In this document: positions 1 through 64,000 of the stretch, piece by piece
Layout of the letters: each line of letters opens with the position of its first letter
How positions within the stretch are numbered: position 1 is the stretch's first letter
NCBI GenBank assembly: GCA_964525635.1
Contig: CAZGJX010000002.1
Coordinates: 6,224-70,223, forward strand
Direction of reading: 5' to 3'
DNA: 64,000 bases
From: an uncultured archaeon
GTDB lineage: Archaea; Asgardarchaeota; Lokiarchaeia; Sigyniarchaeales; SOKP01
Translations under genes and position numbers: made by a program
The notes under the pieces: generated by a model
Told to the model about the DNA's origin: nothing
Databases searched by the model: none
The model's input: the letters and a program-made list of their open reading frames with translations, nothing else

Positions 1-925
1 TTATATGAATAAACTTTGCATTTGGAAATAATTTATATAAGAATTTTAATTCCAAAATATTATTCGGAGTTTTTTCACACCAAATCTTTTTTTTCTCTTC
101 ATGTAGCTTTTTAAGAAATAATGATTCAACTAGATTTCTACATAAACTTAAGTATTCTTCTTCATGGAACTTTTTTGGAATTATGATTTTATTTTTATTA
201 TAATTACATAATGTTCTTATATAGGAGAATAATCTTTTAATATCATGATAACAATCATTTATCCTATATTTATATGGTCTTTTATAAAATAAAATACTCT
301 TGTATAATGTATGAAATAGAAAAAACTTATATTTTTTTTTTAATCTTAATCTTTTTATTAATACTGTAAAGTCTTTTTCTAAATATTCCTTATATTCTGG
401 AAAATATCGTAAAAATAGAATTTTAAGAATTCTAATTTTAATATGGGATACTTTTAAAAATAAGCTAATAAAATAGGCAATTATACTGTGAATGGGATGA
501 TATTCAGATCTAATTGAAGATATAGTATAATAGTTTCTGCTATAAGCTATATCATAATATAGACTTTTAATAAAATCTGACATTATTGTTGTATAGAATT
601 TTTTACCATAGAAATTTCGAATATCTCCTCTATTTGGATAAGTCTTTGATGATATTTTATCAACTAACATTTTTTTTGAAAACCGATAAATAGCAATATC
701 TGCTTTATTTGGATGGTATGAATAACATAAATGGGTTGCTAAATCCTTTAATCCATCACATTCTATTATAAAACGTGTTTCTTGGGGAATTGAATAGATT
801 TCTGGATGTTTTCCTAACAATTCTCTTAGAATTGTAGTCCCACTCTGTCCAGAACCTCCTAAAAAAATTTTTAAACTTATTTCATTCAAATTAGATTCAA
901 ACACCCTTTCTTGGGAGATTTTCAA
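1..925 (-). CDS. sulfotransferase family protein (partial: 3' end runs off the window; start uncertain, TTG 925 or GTG 904)
   Basis: Own minus-strand translation; it is absent from the ORF track because it has no ATG. ...LKIFLGGSGQSGTTILRELLGKHPEIYSIPQETRF... carries the GxxxSGTT PAPS 5'-phosphosulfate-binding loop. ...IWCEKTPNNILELKFLYKLFPNAKFIHI is typical of this family. The frame is still open at position 1. Confidence 0.65.
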   Translation of the reverse strand, partial: MKISQERVFESNLNEISLKIFLGGSGQSGTTILRELLGKHPEIYSIPQETRFIIECDGLKDLATHLCYSYHPNKADIAIYRFSKKMLVDKISSKTYPNRGDIRNFYGKKFYTTIMSDFIKSLYYDIAYSRNYYTISSIRSEYHPIHSIIAYFISLFLKVSHIKIRILKILFLRYFPEYKEYLEKDFTVLIKRLRLKKKYKFFLFHTLYKSILFYKRPYKYRINDCYHDIKRLFSYIRTLCNYNKNKIIIPKKFHEEEYLSLCRNLVESLFLKKLHEEKKKIWCEKTPNNILELKFLYKLFPNAKFIHI

Positions 926-932
926 TTTTAAT

Positions 933-1985
933 TTATTTCTCGATGATATTAACTATTCTTTTCATAATTATATTCCAATTATAATTTTTAACAACAAAAT
1001 TCATCCCTTTATAAGCTATATTTTCTCTTAAATCTTTGTTTTTCAAATAATATTCAATTTTATTTAGCAATTCTTTTTTTGTATTAAACCAATCTAAATG
1101 TTCTTTTTTTTTAAAGAATAATTCTAAATCTTTGCAATATTCCGTTAATAGAAATGAACCTGTACCCATTGCTTGAAAAACTCTAATAGAAAAACCATAT
1201 TTACCTTTTGTAAAATTTAAAATGATTCTCGAACTTCTATATAAATTAACTAATGTATCTAAATAAACTGGAGCAAGGTTCCAATCCTTACCAAAAGTAG
1301 TTGCGGAAATTCCATTATTCTTCAAATATTTAATATATATTTCACGTTTTATCGTTTTAGTTCCTATGAAAATCACGTCAATTTCTTTTTTTCGTTTTTT
1401 AGGATAAAATTTCTTAATATCCAAACCTTGAGTAATAAAATAACTATTTTTTTGCTTTCTTTTAAATAAACTGTAAATTGTAGAAAATGTAGCGCTTGAA
1501 TAATTACACAATGAAGAATATTTTTCAGCATTGAATTCAATAGCAACATTCAAAGGATCCATGAAAAAATACCAAGTCTTTCCGTATTTATTGATTTTTG
1601 GGATAAGCTTATAATTTATTCTATCTGATTTTGAAAGAAAAATTAGATCATATTTTTTTTTTTTTACTTCATTAATTAACTGTTTATTTACTTTCCATCT
1701 TCCATAAAGATAATATCTTTCAAATTCAGATAAAATTCTAAAAAATGAGATTTTATTTCTATATTTTTGATTTAGTTTTGATATTTTTTTAAAAAAAGTA
1801 GAGCAATAATTATTTATTGAAGATTTATAATGGCTATTTTTAATATTATTATTTTTTGCATTATTATTCTGTTTATATCGAAAATCAAAACATACAACTT
1901 TATGCCCTAAATTCTTTAATTCGTGAACCATTGGAATATTTGTTGACCATTTGTTATGAAATACTCCAACAAATAAAATCTTCAT
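933..1985 (-). CDS. glycosyltransferase, CgeB-like (GT1-type C-terminal domain)
   Basis: 350 aa. The C-terminal half GFSIRVFQAMGTGSFLLTEYCKDLELFFKKKEHLDWFNTKKELLNKIEYYLKN resembles the CgeB/Glyco_trans_1_2 family. It sits in a glycan gene context. Confidence 0.6.
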   Translation of the reverse strand: MKILFVGVFHNKWSTNIPMVHELKNLGHKVVCFDFRYKQNNNAKNNNIKNSHYKSSINNYCSTFFKKISKLNQKYRNKISFFRILSEFERYYLYGRWKVNKQLINEVKKKKYDLIFLSKSDRINYKLIPKINKYGKTWYFFMDPLNVAIEFNAEKYSSLCNYSSATFSTIYSLFKRKQKNSYFITQGLDIKKFYPKKRKKEIDVIFIGTKTIKREIYIKYLKNNGISATTFGKDWNLAPVYLDTLVNLYRSSRIILNFTKGKYGFSIRVFQAMGTGSFLLTEYCKDLELFFKKKEHLDWFNTKKELLNKIEYYLKNKDLRENIAYKGMNFVVKNYNWNIIMKRIVNIIEK

Positions 1986-2272
1986 TATTCTTCTTTATAA
2001 TCATATATTATATTCTGTTGATAATGTAAGATTGCTAAAAAAATTTTTTTATTATTTAATACATCAAAATTTTATAAACTTATATTTCATGGAAATTTAT
2101 TCAATTCCCATGTATTTCTTTTCTTATAGTAGATAATATATTCTTGATTCCTTTGATTTTAAATATATTATAAAAAAATTATAAGTATTATCAAATATTT
2201 TGTTAACTAATCTTATTACATTTGATTAAATTTATATATTCATTCTAAAATTGAACTTAGCTAAAAAATAAT

Positions 2273-3133
2273 ATGATGATAAAGCAAAATATTTTTAAAA
2301 ATCTATCCCAAACGAGTTTTTTTTTAAAAATGAGAAGGATTTTTTCAAAAACCTATGCTATCTCTGAAAAGAATATAAAAATGCAATTAAGGTTTAAATA
2401 CAGCTTAATAGTTGGTTATATAACTCCAATTTTATCTATATTAATGCCATTTTTTATATTCGGAAAACTTTTTGAAAATAGTATTGATATAGATCCATGG
2501 AATGCACATAACGCTCCTATATTTATACTTATTAGTTATAATATCTTGCTTATGCGTCGTATGGTAGTTAATATTCCTTCAAGGTTGAATGAAGAAAAAT
2601 TTTGGAAAACTATAACTGCTTTAATTGTAGCTCCATTTAATAGGTTTTATTTATTAATTGGTTATTTTATATCTGAATTTTTTATTATGGTTTTTCCGTT
2701 TGTGATTATATCTGTTATTCTATTTATTTTTTGGCCAATTTCTATAATGACGGCCTTAATTATTATTCTAATGTATATATCTATTGCTTTGATATTTTGT
2801 GGTATAAGTCTAATTGTAGGTGCTTTTGCTCTTACTAATGAAAACATATGGGGCATTTTAAGATTTTCAATATCTTTTATTTTTATAGTTAGTTGTGTAT
2901 CTTATCCTTTTCAAATGTACCCGGGTATAGCTCAAGAAGTTATAAAATATAATCCAATCTACTATATTATCGATATTTTGAGATTAACATGGATAGAGAA
3001 TTCTATCATTGATACTATTACCTTACATCCATTTCATTTTATTGTTTATTTTTCCTCCATTTTTATATTTCCTATTGTGGGAGTATATTTGTTTAATTAT
3101 ATATTTAAAAAATTGGGAATTCAAGGGTATTAA
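2273..3133 (+). CDS. ABC-2 type transporter permease (Wzm/TagG-like)
   Basis: 286 aa with about 6 hydrophobic helices. It lies immediately upstream (5-nt gap) of an ABC ATPase. Confidence 0.7.
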   Translation: MMIKQNIFKNLSQTSFFLKMRRIFSKTYAISEKNIKMQLRFKYSLIVGYITPILSILMPFFIFGKLFENSIDIDPWNAHNAPIFILISYNILLMRRMVVNIPSRLNEEKFWKTITALIVAPFNRFYLLIGYFISEFFIMVFPFVIISVILFIFWPISIMTALIIILMYISIALIFCGISLIVGAFALTNENIWGILRFSISFIFIVSCVSYPFQMYPGIAQEVIKYNPIYYIIDILRLTWIENSIIDTITLHPFHFIVYFSSIFIFPIVGVYLFNYIFKKLGIQGY

Positions 3134-3138
3134 TTAAT

Positions 3139-4062
3139 ATGGAAGAAAAAAAAAAAATTATAGAAATATTTAACCTATCGAAGACCTATCATTTAAAAAA
3201 AAAAAATAAATTTATATCAGCTTTAGATGATGTCAATTTAAAAATTGCAGAAGGTGAAAAATTTGGGTTATTAGGACCAAATGGAGCAGGAAAAACAACA
3301 ATGGTTAAAATATTAACGACTCTAATTCAACCAACTAAAGGATATGCTATAATTGATGGATATAATATTCTAAAAAAACCCTCACAAGTTAGAAATAAAC
3401 TTGTATTGATGCTTGGAAATGAAATGATTTATTATAGACTTACTGGATATAGTAATCTAAAATTTTTTGCAAAGATATATCAAATATCGAATTATAAAGA
3501 AAAGATATATAATATTACTAAAGACTTTGGAATAGATAAATGGCTTCATGAATATGTAGAAAGATATTCGACAGGGATGAAAGTTAAATTATCATTATGT
3601 AGAACTCTCTTATTAAATCCTAAAATCTTTTTTCTAGATGAACCAACATTAGGTCTTGATGTTAGTACAATTAATTATATAATTGATAAATTAAAAAAAT
3701 TAAATAAAACAATTTTTTTGACAAGTCATAATATGAATGTTGTTGAAAAATTATGTGATAGAATTGCATTTATCAATAAAGGTAAAATCAATGTTATCGG
3801 TGATAAAGAGTATCTTAAAGAACTTCTAACTCAAAAGATTGAAATAACGATTGAAATTACTATAAATAAAAATAATTTAAAAAATGAATTAAATGAAAAA
3901 TCCTTTATTACAAATATAACTGAATATAAAAATGGATTAATTGTTGAGTTAAATAAAAGAATAAATTATCCTGATTTGTTAGCAATTTTAAAAGATTATC
4001 CTATTACAAAAATAAGAGAAACAGAATTGAATATTGAAGATTTATTTCTCAAAATTATATAA
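3139..4062 (+). CDS. ABC transporter ATP-binding protein (ABC-2 exporter ATPase)
   Basis: Walker A GPNGAGKTT, signature-like YSTGMKVKLSL, Walker B IFFLDEPTLGLD, H-loop LTSHNM. Confidence 0.9.
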   Translation: MEEKKKIIEIFNLSKTYHLKKKNKFISALDDVNLKIAEGEKFGLLGPNGAGKTTMVKILTTLIQPTKGYAIIDGYNILKKPSQVRNKLVLMLGNEMIYYRLTGYSNLKFFAKIYQISNYKEKIYNITKDFGIDKWLHEYVERYSTGMKVKLSLCRTLLLNPKIFFLDEPTLGLDVSTINYIIDKLKKLNKTIFLTSHNMNVVEKLCDRIAFINKGKINVIGDKEYLKELLTQKIEITIEITINKNNLKNELNEKSFITNITEYKNGLIVELNKRINYPDLLAILKDYPITKIRETELNIEDLFLKII

Positions 4063-4077
4063 TATAGAAAAAAAAAT

Positions 4078-5334
4078 ATGAATATACTACTTCTCACTTT
4101 TAGTTTTTACCCAGAAAAAGGAGGAATCTCTCACACAATCAACTCAATGTGTAAATTCTTTAATGAAAAAGATCATACCTTCATAGTTTTAAACCCAAAT
4201 TACAATGGAAAAAATATTCATAATCTTCTGATTAGAGATCAAACTCTAAAGAAAGAGATAAAAAAAATCTTTCATAAAAAATTTCTTCTTTCCTTATATA
4301 TTATCATAAAAAATTTGTTTCGAAAAAACAATATTCCTTTATTAGAAAGATTAAATTTAATTTTATATTTATTTCTAAAACCAAAAATATTAATTAGAAC
4401 AGTAGAGAATTTTCAAAAATTCTATCCATTTCTTCAAAAAACAAATTTCAATTTGATTGTTACTGCTGATTGTGGATTCCCACTTGTGTTGGGATTAATC
4501 ATATCAAAAACATTTAACAAAAAAATAGTGTCTTTAGCTCATGGTATTGATTTTCAAATAGAAAATTATTTTTCATTAAAATATTTTTATTTAAAAAACA
4601 CTGATTTTTTTATACTTAGCAATATTTGGTTAAAAAAACTTTTTCAAAAAATATATGATATAAATGACAAGAAAATTGATATAATAAACCGTGGTATGTT
4701 TTTGGAGGATTATTTCATAGAGAAATCCAAAGAAACACTTCGAATTGAAAATAATATTCCTATTGATAAATTTCTCTTGTTAAGTGTTGGTCGACAAAAT
4801 AAAAGAAAAAATTATCAATTAGTTATTAGAGCAATAAGAAAAATTAAAGATATAAGACTAAACTTTAATGGATTATATTATTTAATTGGTGAAGGGGATT
4901 ACACTTCAAATTTGAAGCATTTAGTTATAGAATTAGATCTCTCAGAAGATATAAAATTCTTAGGGATACTTGAAAATAAAAAAAGAAATGAATTCTATAA
5001 AATGTCAGATATATTTTTAATGCCTTCATTAACAGAAAAAAATGACGTTGAGGGATTTGGTATAGTTTTTCTTGAAGCAAATTACTATAAGGTTCCCGTA
5101 ATTGGTTCTACATCTGGAGGTATTGTAGAAGCTATTAAAGATGGAGAGAATGGGATTTTAGTAAATCCACGTAATTTAGATGATATAGTAAATAAAATAT
5201 TATATCTATATGATAATAAAGATCAGAGGATAAAAATGGGGGAGATAGGACATCAAAGAGTTATTAAGGACTATGATTGGACTAATATTGGGAAAAAATA
5301 TGAAAAAACATTTAAAAAAGCAATTAATTTTTAA
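4078..5334 (+). CDS. glycosyltransferase family 4 (GT-B, Glycos_transf_1)
   Basis: E-x7-E region EGFGIVFLEANYYKVPVIGSTSGGIVEAIKDGENGILV; 418 aa. Confidence 0.85.
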   Translation: MNILLLTFSFYPEKGGISHTINSMCKFFNEKDHTFIVLNPNYNGKNIHNLLIRDQTLKKEIKKIFHKKFLLSLYIIIKNLFRKNNIPLLERLNLILYLFLKPKILIRTVENFQKFYPFLQKTNFNLIVTADCGFPLVLGLIISKTFNKKIVSLAHGIDFQIENYFSLKYFYLKNTDFFILSNIWLKKLFQKIYDINDKKIDIINRGMFLEDYFIEKSKETLRIENNIPIDKFLLLSVGRQNKRKNYQLVIRAIRKIKDIRLNFNGLYYLIGEGDYTSNLKHLVIELDLSEDIKFLGILENKKRNEFYKMSDIFLMPSLTEKNDVEGFGIVFLEANYYKVPVIGSTSGGIVEAIKDGENGILVNPRNLDDIVNKILYLYDNKDQRIKMGEIGHQRVIKDYDWTNIGKKYEKTFKKAINF

Positions 5335-5388
5335 TTGATTTGAATTTTATATTATATTAAATTCAAAATTAAAATAATAATAGCAAAG

Positions 5389-6636
5389 ATGTTCACACTC
5401 AATCAAATAATATCTTTTAACCGTATTTTTAACCTGATGTCATCAATATGGTTTATTATTTTTATGATTTTTCTTATAATTATATATCATTTGATTATAT
5501 ACTTAATCAGAGATAAGAAGTATATTATTGATTATAATAGTTATAATGATCCAGATAATGTATCTATTGATGATCTAAATTATCTGCCACTTGTTAATAT
5601 TATTATTCCATCATGGAAAGAGGGACAAAATTTTAAAGTATGTTTAGATTCAATTAAAAACTTATCATATCCTAAATTAAAAGTTATAATAAATGCAGGA
5701 GGAAATGATGAGACGATAAAAATTGCAAACACTTTCAAACAATATGATAATTTTATAATATTACATCAGAAATTTGGAGCAGATAGACCATCTTTAGGTA
5801 AGATAAGAGCAATAAATGAATGTCTTGATTATATTAAAGATGGTTTAATATATTTTATAGATGCAGATGCAATTGTACAAGATGAAACCCTGTTAAGAAT
5901 TATTTATCCAATAGTTAATCAAGAAAAATATGTAGTAGTTTCAGGGAGAAGTTTAACAGATTCACTAAAAGAAAAAGCTCTTTCTAAATATCTAAGATTA
6001 AATCGAAACAGAACATTTCATGGTGATTTTTCAAGAAATGATCATAATATAATCTCTGGTTCGAATACATGTATTAAGTATGAAGTTATTGAGAGAATCA
6101 GTAAGTTCAATGAAGAAAGAGGGATTGCTACAGATAAATCTATGGCACTTGATATTAATAATGTTGGATACAAAATTTATAAATTAACACATCCAAATTC
6201 AAGAATGCTAAACCAGAACATGCCAAGTAATTTTAAAGCATGGAGACGTCAGAGATCTATATGGCAAACAAATGATTTTAAATACATTATTAAATTTAAA
6301 AAAAGAGGAAAATTCCTAAAGTTTTTATTTTTAACTTTTTTGTCTCTTTATTTATTGATTTTTCCTATATTTTTATTTTTTAATATTACCTTATTTCTGT
6401 TTGGATTTTATTTATTAATTTGGATATATTTTCAGAAAATTAGAAAGATTATTTTTTCTCTTAACACAGATGAAAAAGAATCTGGTTTTGATATTAATCT
6501 AATCTTTTATTTTAAAGTATTTTGTTTTATTTTATTAGAACTATATATCAATATAATATTGATATATGATCTTATAGTATATTTTAAAAAAAATAAAAAA
6601 AAAACTGAAAAAGTGATATTTTTTTTCCAATTATAG
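5389..6636 (+). CDS. membrane-embedded glycosyltransferase family 2 (synthase-like architecture)
   Basis: N-terminal TM helix, then a GT-A core (VNIIIPSWKEGQNF, DADA as the DxD motif). WRRQRSIW sits where the Q(Q/R)xRW motif would be, followed by several C-terminal TM helices. Confidence 0.75.
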   Translation: MFTLNQIISFNRIFNLMSSIWFIIFMIFLIIIYHLIIYLIRDKKYIIDYNSYNDPDNVSIDDLNYLPLVNIIIPSWKEGQNFKVCLDSIKNLSYPKLKVIINAGGNDETIKIANTFKQYDNFIILHQKFGADRPSLGKIRAINECLDYIKDGLIYFIDADAIVQDETLLRIIYPIVNQEKYVVVSGRSLTDSLKEKALSKYLRLNRNRTFHGDFSRNDHNIISGSNTCIKYEVIERISKFNEERGIATDKSMALDINNVGYKIYKLTHPNSRMLNQNMPSNFKAWRRQRSIWQTNDFKYIIKFKKRGKFLKFLFLTFLSLYLLIFPIFLFFNITLFLFGFYLLIWIYFQKIRKIIFSLNTDEKESGFDINLIFYFKVFCFILLELYINIILIYDLIVYFKKNKKKTEKVIFFFQL

Positions 6637-6812
6637 ATTCTTCCTTTTCGGATTTCTATTTCGAGATAGAAGCTTTTTATAATAGACTATTATATATTAT
6701 ATTTATCTGTTTTTTTGATAAAGATAAATTTATAAAAAAAAAACAATTTACGAACTCAAGAATTTTTATCATCTAAAAAGATAAGATAGTAAAATGATTT
6801 AATTAAAAATCA

Positions 6813-7592
6813 TTGAGAATTAATATGATAATTTCTCATAAAAATAAGTTTATTTACATAAAAACGAGGAAAACTGCAAGTACTTCTATACAAATTCTTT
6901 TCGCTAGGTTTTGTGGGGATCAAGATATTTTAACTCCAATTATTCATCCGACTACTAAAAAAGGCATCATATATAATAAAATGGCAAGAAATTATAAGAT
7001 ATTAATAAGTAACTTAAAACTTATAAAATATAGTTTTTATTATAGTATTAGGAAGGGTAGAGGACTAAGTTTTATCAAGGATTTTTTAAAAACTATCTTT
7101 AAAAATCCAAAGAAAAATATATATAGATTATTTTTTCAAGGATTTCACACTCATGATTCTGCTGAGAAAATTAAGACCAAAGTAGGGTCCATAATATGGA
7201 ATGATTATTTTAAATTTACTTTTGAAAGAAATCCTTGGGATAAATTAGTATCATATTATTATCATGTGTACTCAAATTCAGATCCTTCTTTTAAGAATTT
7301 TGATACATGGATAAAATCCTTGAAAATGAACCAATATAGACAACCTTATAATTTTCTTTTATATACTTTTAAAAATAGAGTAATTTTAGATTTTATTGGA
7401 AAATATGAGAATTTACATAAGGATTTAAATTTTATTTTAAATAAATTAAACTTACCAATGAAAGAATTACCTAAAGAAAAAACAAATTATAGAAAAGAAA
7501 AGAAATATAAGAAATACTATAGTGATGAATTAAGAGATTTAGTCAATAAAAAATACGCAAAAGAAATAAACCTTTTCAATTTTAAATTTTAA
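6813..7592 (+). CDS. carbohydrate sulfotransferase-like protein (Sulfotransfer_2-type)
   Basis: KNKFIYIKTRKTASTSIQ matches the N-terminal PAPS-binding motif (xPKTGGTS type). FERNPWDKLVSYY matches the RNPWDRLVS motif of this family. The start is more likely ATG 6825 than TTG 6813. Confidence 0.65.
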   Translation: MRINMIISHKNKFIYIKTRKTASTSIQILFARFCGDQDILTPIIHPTTKKGIIYNKMARNYKILISNLKLIKYSFYYSIRKGRGLSFIKDFLKTIFKNPKKNIYRLFFQGFHTHDSAEKIKTKVGSIIWNDYFKFTFERNPWDKLVSYYYHVYSNSDPSFKNFDTWIKSLKMNQYRQPYNFLLYTFKNRVILDFIGKYENLHKDLNFILNKLNLPMKELPKEKTNYRKEKKYKKYYSDELRDLVNKKYAKEINLFNFKF

Positions 7593-7642
7593 AAATTTTA
7601 TACAAATTATTTTTTCAAATCTAAATTCTAATTAAAGGAAAA

Positions 7643-9175
7643 TCATTGATTTTGATTTTTAAAGCAATTAAGAATATTGCCTTTTAAATCTTGATTTATA
7701 GGTAATCCAAAGTAATTTAATATAGTTGGGACAATATCTTTTAGATTTGCGTGGGTTTTCATATTTTCTTTTACATTTTTTCCATGAATCACTAATATAC
7801 CTTCTTCACTATGTTTTCCAATTGCAAAATCAGTATATTTACTAATATCTTGAAGAAATTCTTCTGTATTTTGGTAAAGGCTAGTGAAAGAATATCCTTT
7901 CGTTGGTTTTATTATTAAATCGGGGATTAATTCTGGTTGGTTACCACTATAATAATCATCTTTTTCATATATTTTATCAACAATTCTATTATTATTTTTT
8001 GGATCCTTTATTTGATAGAATTTATTTTTAAGATAATTTATGATTTTTAGTTTTTTTTCTCCTTCAGTTAAGATAAAAATTAATCCATAAAGACTGATTC
8101 CCATAGGATAAACTCTTGATTTTTTCCAATCTATAAAATTATTAAATACTTCTGTTCCTTTTAATTCGTTTCTGTATATTTTTAATTCTAACTTTTTAAA
8201 AACATTGAACAATGATATTTTATCTAATTTAAGTTTTATAATTATTTTTTTTGAAAGTTTTCTTAGAAGAGATTTCCAGAAATTGGTTTTAAATTTTAAT
8301 AAACCCTCTTTATAAAGCCAATCTCCCAATAGAAACTGTTTTTTATGAGATTCACATCCATGATCAGATAGAATTACAGTAAGTAAATCCCCTTTATTAT
8401 TTCTTAAAAATTCCTCTCTTAATGTTTCAATACAAAAATCTAACCATTTATGAAATGTTTTAAAAGCATATGATCTTATTTCAGGATTATATAATATGTT
8501 CTCTTTATCAAAGTATCCCCATAAAACATGTTGAAGTATATCATTAGCCTGAAAATTAACCATTAAGATATCAATTTTATAATTATTTAACAGCCATACG
8601 CATACTTTTGTTCTATCTTTTATATTTTTAATTCTATTTTCAATAAAATCTTTTATGTTGTAATGAGGATTTTTAAATCTCACATCTTCAGAATATTGAA
8701 ATTGATAATCAGGTATTTTATTTAAAATATTCTGCTTCAAGCTTGATGGATATGTAAAATTAGAATTTAAAGAAGGGGTTAATATACCACTAACAATAAA
8801 ACCATTTACTTTTTTTGGAGGATAGGTCATTGGGACATTAACTACCGCAATTTTCTTACCTACTTTGCTCAGAATCTCCCATATAGTATTTTTTAAGAAA
8901 TCAGAGTTAACCATATCTATATTTTTTGTCTTCTTATTAAAACAGTAAAATTCATAGATATGGTCTTCTAAGCAATCTCTCCCTGTTTGTATAGTACCCC
9001 ACGCTGCAGGAGATATTGGTGGTATGGTGGATGCTATCGGACCAAATGTACCATTAGATTTTAGTTTTTTTAAATATGGCATATATCCACTATCAATTAT
9101 ATCATTAAATAGGTCCCACGAGCCACCATCAAGACCTATAACAAGAATTTTTCTATTAAAAATATTCATTTCCAT
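7643..9175 (-). CDS. alkaline-phosphatase superfamily phosphohydrolase/phosphodiesterase (COG3379/Phosphodiest-like)
   Basis: N-terminal metal-ligand motif VIGLDGGSWD, nucleophile region STIPPISPAAWGTIQTG, and later LSDHGC. Confidence 0.75.
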   Translation of the reverse strand: MEMNIFNRKILVIGLDGGSWDLFNDIIDSGYMPYLKKLKSNGTFGPIASTIPPISPAAWGTIQTGRDCLEDHIYEFYCFNKKTKNIDMVNSDFLKNTIWEILSKVGKKIAVVNVPMTYPPKKVNGFIVSGILTPSLNSNFTYPSSLKQNILNKIPDYQFQYSEDVRFKNPHYNIKDFIENRIKNIKDRTKVCVWLLNNYKIDILMVNFQANDILQHVLWGYFDKENILYNPEIRSYAFKTFHKWLDFCIETLREEFLRNNKGDLLTVILSDHGCESHKKQFLLGDWLYKEGLLKFKTNFWKSLLRKLSKKIIIKLKLDKISLFNVFKKLELKIYRNELKGTEVFNNFIDWKKSRVYPMGISLYGLIFILTEGEKKLKIINYLKNKFYQIKDPKNNNRIVDKIYEKDDYYSGNQPELIPDLIIKPTKGYSFTSLYQNTEEFLQDISKYTDFAIGKHSEEGILVIHGKNVKENMKTHANLKDIVPTILNYFGLPINQDLKGNILNCFKNQNQ

Positions 9176-9201
9176 TCTCTAAATTCAACAATATTTTAAA
9201 A

Positions 9202-10506
9202 TTATTTTATAATCTCAAGACACTTACCAGTCATATAAGCAGGTTTTTGAATATTAAACAAATTTAATAAAGTTGGTGCAATATCTTCATAATTAATGCT
9301 ATTAAATTGTTTAGATTTTATATTTTTACCATATGCCATGAATAATCCTTCTTGTGTATGAAGAATTGCATTTCTTCCTTTTGTAATAAACATAGAAGGA
9401 TTATGATTAAACATATATTTTTCATTTAGAACTATGAATAGACTGGGGAAATCTTTTAAATTAGTAGAGATAATCTTTTTTATTTTTTTTTCCTTAAGAA
9501 GTGATTCAATAATTATTTTTTCTTTTTTTTTATCCTCTCCTTTCAAAAATAAACCACCAACATTTGAATTATAACTAAAAGCTTTTGATATCTCTATTTT
9601 ATTTTTATCAGTTTTTTTTTTTTTAGTATTACTTTTCTTTTTTTTTGATATTTTTTGAAATCTTTTTTTAAATAAATATAATTTTTCATAATCTATTTTT
9701 AATATTGGTCTAAAAAAATCATAGATTTTGGAAATAAGACTATATATTTTATGTTGACTTGATTTATTAATGAATATAAGACCTTTTTTTTCCAACCAAC
9801 GAGTCATATTAAAATCATGTTTATAAAATCTTAAACCATGATCACTAAATATAATTAGATTGTCAATTTCACCACTATTAAGAATCTGACCTATAAAATC
9901 ATCTATCTTTTTATATCCTAAATATATATAATTTTGAATTAATGGTTGAGATAGCCTAGTATGATGAGAAATAGAATCCGGCATCCTTACAACATAAGTT
10001 AATAGATTGTAATCTTCATATATTTTTTCTAAAAACAAATCTTTCTTTATTTTAAATGCCTTAAAGATGTCTTTTATTGTTTTTCCATTAATTATCCAAT
10101 TCTCTTTTAATTTGAATTCTAATTCCTTTGGAAAACAACTTATTTTAGGAGATAATAATCCTGTAATCATCTCACCATTAATATTCCACGCAGGATAGGT
10201 TCCTGGAACATTTAATACTAATTGTCTTAAATCCTTGTGTGAGAAAATAGATCTTTCTCTCCAAATAAATGAATTAAAAAGACCTTTTTCTGGATGAGTA
10301 AACCAATAATATCCAAGTTGTTGAGGATTTTGTCCAGAAAACATACAAGGCCAAGATGGAATTGTTATTGGTGGCATTGTAACGCAAAGTTTTGAAGATA
10401 CTCCCTCATTGATTATTTTTTTGAAATTAGGTAATATTTTTTTTTTTAATAGAGGTTTTATGGATTCAAAGCAACCACCATCAATACCTATTATTACATT
10501 TTTAAT
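9202..10506 (-). CDS. alkaline-phosphatase superfamily paralog; probable non-canonical ATT start at 10506
   Basis: The track ORF (9202-10377) starts at MPPITIPSWPCMFSG, in mid-domain. The frame stays open 43 codons further up and encodes IKNVIIGIDGGCFESIKPLLKKKILPNFKK, collinear with the N-terminus of the 7643-9175 paralog. That stretch contains no ATG/GTG/TTG. A GGGGAT motif lies 4 nt before ATT 10506..10504. Confidence 0.65.
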   Translation of the reverse strand: MKNVIIGIDGGCFESIKPLLKKKILPNFKKIINEGVSSKLCVTMPPITIPSWPCMFSGQNPQQLGYYWFTHPEKGLFNSFIWRERSIFSHKDLRQLVLNVPGTYPAWNINGEMITGLLSPKISCFPKELEFKLKENWIINGKTIKDIFKAFKIKKDLFLEKIYEDYNLLTYVVRMPDSISHHTRLSQPLIQNYIYLGYKKIDDFIGQILNSGEIDNLIIFSDHGLRFYKHDFNMTRWLEKKGLIFINKSSQHKIYSLISKIYDFFRPILKIDYEKLYLFKKRFQKISKKKKSNTKKKKTDKNKIEISKAFSYNSNVGGLFLKGEDKKKEKIIIESLLKEKKIKKIISTNLKDFPSLFIVLNEKYMFNHNPSMFITKGRNAILHTQEGLFMAYGKNIKSKQFNSINYEDIAPTLLNLFNIQKPAYMTGKCLEIIK

Positions 10507-10726
10507 TTAAATCCCCTAATCTTTCTTATTATTCTTGATCTATCTTATATTATGGAAATATATCATTTAAATAAAAGTTTTTGTTCTTTTTATTCAAGAT
10601 CATTAATTAAATGTTTATAAAATATTTTATATAAGATTTAGTTAATTTAAAAAGATAAAATCATATAATTGGATCTTTTTCTCTGGAAAATAGATTAAAA
10701 ATCATTATTTTGTATATAATATTATT

Positions 10727-11785
10727 CTACATTAATAGACCACTGATGAATTTAAAATATTCTTCAGCAGCTTTTTCCCATGAATATATCTTAACAATTT
10801 CAAGACCTCTTTCCCTCATACTTATTCTTAAATCTTGATCCTTATAAATATCGATGATTAATTCTGCTAATTTTTTATAATTAAAAGGAGGAAAATAAAT
10901 CGGAAAGTCTTTATATATTTCCCTAAATACAGGAATATCTGAACATAAAACTGGGAGTCCAGAGGAGGCAGACTCTAGCCCAGGTGCCCCCCATCCTTCG
11001 TATATAGAGGGAAAGACTAGAATATTGCATAAATTATAGATTTCTCTCAATCTATCATTAGTTATTCCATTTAAATAAATAATATTTTTTTCCAATCCCA
11101 TTTTTTTTATTAAATCTTGGAAAATTGGTTTACCAATCCGGATTAATAAAATCTTTTTTATTCTTTTTTTAACAATATAATAGGATTTTAATAATGATAG
11201 AAAATTTTTTCTCGTTTCTTCTGTTCCTACATGTAATATTTTAAAATATTCAGGATAAAATGAATTAATTTTTAATAATTTTTCATCAGATATTGGATAA
11301 AACATCTTTTTATTTATACCATTTTTAATAACTTTTATTTTTTCTTTTGGAAAACCTAATCTTTTAATCAATTCATTTTTAGTAAATTCTGATATTGCGA
11401 TAATATATCTACATTTCTTTAATCCTGAAAGTATATATTTTTGCAATAAAGAATTATTTCGAATATTTTTTTTTTCCAAAAAAGTATAAATATCATGACA
11501 AGTGACAATTGTTTTTGATTTATCAAGAAAATGTACTAAATCACTATGAAATTGAGCAGGTATATGATTAATAACTTCATTTTTATTGCTACTTAATTTA
11601 CACTGTATTGGATAATTAAAAAATCTCTTATATAAGAAATCGATTTGGTTTTTGGGTGGTTTATAGTATAAATAAGAGATTCCAATATTTCTTTGGTTTA
11701 TTAATCGTTTATCTAATTCAATTTGTCTTCTTAAGATTCCATTTATATTATCTAACTTTCTACCAATATAATTTAATATTTCCAT
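10727..11785 (-). CDS. glycosyltransferase family 4 (GT-B)
   Basis: YEGWGAPGLESASSGLPVLCSDIPVFREIY (E-x7-E region); 352 aa. Confidence 0.85.
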   Translation of the reverse strand: MEILNYIGRKLDNINGILRRQIELDKRLINQRNIGISYLYYKPPKNQIDFLYKRFFNYPIQCKLSSNKNEVINHIPAQFHSDLVHFLDKSKTIVTCHDIYTFLEKKNIRNNSLLQKYILSGLKKCRYIIAISEFTKNELIKRLGFPKEKIKVIKNGINKKMFYPISDEKLLKINSFYPEYFKILHVGTEETRKNFLSLLKSYYIVKKRIKKILLIRIGKPIFQDLIKKMGLEKNIIYLNGITNDRLREIYNLCNILVFPSIYEGWGAPGLESASSGLPVLCSDIPVFREIYKDFPIYFPPFNYKKLAELIIDIYKDQDLRISMRERGLEIVKIYSWEKAAEEYFKFISGLLM

Positions 11786-11880
11786 ATTACAATATTAAAG
11801 AAATAACATTTTTTTTATGAAATAGCAATGATATTAACCATTTAAAGAGGAGATCTTAGAAAAAATTTATTATCCTAAAA

Positions 11881-12609
11881 TTAGAGATTTAATTCTTTTT
11901 TTTGAATTTGAATTAATTCCCCTATCCCCTTTTCTCCAATATCTAAAATTCTGTTTAATTGTTTTCTGGTAAAACTATTTCCCTCAGCTGTTCCCTGAAT
12001 TTCTAAAAATTCTAAATTTTCATTCATTATAAGATTTAAATCAACATCAACTTGAGAATCTTCAATATAATTTAAGTCTAATAGGATATCATCATCTTTA
12101 ATTCCTAATGAAATCGCAGCTGTTACTTTATAATTAGGAAAGTTATGAATAAGGTGTTCATCATAAAGAAAACTAATAGCATCAAAAACAGCCATAAATG
12201 CTCCTGTTATTGAAGCACATCTTGTTCCACCATCAGCTTGAATAACATCACAATCGATTTTTATTGTTCTTTCTCCTATTTTTGTAATATCAAAAGCTGC
12301 TCGAATACTCCTTCCTATTAATCTCTGAATTTCATGTGTTCGACCTTTAACTCTTAATCTTTCTCGTTCTCTACTATTTCTATTTTGTGTAGCACGAGGG
12401 ATCATATTATATTCTGCAGTTATCCACCCGGTACCTGTATCAGATAAAAATCGTGGGACAAACTCTAATACCGAAGCAGTAACTATAACCTTAGTAAAAC
12501 CTTGTGTTATAAGTACAGATCCTTCAGGATATTTAAGATAATTACGCTCAATTGTAATTTTTCTGAGCTCATCAAATTCCCTACCATCCTTTCTTTTAAT
12601 ATTGGACAT
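11881..12609 (-). CDS. rph: ribonuclease PH (bacterial Rph-type)
   Basis: 242 aa, collinear with E. coli Rph as I recall it: GRTHEIQRLIGRSIRAAFD, IKIDCDVIQADGGTRCASITGAFMA, EIQGTAEG. Confidence 0.9.
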   Translation of the reverse strand: MSNIKRKDGREFDELRKITIERNYLKYPEGSVLITQGFTKVIVTASVLEFVPRFLSDTGTGWITAEYNMIPRATQNRNSRERERLRVKGRTHEIQRLIGRSIRAAFDITKIGERTIKIDCDVIQADGGTRCASITGAFMAVFDAISFLYDEHLIHNFPNYKVTAAISLGIKDDDILLDLNYIEDSQVDVDLNLIMNENLEFLEIQGTAEGNSFTRKQLNRILDIGEKGIGELIQIQKKELNL

Positions 12610-12885
12610 AATAATTTACATATTTATTATTCTTTATTGTATCAATAAAAAAAAAGAAAATAAAATCTTAAATATATAAAACAGAAAATATTAATATATT
12701 TTTACAAAGCAAATAGTATATGATAATAACTTTTTTTTTTTATTCCAAATTTATGTCTTCCAAATTCTAGATTTTAATAATTATTTTAATAGACTAACTA
12801 GAAAAATATGAAGATTATTTAAAAAGCTATAAAATCTAAAAATAAATTCAGATAATTTTCTTGTAAAATTTCTCATAATATGAAT

Positions 12886-13998
12886 TTATTGAGAATCTTT
12901 ATACATAGGATAAGATCCTAATACTTTGTACCAAATCACATTTTCTTCTATTTTTTCAATTACTTTTTTAATTTCAATATCATTTTTATGGCCTTCAAAA
13001 TCCATAAGGAAAATATATTCCCATCTTCCTCTTCTCCTAGGTCGAGATTCAATTTTCATTAGATTGATATTAGCTTCTGCAAATAATTTTAAAACCGAAT
13101 ATAATGCTCCTGGTTTATGTTTTGTTACATATAATATTGAAGTTTTAATTTTACCATCTTTTATTCGATTTTCTTTTTTTGAAATAATAATAAAGCGAGT
13201 AAAATTAGATGGACTATCTTCGATTTTTGAACTAAGAATCTTTAATCCATATACTGAAGCAGCAAATTCGGTTCCAATAGCTGCATTGGAGGTATCTCCC
13301 AGCTTTTTTATTTTATGTATTGCTTCAGCAGTTGATTCTGTATTGACTGTTTTAGCCAATGGTAAATTGTTTTTTATCCATGATCTAGTTTGGGCAAATG
13401 CTTGAGGATGTGAATATATTTTTTTTATTTTTGTTAAATCAGAATTCTTATCTGCGATCAAATTTTGACTTATTCTTAACTCAGTTTCGCCAAAAATGGA
13501 AATCTCCTTCTCTATTAATTGATCTAAAGTTTCTCTAACAGTTCCTTGGAGACTATTCTCAATGGGAACTACAGCAAATTCCAATATACCTTTTTCAATA
13601 TCTTCAAAAATAGTAGATATACTTTTATATGCAATAAGATCTGAACTTGTTTTAGGAAAAAATTCTAAAGCGGCCTGATGAGTAAAAGTACCTTTGGGCC
13701 CAAGATATCCAATTTTAATAATTGAACCTTGAATTAATTTGCATGCACCAATAATTTCTTTCCAAATTGCTTCAATACTAGCTGGTTTTATTACTTTTGA
13801 TAATTTTTTTACGTTATTTATAACTTTTATTTCTCGTTCTGGTTGATATGTGTCTAAATTTAACTTGTTTTTAATTTCCCCTATTTTTAATACAATATCT
13901 GCTCTATTATTTAATAATTTCACTAATTCATTATCAATTTCATTTATTTCTTCTCTAAGTTTATCAAGATTATGTTTAAGTTCTTCTTTATCTACCAT
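12886..13998 (-). CDS. pheA: bifunctional chorismate mutase / prephenate dehydratase (P-protein)
   Basis: N-terminal CM helix LREEINEIDNELVKLLNNRADIVLKIGEIK. PDT motifs IGYLGPKGTFTHQAA and FTRF. C-terminal ACT domain with ESRP. Confidence 0.9.
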   Translation of the reverse strand: MVDKEELKHNLDKLREEINEIDNELVKLLNNRADIVLKIGEIKNKLNLDTYQPEREIKVINNVKKLSKVIKPASIEAIWKEIIGACKLIQGSIIKIGYLGPKGTFTHQAALEFFPKTSSDLIAYKSISTIFEDIEKGILEFAVVPIENSLQGTVRETLDQLIEKEISIFGETELRISQNLIADKNSDLTKIKKIYSHPQAFAQTRSWIKNNLPLAKTVNTESTAEAIHKIKKLGDTSNAAIGTEFAASVYGLKILSSKIEDSPSNFTRFIIISKKENRIKDGKIKTSILYVTKHKPGALYSVLKLFAEANINLMKIESRPRRRGRWEYIFLMDFEGHKNDIEIKKVIEKIEENVIWYKVLGSYPMYKDSQ

Positions 13999-14029
13999 TA
14001 TTGTTTTCCCTTTTTTTGAATATTAATTA

Positions 14030-15706
14030 TTAAATCAACATTTGTAGATTTAATTCTAATGCTGAAACAGGAAATTCTAATTTAAAGTTTATTAATACTT
14101 CTGGATGAATTTCTCCAATTTCTCCAATTTTTATACCTTTAAGATAAATATCTCCACATCGCCCAATAAGATATGATGAATTTTCGTTTGGTTTAATCTC
14201 AGAATCATTATGATAACCTAATGTATTCATGATAAAATCCAAAGTTGATTTTATTTCTGTGTAATCTGCATTTTCATGATAAGAACTTACAGCTAAATGT
14301 AATTCTCTTTTAGCCCCAGTTTCTTCGTTAGAGGATAAAGATATAACATCTCCAACTTCAAAAATTCTGATAGGTTTTTCTTCTGATCTATTGAAAAGCA
14401 GCGTCTCCATCAATTTTGGCAGTAGTGTTGTTCTTGTAGTATTATATTCCTCAGATACAGGATTTGCAATCTTTAAGATTTTAATTTCATCTTCCTCTTG
14501 GTTCATATATCCATATTGTCTTGTTTTATTAGTTAAAATAAAATTCAATACTTCAATATATCCTGCTCCAATCATTATAGTTCTAATTTTATTAGCAAAT
14601 TTTTGAATAGGATGATATTCTCCAATACATCCTTCTCTAATTCTTTTTGGTAAATTAAAATATCCATATCCTATAGCACATTCTTCTGTAAAATCAACAG
14701 GATGCATAATATCCCCTCGAAATGCAGGAACCCATATATCTAGATTGTCTTTCTTATTCGACTTTTTAGCATTCATTCTGACCTTTTCAAAACATTTAAT
14801 CATCTCAGTAGGAGATAAATTTAATCCAATATAATCATTAACATAATTTATTGAGACTTCCCATTTTTTAGCTTCTAAATTAGGTGTTATTATCTCCTTT
14901 TCATTTTCATAATTAACTTTAACACTCTCTATTTTAGCACCCATATCTGATAATGTTGTTGAAAGAATATTCAATGCTAAATTAACTGCTTTGAAATCGG
15001 TTCCTGTTAATTCTAAAAATAAGTTTTTTGTATCATCTGTAACTGTTGTAAGAATTCCATTAATGATTGGAGGAAATGAAATTACTTCATCTTTATTATC
15101 TAAGAGAATGGGATAAAGATCATTCCCTTCTAATATGTGTGCATATTTAATTCCTTTTTCATGATACTTTAAAATCTCATTTAAATCCATCGGTTGGCCA
15201 TCTCCTTGTAATGGTATAAAATTTATTGAATCTGGTTTTACTGCTAAATATCTATATGGTGGAGTAATCTTATCAAGATCATGTACACCAATTGCTACTT
15301 TTTTCCGATCTCTTCCAACTGCCCAGTGCAAGTGTTCTTGTATATTCATAAGAGTCGCAACCTCATCTTCATCCAGATCAATATTTCTTATAACGCCACA
15401 TACAATATATGGTCTAACCTCTTTTACAGTTGATTCTACACTCATCTTTATTTTTCCAGCTAATATCTCAAAATTTGGGATACCTAATTTAAGGTCATAA
15501 TATCCCTGAAGTGCTCTTGCAATTCCTTCAGGACTAGAAAAATCTGGTCTATTAGGATTGTATTCAACCTTAATCTTTTGTTCTTCTTCATTAATATCTT
15601 CTAAATCTAAACTAATCCACTGTAAATCGTATTCCAAGTCGTTTAAAGATAATTTTTTTCCTACTAATTTTTCCAATCTTTCAATTTTTAATTCTAATGT
15701 TGGCAT
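14030..15706 (-). CDS. pheT: phenylalanine--tRNA ligase beta subunit (archaeal/eukaryotic type)
   Basis: 558 aa. The MPTLELKIERLEKLVGK N-terminus and overall length are typical of the archaeal beta subunit. It starts 18 nt after the pheS stop, with a GAGGT SD. Confidence 0.92.
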   Translation of the reverse strand: MPTLELKIERLEKLVGKKLSLNDLEYDLQWISLDLEDINEEEQKIKVEYNPNRPDFSSPEGIARALQGYYDLKLGIPNFEILAGKIKMSVESTVKEVRPYIVCGVIRNIDLDEDEVATLMNIQEHLHWAVGRDRKKVAIGVHDLDKITPPYRYLAVKPDSINFIPLQGDGQPMDLNEILKYHEKGIKYAHILEGNDLYPILLDNKDEVISFPPIINGILTTVTDDTKNLFLELTGTDFKAVNLALNILSTTLSDMGAKIESVKVNYENEKEIITPNLEAKKWEVSINYVNDYIGLNLSPTEMIKCFEKVRMNAKKSNKKDNLDIWVPAFRGDIMHPVDFTEECAIGYGYFNLPKRIREGCIGEYHPIQKFANKIRTIMIGAGYIEVLNFILTNKTRQYGYMNQEEDEIKILKIANPVSEEYNTTRTTLLPKLMETLLFNRSEEKPIRIFEVGDVISLSSNEETGAKRELHLAVSSYHENADYTEIKSTLDFIMNTLGYHNDSEIKPNENSSYLIGRCGDIYLKGIKIGEIGEIHPEVLINFKLEFPVSALELNLQMLI

Positions 15707-15724
15707 TATTTAAACCTCTAATTT

Positions 15725-17263
15725 TTAATATGATTCCTCTCTTAACCATTTTATTGGATTAATATATAAATCTCTGATATCTGCTCGTTGGAACCTAAGC
15801 ATAGCTAACCTTTCAAGACCTAAACCCCAAGCAAGTACTCTAGTTGGATTCTTTATACCCCATGGATAAGTAACCTCTGGTCTGAAAATCCCTGAGCCTC
15901 CCATTTCCAACCATTCTCCTAATTTATCATAATATACTGATATCTCCATACTGGGCTCTGTATATGGAAAGAATCCTGGACGTGTGATAATCTTTTCAAA
16001 ACCCATTTTTTTATAAAATTCAGAAATAATTCCAATTAAATCACATAAAGTTACGTTCTCATCAATAACAATTCCCTCAATTTGCGTAAATTCAGCTAAA
16101 TGAGATTTATCTACTTTTTCATTCCTAAAGACACGATCAATAGAGAATACTTTTATAGGAGGTTTTTCATTATTTTTATAATACTCCGAAAGTCTACGGA
16201 TTGTTGTTGCTGTTGTATGGGTTCTCAATAGAGTTTTCTTTGCAATATCCTCGTCCCAATTATAACCCCAACCAATAGATCCTGAATTCCCTCCATTTTC
16301 ATGAGTATCTCTTATAGCCTGAATAGAACTTTTTTGTGGTAATTTTGATTCTTTTGGATTATTTAAATAAAATGTGTCATGTAATTCTCTTGCAGGATGA
16401 TCTTGGGGTTGAAATAAAGCATCAAAATTGAAGAAAGCACTTTCAACAATTGGACCTCTAATTTCTGTAAAGCCCATTGATAAGAAAATCTCTCTAATTT
16501 CATTAATAAAGTTTATCATTGGATGGATTTTTCCACTTTGTAATAATGGACCTGGTTTTGAAATATCAAATGGTTTTAAGTCACAATCTTTCCAGCTACC
16601 AGATAATATCATTTCTGAAGTTAATTTACTTACTTGTTTTAATTCTTGAATTTTAGATAATGATATTTTTTTTCCTTTCTCAGTTAGATATATTTTTCTT
16701 TGGATTTTTTTTTCCTTTTTTATTAATTGCCTTTTATTGAGTAAATCAAAAAATTCCTTCTCTTTTTCTAAAATCTTATCATAATCGACTTTTGTATCAG
16801 TTTTAAATCTCATTAAGAAACCTTCTAATTCAGTCTCGGGATATTTTTCTTCAATAGGGAAAATTTTAGACCCCGCAGATGCGTTACTTTGAGCTATCCA
16901 TTTGTTTTTCTTCATATATGAGATTCCAATATAAAATAATTTCTTATTAAAATTAGAGAGTTTTAGAAAATCTTGTAATGTTATTTCTTTAATATCTTCT
17001 TTTAATAATATATTAAGTAATTGTCTTTCTGGAAGACCATTTTTTAAATAAAATTTCCCTTCTTTATTTAGTAATATTTGATTTATTATCTCTTCTTTGA
17101 AATCTCCAAGAGTATTCTTCTTTAATTCATTAATAGCAGACATTAATACAATATAATCGATATTTAATTCATTTGCAAATTCAGATGCTACAATTAAATC
17201 GGTCTTTTTATTCTTAAGTTCTTTTAAGATGTTTATTGTCTGCTTTTCTAGTTTTATTGTCAT
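15725..17263 (-). CDS. pheS: phenylalanine--tRNA ligase alpha subunit
   Basis: HPARELHDTFYL, motif 2 FRNEKVDKSHLAEFTQIEG, motif 3 GLGLERLAML. Confidence 0.93.
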   Translation of the reverse strand: MTIKLEKQTINILKELKNKKTDLIVASEFANELNIDYIVLMSAINELKKNTLGDFKEEIINQILLNKEGKFYLKNGLPERQLLNILLKEDIKEITLQDFLKLSNFNKKLFYIGISYMKKNKWIAQSNASAGSKIFPIEEKYPETELEGFLMRFKTDTKVDYDKILEKEKEFFDLLNKRQLIKKEKKIQRKIYLTEKGKKISLSKIQELKQVSKLTSEMILSGSWKDCDLKPFDISKPGPLLQSGKIHPMINFINEIREIFLSMGFTEIRGPIVESAFFNFDALFQPQDHPARELHDTFYLNNPKESKLPQKSSIQAIRDTHENGGNSGSIGWGYNWDEDIAKKTLLRTHTTATTIRRLSEYYKNNEKPPIKVFSIDRVFRNEKVDKSHLAEFTQIEGIVIDENVTLCDLIGIISEFYKKMGFEKIITRPGFFPYTEPSMEISVYYDKLGEWLEMGGSGIFRPEVTYPWGIKNPTRVLAWGLGLERLAMLRFQRADIRDLYINPIKWLREESY

Positions 17264-17640
17264 TTTATAAGATTATATTTATTCTAAATCTAGGTATATT
17301 CTTTCTAAATTATCAATTTATTTAAATTTTTTGCTATAAATGCGTCTATCTTTAATTAGATTGGATATAAATTGAATTATCTTTGACTAGGATTATTTTA
17401 AATTTGAAATATTGAAATTATTAAGTTTTAATTACGATATTACTATAATTTGCAACCAAGAGAATGATCTTAAATTCAATCTCTTGGCGGAATAAAGAAT
17501 TTAAAGAAAGTTATATCTTGAACTGAATTAATTTAGAAATTAACACCTTTCGAAAAAAAAACTATATTCAATTCGAAATACATTTATACTTATCAAGGAA
17601 ATTAATAAATTCTCTTGAAAAATTTTTTCAATAAATCAGA

Positions 17641-18093
17641 TTATTTAATTAGATTTATTCTAATACTAGTAGAACTTATTTTTTCATTCCTTTCATTTTT
17701 TATATCAGGAATTACGATAATTATTAACAGTTTAAATCCTTTTTTTTTCCTTATTTCATTTATTTCCAAAGCATTCTTATAAGTTTCTCCACTAACAACT
17801 ATTCCTTCAAAATCTTCATCATTTATAGGAGGACCATAAGGAGTATCTAATTCTATTATCTCTACCTTATTTAAATTTGTTATAGTTTTAATGTATCCTT
17901 CTATTTTTTCTTTTCGAGTCTTATAACTTTCGATTTTTGATACATATCTTTTATTTATCAATAATTCATCGGTTGCTAGACCTATAACAACTTTTTTTGA
18001 GAAATCTAAAGCTGTTTTAATTAAAAATTTATGTCCTTCATGAAGATGATCAAAAGTTCCCCCTATACCTACCAAATCTAAAATTTTAATCAC
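17641..18093 (-). CDS. phosphopantetheine adenylyltransferase, archaeal type (cytidylyltransferase fold)
   Basis: GGTFDHLHEGHKFLI (HxGH motif), VVSGETYKNALEINEIRKKKG, ISSTSIR; 150 aa. Confidence 0.78.
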   Translation of the reverse strand: MIKILDLVGIGGTFDHLHEGHKFLIKTALDFSKKVVIGLATDELLINKRYVSKIESYKTRKEKIEGYIKTITNLNKVEIIELDTPYGPPINDEDFEGIVVSGETYKNALEINEIRKKKGFKLLIIIVIPDIKNERNEKISSTSIRINLIK

Positions 18094-18145
18094 CTTTTTT
18101 AAAAATGAAGGAATCTAAAAAGAATTAAAGAAATATATTTTCAAA

Positions 18146-18568
18146 TCAAGAATTTTTTATGGATATATTTTCTTTTTCATTGGAAATTGTTGAACCTTTT
18201 AATTTTATACAGTAAATTTGAGTTATTTCCATGGAATTATAACATTTATCACAATTTTCAATTTTTTTATAAACATAATCTCCTTCTTCATAATGCCTTA
18301 CTTTTGTAATATTACATTTTTTGCATTTTGTAATTGTTAAGGTTTGTCTCTTTGGTTCAGAAGGTTCACTTTGTATTTGCAATAAACTACTTCCAAAACA
18401 AATAAATGTGAAGCCTATGATATATTTATAAGCGTCATTCTCAATGATTGGACTGATAATAAATACTCCTCCTAAAATTATGAAAATTATAATAACAACA
18501 TGTTTTAATACTTTCTTCCAAGATATCTTATTATTTAAGATATCATCTTCATTTTCTTCTTCAATCAT
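18146..18568 (-). CDS. hypothetical membrane protein with C-terminal zinc ribbon
   Basis: Two TM helices, then CKKC-x20-CDKC. Confidence 0.45.
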   Translation of the reverse strand: MIEEENEDDILNNKISWKKVLKHVVIIIFIILGGVFIISPIIENDAYKYIIGFTFICFGSSLLQIQSEPSEPKRQTLTITKCKKCNITKVRHYEEGDYVYKKIENCDKCYNSMEITQIYCIKLKGSTISNEKENISIKNS

Positions 18569-18693
18569 ACAATATATACGCTATAGTTTCTCTTTATCTT
18601 ATAATAGAAAAGATTATATGATTAAATAAATTTTGTTATTATAAAAAGATACAATTCATATTTGAATTTTAAAAAAGGTTAAGGATAATAAAT

Positions 18694-19848
18694 ATGATTA
18701 TTCAATTGATGGGGCTATTTGGTGGTGGTGATAGTACAGATCCAGTGGGATTAACAATTAATCTATTGTTCTTTGGATTTTTCATCATAATGATGTTTTA
18801 TGCACAAAAATTACAAGCGTGGCAAGCAAGTAAGCAAATTCAAGCAGCTTTAGAAAAATTAGAAACTTGGGATGAAGAAAGTAAACAAATTCTACTAATT
18901 CAATATAGCAAATTTTCAGATGAAAAAGAAACAGATAAAGATATTATGATGAAACTTGAGGATCTTATGACATTTGTAACAATCGGTCCCGTAGATCTTG
19001 ATCCTTATGGTATAATTCCTAAATTTGATCATATTGTCGATGTTAGAAATAATCGTTTTGAGAATGAAGTTATGAAAATAGCTACCAAAGCAAATGATGT
19101 TCAATGTCAAAATCTTGAAAATTTGTTGGAAGCTGCTATGGCTGTTAATTTGATTTATCGTTTAATAAAGCATTATTTAATTTTAGGAAAGAAGTCTAAA
19201 TCTATGATTTTATTAATGTCAATCTCTATGCAACTTAATATTATTATGGGTTTGGCTAAGTCTTATTATAATGCAGCAAAAGCTTTCTCGGAGGGAAGTC
19301 CAATAGGTGATGGACTAGGTCCAATGGTTGTAGGAAGTTTGATAAGAGAAATAGTAAAAGATGTCGATATACCCCCTATTGATATAGCTAAACAGACTAT
19401 CTATCAAGAACTTGATTTTGAAGGAAGAACATTATTTGTTCTTAGAGCCAAAGGTCCCGGTGGAACTGTTGGAAAACCAGGAACTGCCATGAAAAAATTA
19501 GTTGAAAAATATAGTGATTCAATATCACTTATAATTACTATTGATGCAGGTCTTAAGTTTGAAGGAGAAAAAACAGGTTCTGTTGTAATAGGAGTTGGTG
19601 CTGCTATTGGAGGGATTGGTATAGAAAAATATTATATGGAAGAATCATCAACAGGAAAGTCAATACCTATTGAAGCATTGATCTGCAAACAATCTTTAGA
19701 AGATGCGATTACTACTATGAATCGTTCAATAACTCAATCTGTTCCAAAAATAGTAGAAAAAATAAAAACAGCTATAAGAGAACGTACTAAGGAAGGAACA
19801 AAAGTAATTATAGCAGGTATTGGAAATACTATTGGTATTGGAGTATAA
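18694..19848 (+). CDS. conserved archaeal membrane-anchored protein (possibly DUF1512-like)
   Basis: N-terminal TM helix plus Gly-rich motifs GPGGTVGKPG, GVGAAIGGIG and IAGIGNTIGIG. The family assignment is from memory only. Confidence 0.45.
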   Translation: MIIQLMGLFGGGDSTDPVGLTINLLFFGFFIIMMFYAQKLQAWQASKQIQAALEKLETWDEESKQILLIQYSKFSDEKETDKDIMMKLEDLMTFVTIGPVDLDPYGIIPKFDHIVDVRNNRFENEVMKIATKANDVQCQNLENLLEAAMAVNLIYRLIKHYLILGKKSKSMILLMSISMQLNIIMGLAKSYYNAAKAFSEGSPIGDGLGPMVVGSLIREIVKDVDIPPIDIAKQTIYQELDFEGRTLFVLRAKGPGGTVGKPGTAMKKLVEKYSDSISLIITIDAGLKFEGEKTGSVVIGVGAAIGGIGIEKYYMEESSTGKSIPIEALICKQSLEDAITTMNRSITQSVPKIVEKIKTAIRERTKEGTKVIIAGIGNTIGIGV

Positions 19849-19969
19849 TCTTATCTCTTCAAAATCTCTTTTCTCTAATATTATTTTATAAAAAACAGCT
19901 CAATTTTTAGATTTTAATTGATTAAATTATTAATTTTCCTTTAATAATATTCATTTGGAATATGTTTAA

Positions 19970-20791
19970 TTGGATTATAGATTGTTGATTATGATTTCAA
20001 GCAAAAAAGAATTAGAAATAATAAAAGATAAAGAAGTCTTTTTTTTTGATTTGGATGGAACAATATATTTGGGAAATAAACTATTTGATAAAGTCCTTGA
20101 TTTAGTTAATATATTAAAAAGTAGAAAAGATACAAAATTTTTTTTCTTATCAAATAATTCGAGTAAATCAACTTATGATTATTTAACAAAATTAAATAAT
20201 TACAATTTAGATATAACTATCGATAACATCATTCTATCACAACATCCTGTTATATATTACTTAAAAAATGAAGGTTATAAGAAAATCTTTTTAATGGGAA
20301 CTACTTCATTAAAGGAAGAATTCAAAAAAGAAGGTTTTCAATTGACTGAAGAAATCCCTGAAATTTTAATATTAGCTTTTGATCAAGAATTAACTTATGA
20401 AAGACTTGTAAAAGCATCAAGATTTCTGGAAAATGATATTCCGTATATTGCAACTCATCTAGATGATAGATGTCCAACTGAAAATGGATATATTCCAGAT
20501 GCAGGGGGATTTGCATCTCTTTTATACAAAACTACAGAAAGAATGCCAAGAGTTTTTGGAAAACCCAATAAAGAAATGTTATTATTTAAACTTCAAAAAT
20601 TAGGAATTTCTCCCAAAAAAGCTATTATGTTTGGAGATAGACTTTATACTGATATAAAGATGGGTATAAATTCCGGTATTACGACCTGTTGTGTTCTCTC
20701 AGGTGAAACTAACCTCGATATGATTCAAGTAAGTGAAAATAAACCAGATCTAGTAATTGAAGGTGTCTGGAACTTATTAGATATATTATAA
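19970..20791 (+). CDS. HAD-superfamily hydrolase, subfamily IIA (NagD/phosphatase-like)
   Basis: Motif I FFFDLDGTIY, motif II LSNNS, K in GKPNKEM, motif IV GDRLYTDI. The start may be ATG 19991. Confidence 0.85.
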   Translation: MDYRLLIMISSKKELEIIKDKEVFFFDLDGTIYLGNKLFDKVLDLVNILKSRKDTKFFFLSNNSSKSTYDYLTKLNNYNLDITIDNIILSQHPVIYYLKNEGYKKIFLMGTTSLKEEFKKEGFQLTEEIPEILILAFDQELTYERLVKASRFLENDIPYIATHLDDRCPTENGYIPDAGGFASLLYKTTERMPRVFGKPNKEMLLFKLQKLGISPKKAIMFGDRLYTDIKMGINSGITTCCVLSGETNLDMIQVSENKPDLVIEGVWNLLDIL

Positions 20792-20882
20792 TAAAATTAT
20801 GTTTTTAATCCTCTTTTTAGGCAGAAAATAAATCATTTTTTACAATATCTATTTATATTTTTTACTAAATGTTAAATTTAAT

Positions 20883-20920
20883 AAGCTTTGCACTATCATG
20901 CACTCTGTGATACAAAGCTT
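20883..20920. promoter_or_regulatory. perfect 8-bp inverted repeat AAGCTTTG-N22-CAAAGCTT, candidate operator upstream of the 21001-22679 operon
   Basis: Read directly from the sequence. The spacer contains a GCACT...GCACT direct repeat. The element is relatively GC-rich for this intergenic region and lies about 80 nt upstream of ATG 21001. Confidence 0.3.
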
Positions 20921-21000
20921 TAAATATTAATTTTTATTATTACATCTTAAGAAATATTATTAGAAAATATTAGAAACTTTAATTTTAATTAGAGAAATAT

Positions 21001-21681
21001 ATGATAGAGCAAAAAGATTTAAAGAAAATTGAAGAAATCGCATGGAAATCCAATTTTGAACATGGTTTATGGGATATGTTATATGGGATTTTTTTAATTA
21101 TGACTATATTAATTAATTATTTAATGTTTTTTATGTATGATATAATTGATATAGCTAGTGAATATGTTCCCTTAATTTCTATAATTCTTGTTTTGAGTAT
21201 TATCTTTGCAATAGGTTTTCTTTTTAGATATTTATACGGATTGGTAGGTGTACCAAGAGTGGGATATGTAAAATATAGCCTAAAACGTAAGAGATTCTTA
21301 TATATAACTATAATTGGATTATTATTATACTTTATTTTTGTTTATATCTATGTAATCTACATATTTAACCTAATAGAGGAGAATCTAAATATAAAATATC
21401 TTATTTATATTTTACCTTTAATAAATGGTTTAATTATTTATATTATTCCTACTTGCATTGTTGCTTATTTTCTTGCATTCAAAAGATTATACGTATATGG
21501 ATTATTTGCAGGATTAGTGGAACTAATTAATGAACTTCTATTCGATATATTTGATACATTCTATTATTTTAGGGATTTATTAATGTCAATAGTTGGTTTA
21601 TTTATTATTAGTATTGGATTCATATTTTTTATTGTATTCCTCAAGAAGTACCCAAAAACAAACAAAAAGGGAGAGAAATGA
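21001..21681 (+). CDS. polytopic membrane protein, paralog A
   Basis: The N-terminus MIEQKDLKKIEEIAWKSNFEHGLWDMLYG is shared with the next ORF. About 6 TM helices. Confidence 0.6.
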   Translation: MIEQKDLKKIEEIAWKSNFEHGLWDMLYGIFLIMTILINYLMFFMYDIIDIASEYVPLISIILVLSIIFAIGFLFRYLYGLVGVPRVGYVKYSLKRKRFLYITIIGLLLYFIFVYIYVIYIFNLIEENLNIKYLIYILPLINGLIIYIIPTCIVAYFLAFKRLYVYGLFAGLVELINELLFDIFDTFYYFRDLLMSIVGLFIISIGFIFFIVFLKKYPKTNKKGEK

Positions 21682-22334
21682 TAGAGGTAAAATTTTTAAA
21701 AAAAATGGAAAAAAAAATCTGGAAATCAAATTTTAAACATGGATTATGGGATATATTATTTGGTACAATATTAATTATCCTTATCCCAACTCACTATTTT
21801 ATTGGTAATATTGCTTTAAGAATAACTATGGGTCATCATTCATTTATTTTTTGGTACGTTTTTCTTGGTTTTTCTTGTTTAACTGGATTATGTATTTTGT
21901 TTAAATATTTAAGTGATACCTTGATTTCTGAAAGGGTTGGATTTGTGAAATATAGAGCAAATCGTAAAATAATATTGAAAAAGATGATAATTTTATGCAT
22001 AATTTATCTAGGAGTTATTCTTTTGTTCTTTGGATATATTTATACAAAACTTATATATCCCATAATGGGAAATGATCGATTTTTTAATGCTATTTGTGCA
22101 GGTTTAATGATATTTCTTATTCCCTGTAGTATTACCGCTTATTTAATTGAATTTAAAAAGCTGTATATATATGGATTATTAACAGCAATAGGTACCTTAG
22201 TTAATGAAATCTTTGGATATTTTATAGGTAAATCCTATCCATTTTTAATATTATTAATAATTGGTTCAATAATTGTCTGTATAGGAATTTTAATATTTAT
22301 AAGATTCCTTAAGAAATATCCAAAATCAGTATGA
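21678..22334 (+). CDS. polytopic membrane protein, paralog B
   Basis: MIEVKFLKKMEKKIWKSNFKHGLWDILFG. ATGA start/stop overlap with paralog A. Confidence 0.6.
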   Translation: MIEVKFLKKMEKKIWKSNFKHGLWDILFGTILIILIPTHYFIGNIALRITMGHHSFIFWYVFLGFSCLTGLCILFKYLSDTLISERVGFVKYRANRKIILKKMIILCIIYLGVILLFFGYIYTKLIYPIMGNDRFFNAICAGLMIFLIPCSITAYLIEFKKLYIYGLLTAIGTLVNEIFGYFIGKSYPFLILLIIGSIIVCIGILIFIRFLKKYPKSV

Positions 22335-22679
22335 GTGATATTAATGAAAAATAATAAAGATGAAATTAAGAATAGCTTACCAACAATGGATGATTTTGAT
22401 AAGATTATTCATGAACCTGCTCGCTTATTAATTTTATCAATTCTATATGTGTTGGAAAGCGCAGATTTCGTCTTTATTAAAAATCAGACAAAATTAACAG
22501 ATGGAAATTTATCTTCTCATTTAAGCAAACTTGAGGTGGTTGAGTTCATAGATGCTCAAAAAAAATTTATAGGAAAAAAACCAATAACAATTCTCAAGCT
22601 TTCTCAAAAAGGTAGAAGTGCATTTGAGAAATATAAAAAAAAAATGGTGTATTTTTTAAATAGCTTGAATAGGAGATAA
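22335..22679 (+). CDS. winged-helix transcriptional regulator (ArsR/HTH_34-like)
   Basis: HEPARLLILSILY...LTDGNLSSHLSKLE. It abuts the previous stop (TGAGTG). Confidence 0.75.
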   Translation: MILMKNNKDEIKNSLPTMDDFDKIIHEPARLLILSILYVLESADFVFIKNQTKLTDGNLSSHLSKLEVVEFIDAQKKFIGKKPITILKLSQKGRSAFEKYKKKMVYFLNSLNRR

Positions 22680-22777
22680 TATTTTTATTTGTAAATAATT
22701 GGTTAGATTTTTAATCTTCTCTTTACTTTTTAAAAATTATCTTATTAATACAAATAAAATTCTTTAAATGTGGAAAA

Positions 22778-23570
22778 ATGAAATTAAAAAATAAAGTTGC
22801 TTTAGTTACTGGTGGTACTTTAGGTTATAAAGATAGTGGCCCTTCAATTGGAAGTGCTATAGCAATAAAGTTTGCAATAGAGGGTGCTAAAGTGGTTGTT
22901 ATAGATATTCTGGAAGAAATGGGTCAAAAAACAATAGCTCTTATTAAAAAAATAGTGGAAAAGGATTCTTCATTAGAGCAGATGTTTTAAATGAAACTGA
23001 AGTAAAAAATACAAATATTAAAGTTAAAGAAAAATATGGGCAATTACATATATTGGTAAATTGTGCTAACTCATATGAAGGAAATATTTCTAAAAATATT
23101 GTTGATATATCAATAGAAGATTGGAAAAGAACTATAGAAGTTAATTTAAATGGATATTTTTTATTTTCAAAATTCGCCATTCCCCTAATTTCAAAAGGCA
23201 ATGGTGGATCTATAAATAATATATCATCCTGCGCCGATTTTAAAGTATTAAAGGATTACTGTGTATATCCTGTTACTATAGCAGCTATGAATGCTTTAAC
23301 CCGATCATTAGCGATTTATTTTGCTCCTCAAATTCGATCTGCCCAGGATTTGTAAGAATTGCTAATTCAGAAGGAGATCGAAGTCCTGAAGAAATTCAGG
23401 AATGGTTAAATAAAATATCAAATACTTATCCCCCCCAAAGACGTGTCTGTATTATTGAAGAAATTGCTAATATTGCCTAATTTTTAGCAAGTAGTGATTC
23501 ATCTTTCATAAATGGCGAATGTATTATTGTTGATGGTGGAAGAATCATATCTGATACACATACTTTTTGA
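22778..23570 (+). pseudogene. short-chain dehydrogenase/reductase (FabG-like) pseudogene
   Basis: The SDR sequence can be followed through three frames. The first is KVALVTGGTLGYKDSGPSIGSAIA...; the second, after a shift in the A7 run 22946-22952, is GKGFFIRADV...LVNCAN...YPVTIAAMNALTRSLA...APQIR. The third, after a shift near 23334, is SICPGFV...FLASSDSSFINGECIIVDGG. There is an in-frame TAA at 23478. The YxxxK lysine is replaced (Y-PVT-I). Confidence 0.8.
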
Positions 23571-23748
23571 TATTATATTATAAATCCATTTAATTTGGAG
23601 TCAAAAATCTTAAGGAACAATAATATTATTCTTTTTCTTTTTTTCTATGTATATTCTTAAAATTTTTCAATTAAATATTCAATTTTGGACTATATCACTT
23701 TATATAATATCAAATATTTTTATTATATATTGAAATCTTAAATGAAGA

Positions 23749-24642
23749 TTGAAATCATCAATGAGTCTATTTAAACTTTGTATAAATGAAAAGGATAATG
23801 AAATTTTAAATAAGCTTAAACAACATTTAAATGTTAAAAATATACGCTATTATAACATTAGAGATGATATCCTTGGTAAAATTACACAATCAGGATTTGC
23901 TTTAGAAAATGGTTCAATAATTAAATTATGGATTATATCTACCAATATCACATCACTACCAGATGAAATTTATCAATTAGATAATCTAGAGAAATTAGTG
24001 TTTAAGAATTTAGATATTCATAATATAAGTAATTCTGTTGAGCATCTTTCACAGTTAAGTTCTCTCTCTATAAATAATTGTAGAATAAATAAACTCCCTC
24101 TTAGTTTTGAAAATTTAACTAATTTACGTATATTGGATTTAAGTAATAATTTACTAGAAGAATTACCTCAGAACATAGGAAAATTAAACAATTTAGAATT
24201 TTTATGGTGTAATGAAAATAAGATATCTTCACTTCCAGAAGGTATTGGAAATTTATCAAATCTTAAACTTTTATCAATAAATAATAATCTTCTCTCCGCC
24301 ATTCCTCCTTCAATTGAAAAATTATCCAATTTAGAAGCTATACAGGGTTCAAATAATCAATTAATTTCACTTCCAGAAGGTATTGGAAATTTATCAAAAT
24401 TAAGGACAATTAACATAGAAAATAATCAGATTTCTTCTCTCCCCGATTCAATAGGTAATTTAGAGAATCTAGGAGAATTAAAGTTATATAACAATCAACT
24501 TCATGATCTCCCAATTTCAATAAAAAATTGCAATAATATTTATAATATTACTCTTGGTAAAAATCCCTTAACAGATTCAAAAGAAATAAAAAAAAAGGTA
24601 GTCAAACTAATTCCCAAAAAAACTAGTATACTATGGGAATAG
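23749..24642 (+). CDS. leucine-rich repeat protein (about 9 x 23-aa LRRs), no signal peptide
   Basis: Repeats of LxxLPxxIGNLxNLxxLxLxxNxL, e.g. LPEGIGNLSNLKLLSINNNLLSAIP. The start may be ATG 23761. Confidence 0.9.
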   Translation: MKSSMSLFKLCINEKDNEILNKLKQHLNVKNIRYYNIRDDILGKITQSGFALENGSIIKLWIISTNITSLPDEIYQLDNLEKLVFKNLDIHNISNSVEHLSQLSSLSINNCRINKLPLSFENLTNLRILDLSNNLLEELPQNIGKLNNLEFLWCNENKISSLPEGIGNLSNLKLLSINNNLLSAIPPSIEKLSNLEAIQGSNNQLISLPEGIGNLSKLRTINIENNQISSLPDSIGNLENLGELKLYNNQLHDLPISIKNCNNIYNITLGKNPLTDSKEIKKKVVKLIPKKTSILWE

Positions 24643-24648
24643 TGTTTA

Positions 24649-24658
24649 TTTTTTTTTT
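24649..24658 (+). terminator. oligo-T tract (T10) 7 nt after the LRR gene stop
   Basis: A T10 run read directly. Archaeal RNA polymerase terminates at oligo-T. Confidence 0.45.
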
Positions 24659-24832
24659 GAATGAAAGCTCCTTTAAAATGAGTTATAATAAAAATATATT
24701 ATATTCATAATTATCCCAAATGGTTTTATATTGAACATAATATAATTTCTAATTAAACACTTCCAAATCTATAACTTTCTTTTAAAAATGTATTAAAGAA
24801 CAAATATAAAGTGTAAAAAACTGAAGAAGAAC

Positions 24833-25523
24833 ATGAAAAAAAAAGATATATTATTAATTATAATTCTTTCACTCAACTTTTTCATAATAAGTATTCCTAA
24901 ATTGAAAAATACTGGCAATCTATCTACTTTAAATTCAAGTTCTAATGGATCTGTTTATACTTACTATTCTAATATAACTATAATCTCTGATTGGATTTAG
25001 TGAATCATTTTGGAATGATGGAATTAGTTTTTCTCCTTCCATAGCCGTTGATAATTCTGGAAATATACATGTAGTTTGGTCTGATACTACTAGTGGTGCT
25101 TGGGGTATATATACGGAAATTTTTTATGCATCATATTCAGGTTCCACTTGGTCAAATGCCACAGTTATTTCAGATGGATATAATGGCACCTATTGGAATA
25201 ATGGAGCTAATATTCAAACTTCTATTGCTATTGATAATTTAAATGGAGTTCATGTTATTTGGTCTAATTCTTCATTAGGTATTTGGGAAGGTGATGCTTC
25301 TGATTATGAAATTATGTATGTGTGTATTTATATTGAAACAGAGATTTCTCCCAATATTTCATTTGATAATAATCTTATCCTAAGTATTTCTCTTTTGGGA
25401 ATTATAGGAATATTAATATTTCTTAAAGATTATTTTAAGAGAAGAAAAGTATTTTCAATTAAGAGAAATATTTTAATAGATATATCGACAATCTCGTTAG
25501 CCCTCTCTGAATCTATTGTCTAA
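24833..25523 (+). pseudogene. secreted sialidase-like (BNR/Asp-box) protein remnant, frameshifted
   Basis: A signal-peptide ORF (MKKKDILLIIILSLNFFIISIP...) stops at TAG 24998. The body continues in another frame from about 24984: SFSPSIAVDNSGNIHVVWSD, YSGSTWSNATVISDG, SIAIDNLNGVHVIWSN, ending in a C-terminal TM anchor. Only about 2 blades are present, so it is truncated as well as shifted. Confidence 0.6.
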
Positions 25524-25560
25524 ATATATCAAATAAATTATAATTCTCAATTATATCAAT

Positions 25561-26174
25561 ATGGAATATCGGATGAACCTTTATTATACCTCTTTCCCTT
25601 TATAATTTTAATTATATCACTAATTATTGCAATATTACTCCTATTCTCTGTTATTACCACCTTACAGGAATATAAATCATATTTAAATTCTAAAAGAAAT
25701 AATATTGTTAGCAATCGTCGACTGGACTTTGAGAAGGTATTTGAGAACGAAAATCGAAAAAAGATAATTGAAAGTATTATTTATAGTTCTGGAATTCATT
25801 TTAAAGAACTGCTAAGAGAATGTCATTTACAACCTGGTCAACTACAATGGCATTTAAAGATATTATTAGAATATGGAATAATTAAAGAAAAGAAAGTAGG
25901 ACGATATAACACATATTTTCCATGTTATTATGATTTAGAATCTAAAACATATAATCATAAGATCATGAAATCAGAAACTAGTTTAGAAATATTAAGCATA
26001 ATTGCAAGGTTTCCTGGAATAACCCCCTCTGCTATTACTGATAAAATTTGATTAAAAAAAAATACTATGAATTATCACATTAATAAGTTAAGAAAAAATA
26101 ATCTAATTTTATCTCAAAAAAAAGGTCGTAATTTATTGATTTATCCAGTTAAAGAAATAAAAATAGAAATTTGA
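25561..26174 (+). pseudogene. membrane-anchored double winged-helix regulator, disrupted
   Basis: ATG 25561 opens a frame of only 14 codons. The long frame (PLLYLFPFIILIISL...IIESIIYSSGIHFKELLRECHLQPGQLQWHLKILLEYGII...) has no start codon of its own. It carries an in-frame TGA at 26049 inside the second wHTH (ITDKI*LKKNTMNYHINKLRKNNLI). Confidence 0.6.
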
Positions 26175-26234
26175 TACTATTTTATTATAGAAATAAATTC
26201 TTTAATATATTATAATTTATATTCTATGATAAAT

Positions 26235-26846
26235 TTATTCAATTCGGTTATTATTTTCTGAAATATTATTTGTATCGTAAAAAATAGCCCCTTTAAATCC
26301 AAATAAAATGTTTGTAATGCCTTCCATTCCTAAATAAATTAATAATGATAGGGGAATATGGTTTAGATTGAATATAAGCTCGAAAAATATTAAAATAACC
26401 AAAAATAATGCAGTATATCCCTCAATAATAAGCCATGAATGAAAAAGATTGGTTATAGATTGTTTTAATTTGGTACTTTTTAGTTTCAAAATATTATAGA
26501 CGATAATTTGAAATATAGTTATAATATATGTTAAAATAAAAAGATAAAACGTTATTAATTTAAAATATAACCAATAAATAGAAATAAATATCCAAAATAT
26601 ACCCAAAATCCCGATTATTTTTAAAGAAAGTAAATCTTTTTTTTTTACTTGTTCAGAGTGATATTTAAAATCAAATATTTTTTTTATCCCTGGTAGTTCC
26701 ATTTGACTTAAAATTGCGGTGTATAAGATGAGTAGTGTAAAATTACCAATATCAATCATCAATATTAAAAGAATAAATTCAATTGAAACAAATCCCATAG
26801 TCATGGAAATAAGACGCATTCTTTGAAAATTCTTTTTCTCATTCAT
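26235..26846 (-). CDS. hypothetical polytopic membrane protein
   Basis: 203 aa with about 6 hydrophobic segments and no recognisable motif. Confidence 0.45.
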   Translation of the reverse strand: MNEKKNFQRMRLISMTMGFVSIEFILLILMIDIGNFTLLILYTAILSQMELPGIKKIFDFKYHSEQVKKKDLLSLKIIGILGIFWIFISIYWLYFKLITFYLFILTYIITIFQIIVYNILKLKSTKLKQSITNLFHSWLIIEGYTALFLVILIFFELIFNLNHIPLSLLIYLGMEGITNILFGFKGAIFYDTNNISENNNRIE

Positions 26847-27009
26847 ATAAGTGCATTTTATCTTATATTTTATATTAATTTAATTCTATTTTTAATAGAC
26901 TCTAATTTGTAGAGATCTTCTATATTGAAAAATTTTATTTTCGAAAATACATTTTCTTGATTATTATACTATTTAATCACAAAAAATTGGATAGATAAAG
27001 GTTAAAAAT

Positions 27010-29667
27010 ATGACAACAGAAAATGAAAAATATGTCTATGATTTTTCTGAAGGTAAAAAAGAATTAAAGAATCTACTAGGCGGAAAAGGTGCTAATCTTG
27101 CTGAAATGACCAATATTGGTTTAAACATCCCTCAAGGATTCACTATAACTACATCTGCTTGTTTAAAATATTATGAAAATCAAGATCAAGTAATGGAGAC
27201 TTTAAAACCAGCTGTATTAGATGCTATTAAAAGATTGGAAGATAAATACAATAAAAAATTTGGTGACATAAAAGATCCATTATTAGTTTCTGTTCGCTCG
27301 GGGGCACCAATGTCAATGCCTGGAATGATGGATACGGTGCTTAATTTAGGATTAAACGATGAAAGCGTTAAAGGTCTTGCTGAACAAACAGGGAATGAGA
27401 GATTTGCTTATGACTCTTATCGTCGATTTTTACAGATGTTCTCAGATGTAGTAATGGGAATTGAATTAGATCACTTTGAAGAGATATTAAACGCATATAA
27501 AGCAAAAAAAGGAGAAAATGCTAAAGATACGGATTTAGAAATTAGTGACTTAAAGAACATTATTAGAGAATATAAAGCTCTATATGAAAAAGAAATTGGT
27601 TCTCCTTTTCCTCAAAGTCCTCAAGAACAATTATTCAATTCAATTGACGCAGTGTTCAAATCTTGGAATAATAAAAGAGCAATAACATATCGTAAAATGA
27701 ATAAAATCCCAAATTTTGGGACTGCTGTTAATGTACAAGTAATGGTCTTTGGTAATAAGGGATGGAGTTCAGGAACAGGTGTAGCTTTTACAAGAGATCC
27801 TTCAACAGGAGAAAAAAGAAGATTTGGAGAATATTTAGCAAATGCTCAAGGAGAAGATGTTGTAGCTGGAATTAGAACACCAAAAACAATGACAGAAATG
27901 AAAGAAGAATTTCCTAAAGTTTACGATGAATTAATGAGTTTAATGGAGAAATTAGAAAATCACTATAAAGATATGCAAGATATTGAATTTACAATTGAAG
28001 ACGGAGAACTTTTTATATTACAAACTAGAAATGGTAAGAGAACACCTACATCTGCAGTTAAAATTGCTGTTGATATGGTTAAAGAAGGTTTAATCACTAA
28101 AGAGCAAGCAATAATGAGTATTGATGCAAAATCAATATCTGATTTATTATTTAAAAGCATAGATGATAAAGCAGATTTTGAAGTCATCGCAAAGGGTATT
28201 AATGCTTCTCCTGGAGCAGTTACAGGAATTGCTATTTTTGATTCAGATAGAACTGAAGAATTAAAAAACAAAGAAAATATGGATGTTATCCTTGTTAGAC
28301 CTCAAACAAAACCTGATGATGTTCATGGATTATATGCTTCAGTTGGAGTATTAACTCAATTTGGTGGAAAAACTTCTCATGCTGCTGTTGTAGCTAGAGG
28401 AATAGGAAAACCTGCAGTAGTTGGTGCTCAAGATGTTAAAATAGATATTAAAAATAAGCAATTTACTGTTGGAAATACTATTGTAAAGGAAGGAGATTAT
28501 ATAACGATAGATGGAACTACTGGAAGGATTATTAAAGGTAAAGTTCCATTAGTAGATCCAGAATTAACCGGAGAATTTATAGAATTATTAGACATAGCTG
28601 ATGAAATAAAGAAACTAGGTGTACGTGCAAATGCTGACACACCAACTGATGCTACAAAGGCCCTTGAATTTGGTGCTCAAGGAATAGGTCTCTGTAGAAC
28701 AGAACATATGTTTATGGCACAAGAAAGATTGCCAGTTGTACAGCAAATGATAATGGCAAAAACAACAGAAGAAAGACAAGTTGCATTAGACAAGATACTA
28801 CCAATGCAAAAGGGCGATTTTTATGATATATTTAAAATAATGAAGGGTAAACCAGTGACTATTCGATTATTAGATCCCCCATTACATGAGTTCTTACCAG
28901 AATTTACAGAACTTTTGTTAGAAACTCAAAAACTTAAAATGACCAATGCAGCAACCGATGAGGAATTGAAGGAAAAAGAAGAACTTATTCATATAATTAG
29001 AACATTGCATGAAGAAAATCCTATGATGGGTCTTAGAGGATGCCGTTTAGGAATTACATGGCCAGAAATAAATGAAATGCAGGTAAGAGCAATTTTTCAA
29101 GCAGCTTGTGAAATAAAGAAAGAAGGGATAAATGTTAAACCTGAAGTTATGATTCCCTTAGTTGGTATGCTTTCAGAGTTAAAAATAGTAAAAGATCAAC
29201 TTGTAAAAATAGCTAAAGAAACAATAGATCATTATAATGTAGATTTAGACTATAAATTTGGGACAATGATTGAAATACCCAGAGCGGCTTTAGTTGCTGA
29301 TAAAATTGCTACTGAAGCAGAATTCTTTTCATTTGGAACTAATGATTTAACACAAATGACTTTTGGATTCTCAAGAGATGATGCTGAAGGTAAATTTCTC
29401 CCAATCTATTTTGAAAGAGGAGTTATGACAGATAATCCATTTGAAATCTTAGATCAGGAAGGAGTAGGACAATTAATGAAGATGGCTATTCAAAAGGGAA
29501 GAGATACACGTAAAGATTTAAAATGTGGGATTTGTGGAGAACATGGCGGAGAGCCTAGCTCCATAGATTTTGCTCATAGAATAGGATTAAATTATGTTTC
29601 TTGTTCACCTTATAGAATTCCTATAGCAAGAATTGCTGCTGCTCAAGCAAATATTAAAAACAAATAA
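27010..29667 (+). CDS. ppdK: pyruvate, phosphate dikinase
   Basis: GGKGANLAEM, phosphohistidine loop GGKTSHAAVVARG, GLCRTEHMF, CGEHGG; 885 aa. Confidence 0.95.
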   Translation: MTTENEKYVYDFSEGKKELKNLLGGKGANLAEMTNIGLNIPQGFTITTSACLKYYENQDQVMETLKPAVLDAIKRLEDKYNKKFGDIKDPLLVSVRSGAPMSMPGMMDTVLNLGLNDESVKGLAEQTGNERFAYDSYRRFLQMFSDVVMGIELDHFEEILNAYKAKKGENAKDTDLEISDLKNIIREYKALYEKEIGSPFPQSPQEQLFNSIDAVFKSWNNKRAITYRKMNKIPNFGTAVNVQVMVFGNKGWSSGTGVAFTRDPSTGEKRRFGEYLANAQGEDVVAGIRTPKTMTEMKEEFPKVYDELMSLMEKLENHYKDMQDIEFTIEDGELFILQTRNGKRTPTSAVKIAVDMVKEGLITKEQAIMSIDAKSISDLLFKSIDDKADFEVIAKGINASPGAVTGIAIFDSDRTEELKNKENMDVILVRPQTKPDDVHGLYASVGVLTQFGGKTSHAAVVARGIGKPAVVGAQDVKIDIKNKQFTVGNTIVKEGDYITIDGTTGRIIKGKVPLVDPELTGEFIELLDIADEIKKLGVRANADTPTDATKALEFGAQGIGLCRTEHMFMAQERLPVVQQMIMAKTTEERQVALDKILPMQKGDFYDIFKIMKGKPVTIRLLDPPLHEFLPEFTELLLETQKLKMTNAATDEELKEKEELIHIIRTLHEENPMMGLRGCRLGITWPEINEMQVRAIFQAACEIKKEGINVKPEVMIPLVGMLSELKIVKDQLVKIAKETIDHYNVDLDYKFGTMIEIPRAALVADKIATEAEFFSFGTNDLTQMTFGFSRDDAEGKFLPIYFERGVMTDNPFEILDQEGVGQLMKMAIQKGRDTRKDLKCGICGEHGGEPSSIDFAHRIGLNYVSCSPYRIPIARIAAAQANIKNK

Positions 29668-29871
29668 TTATTTTCTTATTTATTATATTTGTCTATTTAT
29701 TTTTTTTATATTTTTTATAATATCTAATAATTATTACTCCAAAATACTTCGTGAGTAAATCATCTTTATCTAGATTATTATTAAATTTGTTCTCAAGAAA
29801 TCAGGAGAAAGTAAAAGATTTTATCGATTGATATATTTATTTAAACATATTAAAATTGGAGAGGTAAAATA

Positions 29872-30981
29872 TTGAGTTTGTCTTTAGAGGAAAAATTAGG
29901 ATTACTAACGGAAGTTGGGGAAGAAATAATTGAAGAAAATGAATTAAAGGAAATGCTGAAATGGAAAATAGAAAATAAAAAAGATATCATAGCGTATGAT
30001 GGATTTGAACCTTCTGGAAACATTCATATAGCTCAAGGCCTTCTAAGAGCAATAAATGTTAATAAATTAACTAAAGCGGGTATAAAATTTAAATTTCTAA
30101 TTGCAGATTGGCATGCAGCAGCAAATCAAAAATTTGGAGGAGATCTTGAAGTAATAAAAAAAGTAGGCGATTTCTTTATAGAAGTCTGGAAAGTATGTGA
30201 AATGGATTTATCTCAGATTGAATTTATATATGCTTCAGATATAGTTAAAGATCCTAAATACTGGGAATTAGTATTAAAAATAGCTATCAATAGTACTCTA
30301 AATAGGATTATTCGATGCACTCAAATTATGGGAAGAAGCGAGAGTGATGTTTTAACCGCATCTCAAATTCTCTATCCTATTATGCAAGCCGCAGATATAT
30401 TCCACCTCAATGTTGATATATGTCAATTAGGATTAGATCAAAGAAAAGTAAATATGCTTGCCAGAGAAGTGTCCAAAATTTTTGATCTTCCTAAGCCAAT
30501 CTCAATTCATCATCACATGTTAATGGGATTAACACCTCCTCCTAAAACGGATCTCTTAGGAATCGATAGAACTATACATTTTAAAATGTCAAAATCAAAT
30601 CCAGATTCTGCTATATTTATGTTAGATAATCTTGAGGATATTAAACGTAAAATAAATAAAGCTTATTGTCCTGAAAAAGAAGCAAGAGAAAATCCCATTC
30701 TTGAATATTGTAAATATATCATATTTGAACGCTTTGATAGCGTTAAAATTGAAAGACCAGATAAATTTGGAGGAAATATTGAATATAATAAATATATTGA
30801 TATAGAAGAAGACTATATTAAAGGGAATTTACATCCTATGGATCTTAAAAAGGCAGTTATCAAATATTTAAATCAATTAATTGAACCTATAAGAGAACAC
30901 TTTCAAAAAGATCAGAAAGCCAAAGAATTATACACATTTGTTAAGAAAGAATATAAAAAGTTTAGCTCTAAAAAATTATAA
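29872..30981 (+). CDS. tyrS: tyrosine--tRNA ligase (archaeal type)
   Basis: Collinear with M. jannaschii TyrRS as I recall it: YDGFEPSGNIHIAQG, ILYPIMQAADI, KMSKS, FGGNIEY, LHPMDLKKAV. TTG start with GGAGAGGT 6 nt upstream. Confidence 0.92.
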   Translation: MSLSLEEKLGLLTEVGEEIIEENELKEMLKWKIENKKDIIAYDGFEPSGNIHIAQGLLRAINVNKLTKAGIKFKFLIADWHAAANQKFGGDLEVIKKVGDFFIEVWKVCEMDLSQIEFIYASDIVKDPKYWELVLKIAINSTLNRIIRCTQIMGRSESDVLTASQILYPIMQAADIFHLNVDICQLGLDQRKVNMLAREVSKIFDLPKPISIHHHMLMGLTPPPKTDLLGIDRTIHFKMSKSNPDSAIFMLDNLEDIKRKINKAYCPEKEARENPILEYCKYIIFERFDSVKIERPDKFGGNIEYNKYIDIEEDYIKGNLHPMDLKKAVIKYLNQLIEPIREHFQKDQKAKELYTFVKKEYKKFSSKKL

Positions 30982-31143
30982 TTCTTTATTATTTCATTCA
31001 ATATTTCCGATAAATGCGATTTATATTAATAAGCATTATTATACATCAATAATTTTAGATTAAGTTTAACAACAATTTTATTGTTATTAAGCAAGTTTCA
31101 AAAAATATTTATACATAGCTATATTCTAAAGCTTGATTTAATT

Positions 31144-32256
31144 ATGAGTGATGTACATTTTAATAAAGCTGAAGGCTCAAAATTAAAATTATTTACTCCT
31201 GGTCCTGTCCAAGTTCCCGATAGAGTACTCAATGCTATGGCATTAGCTAATGATACACATAGATCTGGGCCTTACTCAGAAATGCATAAATTAGCAATAG
31301 AAGGGCTTCAAAAAGTATTATATACTAAAAATGAATGCCTTATATTCACTTCAAGTGCTACAGGAATTATGGAAGCTTGTGTTAGAAATTTAATTAGTGA
31401 TAATGAAAAAGCACTATTCCTCTCTATAGGAGCATTTGGAGATCGATGGTATCAGATTGGAGTTAATAATGGAAAAAATTCTACAAAGGCAGAGATAGAA
31501 TGGGGTAAAGCAGCTACACCTGACATTGTAAAAGAGGAATTATCAAAAGATAACTATGCTGTAGTTTGTCTCCAAGCAAATGAAACGTCAACTGGTGTAT
31601 ATAATCCTGTGAATGAGATCATACCCATTATTAAAGATTCAGGTGCTCTCGTTTGTATTGATGCAACATCTTCTATGGCAGGTGTAAAGATAGAAGTGGA
31701 TACTCTTGGAATAGATGTTTGCTTAGCTTCGGTTCAAAAATGCTTTGCATTACCTCCTGGATTAGCAGTGTGTTCAGTCTCATCTGCAGCATTTGATAAA
31801 GCGAAGGAAGTAAAGAATAGGGGATTATATTTAGATTTTCTTGATTTACAGAAAAAAAACAAGGTAAATCAAACACCAAATACACCCCCAATCCCTCAAA
31901 TTAGAGGATTAGTAGTTCAATTAGATTATTTCTTAAATGAAGAGGGAATAGAAAATAGATTTGAAAGACATCAACGTTTAGGAGAAAGAACCCGAATCTG
32001 GGCAAAAAAAATGGATTTAGAAATGTTTCCCGAAAAGGGTTATGAATCAAATACCGTATCTACCATGACCAATACAATTAATATTGATTTTAGTAAGATG
32101 ATATCTACAATGTTAGATAAAAGATACAGAATTGTGAACGGTTATGGTTCTCTAGCAAATAAAACCTTTAGGATTGGCCATATGGGAGAAATAACTGTTA
32201 GCGAATTAGAAGAAATGTTAGAAATATTAACAGAAGTGATATCAGAATTAAAATAA
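31144..32256 (+). CDS. class V aminotransferase (serine-pyruvate / alanine-glyoxylate / phosphoserine aminotransferase family)
   Basis: LFTPGPVQVPDRVLNAMA and PLP-lysine region SVQKCFALPPGLA. I prefer ATG 31144 to the track's TTG 31081. Confidence 0.85.
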   Translation: MSDVHFNKAEGSKLKLFTPGPVQVPDRVLNAMALANDTHRSGPYSEMHKLAIEGLQKVLYTKNECLIFTSSATGIMEACVRNLISDNEKALFLSIGAFGDRWYQIGVNNGKNSTKAEIEWGKAATPDIVKEELSKDNYAVVCLQANETSTGVYNPVNEIIPIIKDSGALVCIDATSSMAGVKIEVDTLGIDVCLASVQKCFALPPGLAVCSVSSAAFDKAKEVKNRGLYLDFLDLQKKNKVNQTPNTPPIPQIRGLVVQLDYFLNEEGIENRFERHQRLGERTRIWAKKMDLEMFPEKGYESNTVSTMTNTINIDFSKMISTMLDKRYRIVNGYGSLANKTFRIGHMGEITVSELEEMLEILTEVISELK

Positions 32257-32523
32257 AATTTGATATCTCAATTTTCTTTTTTTTAATCATAGATTTTCGA
32301 ATGAGATGTTTCTAAAGAAATATTATATCTAAAACTTTTAATTTCTTGATTAATCTTGATATTACTCTAATAAGCTTTTTAATATTTTCCCTTTTTTTTT
32401 TGTTATTGACAACCTTTATAACATAACACTAAATTGTTAAACATATAAATATCAACTATTATTAATTCATTAAAGTTAAAATATAATTATTCAATAAGTA
32501 TTTCGATCTAATTTACTATTATT

Positions 32524-34260
32524 ATGAGTCCTTCAAATGAAGAACTATCGGTACTAAAAAGTCTGGAGACTGAAATTGGTGGAGAGATACCAGAAGCTAA
32601 TGAATTATCATCCCATTCTATTGGATATAAAGTCAAAGATAATAAAATAACAGGTTTGAGCTTATTTTCATGTGGTTTGGAAAATATGCCTAAGAAAATG
32701 GCTTTTTTAAGTCATTTAAAAAAGTTATACTTGAGAGGAAATAATATAAAATTATTTTCCGAAAAAATTTGTTCATTAGAATCTCTCAATCTATTAGATT
32801 TAAGTGAAAATAAATTAAAATTTATTCCCGATGAAATTCTGCTGTTAAAAAATTTAAAAGTATTAAATTTGGAAACAAATGAATTGAGAAACCTCCCAAG
32901 TAATATTGGAAGTCTTAATAATCTTGAATCTTTAGATTTAAGTAGTAATATTTTAAATCAGATTCCTCAATCTTTGGGAAATTTAATTAATTTAAAATTC
33001 CTCAATTTAAGCAATAATAATATAAATATTTTACCAGATTCAATTGGTTCTCTCTCATCCTTAAAATTTTTATATATAAGTAATAATAACTTAGAAATAC
33101 TTACAGAAAAAATAGGTAATCTATCAAAATTAGAGAGATTGAATATTAGAAATAATAAATTAACTAAACTACCTGAATCATTTGGATCCCTAGACGCCTT
33201 AACTTCTTGCTTTCTAAAAGGAAATAAATTAGAATCTCTTCCAAATTCTATAGGATTACTAGAAAATTTAAAATATTTAGGTTTAAATTCAAACCAATTA
33301 AAAAATCTTCCAGATTCAATCGGTAATTTATATAAACTTGAAAATTTAAGTTTAAATGATAATATTATAACACAATTACCAGATGAGATATGTAATCTCC
33401 GTTTATTAATAAGATTTGATATTCAAAATAACGAATTAACTTCTTTACCAGAAAACATTGGTACCTTAACAAATTTAAAATTTTTCTTATTAAATAAAAA
33501 TAAGATTACACAATTACCAGATTCTATAGGATTATTAAATTCTTTAGAATCTCTAGAATTAAATCAAAATAAATTAAAAACCTTACCCGGAACAATAGAG
33601 AATTTAACTTCTTTAATTGATTTAGATCTATATAGTAATAATTTAAAATTTTTACCTGATTCCTTTGAAGGAATATTAAGTCTAAATATCTTAGATTTAA
33701 GTAGTAATGATCTCGAACAATTACCAAATTCTATCTGTAAATTAAGATCTCTAAAAGAATTGGATTTATCAAATAATAAATTACAAACTATTCCCAATTG
33801 CATTGGAGGATTAACATCTTTAATGAATTTTATTTTAGGATTTAATAATCTAAGTGAAATATCTGAATCAATAGGAAATATGACTAATCTAGAAACTTTA
33901 GATTTGGGAAAAAATCATCTTAGGAAAATTCCAGATTCAATTGGTAGGTTAAATTCTTTAAAATACTTATATTTATATTACAATAATCTCGTAGAAGTTC
34001 CAGAAGAATTAAGTTCTCTTGAAAATCTAGAATATCTAAATTTAAGTAATAATGAATTAAGAATCATTCCAAAAAACATAGGGTTGCTAAAATCACTTGA
34101 ATATTTATTTTTAAATATGAATCTTTTACAAAATGTCCCAGAATCACTTATGGATCTTAATAATCTTAAACATCTAGATATAAAAAAAAATAGTATCCAA
34201 GAAATACCTGCATTTCTAAGGATTTTAGAAGAAAAAGGTGTAAAAATCATTACTGAATAA
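32524..34260 (+). CDS. leucine-rich repeat protein (about 22 x 23-aa LRRs), no signal peptide
   Basis: Near-continuous LxxLPxSIGxLxxLxxLxLxxNxL repeats from about aa 60 to 570. Confidence 0.9.
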   Translation: MSPSNEELSVLKSLETEIGGEIPEANELSSHSIGYKVKDNKITGLSLFSCGLENMPKKMAFLSHLKKLYLRGNNIKLFSEKICSLESLNLLDLSENKLKFIPDEILLLKNLKVLNLETNELRNLPSNIGSLNNLESLDLSSNILNQIPQSLGNLINLKFLNLSNNNINILPDSIGSLSSLKFLYISNNNLEILTEKIGNLSKLERLNIRNNKLTKLPESFGSLDALTSCFLKGNKLESLPNSIGLLENLKYLGLNSNQLKNLPDSIGNLYKLENLSLNDNIITQLPDEICNLRLLIRFDIQNNELTSLPENIGTLTNLKFFLLNKNKITQLPDSIGLLNSLESLELNQNKLKTLPGTIENLTSLIDLDLYSNNLKFLPDSFEGILSLNILDLSSNDLEQLPNSICKLRSLKELDLSNNKLQTIPNCIGGLTSLMNFILGFNNLSEISESIGNMTNLETLDLGKNHLRKIPDSIGRLNSLKYLYLYYNNLVEVPEELSSLENLEYLNLSNNELRIIPKNIGLLKSLEYLFLNMNLLQNVPESLMDLNNLKHLDIKKNSIQEIPAFLRILEEKGVKIITE

Positions 34261-34279
34261 TGGGATTCAGATATATATT

Positions 34280-35542
34280 TCATAATGAATAACTTTGTTT
34301 TGAATATGTTTTATCAGTAAATATAAAAACATCTTCATTATTGATTTCTTCTGGTGTCTCATTTAATTTTATTTTAATTGATATCATTTTATCTTTTATA
34401 CCTCTTGGGCTTTTATTAACCTTTTTCCCTTTATATTCTATATAATCAACTTTTTGATGTATATAAGTGTCATTATGTTTCCCCATAATAATTAAATCAT
34501 TATTCTTTTCAAAATATCCATTATCTAATATAATTTCAACAAAATTTGTCTGAGGATTATAATTCTTTATTCTCCCCACTTTTATATATCTATAATGAGA
34601 TAAATTATATGGATAATTATGCTGATGATCCTCTTCAGTCGCTTTTTTAAAGTAAAAGCCTGTAGTAAATCCTCTATTATATACCTTTTTTAATTCAGTT
34701 ACCCATCTTTTAGCTTTAACTTTAGTAAATGTATTATTATAGAACTCATCAATTGCTTCTCTATAAATTTTGGTGACAGTTTCCACATAATGAGGATGAC
34801 GCATCCGACCTTCTATTTTAAAAGCATCCACTTTAGATCTTATTAAATCTGGGATATAGGCGATTGTGCATAGATCTCTCGAATTCATAAATCGAATTCC
34901 ATCATAAAGGTATTCATTATTTTTATCATCTCGTACCCACCATTTTCTCCGACAAGGTTGTATACAATTACCTCGATTTGCAGATTTTTCTGAAGTCCCA
35001 CAAATATCTTGAGAAAAATAGCATCTTCCACTAATGGAGGCACACATCGCTCCATGAATAAAAATTTCTATTTGTGTAGAACTTAAATTTCTTTTAACTT
35101 CCTTAATTTTCTGCAATGATAATTCCCGCGCTAAAACAATACGTTCAGCACCTAATTTTTCATAAAATCTAGCGGATAAAGAATTGGACACATTACATTG
35201 TGTTGAGATGTGAAATGGTATTTTAATTCTTTTTGCAATTTCTATAGCAGCAATATCATGAACAATTATGGCATCTACTCCAACTTCTTTTGCAGTCCTA
35301 ATTATTCTTTCTAATTCCTGAATCTCATTATCATATAATAATATATTAGTTGTAAGATATGATTTCATTTCATGTTTTTTACAATAATCTACAATTTTAT
35401 CTAAATCTTTTAAATCTATATTATCAGATCGCATTCTCATATTAAATGATCTGACGCCGAAATATACAGAATCCGCATATTTGGTTGCTGCTTTTATTGC
35501 TTTTAAATTTTTAGCGGGAGCTAGTAATTCAACTTTCTTCAT
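34280..35542 (-). CDS. peptidase U32 family protein
   Basis: ELLAPAKNLKAIKAATKYADSVYFG and EIFIHGAMCASISGRCYFS; 420 aa. Confidence 0.88.
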   Translation of the reverse strand: MKKVELLAPAKNLKAIKAATKYADSVYFGVRSFNMRMRSDNIDLKDLDKIVDYCKKHEMKSYLTTNILLYDNEIQELERIIRTAKEVGVDAIIVHDIAAIEIAKRIKIPFHISTQCNVSNSLSARFYEKLGAERIVLARELSLQKIKEVKRNLSSTQIEIFIHGAMCASISGRCYFSQDICGTSEKSANRGNCIQPCRRKWWVRDDKNNEYLYDGIRFMNSRDLCTIAYIPDLIRSKVDAFKIEGRMRHPHYVETVTKIYREAIDEFYNNTFTKVKAKRWVTELKKVYNRGFTTGFYFKKATEEDHQHNYPYNLSHYRYIKVGRIKNYNPQTNFVEIILDNGYFEKNNDLIIMGKHNDTYIHQKVDYIEYKGKKVNKSPRGIKDKMISIKIKLNETPEEINNEDVFIFTDKTYSKQSYSL

Positions 35543-35637
35543 TCTTTATAATATTATTTATATCGAAATTAATATCTTTTTGTACTAAATCTAATAATAA
35601 TTCTAATTTCTATCTAAAACTTAAATTGAATATAACT

Positions 35638-36071
35638 TCACATATCAAAATTATATTTCCAAAAAGTAAACATTCCCGCTCCAAATTCTTCATTTGGTCT
35701 CTTAATAAAACCAAGTTTTTCATAAAATGGTTCTATATTTTTCGATGCTAATAATCCAATAGTTGCTAATGGGGATACATTTTCTTCAATAAAATTCATT
35801 ATTTTTTTCATTATTATTGTATACCTGTACCTCTTTTTTGAAATTTAGGTAAAACAATTACATCTTGAATATAATAGGCTAATCCTTCATCTCCAATTAT
35901 TCGTCCCATACCAATGATTTGATCTGCTTTTTCAACGCATATAAAATATATCGGATTATTAAGTCGCTTTTGAGTTGGAATTTTATCCAAAATTCGCCAA
36001 TTGACAGCTTTACGGAGTGTATGATATTCTTGAACCGTTGGAATTCTTTCTATCAATGAAAAATCTACCAT
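35638..36071 (-). pseudogene. GNAT N-acetyltransferase split by a frameshift right after motif A
   Basis: ORF1 ends ...VLPKFQKRGTGIQ-TAA-TAA (35814). The rest (MKKIMNFIEENVSPLATIGLLASKNIEPFYEKLGFIKRP...) is in another frame, 35811..35638. The junction reads CAATAATAATGAAAAAA. Confidence 0.7.
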
Positions 36072-36254
36072 ATTTCTTAAAAATATTTTTAATTTATTAT
36101 AATTTTTTTGAATTTATAGTAGATAGAAATTATTTTATATGGATTTCAAGGAAGACTTTATAACTCATCTTTTTCATTTATTTTTTAAATAGTAATTTTT
36201 ATTAAACAGTTACTCTTGCTGATTCATTTATAAAAAAATAACCCTCTTATAAAC

Positions 36255-37418
36255 GTGATAGGCCTAATTTTATCCAGATTTGATCAAACAATAGGACCTT
36301 TAGTTATTCTTAAATCTCCAGAAGATTTGGAAGATCAAATCATGCAAAAGTTTTCATCCCTAATGGATCTTCATGATAGTGGATTTTTTATTCATACTTT
36401 TGATACTTATCAGGGAGTAAATCGTATCTTTGAAATACCTAGTGTATATGCGAGAGGTAATAGAGAAATCCTCCAGATTTCAATGATTTTTGATATTGAA
36501 AGCAAAATTGATAATGATTTCATTAGAGATATTTTAGAAAAATTTATGGTAGCAATTAAAAATATTGAAGATTTGTATATAGCGTTTTATAATGAATCAG
36601 ATCTATTTATTGAAAATAAAAAAAAAAAGGAAGAATTAAAAAATTTATTTCATACATTCTATGAGTCTGCAAAATCTGCATTAGGAGCAATTAGGAATGT
36701 TGAACTAAAATATCAAACTTTATTTGAACGAGCAAGAGATGCAATTGTTATTTTTGAATTAAAAACTGGTAATTTTATTGATATTAATCTAGAAGCTGAG
36801 AAAATCTTGGGAGATAATAGAGAAACTATTTTAAATTCAAATATCATAAAATTTTTTGCGATAAAGGATTATGAAAATTTTTATAACAATATTTTAAAAC
36901 TGATTTCTGATGGAAAAATAGAACTTATTGAAATGGATATTATTAATATTAAGAGGAAAAGGATATCTGTTGAAATTAGTGCTAGTAATATAAAAATAGG
37001 AGACCAAAAATTTATACAACTTATAATAAGAGATATTTCTAAAAGAAAATTATTAGAATCAAGATTAAAAGAACGGGTAAAAGAATTAAACGCTTTATAT
37101 GGAATTACTCGATTAATAGAAATTGATAAAATATCATTAGAGGTTGTTTTAGAGGAAGCAATAGAAATTATAAAATCTGCTATGGAATTTCCGGAATTAT
37201 CATGTGTAAGAATCCTGTTTAATGAAAAAAAATGGATTACTGATAATTTTAAAGAAACTCAATGGAAGATCTCAACTCATATTCAAATTGAAATGAATAT
37301 ATTGGATATAGAAGTTTTTTATTTAGAAGAGAGGAAAATCCTTGGGGAGAAACTAGAATTCATCTATGAAATTGCAGAAAGATTAAAAGTCTTACTCAAG
37401 AATAAATTACATGAGTAA
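36255..37418 (+). CDS. sensor protein: N-terminal alpha/beta (longin/Roadblock-like?) domain + PAS + GAF-like 'KELNxLYGI' domain, no output domain
   Basis: PAS region YQTLFERARDAIVIFELKTGNFIDINLEAEKILG...RDISKRK. This is followed by RVKELNALYGITRLIE...FPELSCVRILFNEKKWITDNFKETQWK, a module I recognise from many PAS sensors. GTG start. Confidence 0.65.
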   Translation: MIGLILSRFDQTIGPLVILKSPEDLEDQIMQKFSSLMDLHDSGFFIHTFDTYQGVNRIFEIPSVYARGNREILQISMIFDIESKIDNDFIRDILEKFMVAIKNIEDLYIAFYNESDLFIENKKKKEELKNLFHTFYESAKSALGAIRNVELKYQTLFERARDAIVIFELKTGNFIDINLEAEKILGDNRETILNSNIIKFFAIKDYENFYNNILKLISDGKIELIEMDIINIKRKRISVEISASNIKIGDQKFIQLIIRDISKRKLLESRLKERVKELNALYGITRLIEIDKISLEVVLEEAIEIIKSAMEFPELSCVRILFNEKKWITDNFKETQWKISTHIQIEMNILDIEVFYLEERKILGEKLEFIYEIAERLKVLLKNKLHE

Positions 37419-37425
37419 TTATTAA

Positions 37426-37440
37426 TTTGTTTTTTTTTTT
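37426..37440 (+). terminator. oligo-T tract (T11) 12 nt after the stop of the sensor gene
   Basis: TTTGTTTTTTTTTTT read directly. Confidence 0.5.
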
Positions 37441-37621
37441 GGAGATTTGACCTTTATTAACATATTTTATTTTGCTATAAGTTTGAGTCTATATTAGGTT
37501 GCAACACCTTATATTAAATGTTTTCTAAGTATTTAAGCATATATATTTATAGAGTTATTTAAACAAATCAGTTATAGGATTTTACAAAATTTTTAACTAT
37601 GAAATATTTTTATTAAATCTC

Positions 37622-38427
37622 ATGATTAATTATTATGAAAAATCAAATAAAGAACTCTGGAATAAAATTACCGCAACCCATGTTAAAGCTTATGATATCC
37701 AACCTTTTAAACAAGGTAAAACTACGTTAGATGAGATTCAACGAGGTGAACTTGGAAATGATAAAGGAAAAACCTTACTCCATTTACAGTGTAGATTTGG
37801 TTTAGATAATCTATCATGGGCTAGAGAAGGAGCTATAGTTACAGGAATCGATTTTGCTGAAGGGGTTATATTCGAAGCAAATAAACTTAAAGAAGAATTA
37901 GATATATCTGCAGAACTTTTTCCTTTAATATCTATAATATTCGAAAATACATTAGTCATCAATTTGATATTGTTTATACATCAAAAGGAGAGTTAATTTG
38001 GTTAAAAAATTTAGAAGAATGGGGAAGAATTATTTATGATTATCTTAAACCTGGGGGTATTTTTTATATATTTGAAACACATCCAATAATCCATATATTT
38101 GATGATGAAATATCTGATTTTAAAATAAAATATTCTTATTTTCATTCCAACGATCCTCGTGAATATGAGGATTGAATTGATTATGCAGATAAGTCCATAA
38201 AATTAGATATAAAAACTTATGAATGGCAATGGTCATTAAGCGATATTATCAACTCACTAATTAAAGCAGGATTGAAAATTAAAATCATAAATGAATATGA
38301 TAAATCATTTTTTAGAAATTTTCCCGGTATGATTAAAATAAAAGGAGATACATGGTATGAATGGTGGTATCACCTTAATATTAAAGGAAAAATACCTTTT
38401 ACTTTTTCTTTATTGGCCCAAAAATAA
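37622..38427 (+). pseudogene. class I SAM-dependent methyltransferase pseudogene
   Basis: Frame 1 gives ...GKTLLHLQCRFGLDNLSWAREGAIVTGIDFAEGVIFEANKLKEELDISAE. After a shift at the T-run 37917-37921 the homology continues as FSFNIYNIRKYISHQFDIVYTSKGELIWLKNLEEWGRIIYDYLKPGGIFYIFETHP. There is an in-frame TGA at 38173 (YED*IDYAD). Confidence 0.75.
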
Positions 38428-38450
38428 AAATTATTCAATTATTTTTGTCA

Positions 38451-39059
38451 TTAATTTTTTCTTAATTTAGGAAATAATGCTCCAGTTCGCTTTTGATACT
38501 CTCTATATTTATCACCAAATCGTCTTATTAAATCTTTTTCTTCATAATGAATCATAATTGGAGTATAGAAAACAATAAAAATTAACGATATTATTGCCAA
38601 AAACCATGAATTTAAAAAAAAACCTAGAGCAATATAAATCGGAAATTCTCCAATAGTTTGAGGATGTCGGATATAATTATATATTCCCCCATACATTTCT
38701 GTCTCTTCTGAAGGAGAAATTGTTTCTGATCCTGCATCTAATACCCCCTTAATCATGATTATAAAACATGGAATAAAAATACAAATAGCTATGAGAACAC
38801 CTATCCAAATATTTTGACTTATAATCCATTCATCAACCATAGGTAGAGGATACCAAATCCATAGAATAAAATTGAGGATGGAGATAAATTCAAAAATACT
38901 TGATAAAGCCCGAAGATTCTTACAATATTTCCAAGCTTTATCTCCTAATTTTTCTGCTTTTTTCATAGGTTGAAGACTAAGGATATAAATATACCCTAAT
39001 AAGAAAAATGATATTAACAAAGAAATGAAATTCAATATTCTGATAATCATTTGAATCAA
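38451..39059 (-). CDS. membrane methyltransferase (isoprenylcysteine carboxyl / phospholipid methyltransferase family)
   Basis: GIYNYIRHPQTIGEF and EEKDLIRRFGDKYREYQKRTGALFP in a polytopic membrane protein. Confidence 0.75.
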   Translation of the reverse strand: MIQMIIRILNFISLLISFFLLGYIYILSLQPMKKAEKLGDKAWKYCKNLRALSSIFEFISILNFILWIWYPLPMVDEWIISQNIWIGVLIAICIFIPCFIIMIKGVLDAGSETISPSEETEMYGGIYNYIRHPQTIGEFPIYIALGFFLNSWFLAIISLIFIVFYTPIMIHYEEKDLIRRFGDKYREYQKRTGALFPKLRKN

Positions 39060-39361
39060 TTTTATAATATTTTAAGATTATTTTTTTTAATCATTTAAAG
39101 TAATTTAATGCTATTATAAATAGTCTAAAAGAATGGAATTATATGGTGTAAGTTATACATTACTAAAAAAAAGTTACAAAAGGAATAATGACAAAACCGA
39201 TCTCTGTCATTCTTTCTTCAAATATTTTAACATTTTTCATAATTGTTTTAAAATATCATAATTTTCCATTATAGTTTGTTTCATAGAAATATAAAATATT
39301 TTCATAAAACCTTATAATTTTAATTCATTTTTTAAAAATGACTCTTTAATTAAAAAGATTA

Positions 39362-40792
39362 ATGATTAAAATGAATAGAGAAAAAGAAGACTTAGTAATA
39401 ATGAAATTTGGTGGTTCATGTTTACAAGATATTGAATCTTTTTCACAAACTACTGAAATAATAAGAGATTATCTTAAAAGTTCGAAATTAATTATAGTTA
39501 CATCAGCTTTTAAAGGTATAACAGATAAACTTATTAATTTTTATAATAAGTCTTGTGGGGATGGATCAGAATGTAATGAAATCATTGATGGAATTAATAC
39601 AATTCATAAAAGATTTATTAATGAAAATATAGAAAGTGATAAAAAAGAATATAAAAAAACTATTGACTTTCTAGAAGTAAACATAAAAGATCTAATCCAA
39701 TTGGGCAGAGTTGTACGCTTATTACGACCAAGTTTGGATATTCAAGATTTAATTATATCTTATGGTGAAAAATTAAGTACTTATATTGTAAATCAATATT
39801 TAAATTCAATCAATATTAGATCTCAATTTGTCTCTTCAGATGAAATAATTATTACAGATGATAATTATAGTAATGCTCTACCAATATTAGATGAAACAGA
39901 AAAACTTGTTCAAGAAAAGATCGTTCCACTCATTAATTCTGAAAAATATGATATTATTTCAATAACTGGATTTTATGGGTCAACAAAGGATCAAAAAATT
40001 ACAACTCTTGGTAGAGGAGGTACCGATTTAACAGCTGCAATTATGGCATACAGTTTAACTAACCATTACAAATGTAAAGTGATATATTGGAAGGACGTTC
40101 AAGGTTTTTTGGATGCAGATCCTAGAATTGCTAAACAAGCCTCTCTTTTAACTCAAATATCATATATAGAAGCAAAAGAACTTGCTTTTTTTGGATCTAA
40201 AGTACTTCATCCATTATGCTTAGACGTAAATGAAAAAGGAAATATTCCATCCGAAATACGTCCTTTTAATGAACCAAATTCGAAAGATTATACTACTATT
40301 ACAAAAGAAATTATAAAGGGAGAACAAATAGTAAAAGCTATTACTTCAATCCAAAGATTAACAATGGTAACAATTGAAAGTGGTACTATGATTTCTCTTC
40401 CTGGTACTGTAGCAAAACTTTTCAATTTGTTAGCTGAAAGCAATATTAATATAAAGTTTATTTCTCAGAGTTCCTCTGAAAATAATATTACTATTGGTAT
40501 AGACTTCGAAGATTCAATGAAAGTAAGTTATTTATTGAGGAATTCTGATTGGTTTGGAAAACAATGGTTTAGTATAAAAATAGATAATGATATATCATTA
40601 ATCGCTGTTATTGGAGCAGGTATGTTACATACGCCGGGAATTGCAGGTAAAATATTTACAATACTTGGTAATAATAGAGTAAACATAAGAGCAATTTCCC
40701 AAGGATCTTCTGAATTAAATATAACTATTGTTATTGAAAGAAATGATTGTATAAAGGCTGTAAATGTGTTATACGAAGCGTTTATTAGTTAA
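39362..40792 (+). CDS. lysC: aspartate kinase
   Basis: MKFGGSCL, GRGGTDLTAA, and two C-terminal ACT domains; 476 aa. Confidence 0.9.
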   Translation: MIKMNREKEDLVIMKFGGSCLQDIESFSQTTEIIRDYLKSSKLIIVTSAFKGITDKLINFYNKSCGDGSECNEIIDGINTIHKRFINENIESDKKEYKKTIDFLEVNIKDLIQLGRVVRLLRPSLDIQDLIISYGEKLSTYIVNQYLNSINIRSQFVSSDEIIITDDNYSNALPILDETEKLVQEKIVPLINSEKYDIISITGFYGSTKDQKITTLGRGGTDLTAAIMAYSLTNHYKCKVIYWKDVQGFLDADPRIAKQASLLTQISYIEAKELAFFGSKVLHPLCLDVNEKGNIPSEIRPFNEPNSKDYTTITKEIIKGEQIVKAITSIQRLTMVTIESGTMISLPGTVAKLFNLLAESNINIKFISQSSSENNITIGIDFEDSMKVSYLLRNSDWFGKQWFSIKIDNDISLIAVIGAGMLHTPGIAGKIFTILGNNRVNIRAISQGSSELNITIVIERNDCIKAVNVLYEAFIS

Positions 40793-40860
40793 GAAAAATC
40801 TATTATTCCTCAAATAATAGTTTATTTTTAGGAATTTAGAATAATTAAAAAATAAATAAA

Positions 40861-40881
40861 AAACAGATTTTTTTTCTGTTT
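40861..40881. terminator. hairpin AAACAG-(AT8)-CTGTTT between convergent lysC and pgi
   Basis: An inverted repeat with a T-rich loop, read directly, located between two convergent stop codons. Confidence 0.35.
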
Positions 40882-40887
40882 ATCTAA

Positions 40888-42126
40888 TTATTTGAAGAAA
40901 TTTTTGAATTTGTCGTTTCCTAAATTAACACGAATTTCTTTTCTTTTTTCTAAAGGTAAATTCTTTTTTAAAGCCTCATTACATATTTTTTTTCCGATAT
41001 TTACTTTTGGATTATTAGCCCAATTCACATCCAATAATAAACATAAATAATAAACACTAGATTGTATAAAAGCGATTAAATTTCCTATTCCTTTCGCATC
41101 AGGATTATCTATAGTAATTATACCTGAAGGTATTTCTTCTTCAATTAATGCTTGAAAAGTAGCATCTGCTTGATAATCTACTACGTTTTGTCCAGACTTT
41201 CCTTCAATATATTCAATAGAGGACTTAAGTTCTAGATCAGGATACTCATTATTAACTTTATAAAGTATTGGAATTATAGCTCCTTTAGTGCCTCCTAAAA
41301 TATATTCTAAAACAGAGTGTTGACATAATGGTGCTTCTTGATATGCTCCCATCAATCCTTTATCTTCTTTTCCAGAACTCTCTGAGATTTCTTGAACCAA
41401 CAATCCTACGCTTCCTTCTAGGTTTTTAGAATATGGCATAGAAAATACAACCTTATATTCTTTTTTGTATAAATTATACAAAAATGAAGCAAATTCTGTA
41501 CTTGCATTTCTATTCAAATCCATATATATATTATAACCTTCTTTTAATCCTTGTAGAAAGCTATTAATATTAATACCAGAAAGATATGCAGGAACAATTC
41601 CAACATTAGTAATTGAACCAGCAAATCTACCAGATAAATCAGGAACTTCTAAAATAGGGGCATTGATATTCTCTAATAATTCCTTCATAGTACCTCGTGA
41701 TGAAAGACCTAGAAATTGATATCCTTTTTCTAAAAAAATCCCAATTGTAGCATTAACATCAAGAGTTTCTCCACTTCGAGAAATTGGAATAACTATAGAA
41801 TCTTCTGAATTTGTTTCTTCTAAACATTTGAGCAATTCTATTGATCTTGAACTCGTTATAGGATAAAACTTCTTTTTAGATAAATGACATATGGATAACA
41901 TTGTCTGAATTGATCCACCAGTTCCAAGTACTATAATATTCTTTATTTCATCCTTTAAAAATGGATTTGACATTTTCTTAATTTTTTCAAAATCAAGATA
42001 CGAGTCAATATCGATGAAAAAAGGAGCATCCCATTTTTCTTTATTTTTCTTTATACCTTCAATATTATCATTAAATAATTCGTCATTTATTTTTGGATAA
42101 TATTCAAAGGTTAAACCTAAATTCAC
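40888..42126 (-). CDS. pgi: glucose-6-phosphate isomerase (archaeal short PGI, SIS fold)
   Basis: VLGTGGSIQT and ISRSGETLDVNA correspond to the GxGGS and SKSGxTxE motifs. 412 aa with a GTG start. Confidence 0.7.
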   Translation of the reverse strand: MNLGLTFEYYPKINDELFNDNIEGIKKNKEKWDAPFFIDIDSYLDFEKIKKMSNPFLKDEIKNIIVLGTGGSIQTMLSICHLSKKKFYPITSSRSIELLKCLEETNSEDSIVIPISRSGETLDVNATIGIFLEKGYQFLGLSSRGTMKELLENINAPILEVPDLSGRFAGSITNVGIVPAYLSGININSFLQGLKEGYNIYMDLNRNASTEFASFLYNLYKKEYKVVFSMPYSKNLEGSVGLLVQEISESSGKEDKGLMGAYQEAPLCQHSVLEYILGGTKGAIIPILYKVNNEYPDLELKSSIEYIEGKSGQNVVDYQADATFQALIEEEIPSGIITIDNPDAKGIGNLIAFIQSSVYYLCLLLDVNWANNPKVNIGKKICNEALKKNLPLEKRKEIRVNLGNDKFKNFFK

Positions 42127-42311
42127 ATTATCACCAAATTCCGTAAATGATTTTTTTATTATAATTATGAATCTTTCTTTAAAATTTTAAATTCTAAAAA
42201 GTATAATAAATTTCGGCTCTAATTTTTTAAATAATCTTGAATGAAAAATTAAATTTGATAAGAATCATTTATTAGTTTAAATATAAAGAATAATTAATTT
42301 TAACCTTTAAA

Positions 42312-42671
42312 ATGTCTGAAGATCAATTTCAACATTTATTGCATAATATTTTTGATAATATAGAAGGAGTCAGGTCCGCAGCAATAGTCTCACAAGAAGG
42401 TCTTGTTGTCCATTCCATTTTAGAAGAAGGTATTTCTGAAATAAAATTAGCCGCAATGACTGCTACAATTCTTTCTGTTGCTGAAAAAGTTCTTCATGAA
42501 CTTAAATCAGGAATTCTTGATGTTTGTATTGTACAAGGAGATGATGGGAATTTTTGTGTCATGGAAGCAGGACCAGAATTAATAATTGCTGTATGTTTAA
42601 ATATAGATGCTCGTATGGATACTTGCTTCATAGAAATGAGAAAAGTCTCAGAACAAATTAAAAATATATAA
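42312..42671 (+). CDS. Roadblock/LC7 (MglB-like) domain protein
   Basis: 119 aa. IEGVRSAAIVSQEGLVVHS...LAAMTATILSVAEKV...GDDGNFCVMEAGPELIIAVC is the classic Roadblock pattern. Confidence 0.85.
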   Translation: MSEDQFQHLLHNIFDNIEGVRSAAIVSQEGLVVHSILEEGISEIKLAAMTATILSVAEKVLHELKSGILDVCIVQGDDGNFCVMEAGPELIIAVCLNIDARMDTCFIEMRKVSEQIKNI

Positions 42672-42842
42672 ATATTGTTTTTTTATACAAACCACCTTTT
42701 ACTTCACTTATTTATTAATGAGTTATTAACTTTAAATAATTAAAAATCTGAAAACTTGAACTCTATTCTATTTAAAATAACTTACAATCATAATATAATT
42801 AAATAAAACTATAAAAAATACACCAAATATATGTGATATCTT

Positions 42843-44078
42843 TTGGCAAAAACAATGGAAGTTAGTAATAATGGAAGTATTGAAATGGGTGAACCATATT
42901 ATTGTAAAGAGTGTGGTAGAACTCATCAGAAAGGAAAGATTTATCAAGATCATTTTAAATATGCTCAAAATCAAGAAAATATAGAAGAAAATAATGAAAT
43001 CGAAGATTATAATGAAGATATAGAGTCCGAAGATATTGATGATATTGATGATATCGATTATGATCAGGATGAAATCCTTGATGATGATATTGATGAGGAA
43101 TATGTTGAAAATGAAATAGATGAAAGGACTTTAGATGATTGTATAGATGAAGTCAAAGGACTTCCTGGAGTAGGGGATGCAACTTTAAAAAAATTAATTA
43201 AAGCAGGTTTTACAAGCCTTGAATCTATTGCATACACACCCCCTTCAATAATTCAAGAAGATAGTGGTTTAGGAGAAAAAACTACTGCTACTCTCATTAA
43301 AGCTTCTATGAAAAAATTAAACATAGGATTTAAATCAGCTCAAGATTTATGGGAACATAGAAAAAATATTACGAGAATTTCTACAGGGAGTCAGGAATTA
43401 GATAATATTTTTGCAGGAGGAATCGAAACTGGATGTGTTATTGAATTCTTTGGAGAATTTAGAACAGGAAAAACCCAAATTATGCATCAATTATGCGTAA
43501 ATGTTCAATTACCTCTAGAAAAAGGAGGTCTTGAAGGAAGAGCACTCTATATAGACACAGAAGGTACCTTTAGACCCGAAAGAATTATCCAAATGGCTGA
43601 AGCACTTGATTTAGACTATGATACAGTTTTGAAAAATATAATTTTTGGCAGAGCTTATAATTCAGATCATCAAATCCTTCTTGCTAAAGAAGCAGCAAAT
43701 ATTATAAAAGAAAAAAATATTAAGTTAATAGTTGTTGATTCTTTAATTGGTCATTTTCGAAGTGAATATATTGGAAGAGGAACACTCGCCACTCGTCAGC
43801 AAACAATAAACCAACATTTACATGATTTACTAAGATTATGTGATATTTATCCCCAATTAGCTGTTGTTGTAACAAATCAAGTTCAAGCAAAACCAGATGT
43901 ATTTTATGGTAATCCCATACAAGCTGCTGGTGGTAATGTTATTGCTCATGGTTCAACTATAAGAGTTTATTTAAGAAAAGGTAAAGGAGAGCAGAGAGTA
44001 GCAAAAATGATTGATGCTCCTCATTTACCGGAAGGAGAAGCTGTTTTCAGTATAACTGAAAATGGTATTTCAGATTAA
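42843..44078 (+). CDS. radA: DNA repair and recombination protein RadA with about 95-aa zinc-finger + acidic N-terminal extension
   Basis: Hh[26 protein letters not shown], Walker [10 protein letters not shown], Walker B LIVVDSL. N-terminal [19 protein letters not shown] followed by a D/E-rich tract. TTG 42843 is preceded by GTGAT + 5 nt; the alternative start is ATG 42855. Confidence 0.92.
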
Positions 44079-44205
44079 TAAATATCTTATTTTTAATTAT
44101 TATTTTTAAAATTCTAAATTAGTTAAAATATAGAATTTTTAATACAATTACTAGATGTTTTAGAATGGATATATAAAATTAAAAAAAATTAAAAATAAAA
44201 ATTAG

Positions 44206-47200
44206 TTATAAATTTTCAAATTTTTTAGATAAACCAATTAGTCTCTTAACTTCATCCTGCATTGAGTTGACACCTAATTTGAAGGCTTCAGATGCTTTAT
44301 TAGCAGCTTGTTTGAATTTTTCAGCAGCCATTTTATAATTCTTTTTCTTAAGTTCTTTCTGAGCCTGAGTTTCAAATTCTTTCTTACTTAGCATTGTATC
44401 ATCAATCTGGGTAAGACGTATAGCTTCTTGTAGTTCTCCAAGAGGTCTTTTTAAACCCCAATCATTAGCGATTATAGCAGCTTCCTCATAATATATAATT
44501 GCTTTTTTGTATGATAATACTTTTTTCTCTTTCCTTGCTTTAATAACGAGGATTTTAACCTGTTTTGAAGCCTCTTTGTTGGTTGTAACAACCTTCCCTG
44601 CAATTTTAGATTTTATTGGAGCCGATACAATCTCTTGCTTTTCTTGTAAACTTGCGAAATAAACTTCACGTTCTTGAGCACTCATTTGTGCCAATTGATC
44701 AATCATTGCCTGTGTTTCTTCACGAGGCAAAGTAACAAACTCACAGATCCTCTGTTCAATAAGCTGTTTTTCTTGTGGAGAAATAGCTTTACTTTCTAAA
44801 GCAGTAACGTCCCAAGGTATCAGTATTTTCTTTTCTCTTAGCTCTTTTATACCCATGAATATTTTTGAAATACCCTTCGTTGACTTTGTCATTGTCTTTT
44901 CAAGTAAGTTGGATATAAATATATAGTCTTTCCCTGTTTCTTTCGATATAGATTTAGCATTACCCAATATATCTTTTGAAGTAGTTATCCTTAAATCTTT
45001 GATAGCAGAGGAATCTAATTGAACTTGATGGGGAAGAATAATCGAGGTTTGGAAAATCTCATCTATCGAAGGGCCAGCATCTTTAAAAACATTCAACTGA
45101 CCTCTCCAGTTTGGTAAGGCAGCAGAATATCTTTGTTCAAAGAATTTAATGAATTCTCGAAGTTTACTTCTTAATAAAATAGATGCTTTTTTACTTAAGA
45201 CTAAAGAAACTCTGATATATTGACCATCAGCAAGTAGAAGCATCTTGTCTTCATAGCTTATTTCATTTAGTGCTTTTTGAGATTCTACTTCCTTTCCAAA
45301 TGATGAAACTGCTGATATAAATCCACTTATCAAATCGGGATCTATTTTTTCTGAACCATAAGATTTGAAGAATATGCAAGTACCGCTTCCCTTATATAAC
45401 ACTAAAATATGTTCTATATTTACAGCATCATCAAATACAGTCTTAACTTCGTCTAAAACACTATCTCTTCTTCTTTTCTGAGGAACTACTACTTTCTTAT
45501 AACCGACAATACCAATACTTGCCATTATTGCAGCCGCCAAGATTAATAATATATAAGGTATTAAATCTTCAAGATTTAATCCATCAGGTGGAGATTTTAC
45601 TCTTATATAAGGAACCTCATAACTTCCAGGTTCATGGTTATACGTCTCGGCGAAAGTAATTTGTATTGTCATATTTGCTGCTTGGTTGGGAATAATTATT
45701 TGAAACCAAACTACTCCATTACTATTGGTACTATTTTGAGGTATTGCTAAAGGTGTTGTTGTATTATCTTTATTTAGAAATAAGCCTGAAATACTTACTA
45801 GGGTACTTGTAAGAGGAAGCCATTGAGTACCATCATTATATTCACATAGTATTTTTAAATCAAATGAATTCCCTGCTGTCACTGAACTAGGAAATGATGT
45901 TGCATTGATTCTTACTTGATATTTTGCATAGATTGTGATATTAAAGGAAATCGAAAGTATATTATATGGCGCAAGACTAGCATTAATATCTATTCTGTAA
46001 AATCCAAGATCTAGTATAGAGGTTCCTATATTACCCGTATATTCATTTCCACTAGGATTTAATGATGAAGATAATGTATCTTCTTGTAATGATATCAAAT
46101 TAGTAGCATTAATAGTAAAAGTCACTGGTACCCCTTGAATAGCGATAAGATCGACATAATTATAACATGAAATATTTAAAGTTAATTGAAGATCACTCTC
46201 TTCAAAAAAAGTATAATTTCCAGAATCCCACAATCCTCCTTGAGTATTAACTGAAATAAAATTGATTTGGGTATCATCTCCTGCATAATAAAATTCAATA
46301 ACACTAGAGACACTCCAATTATAGTTTGGAGGATATGAGATATTTATATAGAAAGCATGCCAATCCAAGGTTAAACCAATAGTACTTATATTTAACTCGT
46401 AATCTCCATTTCCCAGTTCATAAAGCGACCAATTAAATATATCTCCGGTATACCATAAATCTTGGGTTGCATTATCAAATACTTGAATATTACTAGTTTT
46501 TAGACCTTCTATTCCTCTATCATTTAAAATATCATTGTAATAGAAAGTGACTGTTTGGTTCCATGTAGAACCTTCGGTAACTACATCATTAAATATTAAA
46601 TTTACAATTTGAGTTTGGGCGTGTATTACATTGATTGTAATGTTTATATATTGAGTTTCATTACCCTCAGAACTTATACTAAAATCGCATACATAGGGGG
46701 AACCTGAAACATCTACATCATTAGTATCTATTAAAATGGTATAATTTCCATTTCCATCATTTGACCAAGGATACACAGTAAATCCAGTGGGTATATCTTC
46801 AGATAGAATGCTAGCTGCTGTAATTGGATTACCATCTGTATCAGAATAATTGAAGGTATAGGTTGCATTTTGCCCTCTTATGATATCACCCAAGTTCGGA
46901 GTATTTGTTGGAGTTATTTGTGTAGTTATAATTTCATTAAACCAAAAGATAATAGTATCATTATTATAATTATCTTTCCATGCTTCAATTTCTATATAGT
47001 TATTTCCATAACTAAGAATTGTAGTATCAATTTCAATTTCATAAGTCCCATTATTATGATCCCACCAATTTAAAGGAGCTGGTGCATTTGATTCAATATT
47101 TCCGCCTAAAATAGGCTGATTTTGTCCAGTATCATTATAATATACAGATATATTAAAAATTTCTCCAAAAAAATATTCCAGACCTACCTGTGAATTAAGA

Positions 47201-48933
47201 ATTAAATTAGTTGTTGCGTTAATTGTTAAAACTCTTTCTTGAAATCCAATATCTGTTCCATTATTCCATAAAACTTGAGCTCGAAAATCACCATAATCTG
47301 TTGCATTTTCGCTGATATCCCAAGTAGTCATACTAAATGTTGTATCAGCACCTAAAATAGATACATCTTGTGTTTCATTATGATTCAAAATATTTCCTGC
47401 ATCATCAGGGCTATAAACTTCAAGTGTGATATTACCATTTGACATTGTTCTATCGAAGCTTACTTCAAAATCAACTGTCTCATTAAAATTAACTTCATAT
47501 GTCTCAATAGGCCCTAAAAAGATTTGAAAACTAGTCATAAGATTTTGAGATTGACTAGTTATGAACCAATTGGTACTATTCCCTGCATTAGTTATTTGAT
47601 ACTCTCTATACTCTCCTATCGCTGGACCTAATATTGTATCATCAGTAACATTAAGAATTGAATTAAAAGCTTGTTGATTACTCCAATGATGCGGTATTGT
47701 GAAATTAATCCAATAATTACCATAACCTGACTCTGAATCAAAACAATCAATATTTCCTAAGGTAATGATCCAATATACATTTGGATCTGTTTCACTACAA
47801 TTAAAATATGATGTTGCTTTTAGGTCTGAACGAGTATAATTTACTTGAATTTGGGTTACTTGACATGACACATCCCACCATTCAGCAGTTATTTCATAGG
47901 ATAATTGATTTGGTAAAATTGTATATTCTTGACTAAAAGTTACATTTCCTGATCCAGGACTAGAACCAAGTATTGGATTGTTATTAATTTCGAGCCCAAT
48001 TTGAGATGGTGTTGGTGTATTGCTCTCGGGAACCAAACCAACTCTCATTAGATAATCTATAGTATAAGAACTTCTAACAACTAAATCCCAATCTCCAGAA
48101 ATATATGTCAAACTAATTGTTTGATCTCCATCTCCAGTAATACCTCCATCTAATGTATTATACCATGCACAATCTCCTCCATAAGAGGCATCATCAAATA
48201 AACCTATAAACCATATCTTATCCATTGTCTTTGAGTTATCCAATTGAATATTTAATCCAGTAATTACATGCCATCCATCCCCAGTAGCATTTGATATATC
48301 TATAAGTTGTTGAAAATCATTGATACCCCCTCCAGGTTTATATGTTCCTAGTCCAGAATCATATGTAGCATTATATAAAACAACTCTAATTCTACCAGTC
48401 GCAAGTTGCTCTTCAATGAAAACAGATATATTATTGATATAACCATCCCCTTCTACCTCAAAAGAAGTTACTCTAGGAATTACTGTCGAAAAATCTCCAA
48501 CACTAAAATCTTGAGGATTATTCTCTTGTAGTATTAAATATTTATCAGGAGCATAAATATTATCAATATTTATCTGTGAAACTGTAGAATTAAAATTCTT
48601 TTCAAAAGGAGTATTTGTAGTAAATGTTCTTATTGCAGGATCAGATACATTTGTTATATCAAATAGAGGTGCACCAACTTCAATTTTTGATTGATGTAAG
48701 GTAGTATTTATATCTTGAGAATATCCATCATAATAACCAGAATATGCAGCTGATTTTAAAGTAAGGTCGTCCTCTATAGGTTCTATTTCATTATCATCAT
48801 CAACACTATTCATTCCACAAGGAAAGTTCAAAAAATTAGTAAATCCTACCGAAAACAAGAATGAAACAGTTAGAATCGCTAAAAGAATTATTCTATTTGT
48901 TTTTTTATTTTTAAATTGTAACATATTTATCAA
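44206..48933 (-). CDS. giant type-I surface protein: signal/anchor, about 1080-aa sequon-rich beta-rich ectodomain, one TM helix, 430-aa cytoplasmic tail with Roadblock/longin-like module and helical C-terminus
   Basis: 1575 aa. TM LIPYILLILAAAIMASIGIVGY (nt 45499-45564) is followed by KKVVVPQKRRR. The tail contains NIEHILVLYKGSGTCIFFKSYGSEKIDPDLISGFISAVSSFGKEV...MLLLADGQYIRVSLVL. My manual count gives about 42 N-x-S/T sequons before the TM and none after it. Confidence 0.8.
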   Translation of the reverse strand: MINMLQFKNKKTNRIILLAILTVSFLFSVGFTNFLNFPCGMNSVDDDNEIEPIEDDLTLKSAAYSGYYDGYSQDINTTLHQSKIEVGAPLFDITNVSDPAIRTFTTNTPFEKNFNSTVSQINIDNIYAPDKYLILQENNPQDFSVGDFSTVIPRVTSFEVEGDGYINNISVFIEEQLATGRIRVVLYNATYDSGLGTYKPGGGINDFQQLIDISNATGDGWHVITGLNIQLDNSKTMDKIWFIGLFDDASYGGDCAWYNTLDGGITGDGDQTISLTYISGDWDLVVRSSYTIDYLMRVGLVPESNTPTPSQIGLEINNNPILGSSPGSGNVTFSQEYTILPNQLSYEITAEWWDVSCQVTQIQVNYTRSDLKATSYFNCSETDPNVYWIITLGNIDCFDSESGYGNYWINFTIPHHWSNQQAFNSILNVTDDTILGPAIGEYREYQITNAGNSTNWFITSQSQNLMTSFQIFLGPIETYEVNFNETVDFEVSFDRTMSNGNITLEVYSPDDAGNILNHNETQDVSILGADTTFSMTTWDISENATDYGDFRAQVLWNNGTDIGFQERVLTINATTNLILNSQVGLEYFFGEIFNISVYYNDTGQNQPILGGNIESNAPAPLNWWDHNNGTYEIEIDTTILSYGNNYIEIEAWKDNYNNDTIIFWFNEIITTQITPTNTPNLGDIIRGQNATYTFNYSDTDGNPITAASILSEDIPTGFTVYPWSNDGNGNYTILIDTNDVDVSGSPYVCDFSISSEGNETQYINITINVIHAQTQIVNLIFNDVVTEGSTWNQTVTFYYNDILNDRGIEGLKTSNIQVFDNATQDLWYTGDIFNWSLYELGNGDYELNISTIGLTLDWHAFYINISYPPNYNWSVSSVIEFYYAGDDTQINFISVNTQGGLWDSGNYTFFEESDLQLTLNISCYNYVDLIAIQGVPVTFTINATNLISLQEDTLSSSLNPSGNEYTGNIGTSILDLGFYRIDINASLAPYNILSISFNITIYAKYQVRINATSFPSSVTAGNSFDLKILCEYNDGTQWLPLTSTLVSISGLFLNKDNTTTPLAIPQNSTNSNGVVWFQIIIPNQAANMTIQITFAETYNHEPGSYEVPYIRVKSPPDGLNLEDLIPYILLILAAAIMASIGIVGYKKVVVPQKRRRDSVLDEVKTVFDDAVNIEHILVLYKGSGTCIFFKSYGSEKIDPDLISGFISAVSSFGKEVESQKALNEISYEDKMLLLADGQYIRVSLVLSKKASILLRSKLREFIKFFEQRYSAALPNWRGQLNVFKDAGPSIDEIFQTSIILPHQVQLDSSAIKDLRITTSKDILGNAKSISKETGKDYIFISNLLEKTMTKSTKGISKIFMGIKELREKKILIPWDVTALESKAISPQEKQLIEQRICEFVTLPREETQAMIDQLAQMSAQEREVYFASLQEKQEIVSAPIKSKIAGKVVTTNKEASKQVKILVIKARKEKKVLSYKKAIIYYEEAAIIANDWGLKRPLGELQEAIRLTQIDDTMLSKKEFETQAQKELKKKNYKMAAEKFKQAANKASEAFKLGVNSMQDEVKRLIGLSKKFENL

Positions 48934-49185
48934 AATATGTATAATTTGCTTAATATATTATAACTAAAAAGTAGTTATTTTCTAAAATATATTTATTCTT
49001 TTTGTTATTTATTATTTGAGATTTTCTTAGACTTTTGTTCTAGGGATACACTTTAAAAATACGAAAAATTTAGTAATTATCTTAAAATGATCTTGAATTA
49101 TTTCAATTTTACCTAATTAATTATATAAATTTAATATATAAATTTAATTTGAAAATAGTAAGAATTATAAATTCTAACACATGTT

Positions 49186-49869
49186 TCAAGATTTTAATAT
49201 AATTCTAGCATCTACACATATAAGCTCTTTTTGATACACAAAAATAGGATTCAAATCAATTTCCTGAATGGATTTATATTGTAAAACGAATTCTGAAATT
49301 TTCATTAAAATATTAATAATTGCATCAATGTTTACTTTAGGTCTTCCTCGAAATCCTGTTAATAATGGAAATCCTTTAATCTCCGTTATCATCTCACGAC
49401 AATCATATTCGGTTACTGGAATAATTCGAAAACTAACATCATCTAAAAGTTCAACCAAAAGCCCTCCAATACCAAACATAAGGGCGGGTCCAAATTCAGG
49501 ATCAGTTGTCATACCAATGATAATTTCGGTAATCGGAGGCTCAGCCATCTTTTGTATGGATATTATCTTTTCTTTTTCAGAAGTTATATTCATAAGTTCA
49601 TTGAATGCATTTATTGCTTCTTCTTTATTCTTAATATTTAATTTAACAGCTCCCATTTCTGATTTATGGGCGATATCCTCAGTAATTAATTTCATAACAA
49701 TTGGATAACCTATTTCATTAGCAACAACAATGAGTTCTTCTTTGGTTGATACTAGTTTTTGATTAGGTATTGGGATACCTATTTCTTTTAATATCTCTTT
49801 AGAATCAAATTCATTGATAATTTCCTTTCCCGCTTGGATTTTATTCTTGAGAAACAAATTAATATCCAT
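49186..49869 (-). CDS. acdB: acetate--CoA ligase (ADP-forming) beta subunit (ATP-grasp)
   Basis: Collinear with P. furiosus ACS beta as I recall it: IGYPIVMKLITEDIAHKSEMGAVKLNIKN, GPALMFGIGGLLVELLDDVSFRI, EIDLNPIF. Confidence 0.85.
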   Translation of the reverse strand: MDINLFLKNKIQAGKEIINEFDSKEILKEIGIPIPNQKLVSTKEELIVVANEIGYPIVMKLITEDIAHKSEMGAVKLNIKNKEEAINAFNELMNITSEKEKIISIQKMAEPPITEIIIGMTTDPEFGPALMFGIGGLLVELLDDVSFRIIPVTEYDCREMITEIKGFPLLTGFRGRPKVNIDAIINILMKISEFVLQYKSIQEIDLNPIFVYQKELICVDARIILKS

Positions 49870-50010
49870 TTAAAATCATTTAATAATAAAGTAGAAGTGT
49901 TTACTAAACATTTCTGAATAGTTTATAGAATAATAACATGAATAAAAAATTAATCAAAACACTTTTAAAACCGAAATTAAATAACTCATATAAGAATTAA
50001 AATTTTCAAG

Positions 50011-51102
50011 ATGATTTTTATGGTAAGTGAAAAAGAGAAAAATATCACAATTTTAATGGAAAATTTGGTTAACTCTGGATATGATGTAGAATTTGTATTT
50101 CTCTATAATAGACAAGGGTTACTCATAGCTAAATATGAAAAAACTGAAACAGACGATAACCATAAAAATAAAGAAGATATGGAGGAAGTTTATGGAGCAA
50201 TATCTACTTTAGTAGATAATCTTTTTAATAAAATTTCAATGGAATATAAAAGTGATAATTTTGGAACAGGTTCTTTCGACACACCAGATCATCGTATAAT
50301 CTTTCTTGAAGCGGGTCCCGAAGCCGTTATGGTCTGTGTATGCAATTATCAAGCAGATCTAAATAGAGTATTTCCAATAGCATATTTAATTGTTGAAAAA
50401 ATTGCTCAATTGATTGAAGGAAGTTTTGATTTTAAAGTTAATTCCTTAGAGATTCCCCAATTAAGTATTCATAGAGACTTTGATTTATATTTAGATAAGC
50501 ATAAAACTGAAAATACTAAACCTTTACTTGATAATATATATTTAAAACACCGAATTGAAAGGGAAAAAAAAACAGATATTAATTTTAAATTAATTATATT
50601 AGGTTCAGCTTCGGTTGGGAAAACTACTTTAGTAAATAGTTTTTTAAAAAAAGAGCAGCTGTTGGATTATCGTCCAACAATAGGAATGAGTATTTCAATG
50701 CAAAAATATTATATACAAGGTTTTAAAGATGATATAATTACATTTTTAATATATGATTATGCTGGACAAGAGTTTTTCAAACGCGTTAGACATGAATATT
50801 ATAATGGAGCGAATTGTGTTTTTGTGGTGTATGATATTACCAGAAGAGAAACCTTTGATGAAAGTATCGATTTTTGGTTTAAGGATGCTAAGGAACAATT
50901 AGGTGATATACCCTTTGTAATTATTGGAAATAAGATGGATTTGTTGGATCAGCGTCAAATATCAATAGAAGAAGGAAAAAAAAAGGCAGAAGAATTAAGG
51001 AGTTTTTTTATAGAGACTTCAGCATTATATAATAAAAATGTAGTAGATACCTTCAAATTGATAGGAATAGGTCATTTCTTTAGAATTATTGATATTCTTT
51101 AA
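50011..51102 (+). CDS. Roadblock/LC7 domain fused to a Rab/Ras-like small GTPase
   Basis: aa 12-137 are Roadblock (VEFVFLYNRQGLLIAKY...IIFLEAGPEAVMVCVC). aa 191-355 are the GTPase: G1 GSASVGKT, switch I YRPTIG, G3 DYAGQE, G4 GNKMD, G5 ETSAL. There is no C-terminal Cys. Confidence 0.88.
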   Translation: MIFMVSEKEKNITILMENLVNSGYDVEFVFLYNRQGLLIAKYEKTETDDNHKNKEDMEEVYGAISTLVDNLFNKISMEYKSDNFGTGSFDTPDHRIIFLEAGPEAVMVCVCNYQADLNRVFPIAYLIVEKIAQLIEGSFDFKVNSLEIPQLSIHRDFDLYLDKHKTENTKPLLDNIYLKHRIEREKKTDINFKLIILGSASVGKTTLVNSFLKKEQLLDYRPTIGMSISMQKYYIQGFKDDIITFLIYDYAGQEFFKRVRHEYYNGANCVFVVYDITRRETFDESIDFWFKDAKEQLGDIPFVIIGNKMDLLDQRQISIEEGKKKAEELRSFFIETSALYNKNVVDTFKLIGIGHFFRIIDIL

Positions 51103-51124
51103 AATAAAATAGAATAAAACCAAA

Positions 51125-52144
51125 TCAAATTTGAAAAAATACTATTTTTATTGTTGCATAAAATGCATAAAAACTTATTAAAAGGATAGATTCCCGTGTT
51201 TTAAGAGACTTCTTCGTCCATAGAAAGTAATATGCGATTGATATTCCTATAAAAAGCATTGGTATGTCATAAAATAATAAAATCTTTACGACCTCGAATT
51301 CAGCAATAATAGCACCTGCACCTGTTGCGAAAAGAATATCACAAATGTTGGAACCTAAAATATCCCCTATAGCAATACCATATGAACCTCTTCGCATTGC
51401 AGTTAAATCAACGACAAGTTCAGGTACACTTGTTCCCAAACCAACAATTAAAATACCAATAACATTTTCAGGTACATTTAATTCTTCAGCTAAATTGTGT
51501 CCTGAAAGTATAGATATTTCAGCACCAACTAATAAGAATAATAAACCAATTAGAAAATATAATATATCTTTCCTAATTGAAGGTATTCTTAAGGAACCTT
51601 TCTTAACCTCTAGCTGGAGTGGATCTAATCCCTCTCTCTCAACTTCCTCTATTTTTGGTTCTGCTTTTCTTAATTTTTTCTCACTTATAATTATTAAAAT
51701 TAAATATATGATATATATAATAATCATTGTTAAAGCTTCGATACGAGCTATTAATCCATCAATTGCGAATAGCAAAAAAATAAAAAGAGATAAGAATAAC
51801 ATAGGTCCTTCTCTTCGTAATTCCCATTTGCTAATAAATATTGTCTGTGTTAATCCTAAGAGTCCTAATATAAACGTAATCTGAGTAAAAAATGAACCAA
51901 TTTTATTTCCAATAACTATTCCATCTACAGAGGGATCAATTCCTAAGAGTTTATCAAATCCCCCCATAATTGAGACTGTTATTTCTGGTAAGCTAGTTCC
52001 AATAGCTAAAATCGTCAAACCTACCATTAGGTAACTTATACCAAACCGTTTCGCGATACCTTCTAATCCAATTATGATATATTTAGCCCCAAAATATAAT
52101 GCAACAAATCCTGAAAGCATAAATAAAATTGGATATAACATCAT
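51125..52144 (-). CDS. Ca2+/Na+ antiporter (CaCA family, YrbG/NCX_Mj-like)
   Basis: Alpha-repeat motifs GTSLPEITVS and GLGTSVPELVVD in a 10-TM-type protein. Confidence 0.85.
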   Translation of the reverse strand: MMLYPILFMLSGFVALYFGAKYIIIGLEGIAKRFGISYLMVGLTILAIGTSLPEITVSIMGGFDKLLGIDPSVDGIVIGNKIGSFFTQITFILGLLGLTQTIFISKWELRREGPMLFLSLFIFLLFAIDGLIARIEALTMIIIYIIYLILIIISEKKLRKAEPKIEEVEREGLDPLQLEVKKGSLRIPSIRKDILYFLIGLLFLLVGAEISILSGHNLAEELNVPENVIGILIVGLGTSVPELVVDLTAMRRGSYGIAIGDILGSNICDILFATGAGAIIAEFEVVKILLFYDIPMLFIGISIAYYFLWTKKSLKTRESILLISFYAFYATIKIVFFQI

Positions 52145-52589
52145 TTATTTTAAAACACCTTGAAAATAGTTTTTATAAATCGATTTTTATTAATTTTTAT
52201 ATAAAATCTAAGTATCTCTATATTAGAACCAACACTAAATTAATTACAACTGAATTTCAAATAATTGAGTAATCTTCAAAGAAATTACAAATTAGAAATG
52301 TATACTATTTTATTCTAATAAGACTTCTTCTATCATAAAACAATATTATCGAAATTAGGATATCGTATAAACTGTCCTAGATTATAAATATCAATGAAAT
52401 TTTTCTAACTATTTTATTGTACTTTTAACTCTTGAATGGAATTGAACAAATATATTAAAAACACTTATATATATAAGTCTATCTATGATAAAGAAAAATA
52501 AAGAGGAGTATATTGCAAATTAATTGATATTTTTAAAAAACCTATTATTAAATAATTAAAAAAAAAGAAATAAAAAAGAGAGTTAAGAT

Positions 52590-55484
52590 TTACCCTTTTC
52601 TATGGAATGTACTTAAACTATTTTGAAATTTCTCGCTTTTATGCATTTTTCGCCGAGCAAGGAACTTTCTTATTTCTTCAGCAGGTAGTATCCATATTGA
52701 AGAACCGAAAAATACAGGTGTCCAGTAAAACCATCTATCAAGAGGAAGGGCATGAAAAGCCGTATTTAAACCAGGTATGAATAATACCATCAAATGTAGT
52801 GAAAATGAAAGCCCAGTTGCCCAAAATAAATGTTTATTTCGAAACTCCCAGAATGGTCGATAACTCGATGTGCAAGCAAAGACAAAGAATAATTCAAAAA
52901 ATACTACACTAGTAAAAACAATTGTTTGAACTATACCAATTTGAAAATCCTCAGCACTTATACCCATACTTGGTATACCATAGACCATACGCGAATCATA
53001 GAAAGTTGAAGTTGGATCTGTCCACATTGGAACTAAGACGGACCAAGAGACCGTATATAACATAACATCAAGGATAGCTGCAATAGCGGCTGCATATATA
53101 ATCATTTTCTTTATATCATGAATCATATTGAAGCCTTTCCGCGGTTTGAACTTCATAACATCTGGATCAGTGGGAGTTAGGCCTAAAACCATCGCGGGAA
53201 TGCCGTCGGTAGCTATATTCAACCAAAGGATTTGAATAGGTTGAAGTGGTTGGGCTAGGAATATATTAGTAGCAACCTTCATTAAAATAAATGCTACTAA
53301 TACCATTACAATCTCATCGAAATTAGCACTGAGCATATATCTAAAAAAACATTTTGTTGTTTCGAAGATTCCTCTCCCTTCTTCAATAGCGTTAACAATA
53401 GTAGAATAATCATCGTCTAATAGAATCATATCAGAAGCTTCTTGTGTTACTTCTGTCCCCTTAATCCCCATAGCGACACCTACATTTGCACCCTTTACTG
53501 CAGGAGCATCATTTACACCATCCCCTGTCATAGATACAATATATTCAAGAGATTTCAATGCCTTGAGGATTCTAAGTTTATGTTCTGATGTGACTCTAGC
53601 AAAAACATCAACCTCTTCTACTCTTTTTATAAGCTCGTCTTCAGGCATTTCTTCCATTTCAGCACCAGTAACAGCATCTTCTCTGTCTGTTAAGCCAATT
53701 TCTTTTGCTATAGCGATAGCAGTAATCATATGATCTCCAGTAATCATTATTGTTCGAATACCTGCCATTCTTGCTTCTTCAATAGAATCTTTTACTTCAT
53801 CCCGGGCAGGATCAATTATCCCTGCTAATCCAAGGTATATATAATCTTTTTCAATATCTTCCTTCTGATAATTTTCATTTAAAGGTTTATATGCTAATCC
53901 TAAAACTCTCAATGCATTAGAAGCATATTCATTATTTTTTGATAAATAAGTATCTTCAACCTCTGAAAATGGTTTAATTTCACCATTATATAACCCTTTC
54001 CCTGCATTATGCATTAAAACATCTGGAGCTCCTTTAATTAAAGAATAAAATTCTCCATTCATTCTAATAACAACAGCCATCATTTTACGATCTGAACTAA
54101 AGGGAATTTCATCAATTTTTTCTGCTTTTACGTTAAGATGCATTTTTTTTGCTAAGACTTTTAAAGATATTTCTGTTGGATCACCGATTACATCCGTTTC
54201 TATAGGATTGTTATCTTTAGGACTAACAATTGAATTATTACATAATAAACATATTTCTAGATATTTTCTTAAATAAACATCATCATCTAGTTTAACAGGA
54301 TTACCTGAACTATTGATTATTTTTCCATTCAATGTATATCCCACTCCTTCAACATCAAATTCTTTTCCCCCAAGATATACCTTCTTAACTGTCATTTCAT
54401 TTTTTGTTAAAGTTCCCGTTTTATCAGAGCAAATAATATTAACCCTTCCCAACGTCTCTACAGCTGTTAGCGTTTTCACTAAAGCATGTCTTTCTGCCAT
54501 TTTACGCATACCAATACTCATAACTACAGTTATTACAACCACAAGACCTTCTGGTACAGCAGATACTGCAAGACTTATTGCTATAGCTAAAGCTTCAACA
54601 ATATTATTAATCTCTTCATCTCCAAATTTTATACCTTCAGTGGCTATAATTATAATTAATTCAAAAAGGAAGACAAATAAACAAATAATCATTATGATTA
54701 TACCAAGTTGTTTTCCAAAACGATCTACTTCTTGTTGGAAAGGACTTTTTTCTGGTTCTTCTTCTTGAATTTTTTCAGCAATTTTTCCTACTTCTGTTTT
54801 CATTCCAGTTCTTACAACTATAGCTTCACCATTTCCACGAGTGATAATTGTATTACTATATACCATATTTTTCCTATCAGCCAACATTGTCTTCTCTTTA
54901 TATAAATTTAAATCTTTCTCAACTGGTTGAGATTCTCCAGTAAGAATGGCTTCATCAATATATAAAGAATATGCTTTATTTAAACGAGCATCAGCAGGTA
55001 TTTTATCTCCCTCATCAAGTTTTATTATATCTCCTGGAACTACTTCTCTGACATCAATTTCTCTTACTTTTCCCCCACGCTTAACCTTTGCATTGTGCGG
55101 TGCCATTTTCTTTAGACTTTCTACCGCTTTTTCTGCTTTAAATTCTTGATAAAATCCTAAAATAGCATTTAATATTAGAATAATCAATATTACTAAAGCA
55201 TCCATGAATTCAGTAGGATCTCTTCCTCTAGATAATTCATAAATACCTACTACAACTGAAACACCAATTGCAAAAAATAGAAGATATACAAGAAAATCCT
55301 TGAATTGTCCAATAAAAATTTGTAATGCAGAAACCTTCCTTGTTTGGATTAATTCATTAAAACCATATTTTTCAATGCGTACTCCTACTTCTTCTTCTGA
55401 AAGTCCTGTATCAAGGCTTGTATCTATTTCTTTCGCTACATCATTTACTTCTAATACGTGAGCACTTAATTCTTTAGATTCCAT
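52590..55484 (-). CDS. P-type ATPase, P2 (Ca2+-transporting, SERCA/PMCA-like)
   Basis: TGES, M4 VPEGL, ICSDKTGTLT, MITGDH, TGDGVNDAPA; 964 aa. Confidence 0.92.
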   Translation of the reverse strand: MESKELSAHVLEVNDVAKEIDTSLDTGLSEEEVGVRIEKYGFNELIQTRKVSALQIFIGQFKDFLVYLLFFAIGVSVVVGIYELSRGRDPTEFMDALVILIILILNAILGFYQEFKAEKAVESLKKMAPHNAKVKRGGKVREIDVREVVPGDIIKLDEGDKIPADARLNKAYSLYIDEAILTGESQPVEKDLNLYKEKTMLADRKNMVYSNTIITRGNGEAIVVRTGMKTEVGKIAEKIQEEEPEKSPFQQEVDRFGKQLGIIIMIICLFVFLFELIIIIATEGIKFGDEEINNIVEALAIAISLAVSAVPEGLVVVITVVMSIGMRKMAERHALVKTLTAVETLGRVNIICSDKTGTLTKNEMTVKKVYLGGKEFDVEGVGYTLNGKIINSSGNPVKLDDDVYLRKYLEICLLCNNSIVSPKDNNPIETDVIGDPTEISLKVLAKKMHLNVKAEKIDEIPFSSDRKMMAVVIRMNGEFYSLIKGAPDVLMHNAGKGLYNGEIKPFSEVEDTYLSKNNEYASNALRVLGLAYKPLNENYQKEDIEKDYIYLGLAGIIDPARDEVKDSIEEARMAGIRTIMITGDHMITAIAIAKEIGLTDREDAVTGAEMEEMPEDELIKRVEEVDVFARVTSEHKLRILKALKSLEYIVSMTGDGVNDAPAVKGANVGVAMGIKGTEVTQEASDMILLDDDYSTIVNAIEEGRGIFETTKCFFRYMLSANFDEIVMVLVAFILMKVATNIFLAQPLQPIQILWLNIATDGIPAMVLGLTPTDPDVMKFKPRKGFNMIHDIKKMIIYAAAIAAILDVMLYTVSWSVLVPMWTDPTSTFYDSRMVYGIPSMGISAEDFQIGIVQTIVFTSVVFFELFFVFACTSSYRPFWEFRNKHLFWATGLSFSLHLMVLFIPGLNTAFHALPLDRWFYWTPVFFGSSIWILPAEEIRKFLARRKMHKSEKFQNSLSTFHRKG

Positions 55485-55646
55485 TTTTAATTCATTATTT
55501 AGATTTTATAATAAATTCTTTTTATTTTTTTAAATAAAAAATTTAAAATTAATTAGATAAATACAATAAATTTTATTTAAATATCTATTATAAGTTAAAA
55601 AAATGTTCTAATAAAGAATAGGTTCTAAAAATAATAATTTAAGACA

Positions 55647-57566
55647 TTAAAATTGTTTATTTTTTATATAGGGTAATTTTCCACCAGCTTTTAAAATATT
55701 AATTTGTCTTTGACTTAAATTATGAGCTAAAGGAATGAAAATATTTTTACTCGTATTTTTAAGGTTAAGATTTTTAAAAGTAAAATCATCTAATTCAATT
55801 TCGACGTAATCCTCTTGGTCGATTTGGTTATAGTCTTTTGGATCTTTAAAAATAAGAGGAACAATCCCAAAGTTTACTAGGTTATCTAAGTGAATTCGAG
55901 CAAAAGATTTGCTGATTATCGCTTTAACTCCCAAATATTTTGGGGCTATTGCAGCATGTTCTCTACTTGAACCTTCTCCATAATTATCTCCTCCTATAAT
56001 AAATCCTCCTCCCTTTTCTAATGCTCTTTCTGAGAAATTAGAATCAATTAAATGGAATACATATTTACTTATTGCTGGAATATTACTTCTTAAAGGAAGG
56101 ATCTCTGCTCCTGCAGGTATAATATGATCAGTTGTGATATTATCACCTACTTTAAGTAGAATATGACCATTTAATATATTATTAAGTGGTAAAAATGAGG
56201 GTAAAGGTTTAATATTTGGACCTCGTATGATCTCTATATCATTATTGGCCTCTGACGGAGGAATTATCATATTATCATTAATAATAAACTTTTCTGGCAT
56301 TTTGATTTCAAAATTTTCTTCAAATTTTCGTGGATCAGTTAATTTACCATAAATAGCAGATACTGCTGCTGTTTCTGGGCTAACAAGGTATACTTCTGCA
56401 TTTTTAGTACCAGATCGTCCTAAAAAATTCCTATTAAAAGTACGAAGAGAGATAGCATTTGTAGATGGTGCTTGTCCCATTCCAATACATGGTCCACATG
56501 CATTTTCAAGAATTCTTGCACCTGCTTTTATTAAAAACGACATTTCTTTTGTTTCTATTAAATGATCAATAACTTGCCTTGATCCTGGAGAAATTGTTAA
56601 ACTCACATTATTATCTATTTTTTTTCCTCTTAAAATATTAGCTACTATCTTAAGGTCTCTCAGGCTTGAGTTTGTACAACTTCCTATACATATTTGATCA
56701 ATAGAAAGACCTTTAATTTCCTTTACTTTTTTAATATTACCCGGACTATGAGGAATTGCAGCTAGAGGTTCTAGATTATTTAGATTTATCTCTATTTTTT
56801 CGTCATATATAGCATCTGAATCGGGTTCTAATTTTTTCCAATCATCCCCTCTTCTTTGAGCAATTAAAAATTGTTTTGTAATATTATCTGAAGGAAAGAT
56901 TGAACTGGTTGCTCCTGTCTCTGTTCCCATATTTGTAATCGTCCCTCTCTCGGGAACTGACAAACTCTTAATGCCTGGACCTGTATATTCCAATATTTTA
57001 TTATTAGCCCCCTTAACTCCAATTTGCCTTAAAACATCTAGTATGATGTCCTTTGCGGAAACAAATTTTGGAAGTGCTCCAATAAGATGTATATTCACAA
57101 TCTCGGGCATTTTTAAAAAAAAAGGTTCCCCCGCCATTGCACTAGCAACATCTAATCCCCCTGCTCCAATTGCTAACATTCCCATACCCCCTCCAGTTGG
57201 TGTATGACTATCACTACCCAGCAGTGTTTTCATAGGCGCTGCAAAACGTTCTAAATGTAACTGATGGCTTATTCCATTTCCCGGACGGGAAAAATATAAA
57301 CCATATTTTGCTGCAATACTTTGGAGATAGCAATGATCATCCATATTTCTAAAATCTGTTTGAAGAGTATTATGATCAACATAACTTATAGATAACTCCG
57401 TTTTGACTGAGGGTACTTCCATAGCTTCAAACTCTAAATATGCCAAAGTACCTGTAGCATCTTGAGTAAGTGTTTGGTCTATTTTAATTCCAATGTTTGA
57501 TCCTTTTATTAAATCTCCTTCTATAAGATGATCCTTCAATACTTTTTCTGATATAGTATAAACCAT
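55647..57566 (-). CDS. aconitate hydratase (about 640-aa fused large + swivel domain type)
   Basis: IDQTLTQDATG, GSDSHT, IGSCTNSS, CGPCIGMGQAP (Fe-S ligands), GGDNYGEGSSREHAA. Confidence 0.88.
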   Translation of the reverse strand: MVYTISEKVLKDHLIEGDLIKGSNIGIKIDQTLTQDATGTLAYLEFEAMEVPSVKTELSISYVDHNTLQTDFRNMDDHCYLQSIAAKYGLYFSRPGNGISHQLHLERFAAPMKTLLGSDSHTPTGGGMGMLAIGAGGLDVASAMAGEPFFLKMPEIVNIHLIGALPKFVSAKDIILDVLRQIGVKGANNKILEYTGPGIKSLSVPERGTITNMGTETGATSSIFPSDNITKQFLIAQRRGDDWKKLEPDSDAIYDEKIEINLNNLEPLAAIPHSPGNIKKVKEIKGLSIDQICIGSCTNSSLRDLKIVANILRGKKIDNNVSLTISPGSRQVIDHLIETKEMSFLIKAGARILENACGPCIGMGQAPSTNAISLRTFNRNFLGRSGTKNAEVYLVSPETAAVSAIYGKLTDPRKFEENFEIKMPEKFIINDNMIIPPSEANNDIEIIRGPNIKPLPSFLPLNNILNGHILLKVGDNITTDHIIPAGAEILPLRSNIPAISKYVFHLIDSNFSERALEKGGGFIIGGDNYGEGSSREHAAIAPKYLGVKAIISKSFARIHLDNLVNFGIVPLIFKDPKDYNQIDQEDYVEIELDDFTFKNLNLKNTSKNIFIPLAHNLSQRQINILKAGGKLPYIKNKQF

Positions 57567-57663
57567 AGTTTGATGAATTCCTTTAATTATTTAAATAATA
57601 AGTTTTCCTAATTAGAAAAAGTATCAAAAATATAAAAAATTATAAGTAAAAATAGTCTTTTAT

Positions 57664-58209
57664 TTGTTAATTGTAATTTATCTAATCTTTTTTAAAAAAA
57701 AACAAATAGTATTGAAGAATATGAGACCAGCACGAGTGTTTAGATGGATAGTAAGAATTTTTATACTTATCCTTACCGCCTCTATGTCGCTTGTATCTAT
57801 TTTAGGAGGAATGTCTGCTGTAAATATCTTGGGAGATTCTAATAATATACAAGTACCCTATGGTTCTGTTTCTTTTTATCATACTGGCCCTCTTGCGGGA
57901 TGGAATTTAACTGTTCCATTTCTTATTAATAATACTGGTTATTTTGATCTGACTAGCTTTGAAATTGGAATCAGTATAGAAATGAGTTATAATTTGTCTC
58001 TAAACGAGATAATATTTAATGGTAATCAAAATTTTGATGATATTCCAAACGGAGAAATTCTAGTAGATTTTTTTTTTATAACAGGTTTTACTAAATCTTA
58101 TCCTCTAACAGGCCCTCCTTCATTTAATTGTGATATAACAGCATCAGGTTCTTATTCACTAAATCTTATTTCATTTGAAATTCATATACTAAATTATAAT
58201 TTAATTTAA
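57664..58209 (+). CDS. hypothetical membrane-anchored protein with beta-rich ectodomain
   Basis: The likely start is ATG 57721 (MRPARVFRWIVRIFILILTA...). One TM helix, then a beta-strand-like sequence. Confidence 0.45.
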   Translation: MLIVIYLIFFKKKQIVLKNMRPARVFRWIVRIFILILTASMSLVSILGGMSAVNILGDSNNIQVPYGSVSFYHTGPLAGWNLTVPFLINNTGYFDLTSFEIGISIEMSYNLSLNEIIFNGNQNFDDIPNGEILVDFFFITGFTKSYPLTGPPSFNCDITASGSYSLNLISFEIHILNYNLI

Positions 58210-58224
58210 AGAGGTATTTTCAAA

Positions 58225-58716
58225 ATGGGCGCTCCTAAAAACATGATTAAAGGCTTTATATTTATGGGAATTTATATTACAATTACAATTGTTATACCAT
58301 ATCTTACATTTACTTATATTAAAGGTTTAGAAATAGAAGGGATACCTATAATTCTTTCTCAGGAAGATTATGATACAATAATTTATTGGGTAACAGCTTT
58401 CGGTTTAGTAATTAGTGGTTGTGCGTTTTTCACTTTTTCATCTCCAAAACAATCCATCAGGAAAGGTTCTTTTGCATTAATACAAGTTATTTTAAATTGT
58501 TTATATCTCTGGAGTTATAAATTTTCAGGCGCAACTGATATACAAATAGATATTTCAGGGGGTGGTATTAATGGTTATGTGATCTTGGGAATACAACAAT
58601 TTATATTAGTCTTTATGGGTATTTACTTTTTAACAATAACTATCAAAATATATGATCTTGTTGATTTCACTGTAAATAGAGAGAAAATAAGAAAGAAGAG
58701 GTGGGGAATAGTATGA
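58225..58716 (+). CDS. hypothetical 4-TM membrane protein
   Basis: Hydrophobic segments only; same-strand neighbour of the two flanking ORFs. Confidence 0.45.
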   Translation: MGAPKNMIKGFIFMGIYITITIVIPYLTFTYIKGLEIEGIPIILSQEDYDTIIYWVTAFGLVISGCAFFTFSSPKQSIRKGSFALIQVILNCLYLWSYKFSGATDIQIDISGGGINGYVILGIQQFILVFMGIYFLTITIKIYDLVDFTVNREKIRKKRWGIV

Positions 58717-58997
58717 TATACGCAGATTTTTTTCAAGTTTTAGCTGATATAGTTGGGGCAATTTTAGGATTTTTACAAAATATTGTAAGTCCTATAGGTG
58801 AATTTATGGTTATGTGGATCAATTATGTATTAGTAATCTTTCCAGAAAATAATCTAATCCCCTATATTGTTCTGTGTATTATAATTGTTATCTCAGCGAT
58901 TATTGTAAATAGTTATTGGTCAGGGGATAAACAACCTAAACATTTAAAAGAAAAAGGAATAAGTTTTGCTTCTACAGGTGAAGATAATCCCTTATAA
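58701..58997 (+). CDS. hypothetical small membrane protein
   Basis: Two hydrophobic segments. It overlaps the previous ORF by 16 nt. Confidence 0.4.
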   Translation: MGNSMIYADFFQVLADIVGAILGFLQNIVSPIGEFMVMWINYVLVIFPENNLIPYIVLCIIIVISAIIVNSYWSGDKQPKHLKEKGISFASTGEDNPL

Positions 58998-59094
58998 TTT
59001 AAAAACTATATAATATTTCATAGAAAATTTATTTTTTAATTTAATTTTTCTTTTTTCTTTAATATAAAGTTGATAATACATTAGTTTGAAATTA

Positions 59095-60228
59095 TTACCA
59101 AACTTTGATAAAAGGTAAAATAACAATCAAAGGATCAACAAATTCTATTAGGATTTTAAATAGAATAGAAATTAATATTGGATTACTTATATTATCACTG
59201 ATATTTAATTTAGCTAAAAAAATATCTGTAAAAATGAAAATGAGCGAACCCAATAATGCAAGGAATGGTCCAACGAATATCATTGCTACAAAAAAGCCTA
59301 TTATAAATCCTACAATTGAACCCTCGTATGATTTATCCTTAGCAAAAGACCAATTATGTTTGCCAAATTTTTTGCCAATTAATGCCGCAAACATATCACT
59401 TAGCACAGTTATAGATATTACTGCCATTTGAGCATATATTCCCTTAATTATATTATCTGAAGTATAAGTGAGGATTAAGGATGATAAAAGAAGTCCTAAA
59501 AGAAGTAATACTGAATGTGAGATATCATTCTCCTCTGAAATTCTTCGAGCGGACAAAATTTTTCTTTTTAGAGGATAATTGCTATTTGGGAATCTAAGAT
59601 GAATTAATTCTATATCTAAATTAAAAAAGAGAGTACATAAAATAATAAAAAAATGTGCAATTAATCCATTTCTAAGAATTAATGATACATTTCTATCTTC
59701 AAAAAGGTATAGTGCATTATGATACTCCTCAAAAGTAGCCCAATATGCTACATTTTCATATATATATTTCACTCCATAAAAAACTAGAGGTTCAATGATC
59801 CAAGAAGAAATATACAATATAGCACAAAAGTGAATAAATTTTCTTTTTATTTCTTGTCGTGATGAGAATTTTGAATTTGCTGAATTAGGTCTGTCTAAAT
59901 TAGGACTTTCATTGTTGATTTGGTCTCTAAATTTTTTTGATATTAATGCAAATATGTAGAAGAAACCAATAAGAGTTCCAATAACAACAATCAAATACCA
60001 ATTCAAAGGCATAAATAAATAAAAAATTGTATTAGAAAATGGAAGACTTATACATAAAGCTAAAATTATTAATGATACTAATACTAAAAAAGAATTCCAA
60101 CGATTATTACTTCCTAATTTAAAGCTTCTTTTTACTACGGGATAAAATAAAAACGCATATACTATTAAAATAATTGAAATCAATATACTGAAAAAGATTG
60201 ATTCCATTCCAATAATTGGTTTTTCCAT
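59095..60228 (-). CDS. polytopic membrane protein with CTP-dependent polyprenol kinase / cytidylyltransferase (DolK/CdsA-like) C-terminal domain
   Basis: SDMFAALIGKKFGKHNWSFAKDKSYEGSIVGFIIGF matches the SDxxAyxxGkxfGkhk...K(T/S)xEGsxxG signature of the CTP_transf_1 superfamily. Confidence 0.6.
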   Translation of the reverse strand: MEKPIIGMESIFFSILISIILIVYAFLFYPVVKRSFKLGSNNRWNSFLVLVSLIILALCISLPFSNTIFYLFMPLNWYLIVVIGTLIGFFYIFALISKKFRDQINNESPNLDRPNSANSKFSSRQEIKRKFIHFCAILYISSWIIEPLVFYGVKYIYENVAYWATFEEYHNALYLFEDRNVSLILRNGLIAHFFIILCTLFFNLDIELIHLRFPNSNYPLKRKILSARRISEENDISHSVLLLLGLLLSSLILTYTSDNIIKGIYAQMAVISITVLSDMFAALIGKKFGKHNWSFAKDKSYEGSIVGFIIGFFVAMIFVGPFLALLGSLIFIFTDIFLAKLNISDNISNPILISILFKILIEFVDPLIVILPFIKVW

Positions 60229-60285
60229 TTTTAATTATTGATAAGGTTGAATTTGATAATCTATTGAGGATATTGATAAGATTAT

Positions 60286-61215
60286 TTATAATCTACGATA
60301 GTAATCCGGTCTTAAAGATTCTTTATAAGTGAGACCGTAGTCTATTGTATTTAAAATTTTCTCTTTATCTTTTTCTAAAGTACCTTTAATTGGTAAATAA
60401 TTAGAAGCATGATTAGACCTAAACACGCAATTAGCATTTTTATTTTTAAAGTTAATATGTTGAATAAATGTTTTAAGTTCTTCTAAAATTTCATTTGGTG
60501 TCATTTCTTTAAAATTTCCCACCGATTTCTTCTCATATATTTTGGTTCCCGGAGGTATCATTAATGATAAAAACGCAATATACCATAATCTGCTATCATC
60601 TGGACAAATCTTGTTTACTAAATCAGCAGATTCAATTGCATGGTTTTTTGAGATTTCTTGATTATTTGAACCACTTAAACCATTTATAAATGTTGCTGAA
60701 AGAGTAATATTTACATTAAACAATTTTTTTGAAGCTTTAATATGATCTTCTTTTGTGACCTGTTTATTTATATCGTTAAGTAATTCATTGGATCCCGTTT
60801 CGAATCCAACATATAGAATTTTCAAACCTAATTTTGATAATTCTTCCAATTGGATATCTGTTTTTTTTAATATGTCTTTAGAATGAGCATATATACCACA
60901 TCTCTCTAAATAAGGAAATGATTTATTCGCATAATTTAAGACTTCTAAAAGATCTTGAAATGGAGTTACCATTCCATTTCCATCTAAAAAAAAAATTCTT
61001 TTAACATTTGGTCCATAAATCTTTCTTGCTATTTCAAAATCTTTTTTAATATCTTCTAATGCTCTAATTTTAAATTTTCTTCTTAGATTTGAGATGCAAA
61101 AGGTACATCTATAAGTACAACCTTCCGTTAGTTGGATTAAAAGGGAATTTGCTTCTGAGGGTGGTCTAAACACAGGGTGACAATAGTATATACTGTCTTG
61201 AGGCATATTATTCAA
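60286..61215 (-). CDS. radical SAM enzyme (no cobalamin domain)
   Basis: CxxxCxxC cluster EGCTYRCTFC (nt 61096-61119), then GFETGSNELL. The start is TTG 61215 (overlapping the upstream stop) or ATG 61206. Confidence 0.85.
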   Translation of the reverse strand: MNNMPQDSIYYCHPVFRPPSEANSLLIQLTEGCTYRCTFCISNLRRKFKIRALEDIKKDFEIARKIYGPNVKRIFFLDGNGMVTPFQDLLEVLNYANKSFPYLERCGIYAHSKDILKKTDIQLEELSKLGLKILYVGFETGSNELLNDINKQVTKEDHIKASKKLFNVNITLSATFINGLSGSNNQEISKNHAIESADLVNKICPDDSRLWYIAFLSLMIPPGTKIYEKKSVGNFKEMTPNEILEELKTFIQHINFKNKNANCVFRSNHASNYLPIKGTLEKDKEKILNTIDYGLTYKESLRPDYYRRL

Positions 61216-61931
61216 TCTTCATTAAATTTATCTATATCTATCTTTCCTTCTGAATATAATTTTTCCTTTTCCATATCAGCGTCATCGGGTCTTTTCTCAC
61301 AGTGTGGTAAATGACGCCCCAATCTGGCGTATTCTTTTTTACAATATGGGCATAACTTTTTGTTTTGCTCTTTTTTCACTGATGGCGTTGTTGTTGTTGT
61401 TGGTTCCTTTTTCTTCTTCTTTTTTCTAGGTTTAGATGGCATATATTCTTCAATATCGACGTCCTCTGGAGCGAACTCACAGCTAGTAATGTGGCCTCCG
61501 AGATTTTCAAACAATTCTCCACAGAAAGGACATTCTGCTTCTGTAAACTCTTCCGCTTCTTCTATAGTTTTTCCAGGCTCTCTTTTTTCAAATCTTTCTG
61601 TGATTTCTTCTTCTTCTTCAAATTCTTCAACTGATAAATCTATATCCTCATCATCACCAATCTCTACAAGTTTAAGATCTGCTATTTCTTTATCTCTGAT
61701 TATCTTTTCTGCCTTTGCTTTACTTTCTTGAAAAACTTCTGCAGTCTTAGTTGTTGTTTGGTCATAAAGACTACAAACTTGACAAACATAAGCTCTTGTT
61801 CCAAGTACTAATTCTCTTTCTGGACAATAACATAAAGGTTGTAAACTACTAGAAATATTACCCAGTGGTTTAAGATGTTTACATGCAAATTTTCTTGAAA
61901 ATTTTAACTTTTGTTTTCTTCGAGGAATTAT
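61212..61931 (-). CDS. zinc-finger protein: N-terminal Cys cluster, acidic linker, two C2HC fingers separated by a K/T-rich linker; probable ATT/ATA start
   Basis: I checked codon by codon that the frame is open from 61931 to the track start at TTG 61514. Fingers are CPFCGELFENLGGHITSC (61479-61532) and CPYCKKEYARLGRHLPHC (61299-61352). TTG 61514 lies inside finger 1, so translation must begin upstream. There is no ATG/GTG/TTG upstream, and GGTGAT sits 5 nt before ATT 61928. Confidence 0.6.
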   Translation of the reverse strand: MIPRRKQKLKFSRKFACKHLKPLGNISSSLQPLCYCPERELVLGTRAYVCQVCSLYDQTTTKTAEVFQESKAKAEKIIRDKEIADLKLVEIGDDEDIDLSVEEFEEEEEITERFEKREPGKTIEEAEEFTEAECPFCGELFENLGGHITSCEFAPEDVDIEEYMPSKPRKKKKKKEPTTTTTPSVKKEQNKKLCPYCKKEYARLGRHLPHCEKRPDDADMEKEKLYSEGKIDIDKFNED

Positions 61932-62020
61932 TTATCACCAAAAATAGTATGTAAGAAAATTAATTATAAAATATAATTTTTTTGATTAAAACATAGATTT
62001 AATTAGAAATAGCTATTTTT

Positions 62021-63616
62021 TTAAAAGTTATAGTTAATGGAGTCTAAATCATTTCTTATTTTTTCTTTTATACTTGTATTCTCTAATTTTGGTATTAATT
62101 CTTCAATAATATCTTTTAATTCAAGAATTTTTTGGGTTAGAACTTCTGGTTTTGACCATAATGATCTTCTATAAGGATGACTTTTTAAAATTGCTTTGTT
62201 ATAATTCTCTATTGCTTCTCTATAAAAAAGACAGCTATTTTCTAGTTTATTAAGTCTTGTTTGATAAGTTGTACCTATTTTATGAAAACATGTGGCAGCT
62301 CCCACGTAATCTTCTACTTTTACAAATAAAATTGCTGCATCTCTTATTTTATTCAAACTTTCTCTTAAAAATTCATTATCCCCTTTTTTTAATAAAATAT
62401 ACCCTAAGAGATAATTAGCTTCTCCTCTATAAAACTTATTATCTATATCATCTGATAAATTTCCTAACCTAATAGCAAATTCTTCAGCTAAAAATAAATG
62501 ATTACTTGTAATACAATTTTCAGATAGATTTTTTAATATTTCTAATACTTTTACTTTTCCTCCTATTTGGTCATATTTTTTTATAGCTTTCTCGAATTTT
62601 TCTACTCCTGCAACAACATCTTTATTTTTAAAGAATTGATTGCCTTCATAGATTAATTGTTCTGCAATTTGGGTGATTTCAGAAGTTTCATTAAACTCCT
62701 TCGATTTTTTATTGTAGAAGAGATCATCTCCATCAAAAGATATATTATCATCCATGGGTATCTTATCTAATACTTCTTCATCTATGCTCACATTGCTATT
62801 TTCTTTTATATTTTGATTCCCCGTAGAATTATTTCCTCTGTAATCTGATTCTAATTTAAAATTCTCTCCATAAGCCGATTGTAAAGGTTTTCCTGCACTA
62901 ACTAACGCAGATAACTCAGTTAATACATTTGCAAAGAAAAATTTATTCAAACCCTTGACAATATAATCAACCTTATGGTAATTAGTATCATAATTAGGAG
63001 CATTAATATCTAAATTTACGTCAGTTAATCGATAAATTTCAAATCCAGTATCGTATTTAGTTAAAACATTTTCTCCAATTTGTTCTTCTTTTTTTTGACC
63101 CAATAAAGTATGGTCAAATACTAATCCAATTGCATCATCATTTTTACCTTGAAATCCTAATTGATTAATTAAATCGACATATGAAAAAAAGAGTCCTAAA
63201 CCTGGATGAGAATGGAACCATCCGATTATATAATTTTTCGAATTCTCTTCATATAATTTATTTTCTATTTTTTCAATAAAACCATAATGTCGTTCATCTA
63301 ATTGTACATCTGTCGAATGACCAAATGTTAATGCCTCCGCTTGCTCAACATATACAAGTTCATCTTCAGTATATCCAATTAAAATACCATATATCTCTTT
63401 CCAATCCCTTGATTCGATAGCATTATTTGAATATCTACTTGCATAGAGTATAATTGTCTTATATGCCTCTGCCTTAATTATTACAGCTTTCCCAGGTTTT
63501 ACTTTTTCGAGTTCTTTTTTATTTTCTTCATTTAACTCTATATCTAATTCTTTATTGACTTTATCTTCAATGTTCGGTTCTTTTATGTTTTCTGATTTCT
63601 TTTTTTCTTCTGACAT
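62021..63616 (-). CDS. JAB1/MPN/Mov34 (JAMM, MPN+) metalloprotease with C-terminal TPR-like helical domain
   Basis: Catalytic Glu in WKEIYGILIG. JAMM motif GWFHSHPGLGLFFSYVDL (nt 63173-63220). The C-terminal 220 aa are helical-repeat-like. Confidence 0.85.
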   Translation of the reverse strand: MSEEKKKSENIKEPNIEDKVNKELDIELNEENKKELEKVKPGKAVIIKAEAYKTIILYASRYSNNAIESRDWKEIYGILIGYTEDELVYVEQAEALTFGHSTDVQLDERHYGFIEKIENKLYEENSKNYIIGWFHSHPGLGLFFSYVDLINQLGFQGKNDDAIGLVFDHTLLGQKKEEQIGENVLTKYDTGFEIYRLTDVNLDINAPNYDTNYHKVDYIVKGLNKFFFANVLTELSALVSAGKPLQSAYGENFKLESDYRGNNSTGNQNIKENSNVSIDEEVLDKIPMDDNISFDGDDLFYNKKSKEFNETSEITQIAEQLIYEGNQFFKNKDVVAGVEKFEKAIKKYDQIGGKVKVLEILKNLSENCITSNHLFLAEEFAIRLGNLSDDIDNKFYRGEANYLLGYILLKKGDNEFLRESLNKIRDAAILFVKVEDYVGAATCFHKIGTTYQTRLNKLENSCLFYREAIENYNKAILKSHPYRRSLWSKPEVLTQKILELKDIIEELIPKLENTSIKEKIRNDLDSINYNF

Positions 63617-63875
63617 AATATCTATAGTTGATTAATAAGGATTCATATTATAATTCATTAAGATATTATAAAACAACTAATAAATATATTTATTTATTTT
63701 ATTTACTAATTACTTAATTATTTTTAATAAATAATGATGTTCTTTCTTATATGGTAAATCTTCATTAGAATAACCTTGGTTAAATATTACGGATAAGACA
63801 TATTATCATTAGATATTTATACAACTCAAATAAATTTAAATAAACTGATATTTTACTTTTTTTCCTTTTTATAAT

Positions 63876-64000
63876 CTAAATTATATTATTATTTCTGAAT
63901 TCTTCAATGGCTTTTTTTGAAAATCCTAAATCAAATAATATTTCTTCTGTATGTTCTCCTTTTTTAGGAGTTAGATTTCTTATTGTTAGAGGAGTTCGAG
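63876..64000 (-). CDS. CoA-transferase family III (CaiB/BaiF-like), C-terminal fragment (5' end outside the window)
   Basis: Own translation: RTPLTIRNLTPKKGEHTEEILFDLGFSKKAIEEFRNNNII*, matching the conserved P.LGEHT.E.L..LG....I..L C-terminus of the family. Confidence 0.55.
   Translation of the reverse strand, partial: RTPLTIRNLTPKKGEHTEEILFDLGFSKKAIEEFRNNNII

Follow-up and report, generated by a model that had tools for sequence, protein, structure and literature searches.

Halobacterium has sulfated dolichyl-phosphate oligosaccharides that undergo transient methylation, and methylation of the lipid-linked glycan there accompanies export (references in PMC11407970). In Haloferax, sulfation of the DolP-hexose depends on Agl7, and it has been proposed that sulfation is possibly needed for translocation (PMC3892788). 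Sulfotransferases of the families PF03567 and PF13469 have been reported mostly within Wzx/Wzy-type or ABC-type polysaccharide clusters (PMC8205485).

Here we analyzed a window of 64,000 nt from an apparently lokiarchaeial Asgard archaeon (contig CAZGJX010000002.1 of GCA_964525635.1, positions 6,224 to 70,223). Its positions 1-11785 form the larger part of an ~18-kb cluster whose products very probably make a cell-surface glycan, sulfate it, and export it.

Extent and organization of the cluster

All ten ORFs of positions 1-11785 were recovered where a first-pass annotation had placed them, and each exceeded the Pfam gathering score for its family, such that the gene list then given (two sulfotransferases, four glycosyltransferases, an ABC-2 pair, and two AlkP enzymes) stands in full. 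Gene orientation likewise agrees with the three transcription units proposed: neighboring units diverge at 1985/2273 and converge at 7592/7643. Within the forward unit, genes are separated by 5, 15, 54, and 188 bp, the first three of these gaps lying between the permease, ATPase, GT4a, and GT2 genes. The glycan genes constitute a low-GC island (22-25.6%, vs 28-32% in flanking core genes), and the cluster ends with GT4b, beyond which lies the core gene rrp41 (11881-12609), where GC climbs from 24% to 31%.

The cluster reaches further than the 1-11785 first given for it. Over window positions 1-3412, two independent assemblies show 100% identity, and both run past position 1, where the cluster continues for ~6.2 kb. 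This extension holds the remainder of the first sulfotransferase (ST-A), a sulfatase-family gene, a third sulfotransferase (ST-B), an FkbM methyltransferase, and a conserved 79-aa ribbon-helix-helix-like protein (RHH79), along with the PAPS-synthesis genes described below. No priming phosphoglycosyltransferase, oligosaccharyltransferase (AglB/STT3), nucleotide-sugar synthesis gene, or Wzy polymerase was found in the cluster, and family searches identified no glycoside hydrolases in the window or extension. In a crude hydropathy scan (hydrophobic segments above threshold in a 19-residue window), GT2 and the permease were the only membrane proteins among the cluster products, and no signal peptide or transmembrane anchor was seen in any sulfotransferase, AlkP enzyme, or GT4.

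Sulfotransferases and PAPS synthesis

The two sulfotransferases of the window belong to different Pfam families, as first annotated. ST2 (6825-7592, forward strand) is a Sulfotransfer_2 enzyme, matching PF03567 with 51 bits (cut-off 22; E 3e-13) over profile positions 3-252 of 252. This family assignment had been made for 6813-7592, and the ORF is indeed open from TTG 6813; the start, however, is most likely ATG 6825, given that MIISHK is the N-terminus of every homologue. Eight residues are invariant across 25 homologues (K16, T17, H110, R135, N136, P137, D139, and S143), and ST2 keeps the 5'-PSB Lys-Thr, the conserved His, and the 3'-PB RNPWD...S. Its AlphaFold model has a pLDDT of 90, and all 50 PDB entries listed as fold matches have the sulfotransferase fold, being either PAPS sulfotransferases or retinol dehydratase. 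The enzyme had been likened to a type known above all from carbohydrate sulfation in eukaryotes, yet no eukaryotic proteins occur among the named matches in its best 120, and the subfamily is widespread in bacteria.

ST-A (1-925, reverse strand) is cut by the window edge, with the N-terminal 308 of its 425 residues (418 as called) inside the window. It is a Sulfotransfer_3 protein (PF13469), with E 4e-16 for the window part and E 6e-26 for the full-length protein from L001. Its 3'-PB, KRDPRELVYS, is conserved. Its 5'-PSB reads GGSGQSGTT; in 15 of 16 homologues, R occupies the position of the Q. An insertion of ~75 aa is unique among the homologues compared. Because Gln replaces this near-invariant 5'-PSB Arg, and given the unusual insertion, the activity of ST-A is less certain, and the protein may be inactive. 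The PAPS-dependent assignment of the pair is thus not refuted: the relevant residues are intact in ST2, and ST-A keeps its 3'-PB, with Arg replaced in the 5'-PSB.

As first noted, the window itself contains neither sat nor cysC. Both were found adjoining it in the extension, 4.4-6.2 kb beyond the window start and with ST-B in between, on metagenome contigs whose linkage to the window rests on identity over 3.4 kb. ATP sulfurylase (sat; NF003166, 503 bits vs a cut-off of 387) and APS kinase (cysC; TIGR00455, 238 vs 139) both exceed their NCBIfam cut-offs, and the objection that a route to PAPS might be missing therefore fails.

Glycosyltransferases and transporter

The four glycosyltransferases comprise a CgeB-like enzyme (Glyco_trans_1_2; 933-1985, reverse; PF13524 E 5e-24), GT4a (4078-5334, forward, 15 bp after the ATPase; Glycos_transf_1 E 1e-37), a membrane GT2 of the cellulose-synthase-like/PgaC/PcManGT type (5389-6636, forward; GT2 E 9e-15, the several Pfam families of this type spanning E 1e-13 to 1e-15), and GT4b (10727-11785, reverse; Glycos_transf_1 E 4e-25, Glyco_transf_4 E 3e-13). 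The hydropathy scan placed hydrophobic segments of GT2 at residues 22-40, 312-330, and 369-399, i.e., one N-terminal and at least two C-terminal. Residues 61-301 align to its closest solved relative, PDB 6yv7, a non-processive archaeal N-glycan mannosyltransferase, and the QxxRW motif is degenerate (QRSIW). NCBIfam matches to PgaC_IcaA (the best for GT2, E 4e-16), NodC (E 8e-5), AglJ, AglG, and Agl16 were far below cut-off, as were the weak matches of GT4a and GT4b to diacylglycerol glycosyltransferases and LTA-anchor glycolipid synthases.

The forward operon opens with an ABC-2 permease (2273-3133; ABC2_membrane 40.7 bits) with four hydrophobic segments above threshold in the same scan, followed by an ABC ATPase of the DrrA/ABCA type (3139-4062, forward; ABC_tran E 3e-27). 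The permease belongs to a rare subfamily, with 147 matches at E<=1e-3 among 1.84 billion representatives, and has weak NCBIfam matches to NodJ/DrrB. The ATPase has a weakly DrrA-like C-terminal domain (DrrA1-3_C E 5e-4), scores 232 bits against NCBIfam drrA (below the 312 cut-off), and matches NodI far below the family cut-off; its best solved relatives are the nucleotide-binding domains of ABCA3/ABCA1 (E 1e-58, 200 bits to ABCA). Wzm/Wzt, the subfamily established for the export of lipid-linked glycans, had been invoked for this pair. We rejected this identity, as a comparison of the permease with a genuine Wzm was not significant (E 0.26), and the ATPase lacks a Wzt_C domain and is only 30% identical (85 bits) to a Wzt carrying one; by sequence, the pair is DrrAB/ABCA-like.

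AlkP-superfamily enzymes

AlkP1 (7643-9175, reverse; Phosphodiest, PF01663 E 1e-27) is an NPP-fold, COG3379-type enzyme with family-invariant D16, D212, H216, D271, H272, and H455, and Ser/Thr at position 55. Its model (pLDDT 88.5) matches ENPP5/6/4, PhnA, and Xac NPP with E 1e-17 to 1e-14. It thereby resembles the NPP/PhnA branch in fold, full two-metal site, and Ser/Thr nucleophile, but differs in being cytoplasmic by prediction (no transmembrane segment or signal-like N-terminus in the hydropathy scan), in an insertion of ~130 residues, and in only 11-15% identity to solved NPPs. The COG3379-type group is found in Asgard archaea and Planctomycetes beside polysaccharide flippases or transporters. 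AlkP2 (9202-10506, reverse) is an NPP-fold paralogue of AlkP1 matching PF01663 (E 9e-15) from profile position 41. It had been annotated at 9202-10377, correctly as to family; its true start, however, lies near 10506. From the first ATG (10377), the coding region extends upstream by 43 codons without a canonical start codon, an in-frame upstream IKNVIIGIDGG holds the metal-binding Asp, and orthologues (43-51% identity) align over the full length and likewise lack ATG/GTG/TTG.

The sulfatase-family protein of the extension lacks the CxPxR motif and has a Thr nucleophile. Together, these three cytoplasmic enzymes (two NPP-fold, one sulfatase-family) probably act on a phosphoester or pyrophosphate bond, making or breaking it. 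Candidate roles are a glycan phospho-substituent, or the clearing of PAP, PPi, or nucleotide by-products; "phospho-modified" as a description of the glycan is a guess.

Recurrence in related genomes

The grouping of these genes exceeds chance: they are found together again in further Asgard contigs, and at least five other contigs repeat the same gene sets. In related Asgard genomes, the shared core occupies the corresponding place on the chromosome, there with Wzx-like flippases. A Promethearchaeota cluster (L090) includes cysC (83% identity), sat (70%), RHH79 (82%), ST2 (51%), GT2 (39%), the sulfatase-like gene (35%), and AlkP2 (43%), along with a Wzx-like gene, two GT4 genes, and a methyltransferase, and ends at RNase PH. 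Locus L092 holds ST3, Wzx, ST2, GT4a, RHH79, and sat, and a Hodarchaeota locus (L007) holds AlkP1, AlkP2, GT2, GT4a, Wzx, and a weak sulfotransferase, adjoining rrp41/PheRS. Each of the four related Asgard clusters has a GT2 orthologue (38-45% identity); GT4a orthologues (42-45%) are present in L007, L092, and L102, and a GT4b orthologue (59%) in L006, beside an AlkP1 orthologue. The CgeB-like enzyme has a 48% identical orthologue in the glycan cluster L101/L102, adjoining the same ABC pair; L102 shows the order permease-ATPase-GT4 as well, and it is in this order, within a glycan cluster, that the nearest relative of the permease (52%) is located. Conservation within the island extends to the three AlkP-superfamily enzymes. 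In bacteria, an operon (L099) places a true Wzm/Wzt (with Wzt_C) alongside an AlkP1 homologue, a GT2, and a gene of the sulfatase family.

Proposed function and alternatives

The first-pass reading of the locus as one of sulfated-glycan assembly and export is supported by the PAPS motifs and fold of ST2, the adjoining PAPS synthesis, and the recurrence in relatives. We consider it likely that the ~18-kb island faces the cytoplasm and produces a sulfated, probably also methylated, glycoconjugate that is then moved across the membrane. Sulfate would be converted to PAPS by the ATP sulfurylase and APS kinase encoded just outside the window, and the four glycosyltransferases (the minimal cellulose-synthase-like GT2, two GT4, and the CgeB-like GT-B) would use nucleotide sugars to assemble the glycan on a lipid carrier in the membrane, which we infer to be most likely dolichyl phosphate. 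Up to three soluble PAPS sulfotransferases (ST2, ST-B, and ST-A if active) and the FkbM methyltransferase would decorate the glycan on the cytoplasmic side. The finished lipid-linked glycan would then be flipped or exported by the ABC-2 pair, co-transcribed with GT4a and GT2, a step presumably carried out in relatives by the Wzx-like flippase, before transfer to surface proteins by AglB or retention as a surface polymer.

Haloarchaea have sulfated glycolipids (S-DGD/S-TGD), and the product might instead be a sulfated membrane glycolipid, with sugars directly on an archaeol-type lipid and the ABCA-like pair moving it to the outer leaflet. The similarity of the ATPase to phospholipid-transporting ABCA3/ABCA1, the glycolipid-synthase matches of GT4a and GT4b, and the lack of a priming enzyme, Wzy, or AglB in the cluster would all fit. 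However, those GT4 matches are generic for the family, the flippases of related clusters are of the Wzx/MOP type established for polyprenyl-linked oligosaccharides, and an enzyme set of four glycosyltransferases, three sulfotransferases, and one methyltransferase points to a glycan larger than known archaeal glycolipid head groups, which makes this reading unlikely.

Quite improbable, in our view, is a free secreted sulfated oligo- or polysaccharide, Nod-factor-like or synthase-dependent, polymerized by GT2, decorated by the sulfotransferases and a methyltransferase, and secreted by a NodIJ/DrrAB-like ABC-2 pump. The N-TM/GT2/C-TM architecture of GT2 and its PgaC_IcaA and NodC matches, the NodJ/DrrB and NodI matches of the transporter, and NoeE, a Nod-factor sulfotransferase, as the sole NCBIfam match of ST-A (E 1e-7) point in this direction, and PAPS genes beside sulfotransferases resemble nodPQ/nodH. 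Yet all these matches fall far below family cut-offs, NodA/NodB equivalents are lacking from the cluster, the degenerate QRSIW and the non-processive relative of GT2 argue against polymerization, and the use of Wzx flippases by relatives implies a lipid-linked unit. We give still less credence, indeed very little, to a mosaic without a common product, in which the substrates of the sulfotransferases are small molecules or lipids, the ABC pair expels drugs or peptides, and the AlkP and sulfatase genes serve the scavenging of compounds bearing sulfate or phosphate. The pair fits best into the DrrAB family of daunorubicin resistance, one ST2 homologue from an Asgard archaeon (L091) is isolated amid housekeeping genes, and bacterial ST2 loci have few further cluster genes in common; against this, tight operon spacing ties the pair to GT4a and GT2, the gene sets recur elsewhere, the sulfatase-family protein lacks CxPxR, no AlkP protein has a secretion signal, and glycoside hydrolases are absent.

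Comparison with known systems

The island resembles the rhizobial Nod-factor system (NodC, NodH/NoeE, NodPQ, NodS, NodIJ) in its membrane GT2, PAPS genes beside sulfotransferases, methyltransferase, and ABC-2 exporter, but has no acyltransferase or deacetylase and carries additional GT4 and AlkP enzymes; the likeness is one of analogy only. With Wzm/Wzt O-antigen and capsule pathways it shares an ABC-2 (type V) permease and ATPase co-transcribed with glycosyltransferases and, as proposed here, completion and modification of the glycan in the cytoplasm before export; it differs in its DrrA/ABCA-like ATPase and in having no outer membrane or ligase context. The cyanobacterial xss cluster (synechan, Synechocystis 6803) similarly combines two sulfotransferases of different subfamilies with many glycosyltransferases and an export system, but it is bacterial and plasmid-borne, uses Wzx/Wzy/PCP/OPX with a STAND/two-component regulator, and lacks PAPS genes and AlkP enzymes, and the island product need not be a polymer.

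In the haloarchaeal sulfated N-glycan pathways (H. salinarum, and the H. volcanii low-salt tetrasaccharide, Agl5-Agl15), the glycan is built on dolichyl phosphate on the cytoplasmic side and receives its sulfate while still attached to the lipid, with a flippase candidate within the cluster; the island likewise joins glycosyltransferases, sulfotransferases, a methyltransferase, and a translocator. Its NCBIfam matches to Agl proteins fall far below cut-off, and unlike these pathways, it carries its own PAPS genes, three recognizable PAPS sulfotransferases, and three AlkP-superfamily enzymes, has an ABC-2 transporter in place of the Wzx-like Agl15/AglR, and belongs to an Asgard archaeon. Overall, the island represents a further example of an already-known type of locus, here in an Asgard archaeon.

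Gene content and composition of the glycan cluster

Open reading frame (ORF) listing and Pfam scans bore out the gene list of the first-pass annotation, from which a locus for the assembly and export of a sulfated glycan had been proposed. On the reverse strand, a Sulfotransfer_3 gene cut by the window edge (ST-A; 1-925) lies next to a CgeB-like Glyco_trans_1_2 gene (933-1985). The forward strand then carries an ABC-2 permease (PF01061; 2273-3133), a separate ABC ATPase (PF00005; 3139-4062), a GT4 glycosyltransferase (GT4a; 4078-5334), a membrane GT2 glycosyltransferase (5389-6636) and a Sulfotransfer_2 gene (ST2, PF03567; 6813/6825-7592), followed on the reverse strand by two AlkP-fold Phosphodiest genes, AlkP1 (7643-9175) and AlkP2 (9202-10377; extended, 9202-10506), and a further GT4 gene (GT4b; 10727-11785). 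Intergenic gaps in the forward unit are 5 bp between permease and ATPase, 15 bp from ATPase to GT4a, and then 54 and 188 bp, compatible with co-transcription. The window as a whole is very AT-rich (22-32% GC), and the cluster is poorer still in GC, with 23.0% in 1-11785 versus 27.6% in 11786-64000. Gene by gene, the glycan genes range from 22 to 25.6% GC, compared with 28-32% for rrp41, PheRS, sat, cysC and the gene of RHH79, a 79-aa ribbon-helix-helix-like protein encoded beside sat.

The rest of the window includes genes for archaeal/eukaryotic-type PheRS alpha and beta, an Rrp41-like RNase PH, DUF1512 and RadA. For two cluster proteins, the closest named homologues come from “Promethearchaeota archaeon” MAGs (the NCBI phylum name within the archaeal kingdom Promethearchaeati), and then from Hermod- and Hodarchaeota; we regard the host as a Lokiarchaeia-like Asgard archaeon. 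Genes of the eukaryote-signature type typical of Asgard genomes are found at 50011-51102, 23749-24642, 32524-34260 and 62021-63616, and comprise a Ras/Roc-family GTPase extended by 190 aa at its N terminus, a pair of leucine-rich-repeat proteins, and one JAB/MPN protein containing TPR-like repeats. A 1,575-aa ORF (44206-48933, reverse strand) gave no Pfam match at E ≤ 0.001, and further family-less ORFs of 140-412 aa lie at 18146-18568, 21001-22334, 26235-26846, 40888-42126, 57664-58716 and 59095-60228. Scans of the window for tRNAs and Rfam families were empty, and a search of 1-12700 for shared operator-like intergenic repeats yielded just AT-rich chance matches.

A dedicated PAPS pathway adjoins the cluster

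Four contigs were retrieved with the CgeB-like protein, among them L001 (JGI 3300031654, 9,813 bp) and L002 (Logan SRR9707989), both 100% identical to window 1-3412 and 100% identical to each other over 6.5 kb. These contigs continue past window position 1 with genes spanning about -6151 to -352 in window coordinates, namely the rest of ST-A (full gene, window 1-925 plus L001 2488-3765; 425 aa from a TTG, called as 418 aa), a Sulfatase-family gene (L001 3871-5316, 481 aa), a second Sulfotransfer_3 gene (ST-B; L001 5362-6363, 333 aa), an FkbM-type methyltransferase, RHH79 (L001 7565-7804, about window -4391 to -4152, directly upstream of sat), ATP sulfurylase (Sat) and APS kinase (CysC). An NCBI contig of 113,366 bp that encodes the window proteins also includes ST-A, with identical sequence. 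Both enzymes of the PAPS synthesis pair, linked to the locus through L001 and L002 and lying outside the window, score above curated cut-offs (Sat, 503 bits versus 387 for NF003166 and 388 versus 323 for TIGR00339; CysC, 238 versus 139 for TIGR00455). The first-pass remark that the window holds no PAPS-synthesis genes is literally correct, as Pfam scans of the 64 kb found no sat, cysC, cysH or STT3 domains; beyond the window, however, the contigs identical to 1-3412 carry a dedicated Sat and CysC next to the cluster, and the refuting condition set by that annotation, a genome lacking any route to PAPS, therefore does not apply.

RHH79 is better conserved than sat in two related Asgard clusters (82-85% versus 64-70% identity), and is always encoded beside it. 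Pfam and NCBIfam give this protein no family above threshold; it may be a regulator of the sulfate-activation genes. Just past cysC, a dispersed repeat that is non-coding and about 300 bp long (L001 9568-9813) recurs at 94-98% identity elsewhere in the metagenome, on at least five contigs besides L001 (L093, L095, L096, L097 and L098), has no copy in the 64-kb window, and is a point at which metagenome contigs tend to end. We sought an extension past cysC in metagenome contigs with the last 45 bases of L001, which lie within this repeat, so that the continuation is ambiguous.

Sulfotransferases

ST2 (6825-7592) matches PF03567 over positions 3-252 of 252 with 51 bits (gathering score 22), and contains both PAPS-binding motifs, a 5' loop (5'-PSB) with the catalytic Lys (K-T-x-x-T-S) and a 3' motif (3'-PB) of the form R-x-P-x-D...S. 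Residues K16 and T17 in the former, R135, N136, P137, D139 and S143 in the latter, and also H110, are invariant in 25 homologues. A single-sequence PDB search returned nothing meaningful for this protein; a profile of its homologues gave weak matches to cytosolic SULTs, confined to the 3'-PB region, in which RNPWD..VS aligns with RNPKD..VS. In an AlphaFold model (pLDDT 90), the best 50 Foldseek matches in the PDB were all of the sulfotransferase fold (PAPS sulfotransferases and retinol dehydratase), with probabilities up to 1.0 but TM-scores of only 0.4-0.5 and a best E-value of 2e-3. By profile, motifs and modeled fold, ST2 is a predicted PAPS-dependent sulfotransferase, with a carbohydrate as its putative acceptor.

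ST-B likewise displays both PAPS motifs, read from its sequence as DRSGHS and RNPYDNIIAMS, and reaches 46 bits against PF13469 (threshold 27; profile 7-213 of 216). Full-length ST-A scores higher against the same family (92.5 bits) and conserves its 3'-PB (KRDPRELVYS), but its 5'-PSB reads GGSGQSGTT, with Gln where 15 of 16 aligned sequences carry Arg and G-x-x-R/K-S-G-T-T is expected. It also contains an insertion of about 75 residues seen in none of its 15 aligned homologues, and has 18 relatives among 5.8 billion proteins. With the basic residue missing from the 5'-PSB loop, its activity is uncertain and the enzyme may be impaired. Of the two sulfotransferases named in the first reading, ST2 has intact PAPS motifs, and ST-A has the 3' motif together with a 5' loop in which Gln replaces the Arg.

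The same reading had described the Sulfotransfer_2-like enzyme as of a type best known from eukaryotic carbohydrate sulfation; a special link to eukaryotic carbohydrate sulfotransferases is not supported. The closest homologues of ST2 are from Asgard archaea (41-52% identity), then from bacteria (Bacillus/Neobacillus, Symploca, Halieaceae). The subfamily has more than 560 encoding stretches in species-representative genomes, mostly bacterial; of the loci listed in a scan with the ST2 alignment (30-40% identity), 76 were bacterial and 4 were archaeal.

The ABC-2 transporter

The pair had been likened to Wzm/Wzt-type systems. It has their ABC-2 architecture, and its close spacing to GT4a fits co-transcription with glycosyltransferases, but it is not of the Wzm/Wzt subfamilies by sequence. 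The best NCBIfam match of the ATPase is drrA (232 bits, below cut-off, with a weak DrrA1-3_C tail), its closest solved relatives are the nucleotide-binding domains of ABCA3 and ABCA1 (E 1e-58), and no chain named Wzt occurs among its best 60 PDB matches. Against a genuine Wzt with a Wzt_C domain, from a bacterial contig (L099, ERZ21862665 ctg8812c), the ATPase is 30% identical (85 bits); similarity of the permease to the adjacent Wzm is insignificant (E 0.26), and a single-sequence PDB search with the permease gave nothing meaningful. This points to an ABC-2 transporter of glycan clusters outside the Wzm/Wzt family. The permease belongs to a rare subfamily (147 of 1.84 billion representatives), and its nearest relative (52% identity) is found on contigs L101/L102 (26% GC), in the same order of permease, ATPase (61%) and GT4a (42%) and with a CgeB-like orthologue (48%) nearby, in a cluster otherwise unlike that of the window (NeuB, Epimerase_2, methyltransferases and glycosyltransferases). 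Based on these gene associations, the pair is a predicted dedicated transporter of the glycan cluster.

AlkP-superfamily proteins and an apparent non-canonical start codon

AlkP1 belongs to a group annotated just as “AlkP superfamily phosphohydrolase/phosphomutase”, with Asgard members at 50-63% identity and Planctomycetes members at about 35-40%. The family retains a complete two-metal site of the NPP type and a Ser/Thr nucleophile (D16, S55, which is Thr in the consensus, D212, H216, D271, H272 and H455), and the same pattern of Asp, Asp-x3-His, Asp-His and His with a Ser/Thr nucleophile can be read in its paralogue AlkP2. A model of AlkP1 (pLDDT 88.5) matched ENPP5/6/4/7, PhnA and the Xac NPP, with E-values down to 4e-17; the best NCBIfam match is PhnA, at 24 bits versus a cut-off of 408. 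Neither a signal peptide nor a transmembrane segment was found in AlkP1, and a literature search on COG3379, the type to which it belongs, yielded no functional information.

The ATG at 10377 would strip AlkP2 of its first metal-binding strand. The frame is open for 43 codons upstream of this ATG, within sequence of 23% GC, where it encodes the strand as IKNVIIGIDGG, and orthologues align across the full extended length. A 5'-truncated pseudogene was considered and rejected, since these open codons encode a conserved strand and three further orthologues or paralogues are alike. In four examples of AlkP2-type genes (window 10377-10509, reverse strand; L007, about 11630-11680 and, on the reverse strand, about 8320-8390; L090, about 18110-18160), the stretch from the in-frame stop upstream to the conserved N-terminal motif (I/L)(K/R)N(I/V)(I/V)xGIDGG contains no ATG, GTG or TTG. 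At one shared alignment position, all four carry ATA or ATT and then A(A/G)(A/G) AAT, with a purine-rich Shine-Dalgarno-like stretch shortly upstream (GGGGAT, GGTGAT, GGCGGATGA and AGAGGG). This conservation suggests that AlkP2-type genes use an AUA/AUU initiation codon. Database gene calls start these genes at CTG or ATT, and our ORF listing begins 43 codons late.

The “sulfatase” encoded past position 1 has the Pfam Sulfatase fold (E 5e-37) and scores 130 bits against an arylsulfatase model with a cut-off of 481. Where C/S-x-P-x-R is expected it reads N-T-P-P-A, and its orthologues E-T-P-S-S or N-T-A-P-S. With the formylglycine motif missing, it is a Thr-nucleophile phosphoesterase/transferase-like protein and not a type I sulfatase. 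A locus for degrading sulfated glycans was likewise rejected, as CxPxR, a secretion signal and a glycoside hydrolase are all lacking.

AlkP homologues adjoin Wzx-type flippases in Sedimentisphaera and Hodarchaeota, and these enzymes are clearly part of glycan pathways. One bacterial operon (L099 7036-12605) encodes Wzm, Wzt with Wzt_C, a short sulfatase-family protein, an AlkP1 homologue and GT2, so that an AlkP-superfamily pair also accompanies classical ABC-dependent glycan export in bacteria. In an Asgard relative, a third NPP-fold gene (Phosphodiest, 462 aa; L090 4612-6000) sits between sat and cysC, a position that hints at a functional tie of this class to PAPS metabolism. Phospho-modification of the glycan is one possible role of the AlkP proteins, and hydrolysis of PAP, PPi or nucleotide by-products another.

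A variable island at a conserved chromosomal site

Related clusters occur in several Asgard contigs. A Promethearchaeota contig (L090, GCA_048938005.1) carries cysC (83% identity), NPP, sat (70%), RHH79 (82%), ST2 (51%), a weak Wzx-like Polysacc_synt match, GT4, GT2 (39%), a CmcI methyltransferase, a sulfatase-like gene (35%), AlkP2 (43%) and GT4, and ends at RNase PH. On L092, dTDP-sugar genes, methyltransferases, GT2s, Sulfotransfer_3 and Polysacc_synt are found together with ST2 (44%), GT4a (45%), RHH79 (85%) and sat (64%), and another Promethearchaeota contig (L006) includes GT4b (59%), AlkP1 (62%) and GT2 (45%). In Hodarchaeota (L007/L008), the neighbors are as in the window (cytidylyltransferase, PheRS alpha and beta, chorismate mutase, and RNase PH at 77%), and the glycan genes comprise GT4, three Phosphodiest, two sulfatase-like genes, GT2 (38%), GT4a (42%), Polysacc_synt and a sub-threshold sulfotransferase, followed by pentose-phosphate genes. 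Transketolase genes mark the far side of the island in both L090 and L007. Beside rrp41/PheRS, Hodarchaeota and another Lokiarchaeon likewise have glycan clusters, of different composition.

What emerges is a glycan island of variable content and low GC at one conserved position in the chromosome, made up of three modules: CgeB-like, ABC pair and GT4a; GT2, GT4b and AlkP enzymes; and sat, cysC, RHH79 and sulfotransferases. In relatives, Wzx-like flippases take the place of the ABC pair, which speaks for a lipid-linked glycan in need of flipping as the substrate.

Proposed pathway and alternatives

The initial proposal of a sulfated-glycan assembly and export locus is supported by the PAPS motifs of ST2 and ST-B, the adjacent Sat and CysC, and the conserved gene sets. 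Sat and CysC would make PAPS, and the glycosyltransferases would assemble a lipid-carried glycan on the cytoplasmic side of the membrane. The membrane GT2 aligns with a Pyrobaculum GT2 (PDB 6yv7), a mannosyltransferase of N-glycan synthesis that has a minimal cellulose-synthase-like fold. The soluble sulfotransferases and the methyltransferase would then modify the lipid-linked glycan, since their donors, PAPS and SAM, are found in the cytoplasm and the enzymes themselves are not secreted, and the ABC pair would translocate the finished product. Possible final acceptors are protein via AglB, a polymer, or a lipid. No STT3 domain was found in the scanned ORFs of at least 120 aa from the 64-kb window and L001; AglB is often encoded away from the glycan cluster.

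Three other explanations have to be set against this pathway. That the genes form a coincidental mosaic is very hard to credit, given that the gene sets recur in at least five other contigs. A Nod-like oligosaccharide, secreted as such, would also call for glycosyltransferases, sulfotransferases and a transporter, and we consider it highly improbable; the exchange of the ABC pair for Wzx-like flippases argues for a lipid-linked substrate. A sulfated glycolipid as the product is the least improbable of the three, although still unlikely; the Wzx-like flippases of relatives speak against it too.

For the locus as a whole, assembly, sulfation and export of a lipid-linked glycan remains our preferred reading. 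A more far-reaching version, which we offer tentatively and consider doubtful as a whole, is that in Asgard archaea of the Loki and Hod types a single fixed chromosomal site houses a hypervariable island for surface glycans, whose conserved core includes, besides glycosyltransferases, a cytoplasmic AlkP set (NPP-fold proteins and the Thr-nucleophile “sulfatase”) performing an undescribed step of glycan synthesis, with one gene started at a conserved AUA/AUU. This step may be the installation of phosphodiester-linked substituents, or the recycling of PAP/PPi so that PAPS-dependent sulfation can run. If true, Asgard cells would bear glycans that are sulfated and polyanionic, and the enzymes making them would be new in part.

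Significance and precedents

Asgard archaea are the closest prokaryotic relatives of eukaryotes, and we know of no chemistry for their cell-surface glycans; the sulfation step of archaeal glycans is, to our knowledge, poorly defined in general, haloarchaea included. We found no report of Asgard sulfotransferases or PAPS use in the searchable literature. The locus yields a testable prediction, sulfated and polyanionic surface glycans on some Lokiarchaeia, and supplies the predicted gene set (PAPS synthesis, three sulfotransferases, glycosyltransferases and an exporter), offering candidate genes for archaeal glycan sulfation generally. It also draws attention to an uncharacterised group of cytoplasmic NPP-like proteins that accompany polysaccharide flippases or transporters in archaea and Planctomycetes.

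Overall, this is a known kind of locus, a prokaryotic glycan cluster with PAPS sulfotransferases, and as far as the searchable literature shows, the first description of one that we could find in Asgard archaea; its most unusual features are the three uncharacterised AlkP-superfamily proteins and, in AlkP2, a start codon that appears to be non-canonical. The closest precedents for the island are the sulfated, transiently methylated dolichyl-phosphate oligosaccharides of Halobacterium (described in references cited by PMC11407970), the Agl7-dependent sulfation of Haloferax (PMC3892788), and the sulfotransferase-containing polysaccharide clusters of cyanobacteria (PMC8205485).

Follow-up and report, generated by a model that had tools for sequence, protein, structure and literature searches.

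Genes and domains at the locus

The window is a 64,000-nucleotide stretch of DNA from an uncultured Lokiarchaeial archaeon (contig CAZGJX010000002.1), and this analysis concerns 8.8 kb of it (positions 42312-51102). All open reading frames of this part were recovered where the original prediction had placed them, and they encode the following features:

42312..42671, plus strand: standalone 119-aa Roadblock/LC7 (MglB-type) protein (Pfam Robl_LC7, PF03259, E=4.5e-12, 46 bits against a cut-off of 23)
42843..44078, plus strand: radA (Pfam Rad51, E=2e-95), a context gene outside any proposed system
44206..48933, minus strand: giant type-I membrane glycoprotein, 1575 aa from TTG; likely true start M4 (ATG at 48924)
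44212..44580, minus strand: tail domain D3, residues 1452-1574, TPR/MIT-like helical hairpin array (pLDDT above 90)
44596..45090, minus strand: tail domain D2, residues 1282-1446, mixed helical with short strands (AF2 models)
45130..45480, minus strand: tail domain D1, residues 1152-1268, juxtamembrane helix and Roadblock/longin-fold domain (AF2, Foldseek)
45496..45564, minus strand: single transmembrane (TM) helix, residues 1124-1146 (hydropathy up to 2.5 over 19 residues)
45565..48825, minus strand: ectodomain, residues 37-1123 (composition and sequons)
46189..47223, minus strand: tandem repeats of ~100 residues within the ectodomain, residues ~571-915 (hhalign on alignment A4)
48826..48900, minus strand: N-terminal signal peptide or anchor, residues 12-36 (Kyte-Doolittle scan, same pattern in orthologues)
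49186..49869, minus strand: acdB-like ATP-grasp_5 gene (Pfam PF13549, E=3e-69), a context gene
50011..51102, plus strand: Roadblock-Rab-like GTPase fusion, 363 aa; likely true start M4 (ATG at 50020)
50032..50403, plus strand: Roadblock domain of the fusion, residues ~8-131 (hhalign, Robl_LC7 matches of relatives)
50587..51060, plus strand: Rab-like G domain, residues 193-350 (Pfam Ras, E=7.9e-41)

The 119-aa protein is a true and highly conserved Roadblock/LC7 protein, matching the solved Robl_LC7 protein 7f8m in the PDB (E=1e-12) and having orthologues in Asgard MAGs that form 117 clusters at 61-100% identity. By sequence it belongs to the MglB/Roadblock-LC7 family, which includes solved Asgard Roadblocks (Tran et al. 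2024, PMC10933270), and profile-profile comparison places the N-terminal domain of the GTPase there too; a difference is that no mglA-mglB-type operon is present. Residues 1-185 of the GTPase give no direct Pfam Roadblock match at E<1. As the profile of this region aligns with that of the standalone Roadblock (hhalign, 97.7% probability, E=2.1e-12, 115 columns), 11 of its 58 relatives match PF03259, and its HMM picks up the Roadblock of the window (8.7e-14), the GTPase N-terminus is assigned, from profile evidence, as a Roadblock domain.

The G domain finds its best PDB matches in Rab6 (4e-29) and the Thorarchaeota Rab 7ezb (7e-27). Orthologues of the fusion are 52-65% identical, and with G1 (GxxxVGKTT), the switch-I threonine, G3 (DxAGQ), G4 (NKxDL) and G5 (ETSA) all invariant, the catalytic motifs are intact. 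The protein ends in ...FFRIIDIL and carries no lipid-anchor cysteine. Its architecture is already known in Asgard archaea, where 26 of the 74 small GTPases of MK-D1 carry a fused Roadblock or longin domain (PMC10933270, PMC4917890); it shares with them the N-terminal Roadblock, the linker of ~60 residues and the small G domain devoid of a prenylation cysteine. The fused architectures have been grouped with Rag/Arf-like G domains (PMC10933270), whereas Rab6 and the Thorarchaeota Rab are the nearest sequences to the G domain found here. Because prenylation cysteines are missing from Asgard Rab-like GTPases (PMC10933270), a protein anchor would be one possible route to the membrane.

The giant surface protein and its cytoplasmic tail

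The giant protein belongs to no Pfam or NCBIfam family. Its orthologues, 1270-2265 aa long, occur in 80 species-level genomes, each with a basic and hydrophobic N-terminal signal, and M4 is invariant in alignment A4. The ectodomain is rich in N, T, S, D and aromatic residues and low in K and R; it holds 42 N-x-S/T sequons against 19.9±3.8 in shuffled sequences (42 was reached in 0 of 2000 shuffles), while the cytoplasmic tail has none, and the ectodomain is thus predicted to be heavily glycosylated. Its profile found no relative among PDB sequences, and its repeats were detected as off-diagonal matches with E-values down to 5e-8 (hhalign, segment against whole, A4). A positively charged stop-transfer stretch, KKVVVPQKRRRD, directly follows the TM helix. 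The 429-aa tail, made up of three domains, is a module without annotation whose conservation extends over at least 80 Promethearchaeota species; it is found at ~50% identity in 71 database proteins and the 80 species-level genomes, all annotated as 'hypothetical' and in no Pfam family. Identity among orthologues is only 32-39% in the ectodomain, and the higher conservation of the tail fits a conserved intracellular partner combined with a variable outside.

The segment directly behind the membrane had been proposed to have a Roadblock/longin fold, and this is borne out by structure prediction but not by sequence. In the AF2 model of the tail (pLDDT 77.5, ~80 for the D1 part), D1 consists of H6-26, E27-34, E39-45, H53-66, E78-81, E84-90, E94-100 and H106-122; this succession of a helix, two strands, a helix, three strands and a helix is the Roadblock order. 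When the model was compared with the PDB by Foldseek, the longin/Roadblock superfamily made up nearly all of the 50 best matches, most with a probability of 1.00, at E-values of 6e-4 to 2e-2 and target TM-scores of 0.5-0.65, the top ones being Fuzzy, Mon1-Ccz1, LAMTOR2/3, AP sigma, zeta-COP and TRAPP longins. Profile searches, by comparison, returned nothing for Roadblock or longin: none of 56 tail-family members gives a Pfam match, and hhalign gives the tail segment E=0.24 with the Roadblock and E=0.036 with the GTPase N-terminus, showing no sequence kinship. D1, in which many residues are nearly invariant, is accordingly best described as a putative Roadblock/longin-type domain at the level of fold only, with a modest fold match. 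It differs from MglB/Roadblock-LC7 proteins in lacking a sequence match and in its fusion, through a TM helix, to a giant ectodomain.

Foldseek places the tail model closest to the tri-longin RabGEFs (Fuzzy-Inturned/CPLANE, Mon1-Ccz1) and to the AP, COPI and TRAPP longins, the best matches being 9rs8_A (E=6.4e-4), 9lol_B, 7q3e_C and AP sigma (target TM-score 0.65). Unlike the tri-longin proteins, however, the tail has one evident longin/Roadblock-type domain and no sequence similarity to them, and its long alignments to Fuzzy and Mon1 have an rmsd of 8-11 Å.

D2 contains strongly conserved motifs, including LPNWRGQL and TSIILPH, and has no significant fold match in the PDB by Foldseek. D3 resembles MIT (VPS4, calpain-7) and TPR domains in that its helices form an antiparallel array and its sequence contains TPR-like motifs. 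Its PDB profile matches are a consensus TPR (2.6e-7) and the VPS4 MIT domain (only E ~0.2), and Foldseek against the PDB gives calpain-7 MIT domains (E=0.054) and TPRs, all at E of at least 0.013 and none significant; a distant paralogue, P0071, scores as an MIT domain (E=1.1e-5). The VPS4 MIT and Foldseek matches of D3 itself fall below significance, and D3 is a candidate member at most. As P0071 is a soluble paralogue of the whole tail and D3 is triplicated in a paralogue from L006, the tail is a modular cytoplasmic unit.

Conservation of the gene neighbourhood

The 8.8 kb belong to an old block of collinear genes, most of them housekeeping genes, in Lokiarchaeial (Promethearchaeota) chromosomes; the order is aspartate kinase, PGI-like, [Roadblock], radA, giant gene, acdB, [Roadblock-GTPase] and P-type ATPase. 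Three of the encoded proteins are predicted to carry Roadblock-superfamily modules, as first proposed; the standalone protein and the GTPase N-terminus are upheld, and the giant-protein tail qualifies by modelled fold and not by sequence. The genes lie on both strands, in agreement with the original caveat that this is a neighbourhood rather than an operon. acdB directly precedes the giant gene on their common strand, and ~140 nt separate it from the divergently transcribed Roadblock-GTPase gene.

The expected linkage of the three genes in relatives was found, as all three occur together in L016, L017 and L077 besides the window, with partial sets in many more genomes. Both pairings are widespread across the phylogeny, so the three-gene arrangement is old and ancestral. 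Of 80 loci, 71 have radA next to the giant gene, and in 16 of 67 species-level loci a Roadblock gene on the strand of radA is found upstream of it. In 15 of 34 informative genomes the Roadblock-GTPase sits between acdB and the P-type ATPase, at a distance of 1-3.5 kb from the giant gene's 5' end; when the search starts from the Roadblock-GTPase orthologue, 29 of 34 metagenome loci have acdB upstream, and 15 of 21 have the giant gene there. No report of this positional conservation between acdB and the P-type ATPase was found in the literature.

The two Roadblock genes have been lost independently while the giant gene stays. Across the 28 fully covered genomes, the presence of one beside the giant gene is uncorrelated with that of the other (two-by-two table 3/2/9/14, Fisher p=0.62), 14 giant genes have neither neighbour, and sister genomes differ (for example L016 and L023, L077 and L078). 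The Roadblock genes are no better retained than the housekeeping genes of the block. In MK-D1, GTPase genes are reported not to share operons, as a rule, with Roadblock or longin genes (PMC10933270). In one further locus, L089, a 177-aa Arf/Ras GTPase gene directly adjoins the Roadblock gene.

Possible roles of the tail and its neighbours

Roadblock and longin dimers serve as platforms for small GTPases, as in MglB, Ragulator, TRAPP and Mon1-Ccz1. In Ragulator-Rag, the LAMTOR2/3 and LAMTOR4/5 Roadblock dimers, anchored by LAMTOR1, dock Rag GTPases through the Roadblock domains of the latter. The locus would offer a similar set of a putative membrane-anchored Roadblock platform, a Roadblock-bearing GTPase and a free Roadblock, and LAMTOR2/3 is among the best fold matches of D1. 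It differs in that the anchor is the TM helix of a surface glycoprotein instead of lipidated LAMTOR1, the domain order of the GTPase is reversed (Roadblock N-terminal), and the G domain is Rab-like, not Rag-like.

A relay has been envisaged in which the ectodomain senses a cue and D1 heterodimerises with the neighbouring Roadblock, the Roadblock of the GTPase or both, switching the Rab-like GTPase at the membrane. It would draw on three modules that are real at least at fold level, on an ancestral layout with all three genes at the same places in four genomes including the window, on a GTPase orthologue almost always at the giant-gene locus and divergent from the acdB gene preceding it, and on the missing lipid anchor. 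The relay is nonetheless hypothetical and unlikely, its positive evidence being weak because the whole block is collinear, housekeeping genes included and even better conserved, because the two Roadblock genes come and go independently and are both absent beside the giant gene in half of the fully covered genomes, because the Roadblock stays beside radA in L090 where the giant gene has decayed, because genes on both strands form no operon, and because D1 has no sequence kinship to its neighbours' Roadblock domains.

The collinearity of the whole block and the independent loss of the two genes also speak for a coincidental neighbourhood, in which D1 has no GTPase role and only dimerises the receptor or packs on the membrane, the neighbours serve other pathways, and the tail would act through its TPR/MIT-like end, for instance as a link between the envelope protein and cytoskeletal or ESCRT-III-type filaments. 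Asgard genomes have many Roadblock/longin domains and ~100 small GTPases (PMC4917890, PMC10933270); from the 38 Roadblock and 41 longin domains of the composite Lokiarchaeum genome (PMC4917890), the chance of three such domains in 8.8 kb is estimated at P ~4e-4 per stretch, or ~0.2 stretches per genome, so that the triplet is unusual but not extraordinary. D3 is furthermore the best-predicted part of the tail and is duplicated in paralogues, with P0071 scoring as MIT and calpain-7 MIT domains among its top fold matches. However, the MIT/TPR matches of the window protein itself are non-significant, D1 finds its top fold matches in exactly those members of the superfamily that serve as GTPase platforms, and D1 has more nearly invariant residues than a spacer needs; coincidence is rather unlikely, if less so than the relay.

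It is highly improbable that the standalone Roadblock functionally belongs with radA, or with a GTPase encoded elsewhere, and not with the surface protein. The same-strand pair in 16 loci, its presence in L005, L006 and L090 despite a decayed or different giant gene, and the adjoining GTPase in L089 speak for such a link; we know of no connection between Roadblock proteins and recombinases, though, the gaps of 165-355 nt between Roadblock and radA leave room for separate promoters, and 51 of the 67 loci with radA lack the Roadblock at this site.

The preferred reading, given roughly an even chance, is that the tail is a membrane-tethered scaffold of a surface adhesin or receptor-like envelope protein. 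Several points weigh against it: D1 lacks sequence similarity to Roadblock and longin families, and its modest fold match comes from a predicted model; SNAREs and dynein LC7 show that this fold also occurs in proteins without any action on GTPases; the synteny extends over a whole housekeeping block, in which the two Roadblock genes disappear independently and the Roadblock stays beside radA next to a decayed giant gene; GTPase genes of MK-D1 generally lie outside such operons; and neither D2 nor D3 has a significant structural match. Its Roadblock-like D1 would act as a platform for dimerisation or small-GTPase docking, and its TPR/MIT-like end may bind a further cytoplasmic partner, the neighbouring Roadblock and Roadblock-GTPase being candidate partners of the tail by position only.

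The giant surface glycoprotein and its locus

G+C content lies between 22 and 32% across the window, and open reading frames were found at the gene positions named in the original prediction.

Genes around the giant protein (coordinates, strand, product, basis of assignment)
39362-40792, + strand, aspartate kinase (Pfam)
40888-42126, - strand, PGI-like: distant glucose-6-phosphate-isomerase-like protein, 412 aa (NCBIfam E = 9e-35, below cut-off)
42312-42671, + strand, Roadblock protein, 119 aa (Pfam)
42843-44078, + strand, radA (Pfam)
44206-48933, - strand, giant protein, 1575 aa (open reading frame)
49186-49869, - strand, acdB-like ATP-grasp protein (Pfam)
50011-51102, + strand, Roadblock-Rab-like GTPase, 363 aa (Pfam)
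51125-52144, - strand, Na/Ca exchanger (Pfam)
52590-55484, - strand, P-type ATPase (Pfam)

The giant protein has an N-terminal signal or anchor (residues 12-36) and a single TM helix (residues 1124-1146, then KKVVVPQKRRRD), and its tail comprises 429 aa. N-x-S/T sequons number 42 in the ectodomain, where 19.9 ± 3.8 are expected from shuffled sequences, and zero in the tail; Lys and Arg are scarce in the ectodomain, while Lys makes up 13% of the tail. The confinement of sequons to the ectodomain and the contrast between a Lys/Arg-poor ectodomain and a Lys-rich tail support, at the level of sequence composition, a type I orientation that leaves the tail in the cytoplasm. At least three tandem repeats, each approximately 100 residues long, lie in the ectodomain, which has no relatives in Pfam or NCBIfam, nor among PDB sequences at E ≤ 1 when searched with a profile of 17 orthologues; matches to Big_13 and MG4 were weak and not significant.

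Searching with the tail only recovered 71 database proteins at about 50% identity, all annotated as 'hypothetical', nearly all partial and free of Pfam domains, as well as 80 species-level genome loci; the family is absent from Pfam and NCBIfam. Full-length orthologues range from 1270 to 2265 aa and all have an N-terminal signal of the same kind; identity among orthologues is 32-39% in the ectodomain versus about 50% in the tail. The giant protein is a lineage-wide type I glycoprotein which is variable outside the cell and has a conserved three-domain portion inside. Approximately 40% of the genome contigs break off inside the ectodomain-coding part and most database entries are 'partial', which points to assembly breaks arising from internal repeats or strain-level ectodomain variation.

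The annotated TTG/ATG starts of the giant protein (48924-48933) and of the GTPase (50011-50022) probably lie three codons ahead of the true ones; the giant protein has an M4 that does not vary across 17 orthologues, and GTPase orthologues mostly start at the equivalent of M4 (MVSEKEK). The acdB gene lies on the same strand as the giant gene, 252 nt upstream of it, and is separated from the GTPase gene by a 141-nt divergent intergenic region (49870-50010); this head-to-head layout recurs at related loci, and shared regulation from the intergenic region is possible.

Domains of the cytoplasmic tail

The tail is divided into D1 (residues 1152-1268), D2 (1282-1446) and D3 (1452-1574). The original prediction had noted a strand-helix-strand pattern of Roadblock/longin folds in the first part of the tail, which is borne out by the predicted fold of D1 but not by its sequence. 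None of the 56 tail family members matched PF03259 at E ≤ 0.01 or any of the longin models; in hhalign the D1 profile scored E = 0.24 with the Roadblock profile and E = 0.036 with that of the GTPase N-terminus, and a PDB profile search with the tail returned no Roadblock or longin match. By sequence and profile comparison, D1 would not be classed as Roadblock/LC7.

An AF2 model of the tail, built from the 56-sequence alignment with a mean pLDDT of 77.5, predicts a juxtamembrane helix (6-26), two strands (27-34 and 39-45), a helix (53-66), three strands (78-81, 84-90 and 94-100) and a final helix (106-122), matching the order that full-length Roadblock proteins are described to have (PMC10933270). 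When the model was compared with the PDB using Foldseek, nearly all of the best 50 matches were longin/Roadblock-superfamily chains, including Fuzzy (E = 6.4e-4), Mon1-Ccz1, LAMTOR2/3, AP sigma, zeta/delta-COP and TRAPP longins, with a probability of 1.00 for most and TM-scores on the target of 0.5-0.65. The modeled structure places D1 in the Roadblock/longin superfamily, a level at which the two folds are not distinguishable; the first cytoplasmic domain is thus predicted to have the fold of GTPase-platform proteins. Fusion of such a domain with the membrane-spanning helix of a giant surface glycoprotein seems not to have been described before and constitutes a new arrangement of a known fold, and a full-text literature search limited to one library found no description of a transmembrane longin/Roadblock surface protein in Asgard archaea.

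D2 is a conserved mixed domain and D3 a helical array that is very confidently predicted; modeled separately from D1, D2 and D3 gave no significant fold match. D3 has a TPR/MIT-like look that falls below significance (E of about 0.2 against the VPS4 MIT domain; Foldseek E = 0.054 against that of calpain-7), and the whole-tail PDB profile search otherwise returned TPR-like matches only. Several candidate assignments were set aside: GSH-S_ATP matches in 15 tail family members (E of about 5e-4) fall short of every threshold and were treated as noise, a 'dynein light chain' PDB profile match (E = 0.86) maps to D2 and not D1, and a winged-helix or ESCRT-II-like D2, suggested by the order of secondary structure, was unsupported.

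Paralogues show the tail domains in other contexts. P0071 (L088:2093-3466) is a soluble 457-aa paralogue of the complete D1-D3 tail with a Cys-rich N-terminus (CGINKNNC...CKEC), and its gene adjoins an ARPP-1 family gene and an HTH regulator. The C-terminus of this distant paralogue matches the MIT domain (E = 1.1e-5); it is the only one to match PF04212, the window tail having no Pfam match. At a related locus (L006:11845-20362) two giant genes stand in tandem, the larger with three copies of D3 and the other, encoding 894 aa, with D3 but neither D1 nor D2; occurring in one or three copies, D3 behaves as a duplicable module.

The Roadblock protein and the Roadblock-Rab-like GTPase

The 119-aa protein is a Roadblock/LC7 protein, matching PF03259 over profile positions 5-89 of 91 with a score of 46 bits, twice the cut-off of 23 (E = 4.5e-12), and it also matches solved Robl_LC7 proteins. 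Its orthologue group is very tightly conserved (117 clusters, 61-100% identity), and all of the clusters come from Asgard MAGs. The gene immediately precedes a co-directional radA, from which 165-355 nt separate it, in the window (42312-44078), at L005, L006, L089 and L090, and at 16 of the 80 loci carrying the giant-protein tail, a pairing that persists even beside a decayed giant gene; we know of no functional rationale for it. At L089, a more divergent relative (L089:8001-11218), Roadblock and radA are separated by a gene for a 177-aa Arf/Ras-type GTPase and by an ORF of 281 aa, and radA is followed by a gene for a 746-aa RING-finger protein and then by a 2788-aa giant lacking the D1-D3 tail. 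The radA product itself has an N-terminal extension of approximately 95 residues ahead of its HhH domain (42843-43130), with the motif CKECGRTH...H and an extended acidic D/E/I run; the extension seems to be conserved, as tblastn alignments to relatives begin at residue 1.

The 363-aa protein carries a Ras-family G domain at residues 193-350 (Pfam Ras E = 8e-41), closest by sequence to Rab6, Rab14 and a solved Thorarchaeota Rab. Its motifs GSASVGKTT, YRPTIG, DYAGQE, GNKMDL and ETSAL are invariant in 16 orthologues and supply the Rab-like P-loop GxxxxGK[ST], switch-I threonine, DxxGQ, NKxD and ETSA. The protein thus carries the G1-G5 motifs of a Rab-like small GTPase but differs from eukaryotic Rab proper in lacking the C-terminal cysteine(s) for prenylation (geranylgeranylation): it ends in ...HFFRIIDIL and its orthologues in ...GLFFK, none of the 16 ending in cysteine. 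Asgard Rabs are likewise without a C-terminal cysteine (PMC10933270).

The N-terminal 185 residues of the GTPase have no direct Pfam match at E < 1. A word-based homologue search with this region found two proteins only, while an exhaustive phmmer search of representatives found 63 relatives; among the 58 scanned, 41 carry a Ras-type G domain and 11 match Robl_LC7 PF03259 (best E = 5.9e-8). Residues 8-131 (50032-50403) aligned by hhalign with the profile of standalone-Roadblock orthologues over 115 columns (97.7%, E = 2e-12). This alignment and the Robl_LC7 matches among relatives show that the fusion is real, with a Roadblock/LC7 domain at its N-terminus. Both the Roadblock protein and the fusion are of kinds already known: Roadblock-GTPase architectures are described for MK-D1, among its 74 small GTPases (Tran et al. 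2024, PMC10933270), and 38 Roadblock domains, some GTPase-fused, are cited for Lokiarchaeum (PMC4917890).

Conservation of the neighborhood and a possible GTPase platform

The original prediction joined the Roadblock protein, the giant protein and the GTPase into a possible receptor-to-GTPase relay. The three genes do occur together in relatives, at L016, L017 and L077; what is syntenic, however, is an entire collinear block of housekeeping genes, from which the candidate partners have been lost independently. Among the 80 genome loci, radA adjoins the giant gene at 71, and a PGI-like gene (67), aspartate kinase (47), acdB (39) and the P-type ATPase (34) lie near it; these flanking housekeeping genes are kept as well as or better than the Roadblock genes. 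Roadblock stands between the PGI-like gene and radA at 16 of 67 loci, and a full-length GTPase orthologue (49-64% identity) stands between acdB and the ATPase at 15 of the 34 loci covering that side. Metagenome loci give the view from the GTPase gene: acdB precedes it in 29 of 34 and the ATPase follows it in 39 of 45, while the giant gene, also on the upstream side, is there in 15 of 21. The recurrence of these neighbors indicates that the GTPase gene has a fixed chromosomal address.

In a neighbor-joining tree of radA and the PGI-like protein, Roadblock and the Roadblock-GTPase are each spread over several deep clades, with differences between sister genomes, so the layout is ancestral with repeated independent losses. 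Across 28 genomes covering both sites, three have both genes, two Roadblock only, nine the GTPase only and 14 neither (Fisher p = 0.62); both are absent at L001 and L002. At L090 only frameshifted fragments of the tail are left of the giant gene, next to an IS605 remnant, yet Roadblock and radA are intact. These fragments (L090:5856-6742), two overlapping ORFs in different frames covering only D1 and D2, adjoin a Lactamase_B gene and the IS605 HTH remnant and are probably a pseudogene or an ectodomain deletion.

General clustering of Roadblock and GTPase genes around the locus was considered and rejected: outside the two conserved positions, 1.2 Mb of related loci yielded no such genes to hmmsearch. 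The Na/Ca exchanger was also rejected as a member of the set, being at that place in 0 of 80 genome loci; it occurs beyond the ATPase at L094 and weakly (29% identity) between GTPase and ATPase at L160, and looks like a lineage-specific insertion between an otherwise fixed GTPase and ATPase.

The arrangement differs from both familiar Roadblock-GTPase systems. In MglA-MglB the Roadblock gene is adjacent to or in an operon with the GTPase gene, whereas in the window a distance of 7.3 kb, occupied by radA, the giant gene and acdB, separates the pair, and in related genomes the presence of one is uncorrelated with that of the other. Rag proteins of the Rag/Ragulator system have an N-terminal G domain and a C-terminal Roadblock, the reverse of the window GTPase, and its G domain best matches Rabs, not Rags. 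In Asgard archaea, GTPase genes generally do not share operons with genes for Roadblock or longin proteins (PMC10933270), which makes gene position a weak guide in either direction.

In the mechanism that the data favor most, the giant-protein tail would act as a membrane-tethered scaffold in which D1, given its modeled fold, may dimerize and/or dock a small GTPase, and D3 may bind another partner; docking at D1 would offer a membrane route for Asgard GTPases without a lipid anchor. It is speculative, and rather improbable, that the partners of D1 are its two neighbors. Support for a purely coincidental neighborhood, in which the tail acts via its TPR/MIT-like end, roughly equals that for any specific relay: the synteny belongs to the housekeeping block, and the presence of Roadblock and of the Roadblock-GTPase follows neither the giant protein nor one another. 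Base rates are high: a Lokiarchaeia composite genome has 79 domains of Roadblock or longin type and about 109 GTPases (PMC4917890), so that approximately 0.2 such triplets per genome are expected by chance. We consider it unlikely, on this evidence, that the giant family is a transmembrane Roadblock/longin platform recruiting anchor-less small GTPases beneath a receptor or adhesin, with the Roadblock-Rab-like GTPase as prime candidate; were the platform reading true, the family would represent a receptor-coupled archaeal precursor of the membrane-anchored GTPase platforms of eukaryotes, such as Ragulator-Rag or the SR alpha/beta type.

These results bear on the roles of the approximately 100 Lokiarchaeia small GTPases and on how they access membranes without prenyl anchors (PMC4917890, PMC10933270). 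A giant protein with a predicted membrane-proximal Roadblock/longin-fold domain is a concrete candidate for a protein anchor of Asgard small GTPases, and as it adjoins a conserved Roadblock-Rab-like GTPase in many genomes, it provides a specific, testable pair. Even if the relay is wrong, the unannotated three-domain tail, present in at least 80 species and always 'hypothetical', and its variable glycosylated ectodomain would aid annotation of the Asgard cell envelope.

Follow-up and report, generated by a model that had tools for sequence, protein, structure and literature searches.

The minus-strand gene at 44206..48924 of the 64,000-nucleotide window (the whole stretch of DNA analysed) encodes a 1572-aa single-pass, type I-like surface glycoprotein, probably heavily glycosylated. 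The host is an Asgard archaeon of the Lokiarchaeia type, and we read the protein, with somewhat better than even confidence, as a glycosylated coat component, adhesion molecule or receptor that would be connected inside the cell to partner proteins, perhaps small GTPases. More surprising than its sequon pattern is a conserved intracellular module predicted to include a fold used elsewhere to dock small GTPases; if the reading is correct, the protein links cell-surface events or position to cytoplasmic machinery. The first-pass annotation had proposed an adhesin or receptor doubling as a cytoplasmic scaffold, which fits the predicted architecture reasonably well.

The open reading frame described earlier (44206..48933) lies on the minus strand and stands, but its length of 1575 aa does not. 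Position 48933 is an in-frame TTG upstream of the ATG at 48924, which is the first ATG and agrees with the start of a 100% identical database entry (P0001, 1572 aa); the stop codon occupies 44206-44208. A Kyte-Doolittle scan revealed a hydrophobic segment near the N-terminus (residues 10-32; 48829..48897, minus strand), preceded by the basic stretch KNKKTNR. The segment is found also in homologues and would serve as a signal peptide, or else as a signal anchor. The hydrophobicity scan recovered the single TM helix reported before at residues ~1121-1143 (45496..45564, minus strand), followed by KKVVVPQKRRRD. Six K/R lie in the 20 residues after the helix, against two K/R and four D/E in the 20 residues before it; under the positive-inside rule, this bias places the large domain outside. 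Scan and rule thus agree with the proposal of a surface protein whose sequon-rich part is external. The ectodomain, residues 34-1120 (1087 residues; 45565..48825, minus strand), is acidic (133 D/E versus 30 K/R), and the cytoplasmic tail comprises about 426-429 residues.

Sequons, defined as N-x-S/T with x not Pro, number exactly 42 in the ectodomain and zero in the tail, matching an earlier manual count of about 42 and none. The ectodomain density of 3.9 per 100 aa is well above that predicted from composition: composition-preserving shuffles (n=5000) yielded 19.9±3.8 sequons, with none reaching 42 (z 5.8). N-x-T is the main source of the excess (31 versus 11.2 expected), with 11 N-x-S versus 9.5 expected, while the reversed pattern [ST]-x-N occurs 21 times, near expectation. 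None of the 46 other ORFs of the window exceeded a sequon z of 2.5. The lack of tail sequons had been considered remarkable on the premise that Asn is common throughout, yet Asn accounts for only 2.8% of the tail compared with 10.6% of the ectodomain; with 1.46 sequons expected, a count of zero is not significant (P=0.21). The asymmetry within this protein therefore reflects ectodomain enrichment together with a difference in composition, not tail depletion.

The enrichment extends family-wide. Pooled over 128 representatives, ectodomains contain 5280 sequons versus 2164 expected (O/E 2.44) and tails 226 versus 226 expected; ectodomain O/E was ~2.1-2.7 in every homologue analysed from the first search, and TM-free ORFs of the same genomes gave 0.89. 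Fifteen of the 42 sequons are kept in at least 70% of aligned homologues, three of them invariant, and sequon Asn residues are more conserved than other Asn (0.52 versus 0.32). An ectodomain excess combined with tails at expectation indicates outside-face selection for N-glycosylation sites. As the archaeal oligosaccharyltransferase AglB modifies N-x-S/T solely on the outer membrane face, the pattern is one that selection favouring many N-glycans on an exposed protein would produce; the asymmetry, though genuine, is unsurprising and typical of surface glycoproteins of archaea or of type I topology. P. syntrophicum has been shown to possess an AglB gene and to carry N-glycans at N-X-S/T (PMC11284389). 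In the sole Asgard glycoproteome, however, N-glycosylation was found mainly on one solute-binding protein, which counts against the dense-glycan reading (PMC11284389).

Structural prediction supports the tandem beta-sandwich array suggested in the first-pass annotation. The AF2 model of the ectodomain is all-beta (mean pLDDT 74), with a larger, lower-confidence N-terminal head, and Foldseek matched it to titin, contactin, VEGFR, macroglobulin domains and S-layer proteins at E 5e-19 to 2e-12, consistent with ~9-10 tandem Ig/FN3/macroglobulin-like beta-sandwiches. The three boundary-like segments noticed earlier are present at residues 564-576, 759-774 and 992-1010, each modelled as a strand, a break of 1-2 residues and a further strand. 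An HMM built on three repeat units of P0003 and run against the family detected one copy of a ~95-aa Ig-like unit at residues 570-653 (46966..47217, minus strand), which the longer orthologues P0003, P0005, P0006 and P0008 carry as four tandem repeats. Ectodomain blocks share 27-45% identity with orthologues, below the 69% of the roadblock-like domain, the best-conserved region of the protein.

This domain, at residues 1149-1265 (tail residues 6-122; 45130..45480, minus strand), was missed in the earlier account of the tail, which had correctly noted a helical end but not the main element. Its predicted secondary-structure order is alpha-beta-beta-alpha-beta-beta-beta-alpha, in a tail model with mean pLDDT 81, and Foldseek against the PDB returned only longin and roadblock chains, at modest E-values (5e-4 to 2e-2). 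The models thus support a roadblock/longin fold directly after the TM helix. Pfam searches gave no Robl_LC7 match. The central helical region (residues 1283-1430; 44635..45078, minus strand) includes a helix-strand-helix-helix-strand unit, winged-helix-like in appearance, directly preceded by an invariant TSIILPH motif. At the C-terminus (residues 1449-1572; 44209..44580, minus strand), the segments previously likened to TPR/MIT hairpins, 1471-1490 and 1529-1551, do lie in confidently modelled helices (pLDDT above 90), but their TPR/MIT identity is weakly backed: Pfam TPR_2 and MIT each produced sub-threshold matches in 5/10 members, and the designed consensus-TPR chain CTPR-rv4 matched at E 0.002 in a PDB profile search. 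The number of hairpins differs among members, with extra repeats in P0010 and P0014.

The named family members are all Asgard proteins annotated as "hypothetical protein". One syntenic orthologue with conserved neighbours occurs in each of 80 species genomes, besides many paralogues, and the profile search retrieved 266 representatives at E<=1e-30, rising to 1148 at E<=1e-10. In 127/128 relatives a TM helix shortly precedes the tail cassette, and soluble paralogues carry a caspase domain or zinc ribbon in place of the ectodomain. Modelling and conservation show that the cassette is better preserved than the ectodomain and has been joined to other N-terminal domains as well.

In the mechanism we propose, the N-terminal signal or anchor and the C-proximal TM helix would hold the acidic ectodomain outside the cell, where its N-x-T and N-x-S sites, enriched 2-3 fold, would carry dense N-glycans added via AglB. 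The protein would thereby contribute a glycan coat to an S-layer-less Lokiarchaeial envelope and perhaps mediate adhesion or ligand contact; L. ossiferum lacks an ordered S-layer but displays unidentified 'complex surface proteins' (PMC9834061). Inside the cell, the cassette comprises the roadblock-fold domain, the winged-helix-like region and the TPR/MIT-like hairpins. Its roadblock-fold domain may pair with a second copy of itself or with a soluble partner of the roadblock/longin type, and the resulting platform, tethered to the membrane, would receive a cytoplasmic protein, for which a small GTPase is the most plausible candidate. Dimers of roadblock/longin domains act as platforms for GTPases, and Asgard archaea have them in abundance (PMC10933270). 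Two neighbouring plus-strand genes provide candidate partners, as context only. A Ras/Arf-like small GTPase (50011..51102; Pfam Ras E 8e-41) bears a ~190-aa N-terminal extension that gave no significant match; such a gene lies near the orthologue in L002, L003 and L006 and in 11/34 testable loci. A soluble 119-aa Roadblock/LC7 protein (42312..42671; Pfam Robl_LC7 E 4.5e-12), encoded downstream in just 10/55 loci, showed no profile similarity to the tail. Tran et al. report that, in Asgard archaea, GTPases and their regulators do not as a rule share an operon (PMC10933270).

The inconsistent linkage to GTPase and roadblock genes would also suit a purely structural envelope protein, an S-layer substitute or glycocalyx strut whose tail only anchors or oligomerises, for example to the cytoskeleton or itself, without a signalling or GTPase role. 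We consider this account unlikely, while giving it real weight: the Foldseek matches include the archaeal and bacterial S-layer proteins 7ptp, 5ftx and 8opr, the gene is single-copy, syntenic and vertically inherited in the 80 species, and Lokiarchaea have dense surface proteins despite lacking an ordered S-layer (PMC9834061). However, a 429-aa tail with the best-conserved domain exceeds the needs of an anchor, the variable copy number of ectodomain repeats among orthologues would be unusual in a lattice former, and the occurrence of the cassette in soluble proteins with a caspase domain or a zinc ribbon favours a portable module for interaction or signalling. A role as an ESCRT-handled receptor or cargo, in which MIT-like hairpins bind ESCRT-III MIM motifs and the protein marks, or is sorted at, membrane-remodelling sites such as protrusions or vesicles, is improbable. 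It draws on a VPS4-like 'NY..A...Y..A' motif in the hairpins, on the MIT matches in half of the ten tails and on the paralogue P0245, whose alignment spans the entire cassette (hhalign probability 99%) and whose C-terminus matches Pfam MIT at E 1.1e-5. Yet every MIT score falls below Pfam's 30-bit cut-off (10 bits here, 25.8 in P0245), hhalign against a VPS4B MIT sequence reached a probability of 17% over 29 columns, TPR models fit equally well and the hairpin region is missing in ~40% of paralogue representatives.

The sequon asymmetry might instead be a by-product of composition or beta-strand patterns in an Asn/Thr-rich domain (Thr 9.8%), unrelated to glycosylation. The low Asn content of the tail alone accounts for its lack of sequons, and 30/42 sequon Asn lie in predicted strands, compared with a strand share of 54% overall. 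This origin is nevertheless highly improbable, being largely refuted by the shuffles and by the ranking of a-x-b pairs in the relatives: N-x-T ranks first (2.99x) and N-x-S third (1.81x), T and S at +2 are both enriched, proline is depleted at the middle position, and the controls (T-x-N, S-x-N, D-x-T, Q-x-T, T-x-T and N..T at gaps 0, 2 and 3) range from 0.64 to 1.09. Least credible is a surface-displayed alpha-2-macroglobulin or thioester-protein-like protease trap. Foldseek did return A2ML1, C3, C5, CD109 and bacterial alpha-2-macroglobulins, and the distant relatives P0012 and P0239 match Pfam MG4; these structural matches are, however, generic beta-sandwich arrays with TM-scores of 0.1-0.2. 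The proposal is unsupported, as the protein contains neither a thioester domain nor a bait region, lacks a CGEQ-type thioester motif and gave no match to Pfam A2M, thioester-domain or MG models.

Among known systems, archaeal surface glycoproteins (Haloferax volcanii csg, PDB 7ptp; Sulfolobus SlaA) are likewise outermost, acidic, built of tandem beta-sandwiches and rich in AglB-type N-x-S/T sites, although Pfam and sequence searches revealed no sequence similarity. They differ from our glycoprotein, in which the TM helix, near the C-terminus, leads into a conserved 429-aa cytoplasmic cassette. The protein shows no sign of a 2-D lattice, and ordered S-layers are not seen on Lokiarchaeal cells (PMC9834061). 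Eukaryotic type I receptors and adhesion molecules of the Ig/FN3 superfamily (contactin, DSCAM, VEGFR, Robo, RPTPs), which are among the best Foldseek matches at 8-12% identity, share the signal, N-glycosylated Ig-like array, one TM helix and a cytoplasmic interaction domain; their tails, however, carry kinase, phosphatase or peptide motifs rather than a roadblock fold, and the predicted likeness is one of fold and architecture only, with no evidence of common descent. Vps4/CdvC MIT domains and TPR hairpins resemble the C-terminal antiparallel helical hairpins and their motif, whereas scores here fall below family thresholds and hairpin number varies. In the Streptomyces conservon, a prokaryotic system, the membrane sensor kinase CvnA is proposed to act with the roadblock protein CvnB and the Ras-like GTPase CvnD; these components and CvnC are distinct proteins encoded in an operon, and the sensor is a histidine kinase. 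In our protein, by contrast, the roadblock-fold domain lies within the membrane protein itself, no kinase is present and linkage to a GTPase gene is variable. The domain also differs from other roadblock/longin platforms in giving no Robl_LC7 match and in being covalently joined to the membrane helix of a large glycoprotein; such a fusion is absent from the Asgard roadblock/longin survey ('transmembrane' occurs 0 times; PMC10933270). The predicted fold is nonetheless that of MglB, LAMTOR2/3, Mon1-Ccz1, TRAPP longins, AP sigma, COPI zeta and Sec22b/VAMP7, and, like Ragulator subunits and longin SNAREs, the domain is held at a membrane.

The open reading frame at 44206..48933 on the minus strand has its first ATG at 48924 and encodes a 1572-aa product, to which an entry of that length in a public protein collection is 100% identical. 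The G+C content of the window is 22–32%, and the neighbours of the gene recognized by Pfam include RadA, a Roadblock/LC7 protein and a Ras/Arf-like GTPase. A hydrophobicity scan revealed two segments, one at residues 10–32, following the motif KNKKTNR, and one at approximately residues 1121–1143. Six K/R occur in the 20 residues after the second segment, vs two K/R and four D/E in the 20 residues before it; by the positive-inside rule, this excess places the large domain outside, so that the 1087-residue middle part is predicted to be extracellular and the last 429 residues (1144–1572) cytoplasmic. A PGF-CTERM-type anchor was not found in the protein.

The ectodomain (residues 34–1120) returned no significant sequence match in Pfam, NCBIfam or the PDB, and the sole Ig-like Pfam match of the whole protein was Big_13 (E 0.077; 13.9 bits against a 27-bit cut-off). 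An AlphaFold2 model of the ectodomain, built from 12 sequences, is essentially all-beta with a mean pLDDT of 73.9; its pTM is low (0.37), as expected of a flexible chain of several domains. Foldseek comparison of this model with the PDB revealed 557 matches at E≤1e-3, led by titin I65-I70 (5e-19), with contactin-2, VEGFR-1, neurofascin, DSCAM and macroglobulin-domain proteins among the other leading matches. The all-beta model and these matches bear out the tandem beta-sandwich array proposed in the first-pass annotation, and the three strings singled out there as boundary-like lie where one strand passes into another after a break of 1–2 residues, consistent with domain junctions. Counted from the strand pattern, the model suggests about 9–10 beta-sandwich domains preceded by a larger, less confident N-terminal head; at an estimated ~4 nm per domain, such an array would extend as a rod some 35–40 nm long. 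Length differences among orthologues correspond to one Ig-like unit of ~95 aa, which occurs once in this protein (residues 570–653) and as four tandem copies in the orthologues P0003, P0005, P0006 and P0008. The S-layer proteins 7ptp, 5ftx and 8opr were also among the Foldseek matches, a likeness by fold match only. An alpha-2-macroglobulin or thioester-protein reading was rejected and is effectively excluded: the expression C[GA]E[QN] finds no thioester motif in the protein, and A2M and thioester-domain Pfam matches are likewise absent.

Computational counting gave exactly 42 N-glycosylation sequons (N-x-S/T, x not Pro) in the ectodomain and none in the tail, matching the earlier hand count of about 42 and zero. 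Composition-preserving shuffles of the ectodomain yielded 19.9±3.8 sequons and 0 of 5000 reached 42 (z 5.8), so that sequon density is above what composition predicts; the excess is mainly N-x-T (31 vs 11.2 expected), and the reversed motif occurs at expectation. All 42 sites lie between the N-terminal anchor and the TM helix, on the part that the positive-inside rule places outside the cell, as had been anticipated. The description of this pattern as an extreme asymmetry holds for the ectodomain, which is enriched about twofold, but not for the tail, which is not depleted: with 2.8% Asn, vs 10.6% in the ectodomain, it is expected to carry 1.46 sequons, and zero has P=0.21. The asymmetry thus combines enrichment of the ectodomain with a difference in composition between the two parts. 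None of the other 46 ORFs of the window reaches a sequon z of 2.5. Two leucine-rich repeat proteins encoded at 23749-24642 (+) and 32524-34260 (+), with LRR_8 and LRR_14 matches (E down to 4e-71), contain 15.2% and 13.8% Asn, lack a TM helix and have sequons at or below expectation; they serve as an internal control indicating that high Asn alone does not create an excess. Elsewhere in the window, a 531-aa protein with an N-terminal JAB/MPN domain (62021-63616, minus strand; E 6.5e-13) has eight sequons vs 4.1 expected (z 2.1), and a similar JAB protein is carried by the orthologous locus L001.

The same enrichment is found throughout the family. Homologues from the first search with a locatable TM helix each showed an ectodomain observed/expected ratio (O/E) of ~2.1–2.7 and a tail near expectation. 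A search of 1.84 billion representatives with the tail profile gave 3956 matches at E≤1e-3, of which 1148 reach ≤1e-10 and 266 reach ≤1e-30. Among the best 150 of these, 128 have a substantial N-terminal part, and in 127 of the 128 a TM helix lies directly upstream of the conserved tail module, hereafter the cassette. The pooled ectodomains of these 128 representatives contain 5280 sequons vs 2164 expected (O/E 2.44; per-protein minimum 1.64), whereas their pooled tails contain 226 vs 226 expected (O/E 1.00), and ORFs without a TM helix from the same genomes have an O/E of 0.89. Among all a-x-b pairs in the relatives' ectodomains, N-x-T ranks first (2.99) and N-x-S third (1.81), vs 0.64–1.09 for the control pairs T-x-N, S-x-N, D-x-T, Q-x-T, T-x-T and N..T at gaps 0, 2 and 3; proline is depleted at the middle position of the sequons. 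In the protein itself, 15 of the 42 sequons are kept in at least 70% of aligned homologues, three of them invariantly (those at VNYT, INFT and WNNGT, ectodomain residues 329, 374 and 522), and conservation is higher for sequon Asn (0.52) than for other Asn (0.32). The shuffle, reverse-motif, gap and all-pairs controls rule out an artefact of composition or of beta-strand pattern, a reading we regard as effectively excluded. Together, the composition shuffles, pair controls, sequon conservation and tails at expectation bear the mark of selection acting on the outer face in favour of N-glycosylation sites.

The topology of AglB/OST predicts sequon use on that face, and such an asymmetry is already known for archaeal surface glycoproteins and eukaryotic type I proteins; as the expected footprint of outside-face N-glycosylation, it will not surprise a glycobiologist. 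P. syntrophicum, a relative in culture, has been shown to N-glycosylate at N-X-S/T, with reported glycans that include ones of 801, 909 and 1212 Da, and to carry an aglB gene; AglB has likewise been reported for other Lokiarchaeia (PMC11284389). AglB was not found among the ~43 ORFs scanned with Pfam in this 64 kb. The only Asgard glycoproteome so far revealed one heavily glycosylated protein and no S-layer (PMC11284389), and the family described here adds strong computational evidence that selection favours dense N-glycosylation of surface proteins in Lokiarchaea.

The architecture weighs more than the sequons, as it joins a large Ig-like ectodomain to a cytoplasmic roadblock-fold cassette. 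An AlphaFold2 model of the tail built from ten sequences (mean pLDDT 81.4) comprises three parts: a first domain at tail residues 6–122, a helical region including a helix-strand-helix-helix-strand unit, and five long C-terminal helices with pLDDT above 90. The first domain follows an alpha-beta-beta-alpha-beta-beta-beta-alpha order (H6-26, E27-34, E39-45, H53-65, E77-81, E84-90, E94-100, H106-122), with block-mean pLDDT from ~50 in the 67–75 loop to 88, and fits the roadblock topology described by Tran et al. (PMC10933270) in having both an N-terminal and a C-terminal helix. Its top 50 Foldseek matches in the PDB are nearly all chains of longin- or roadblock-containing assemblies, namely COPI zeta/delta, AP sigma/mu, Mon1-Ccz1, Fuzzy-Inturned, LAMTOR, Sec22b, VAMP7, TRAPP and GATOR1, at E 5e-4 to 2e-2, with probabilities mostly of 0.9–1.0 and a target-normalised TM-score of up to 0.71. 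The model thus offers moderate evidence of structural similarity to solved roadblock/longin members. At the sequence level, Pfam Robl_LC7 (PF03259) and longin gave no match at E≤10 in the protein or in any of the ten tails, the tail profile showed no similarity to the neighbouring Robl_LC7 protein in hhalign (probability 0.1%), and Pfam, NCBIfam and PDB searches with the whole protein, the tail and the family profiles returned no significant family. The roadblock-like domain is the most conserved part of the protein, with 69% identity to orthologues vs 43–49% for the rest of the tail and 27–45% for the ectodomain blocks. Recurrent sub-threshold Pfam matches among the ten aligned tails (44209-45495 in this window), to GSH-S_ATP (6/10; best E 7e-4) and CCDC22_N (4/10; best E 0.013), probably reflect composition; CCDC22 belongs to the Commander complex as a subunit, and prokaryotic (Asgard) homologues of that complex have recently been discussed (PMC12962969).

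The tail end had been described as resembling TPR/MIT-type hairpins; the helices are indeed predicted, but the likeness is weak, TPR_2 and MIT matches being sub-threshold and present in half of the members. MIT (PF04212) scores 10 bits in this protein (E 0.95) against a gathering threshold of 30 and reaches a best E of 0.047 across matches in 5 of 10 tails, all sub-threshold, while the C-terminal MIT match of the paralogue P0245 attains 25.8 bits, also below 30. TPR_2 is likewise sub-threshold in 5 of 10 tails (best E 0.0033). Profile searches of the PDB with the tail gave a designed consensus-TPR chain (7obi) at E 0.002 and the PP5 TPR at E 1–2, and hhalign of the hairpins against an approximate VPS4B N-terminal sequence aligned 29 columns (E 0.0015; probability 17%). 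The hairpins are therefore only weakly TPR/MIT-like.

The cassette occurs in several forms: among the top representatives it is full in 60, intermediate in 21 and reduced to a core in 56, the core consisting of the roadblock-like and winged-helix-like parts and ending at the C-terminus. Two metagenomic paralogues carry it without a TM helix. P0245 (457 aa) has a Cys-rich, zinc-ribbon-like N-terminus and aligns to the whole cassette at 99% probability; P0226 (812 aa) begins with a caspase domain (Peptidase_C14, E 1.5e-13) followed by a putative roadblock-like segment recognized by eye and then the cassette. The joining of a caspase to a roadblock-fold cassette is an unusual combination. All homologues carrying names belong to the Promethearchaeota (Asgard), mostly Lokiarchaeia-type MAGs, which marks the source of the window as an Asgard archaeon of Lokiarchaeia type; the sampled members of the wider family, on whose names its taxonomic breadth rests, are all Asgard and include Promethearchaeota, Lokiarchaeota, Harpocratesius and bins labelled Odin-, Thor-, Hod- or Hermodarchaeota, so that, as far as names show, the family is Asgard-restricted. 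Members are annotated as 'hypothetical protein', apart from two as 'Ig-like domain-containing protein' and one, from JGI, as 'TPR repeat protein'. Full-text literature searches found no described precedent for an Ig-like glycoprotein ectodomain joined to a TM-fused roadblock-fold cassette, and a survey of Asgard roadblock and longin proteins does not mention transmembrane forms (PMC10933270).

The orthologue is single-copy in each of 80 genomes (GTDB species set) with conserved synteny. Across 39362-57566 of the window and the orthologous loci L001-L086 (~80 species), the gene order is P-type ATPase, (GTPase), ATP-grasp_5, the surface protein, RadA, a 411–412-aa protein and Asp kinase. When counts were restricted to loci long enough to test (34 upstream, 55 downstream), ATP-grasp_5 lay upstream in 29/34, and RadA, the 412-aa protein and Asp kinase lay downstream in 53/55, 53/55 and 38/55, respectively. 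The 411–412-aa neighbour has no Pfam match and can be read as a putative phosphoglucose-isomerase (PGI)/SIS-like protein. Since the invariant neighbours are housekeeping genes, the shared gene order is put down to vertical inheritance and not to function.

Roadblock and longin domains are the platforms on which small GTPases classically dock, and both small GTPases and roadblock/longin domains are expanded in Asgard genomes, although the cells lack endomembranes. Two candidate partners are encoded nearby. A Ras/Arf-like small GTPase at 50011-51102 (+) (Pfam Ras, E 8e-41) bears an N-terminal extension of ~190 aa that looks roadblock-like by eye; the extension has no Pfam or PDB family match, and hhalign against the tail profile detected no similarity. 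Similar GTPases of 350–360 aa lie one or two genes upstream of the orthologue in loci L002, L003 and L006. The other candidate, a stand-alone 119-aa Roadblock/LC7 protein at 42312-42671 (+) (E 4.5e-12), lies between the 412-aa gene and RadA. An operon uniting the surface protein with both was rejected on account of variable linkage, a Ras-like GTPase being found upstream in 11/34 loci and Robl_LC7 downstream in 10/55; gene order consequently offers little backing for a dedicated partnership, in line with the report that GTPases of Asgard archaea and their regulators seldom lie in operons (PMC10933270).

The analysis shows the topology, the beta-sandwich array, the outside-only sequon enrichment across the family and the conserved roadblock-fold cassette, and the gene very probably encodes a glycosylated surface protein of this architecture. 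The ectodomain would be densely N-glycosylated by AglB and would form part of an irregular surface lacking an S-layer, as on L. ossiferum, whose surface carries unidentified 'complex surface proteins', some bridging protrusions (PMC9834061); cultured Lokiarchaea have no ordered S-layer (PMC9834061, PMC11284389). In the cytoplasm, the roadblock-fold domain may dimerise, as such domains generally do, and the dimer could act as a membrane-tethered platform, most plausibly for a small GTPase or a roadblock/longin protein, of which Asgard archaea have many. Coupling of the tail to a GTPase is itself tentative, while the combined account, a glycosylated surface protein of this architecture with its tail so coupled, is one we lean towards. 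Its main rival, a coat protein with a purely structural role and a tail that serves for nothing beyond anchoring or oligomerisation, sits comfortably with the variable GTPase linkage and less so with a roadblock-like domain conserved beyond the ectodomain, and we consider it unlikely. An ESCRT/MIT link, to which the sub-threshold hairpin matches lend slight support, is possible but very unlikely. The most far-reaching proposal would make the protein the founding single-copy member of an Asgard-restricted group of eukaryote-style single-pass receptors, in which a roadblock platform held at the membrane, together with an MIT-like domain, would connect a glycosylated Ig-array directly to small GTPases, to ESCRT-III or to both. 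We hold this to be quite unlikely; if true, it would offer a way in which contact at the surface of a prokaryotic cell leads to remodelling of membrane and cytoskeleton, and it would say what the 'complex surface proteins' on Lokiarchaeal protrusions are.

The sequon finding itself is ordinary, and the value of the family lies in the handle it gives on the surface biology of Asgard archaea and on the sites at which their roadblock/GTPase systems act. A membrane-anchored, surface-exposed member makes that handle concrete and testable, through any GTPase or roadblock protein that binds the tail, its place on protrusions and the contacts of its ectodomain, and the protein is a candidate for the unassigned surface densities that cryo-ET has revealed. 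At 933-11785, 32–43 kb from the glycoprotein gene, the window also carries a cluster typical of glycan biosynthesis and export, comprising four glycosyltransferases (GT1-like, GT1, membrane GT2 and GT4/GT1), an ABC-2 permease with its ATPase, a sulfotransferase and two type I phosphodiesterase/pyrophosphatase genes, which could supply surface glycans, possibly sulfated.

Follow-up and report, generated by a model that had tools for sequence, protein, structure and literature searches.

A single gene in the analysed DNA encodes a predicted roadblock domain followed, on the same polypeptide, by a Rab-like small GTPase domain. Within Lokiarchaeia, the orthogroup of this roadblock-GTPase (RG) gene is inherited vertically as a single-copy core gene in conserved synteny, which is new here and stands out because Asgard signature proteins have been described as patchy and lineage-specific. 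The DNA, referred to below as the window, is a 64,000-nucleotide stretch of contig CAZGJX010000002.1 from an uncultured archaeon of this class. The architecture itself has been catalogued twice. Klinger et al. described, in 2016, fusions of roadblock domains with Ras-like GTPases in Lokiarchaeum, as summarised by Dey, Thattai and Baum (2016, PMC4917890). In 2024, Tran et al. (PMC10933270) presented AlphaFold2 structures of 74 GTPases from strain MK-D1, 26 of which are combined with roadblock or longin domains, and named GR and RG architectures, with a switch II insert in GR that is absent in RG. Four MK-D1 proteins are labelled RG in the supplement to that study, where they are aligned beside Ypt1 and Rab1B; they were catalogued from AlphaFold2 models only, without distribution analysis, and the study reports dimer models for GR and longin-G proteins only and no RG biochemistry. 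The present protein shares the order of this class, roadblock and then GTPase, as well as the absence of a switch II insertion, and is thus a further member of a catalogued, uncharacterised architecture. With that architecture first listed in 2016 and listed once more in 2024, the gene does not extend the known kinds of protein. The additions are more modest: structural proof, at the level of predicted models, of a roadblock fold where Pfam fails, a G-fused roadblock subtype with an EK / IP signature, and the recognition of a syntenic core gene.

The gene lies within a single open reading frame (50011..51102, + strand) of 363 codons that contains no internal stops, and no reading frame of at least 60 aa was found on the opposite strand of this interval. 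The G+C content across the window is just 22-31%, which makes stop codons frequent, and the reading frame is therefore not a chance product. The start codon is probably ATG 50020 (MVSEK..., 360 aa), because a 100% identical public protein of 360 aa (P0001) is called there and the equivalent Met is the start in public sequences of relatives; an in-frame alternative ATG at 50011 would add MIF. Residue numbers are counted from ATG 50020 and are three lower than those of an earlier, sequence-only reading of this DNA. The nucleotide-binding motifs quoted in that reading, and the C-terminus ...FFRIIDIL, are all present in the translation, and their positions are as follows.

50020..51102, + strand: roadblock-GTPase ('RG') gene, probably 360 aa plus stop, from the reading frame, P0001 and the starts of relatives
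50029..50418, + strand: predicted roadblock domain, residues 4-133, from AlphaFold2, Foldseek, Robl_LC7 matches of relatives and hhalign
50419..50466, + strand: C-terminal extension of the roadblock domain, residues 134-149, GSFDFKVNSLEIPQLS, from conservation
50467..50574, + strand: variable linker with a mildly basic end, residues 150-185, from a column identity of 0.38 and charge
50575..51099, + strand: Rab-like G domain, residues 186-360, from Pfam Ras, TIGR00231, the Rab6 match and Foldseek
50602..50625, + strand: G1 / P-loop GSASVGKT, residues 195-202, from the translation; G200, K201 and T202 are invariant in 62 relatives
50668..50685, + strand: switch I / G2 YRPTIG, residues 217-222, with T220 as the conserved Thr, from the translation and alignment
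50755..50772, + strand: switch II / G3 DYAGQE, residues 246-251, with Q250 at the catalytic Gln position, from the translation and alignment
50926..50940, + strand: G4 GNKMD, residues 303-307, from the translation; N304, K305 and D307 are invariant in 62 relatives
51013..51027, + strand: G5 ETSAL, residues 332-336, from the translation; E332, S334 and A335 are invariant in 62 relatives

The possibility that a sequencing or assembly artefact merged two separate genes, which had been raised in the sequence-only reading, or that an error in gene calling did so, is considered negligible. Error-prone sites do exist, as runs of nine A residues are found in the linker (50564-50572) and in the G domain (50976-50984), and in one metagenomic contig (L054) the roadblock and G parts are in different frames. 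Against this, 274 homologues came up in a protein search. The 120 that were listed, drawn from NCBI, JGI, ENA and Logan assemblies and thus from independent projects, keep one frame and are essentially all full length. They share 56-81% identity with the query at 96-100% coverage and are mostly 353-390 aa long; the exceptions are two shorter entries of 324 and 326 aa with 82-88% coverage. At such amino-acid identities, a systematic error shared by independent assemblies is implausible. The frame is likewise kept at all 47 loci found in a scan of one genome per species, where it runs unbroken through the linker despite the A9 run, and the first 16 residues of the linker are conserved. Contig L054 was the sole candidate for a natural split into separate roadblock and G genes. 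It was rejected as an assembly problem, because the neighbouring genes for the P-type ATPase and the ATP-grasp enzyme are broken too, which marks the contig as error-prone.

To the G domain, the Pfam Ras profile (PF00071) aligns end to end: residues 193-350 of the 363-residue translation correspond to profile positions 1-155 of 162 (E 7.9e-41). The score for Ras is 139.8 bits, compared with 88.8 bits for Roc and 51.2 bits for Arf, and the NCBIfam small_GTP profile (TIGR00231) gives 73 bits against a cut-off of 42.5. The domain of about 170 residues carries motifs G1 to G5, as expected for the Ras superfamily. The best 60 matches among PDB sequences are all Rab/Ypt proteins and include the Thorarchaeota Rab 7ezb; Rab6 is the top match (E 1.6e-28), and its alignment with the G domain is gap-free through both switches, leaving no room for a switch II insertion. 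In agreement with this assignment, Foldseek with the full-length model returns Rab43 and Rab6 with a TM score of ~0.8 on the target. Among motifs of the Rab family, the translation contains YYNGA (YYxGA) and VVYDIT (VYDIT), which we take to fit RabF4 and RabF5, whereas IGMSI, YDYAGQE and FFKRVR presumably fit RabF1-3 partially.

Every motif residue on which nucleotide binding and hydrolysis would depend appears intact. In the 62-relative alignment, residues G200-K201-T202, T220, A248-G249-Q250, N304-K305-D307 and E332/S334/A335 are invariant, and based on this invariance the G domain looks fully competent for GTP binding and hydrolysis. The lack of binding competence in profile alignment that the sequence-only reading had named as grounds for refutation is thus not seen. 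That reading had also singled out DYAGQE, in place of the usual DTAGQE, as a departure in switch II. The second residue of this motif varies freely, such that 111 of the 120 listed relatives have DLAGQ, 4 have DYAGQ, 3 have DFAGQ and 1 has DVAGQ; the substitution is a minor variant and loses its significance. In switch I, residues Y217, R218, T220 and G222 are invariant across the 62 relatives. R218, which is located two residues ahead of the switch I Thr, is unconserved across 47 divergent representatives of the wider RG superfamily, and on this ground its candidacy as a general built-in arginine finger was rejected.

The RG protein ends without a Cys residue, as the sequence-only reading had observed, and 119 of the 120 listed relatives likewise have no Cys at the C-terminus; only 1 of the 120 has a Cys residue within the last 12 residues. 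No Rab geranylgeranylation motif is therefore present. This absence is not a special property of the gene: it is family-wide and was already known for Lokiarchaeum GTPases, for which the 2016 report (PMC4917890) gives an absence of CAAX boxes and of prenyltransferases as well. Without a C-terminal Cys, targeting of RG proteins to a membrane or to a partner must have another source.

The assignment of the N-terminal part required structure prediction and comparison across the family. Pfam Robl_LC7 (PF03259) does not match the query, even at E<=1, and a phmmer search of the N-terminal part against PDB sequences returned nothing meaningful. By contrast, 15 of 20 relatives match Robl_LC7; the best of these (E 4e-5) reaches an estimated ~23 bits and thus sits at the cut-off, the gathering score being 23 bits. 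When a profile of these 20 relatives was compared with the PDB, 3leq and the MK-D1 Roadblock3 protein (9jue) ranked first, weakly (E 0.03-0.05), with alignments that span the whole roadblock domain. A comparison by hhalign of the RG N-domain profile with a stand-alone roadblock protein encoded in the window gave a probability of 93.6% (E 2e-7). AlphaFold2, supplied with a 62-sequence alignment, folds both domains of the whole protein with a mean pLDDT of 74.8 and a pTM of 0.78, and the N-domain alone reaches a pLDDT of 77.9. In both the full-length and N-domain models, residues 4-133 adopt an alpha-beta-beta-alpha-beta-beta-beta-alpha fold, with helices alpha1 (4-17), alpha2 (48-75) and alpha3 (114-133) and strands beta1 (23-30), beta2 (33-39), beta3 (83-87), beta4 (91-97) and beta5 (103-109). 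A Foldseek search of the PDB with the N-domain model places MglB first (E 2.4e-7, TM 0.65-0.75, identity 13-16%), followed by MK-D1 Roadblock3, a Thorarchaeota roadblock protein, MglC, Streptomyces roadblock proteins, LAMTOR and the C-terminal domains of RagA/C; overall, the roadblock matches fall between E 2e-7 and 1e-4 with TM scores of 0.6-0.77. Based on these models, the N-terminal part is an MglB-type roadblock domain and belongs by fold to the Roadblock/LC7 group. The claim of a complete Roadblock domain thus stands as judged from AlphaFold2, Foldseek, the relatives and hhalign, but the protein's own sequence is invisible to the Pfam profile that would normally identify it. The order that was proposed, with the roadblock domain N-terminal and a Ras-superfamily G domain C-terminal, is supported by Pfam Ras, AlphaFold2 and Foldseek. 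In addition, the pTM of 0.78 for the whole protein suggests, indirectly, a defined mutual arrangement of the roadblock and G domains.

Among the 62 relatives, no variation is seen at G59-A60 in alpha2 or, in and just before the beta3 edge strand, at G82, G84, S85, F86 and T88; we take these elements to make the dimer and GTPase contacts in roadblock proteins, and their invariance is suggestive of dimer formation. The linker between the domains is 52 residues long, close to the roughly 50 that had been estimated, and is not uniform. Among the 62 relatives, pairwise column identity reaches 0.76 in the G domain and 0.64 in the roadblock domain; between them, residues 134-149 score 0.71, and the value drops to 0.38 over residues 150-185. 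It follows that the "linker" consists of a conserved 16-residue extension of alpha3 and then a variable tether. The extension has the family consensus SFDFKxNxLEIPDL, and the end of the tether is mildly basic (mean net charge of residues 170-189, +2.8 in the 62 relatives). Both domains and the first 16 linker residues are under strong purifying selection, and the roadblock domain is no decaying appendage. Of 47 divergent RG representatives, at least 90% keep Pro146 of the "IP" motif in the extension. This motif is also kept in one protein (P0158) that has the same roadblock subtype followed by a different C-terminal part that is not a G domain, and a related 'VSPVIP' motif is found in relatives without a G domain. 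Since the "IP" motif is present in P0158, it was assigned to the roadblock module and not to an interface between the roadblock and G domains; by sequence comparison, the extension after alpha3 is most likely part of the roadblock module.

The same coupling of the two domains is observed at larger evolutionary distances. Among 1.84 billion representative proteins, a profile built from the roadblock part matched only 85 clusters; in 47 of these, the roadblock domain is directly followed by a G domain of nearly full length. Only one cluster of at least 300 aa, P0158, is without a G domain, and the short matches among the 85 look like fragments. Some of the roadblock-G clusters carry extra C-terminal extensions and reach up to 894 aa, and cluster members with a source name are from Promethearchaeota or Helarchaeota. 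Because this roadblock subtype is almost always G-fused, the two domains evolve as one unit. Across the 47 divergent RG representatives, E126-K127 in alpha3, Pro146, DY.PTIG, D.AGQ, NK.D and ETSA are kept. A roadblock subtype that, in these profile matches, appears almost only fused to G domains and is recognisable by an EK / IP signature is new here. In the scan of one genome per species, which used exact peptide patterns and missed MK-D1, 47 loci encode a relative; 45 of these, nearly all titled Promethearchaeota or Promethearchaeia, are relatives of the RG gene, and three of the 45 end at a contig edge. Three more loci are titled Hodarchaeota or Odinarchaeota. Their identity and synteny are as in the rest, and the labels may reflect binning or naming issues.

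In the window, the RG gene is monocistronic, divergent from an ATP-grasp_5 gene and convergent with the genes of a Na/Ca exchanger and a P-type cation ATPase. ATP-grasp_5 is a domain of the ADP-forming acyl-CoA synthetase type. The order that recurs in relatives is RadA / giant 1550-2250-aa protein / ATP-grasp / RG / P-type ATPase / two small genes; this synteny persists to about 54% RG identity and is gone at about 50%. Between relatives, RG is conserved at 58-65%, compared with 60-66% for the ATPase and the ATP-grasp enzyme. The neighbourhoods of relatives contain no conserved roadblock, longin or GTPase gene adjoining RG. Because the block is composed of housekeeping genes, it was read as core-genome collinearity, and it does not point to a partner for RG. 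The giant neighbour is, in the window, a 1575-aa membrane protein with a 500-residue cytoplasmic tail; across relatives, the tail is about 50% conserved and the outer part 30-40%. Neither a profile search of the PDB nor an hhalign comparison with the RG roadblock profile detected a roadblock or longin signal in the tail. The stand-alone roadblock gene of the window (42312..42671, Robl_LC7 E 4.5e-12) is absent at the equivalent place in one relative (L053). In six relatives, tblastn aligns its protein with the N-terminal region of the RG gene.

The RG protein can be compared with several known systems. As in the MglA/MglB system of Thermus thermophilus and Myxococcus xanthus, it brings together a roadblock domain and a GTPase of the Ras superfamily, and the best structural matches of the N-domain are MglB proteins. 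In contrast to that system, where the two are separate proteins and two MglB are present per MglA, here both are on one polypeptide. MglA has an Arg of its own beside the switch I Thr, a TVPGQ-like G3 motif and an extended switch I. The G domain of RG is instead Rab-like, with the switch lengths of Rab6 and a DxAGQ motif, and is not of the MglA type. With the Rag/Gtr proteins, RG shares the presence of G and roadblock domains on one polypeptide and the lack of a lipid anchor, and Rag C-terminal domains (6s6d, 6s6a and 6ehr) are among the structural matches of the N-domain. However, the order is reversed here, with the roadblock domain ahead of the G domain, the best matches of the G domain are Rabs, and the Gtr1_RagA profile (PF04670) gave no match to the RG protein at E<=1 in the Pfam scan. 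The description of the gene as Rag-type is thus not upheld by the G domain, and because that domain is Rab-like, "inverted Rag" expresses an analogy of layout, not kinship. Rab6, Rab14, Rab11, Ypt51 and the Thorarchaeota Rab are the best matches of the G domain, with 35-38% identity. Relative to eukaryotic Rabs, RG is without the C-terminal hypervariable tail and the prenylatable Cys and has an extra roadblock domain at the N-terminus, and the Rab motifs IGVDF and WDTAGQE are kept partially, as IGMSI and YDYAGQE.

How such a protein would work can be approached from the behaviour of its relatives. The Rags are localised via roadblock-roadblock contacts with Ragulator. In the model that we prefer, to which we assign an even chance, the RG protein would be a GTP/GDP switch, and its roadblock domain would associate with a partner roadblock or longin domain, from another RG copy or from a separate protein, for partner binding and localisation. 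The product would be a two-headed, Rag-like dimer or a GTPase that is permanently docked on a roadblock platform, and the pairing would replace the prenyl tail on which eukaryotic Rabs depend for these tasks. This pairing is inferred from roadblock behaviour in MglB dimers, LAMTOR pairs and Rag C-terminal domains, together with the dimer models of Tran et al., who describe roadblock and longin dimers as conserved platforms for small GTPases and find that AlphaFold2 predicts typical roadblock/longin dimers for other MK-D1 GTPase fusions (PMC10933270). The genomic setting speaks against pairing, given that RG is monocistronic, that it has no conserved roadblock, longin or GTPase neighbour and that the stand-alone roadblock gene is missing from the equivalent position in a relative. 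The main rival, which was the proposal of the sequence-only reading, is a self-regulating GTPase, in which switch I/II of the same chain or of a dimer partner would be bound by the roadblock domain, acting as a built-in MglB-like GAP or exchange aid. It is possible yet doubtful; it would plausibly be a covalent form of a non-dissociating MglA-MglB complex. The MglB proteins are the nearest structural relatives of the N-domain, the pTM of 0.78 suggests packed rather than independent domains, and the roadblock subtype is almost never seen without a G domain. The conserved extension after alpha3 is also suggestive, as the C-terminal extension of M. xanthus MglB holds MglA-GDP, with dual GAP/GEF-like behaviour (PMC13408092). 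The 'IP' extension is also found in P0158, however, where a G domain is absent, and thus need not contact one. Furthermore, the G domain is Rab-like and not MglA-like, R218, two residues before the Thr, is unconserved across the RG superfamily, and MglB acts as a dimer on one MglA, a ratio that is not directly reproduced by a 1:1 fusion. Pairing and regulation in cis are not mutually exclusive.

A GTPase-controlled adaptor, in which the nucleotide state exposes or hides a roadblock surface for a target such as the tail of the giant protein, would suit a protein without an anchor of its own. The block of giant protein, ATP-grasp and RG genes is conserved to about 54% identity, and the tail is far better conserved than the outer part of the giant protein. 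This reading is nevertheless very unlikely: the block also contains RadA, aconitase and the P-type ATPase and has the look of ordinary core-genome collinearity, it is gone in RG relatives at about 50% identity, its genes are not co-oriented, and the tail has no sequence similarity to roadblock/longin domains. A two-headed switch that unites a roadblock dimer, a GAP or exchange aid acting in cis or across the dimer, and protein-based recruitment to a membrane, for instance by the tail of the giant surface protein, is judged unlikely as a whole. If true, it would constitute an independent, Rab-based solution to the task of Rag-Ragulator in eukaryotes and a tractable model for the targeting of small GTPases before prenylation existed.

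Asgard archaea encode dozens of small GTPases without eukaryotic lipid anchors, GDIs or classical GAPs/GEFs, and how these switches are targeted and regulated bears on how eukaryotic membrane traffic arose. Fusions of a roadblock domain and a GTPase give natural hints as to which regulator belongs to which GTPase. Against a membrane association, the Asgard proteins that Tran et al. (PMC10933270) expressed in HeLa cells, a set in which RG was not included, gave only a diffuse cytoplasmic signal. The RG orthogroup is a good experimental entry, being single-copy, syntenic, small (360 aa) and conserved at housekeeping level across Lokiarchaeia, and a counterpart is probably present in the cultured strain MK-D1. 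In the supplement text of Tran et al., which has many misread letters, the MK-D1 RG protein WP_147664993.1 reads, in switch I and the interswitch region, ...YKPTLGLSI... and ...QGFEDK..., resembling YRPTIGMSI and QGFKDD in the protein described here.

The RG gene, which encodes an N-terminal roadblock domain, a linker and a C-terminal Rab-like G domain, lies within a collinear block that runs from RadA to two small genes and is maintained in dozens of Promethearchaeota genomes (loci L003-L041 and L050). In some genomes, a gene for a Na/Ca exchanger or a metallo-beta-lactamase-fold protein is inserted between RG and the P-type ATPase. The features of this region of the window are as follows:

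42312..42671, + strand: stand-alone roadblock/LC7 protein, 119 aa (Pfam Robl_LC7, E 4.5e-12)
42843..58716: collinear block (RadA, giant protein, ATP-grasp_5, RG, P-type cation ATPase, two small genes)
44206..48933, - strand: giant membrane protein, 1575 aa (no Pfam match)
51125..52144: Na/Ca exchanger, between RG and the P-type ATPase
57664..58209: small unannotated gene, end of the block
58225..58716: small unannotated gene, end of the block

Three loci with a typical Lokiarchaeial RG gene and synteny (L008, L022 and L026) come from MAGs titled Hodarchaeota or Odinarchaeota, titles that may reflect a binning or naming inconsistency. At locus L054 (ENA contig_129874, 50..4742), the RG, P-type ATPase and ATP-grasp genes are each in pieces, in differing frames. 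These splits look like indel errors of assembly, and contigs of this kind can mimic separate roadblock and GTPase genes. A genuine stand-alone roadblock gene is present in the window, followed directly by RadA and, 7.7 kb downstream, by RG; its product and the RG N-domain are homologues (hhalign, 93.6%). No counterpart was found at the equivalent place in the related locus L053.

Upstream of RG, a ATATAAGA stretch is observed ~25-30 bp from the ATG at 50020 (window 49988..50020). Its position would fit a putative archaeal TATA box and a leaderless transcript beginning at this ATG; because the DNA is so highly A+T-rich, the match may also be due to chance.

The giant protein has an N-terminal signal or anchor and an N-x-S/T-rich outer part; a single transmembrane helix separates the latter from a cytoplasmic tail of ~500 residues. 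Conservation is far higher in the tail (about 50%) than in the outer part (30-40%), and the mean column identity of the tail across 10 relatives is 74%. The end of the tail looks TPR-like. On visual inspection, a beta-beta-alpha-beta-beta-beta-alpha domain is suggested for the segment that follows the membrane helix (IEHILVLYKGSGTCIFFKSYG...), but no roadblock or longin signal emerged from profile searches.

P0158 (307 aa), a protein from the representative search, has the same roadblock subtype as RG, with the "VSPVIP" motif after helix alpha3, but no G domain behind it; in its place come a long low-complexity stretch and a C-terminal region (...FHLSSGGITLDESFPLKDYNINDGDEILLIPSS) that, by eye, looks ubiquitin-like. 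Some RG proteins carry large additional C-terminal regions (P0143/P0210, 678-679 aa; P0122, 585 aa; P0156, 894 aa), and one cluster member bears the NCBI name "DUF4268 domain-containing protein".
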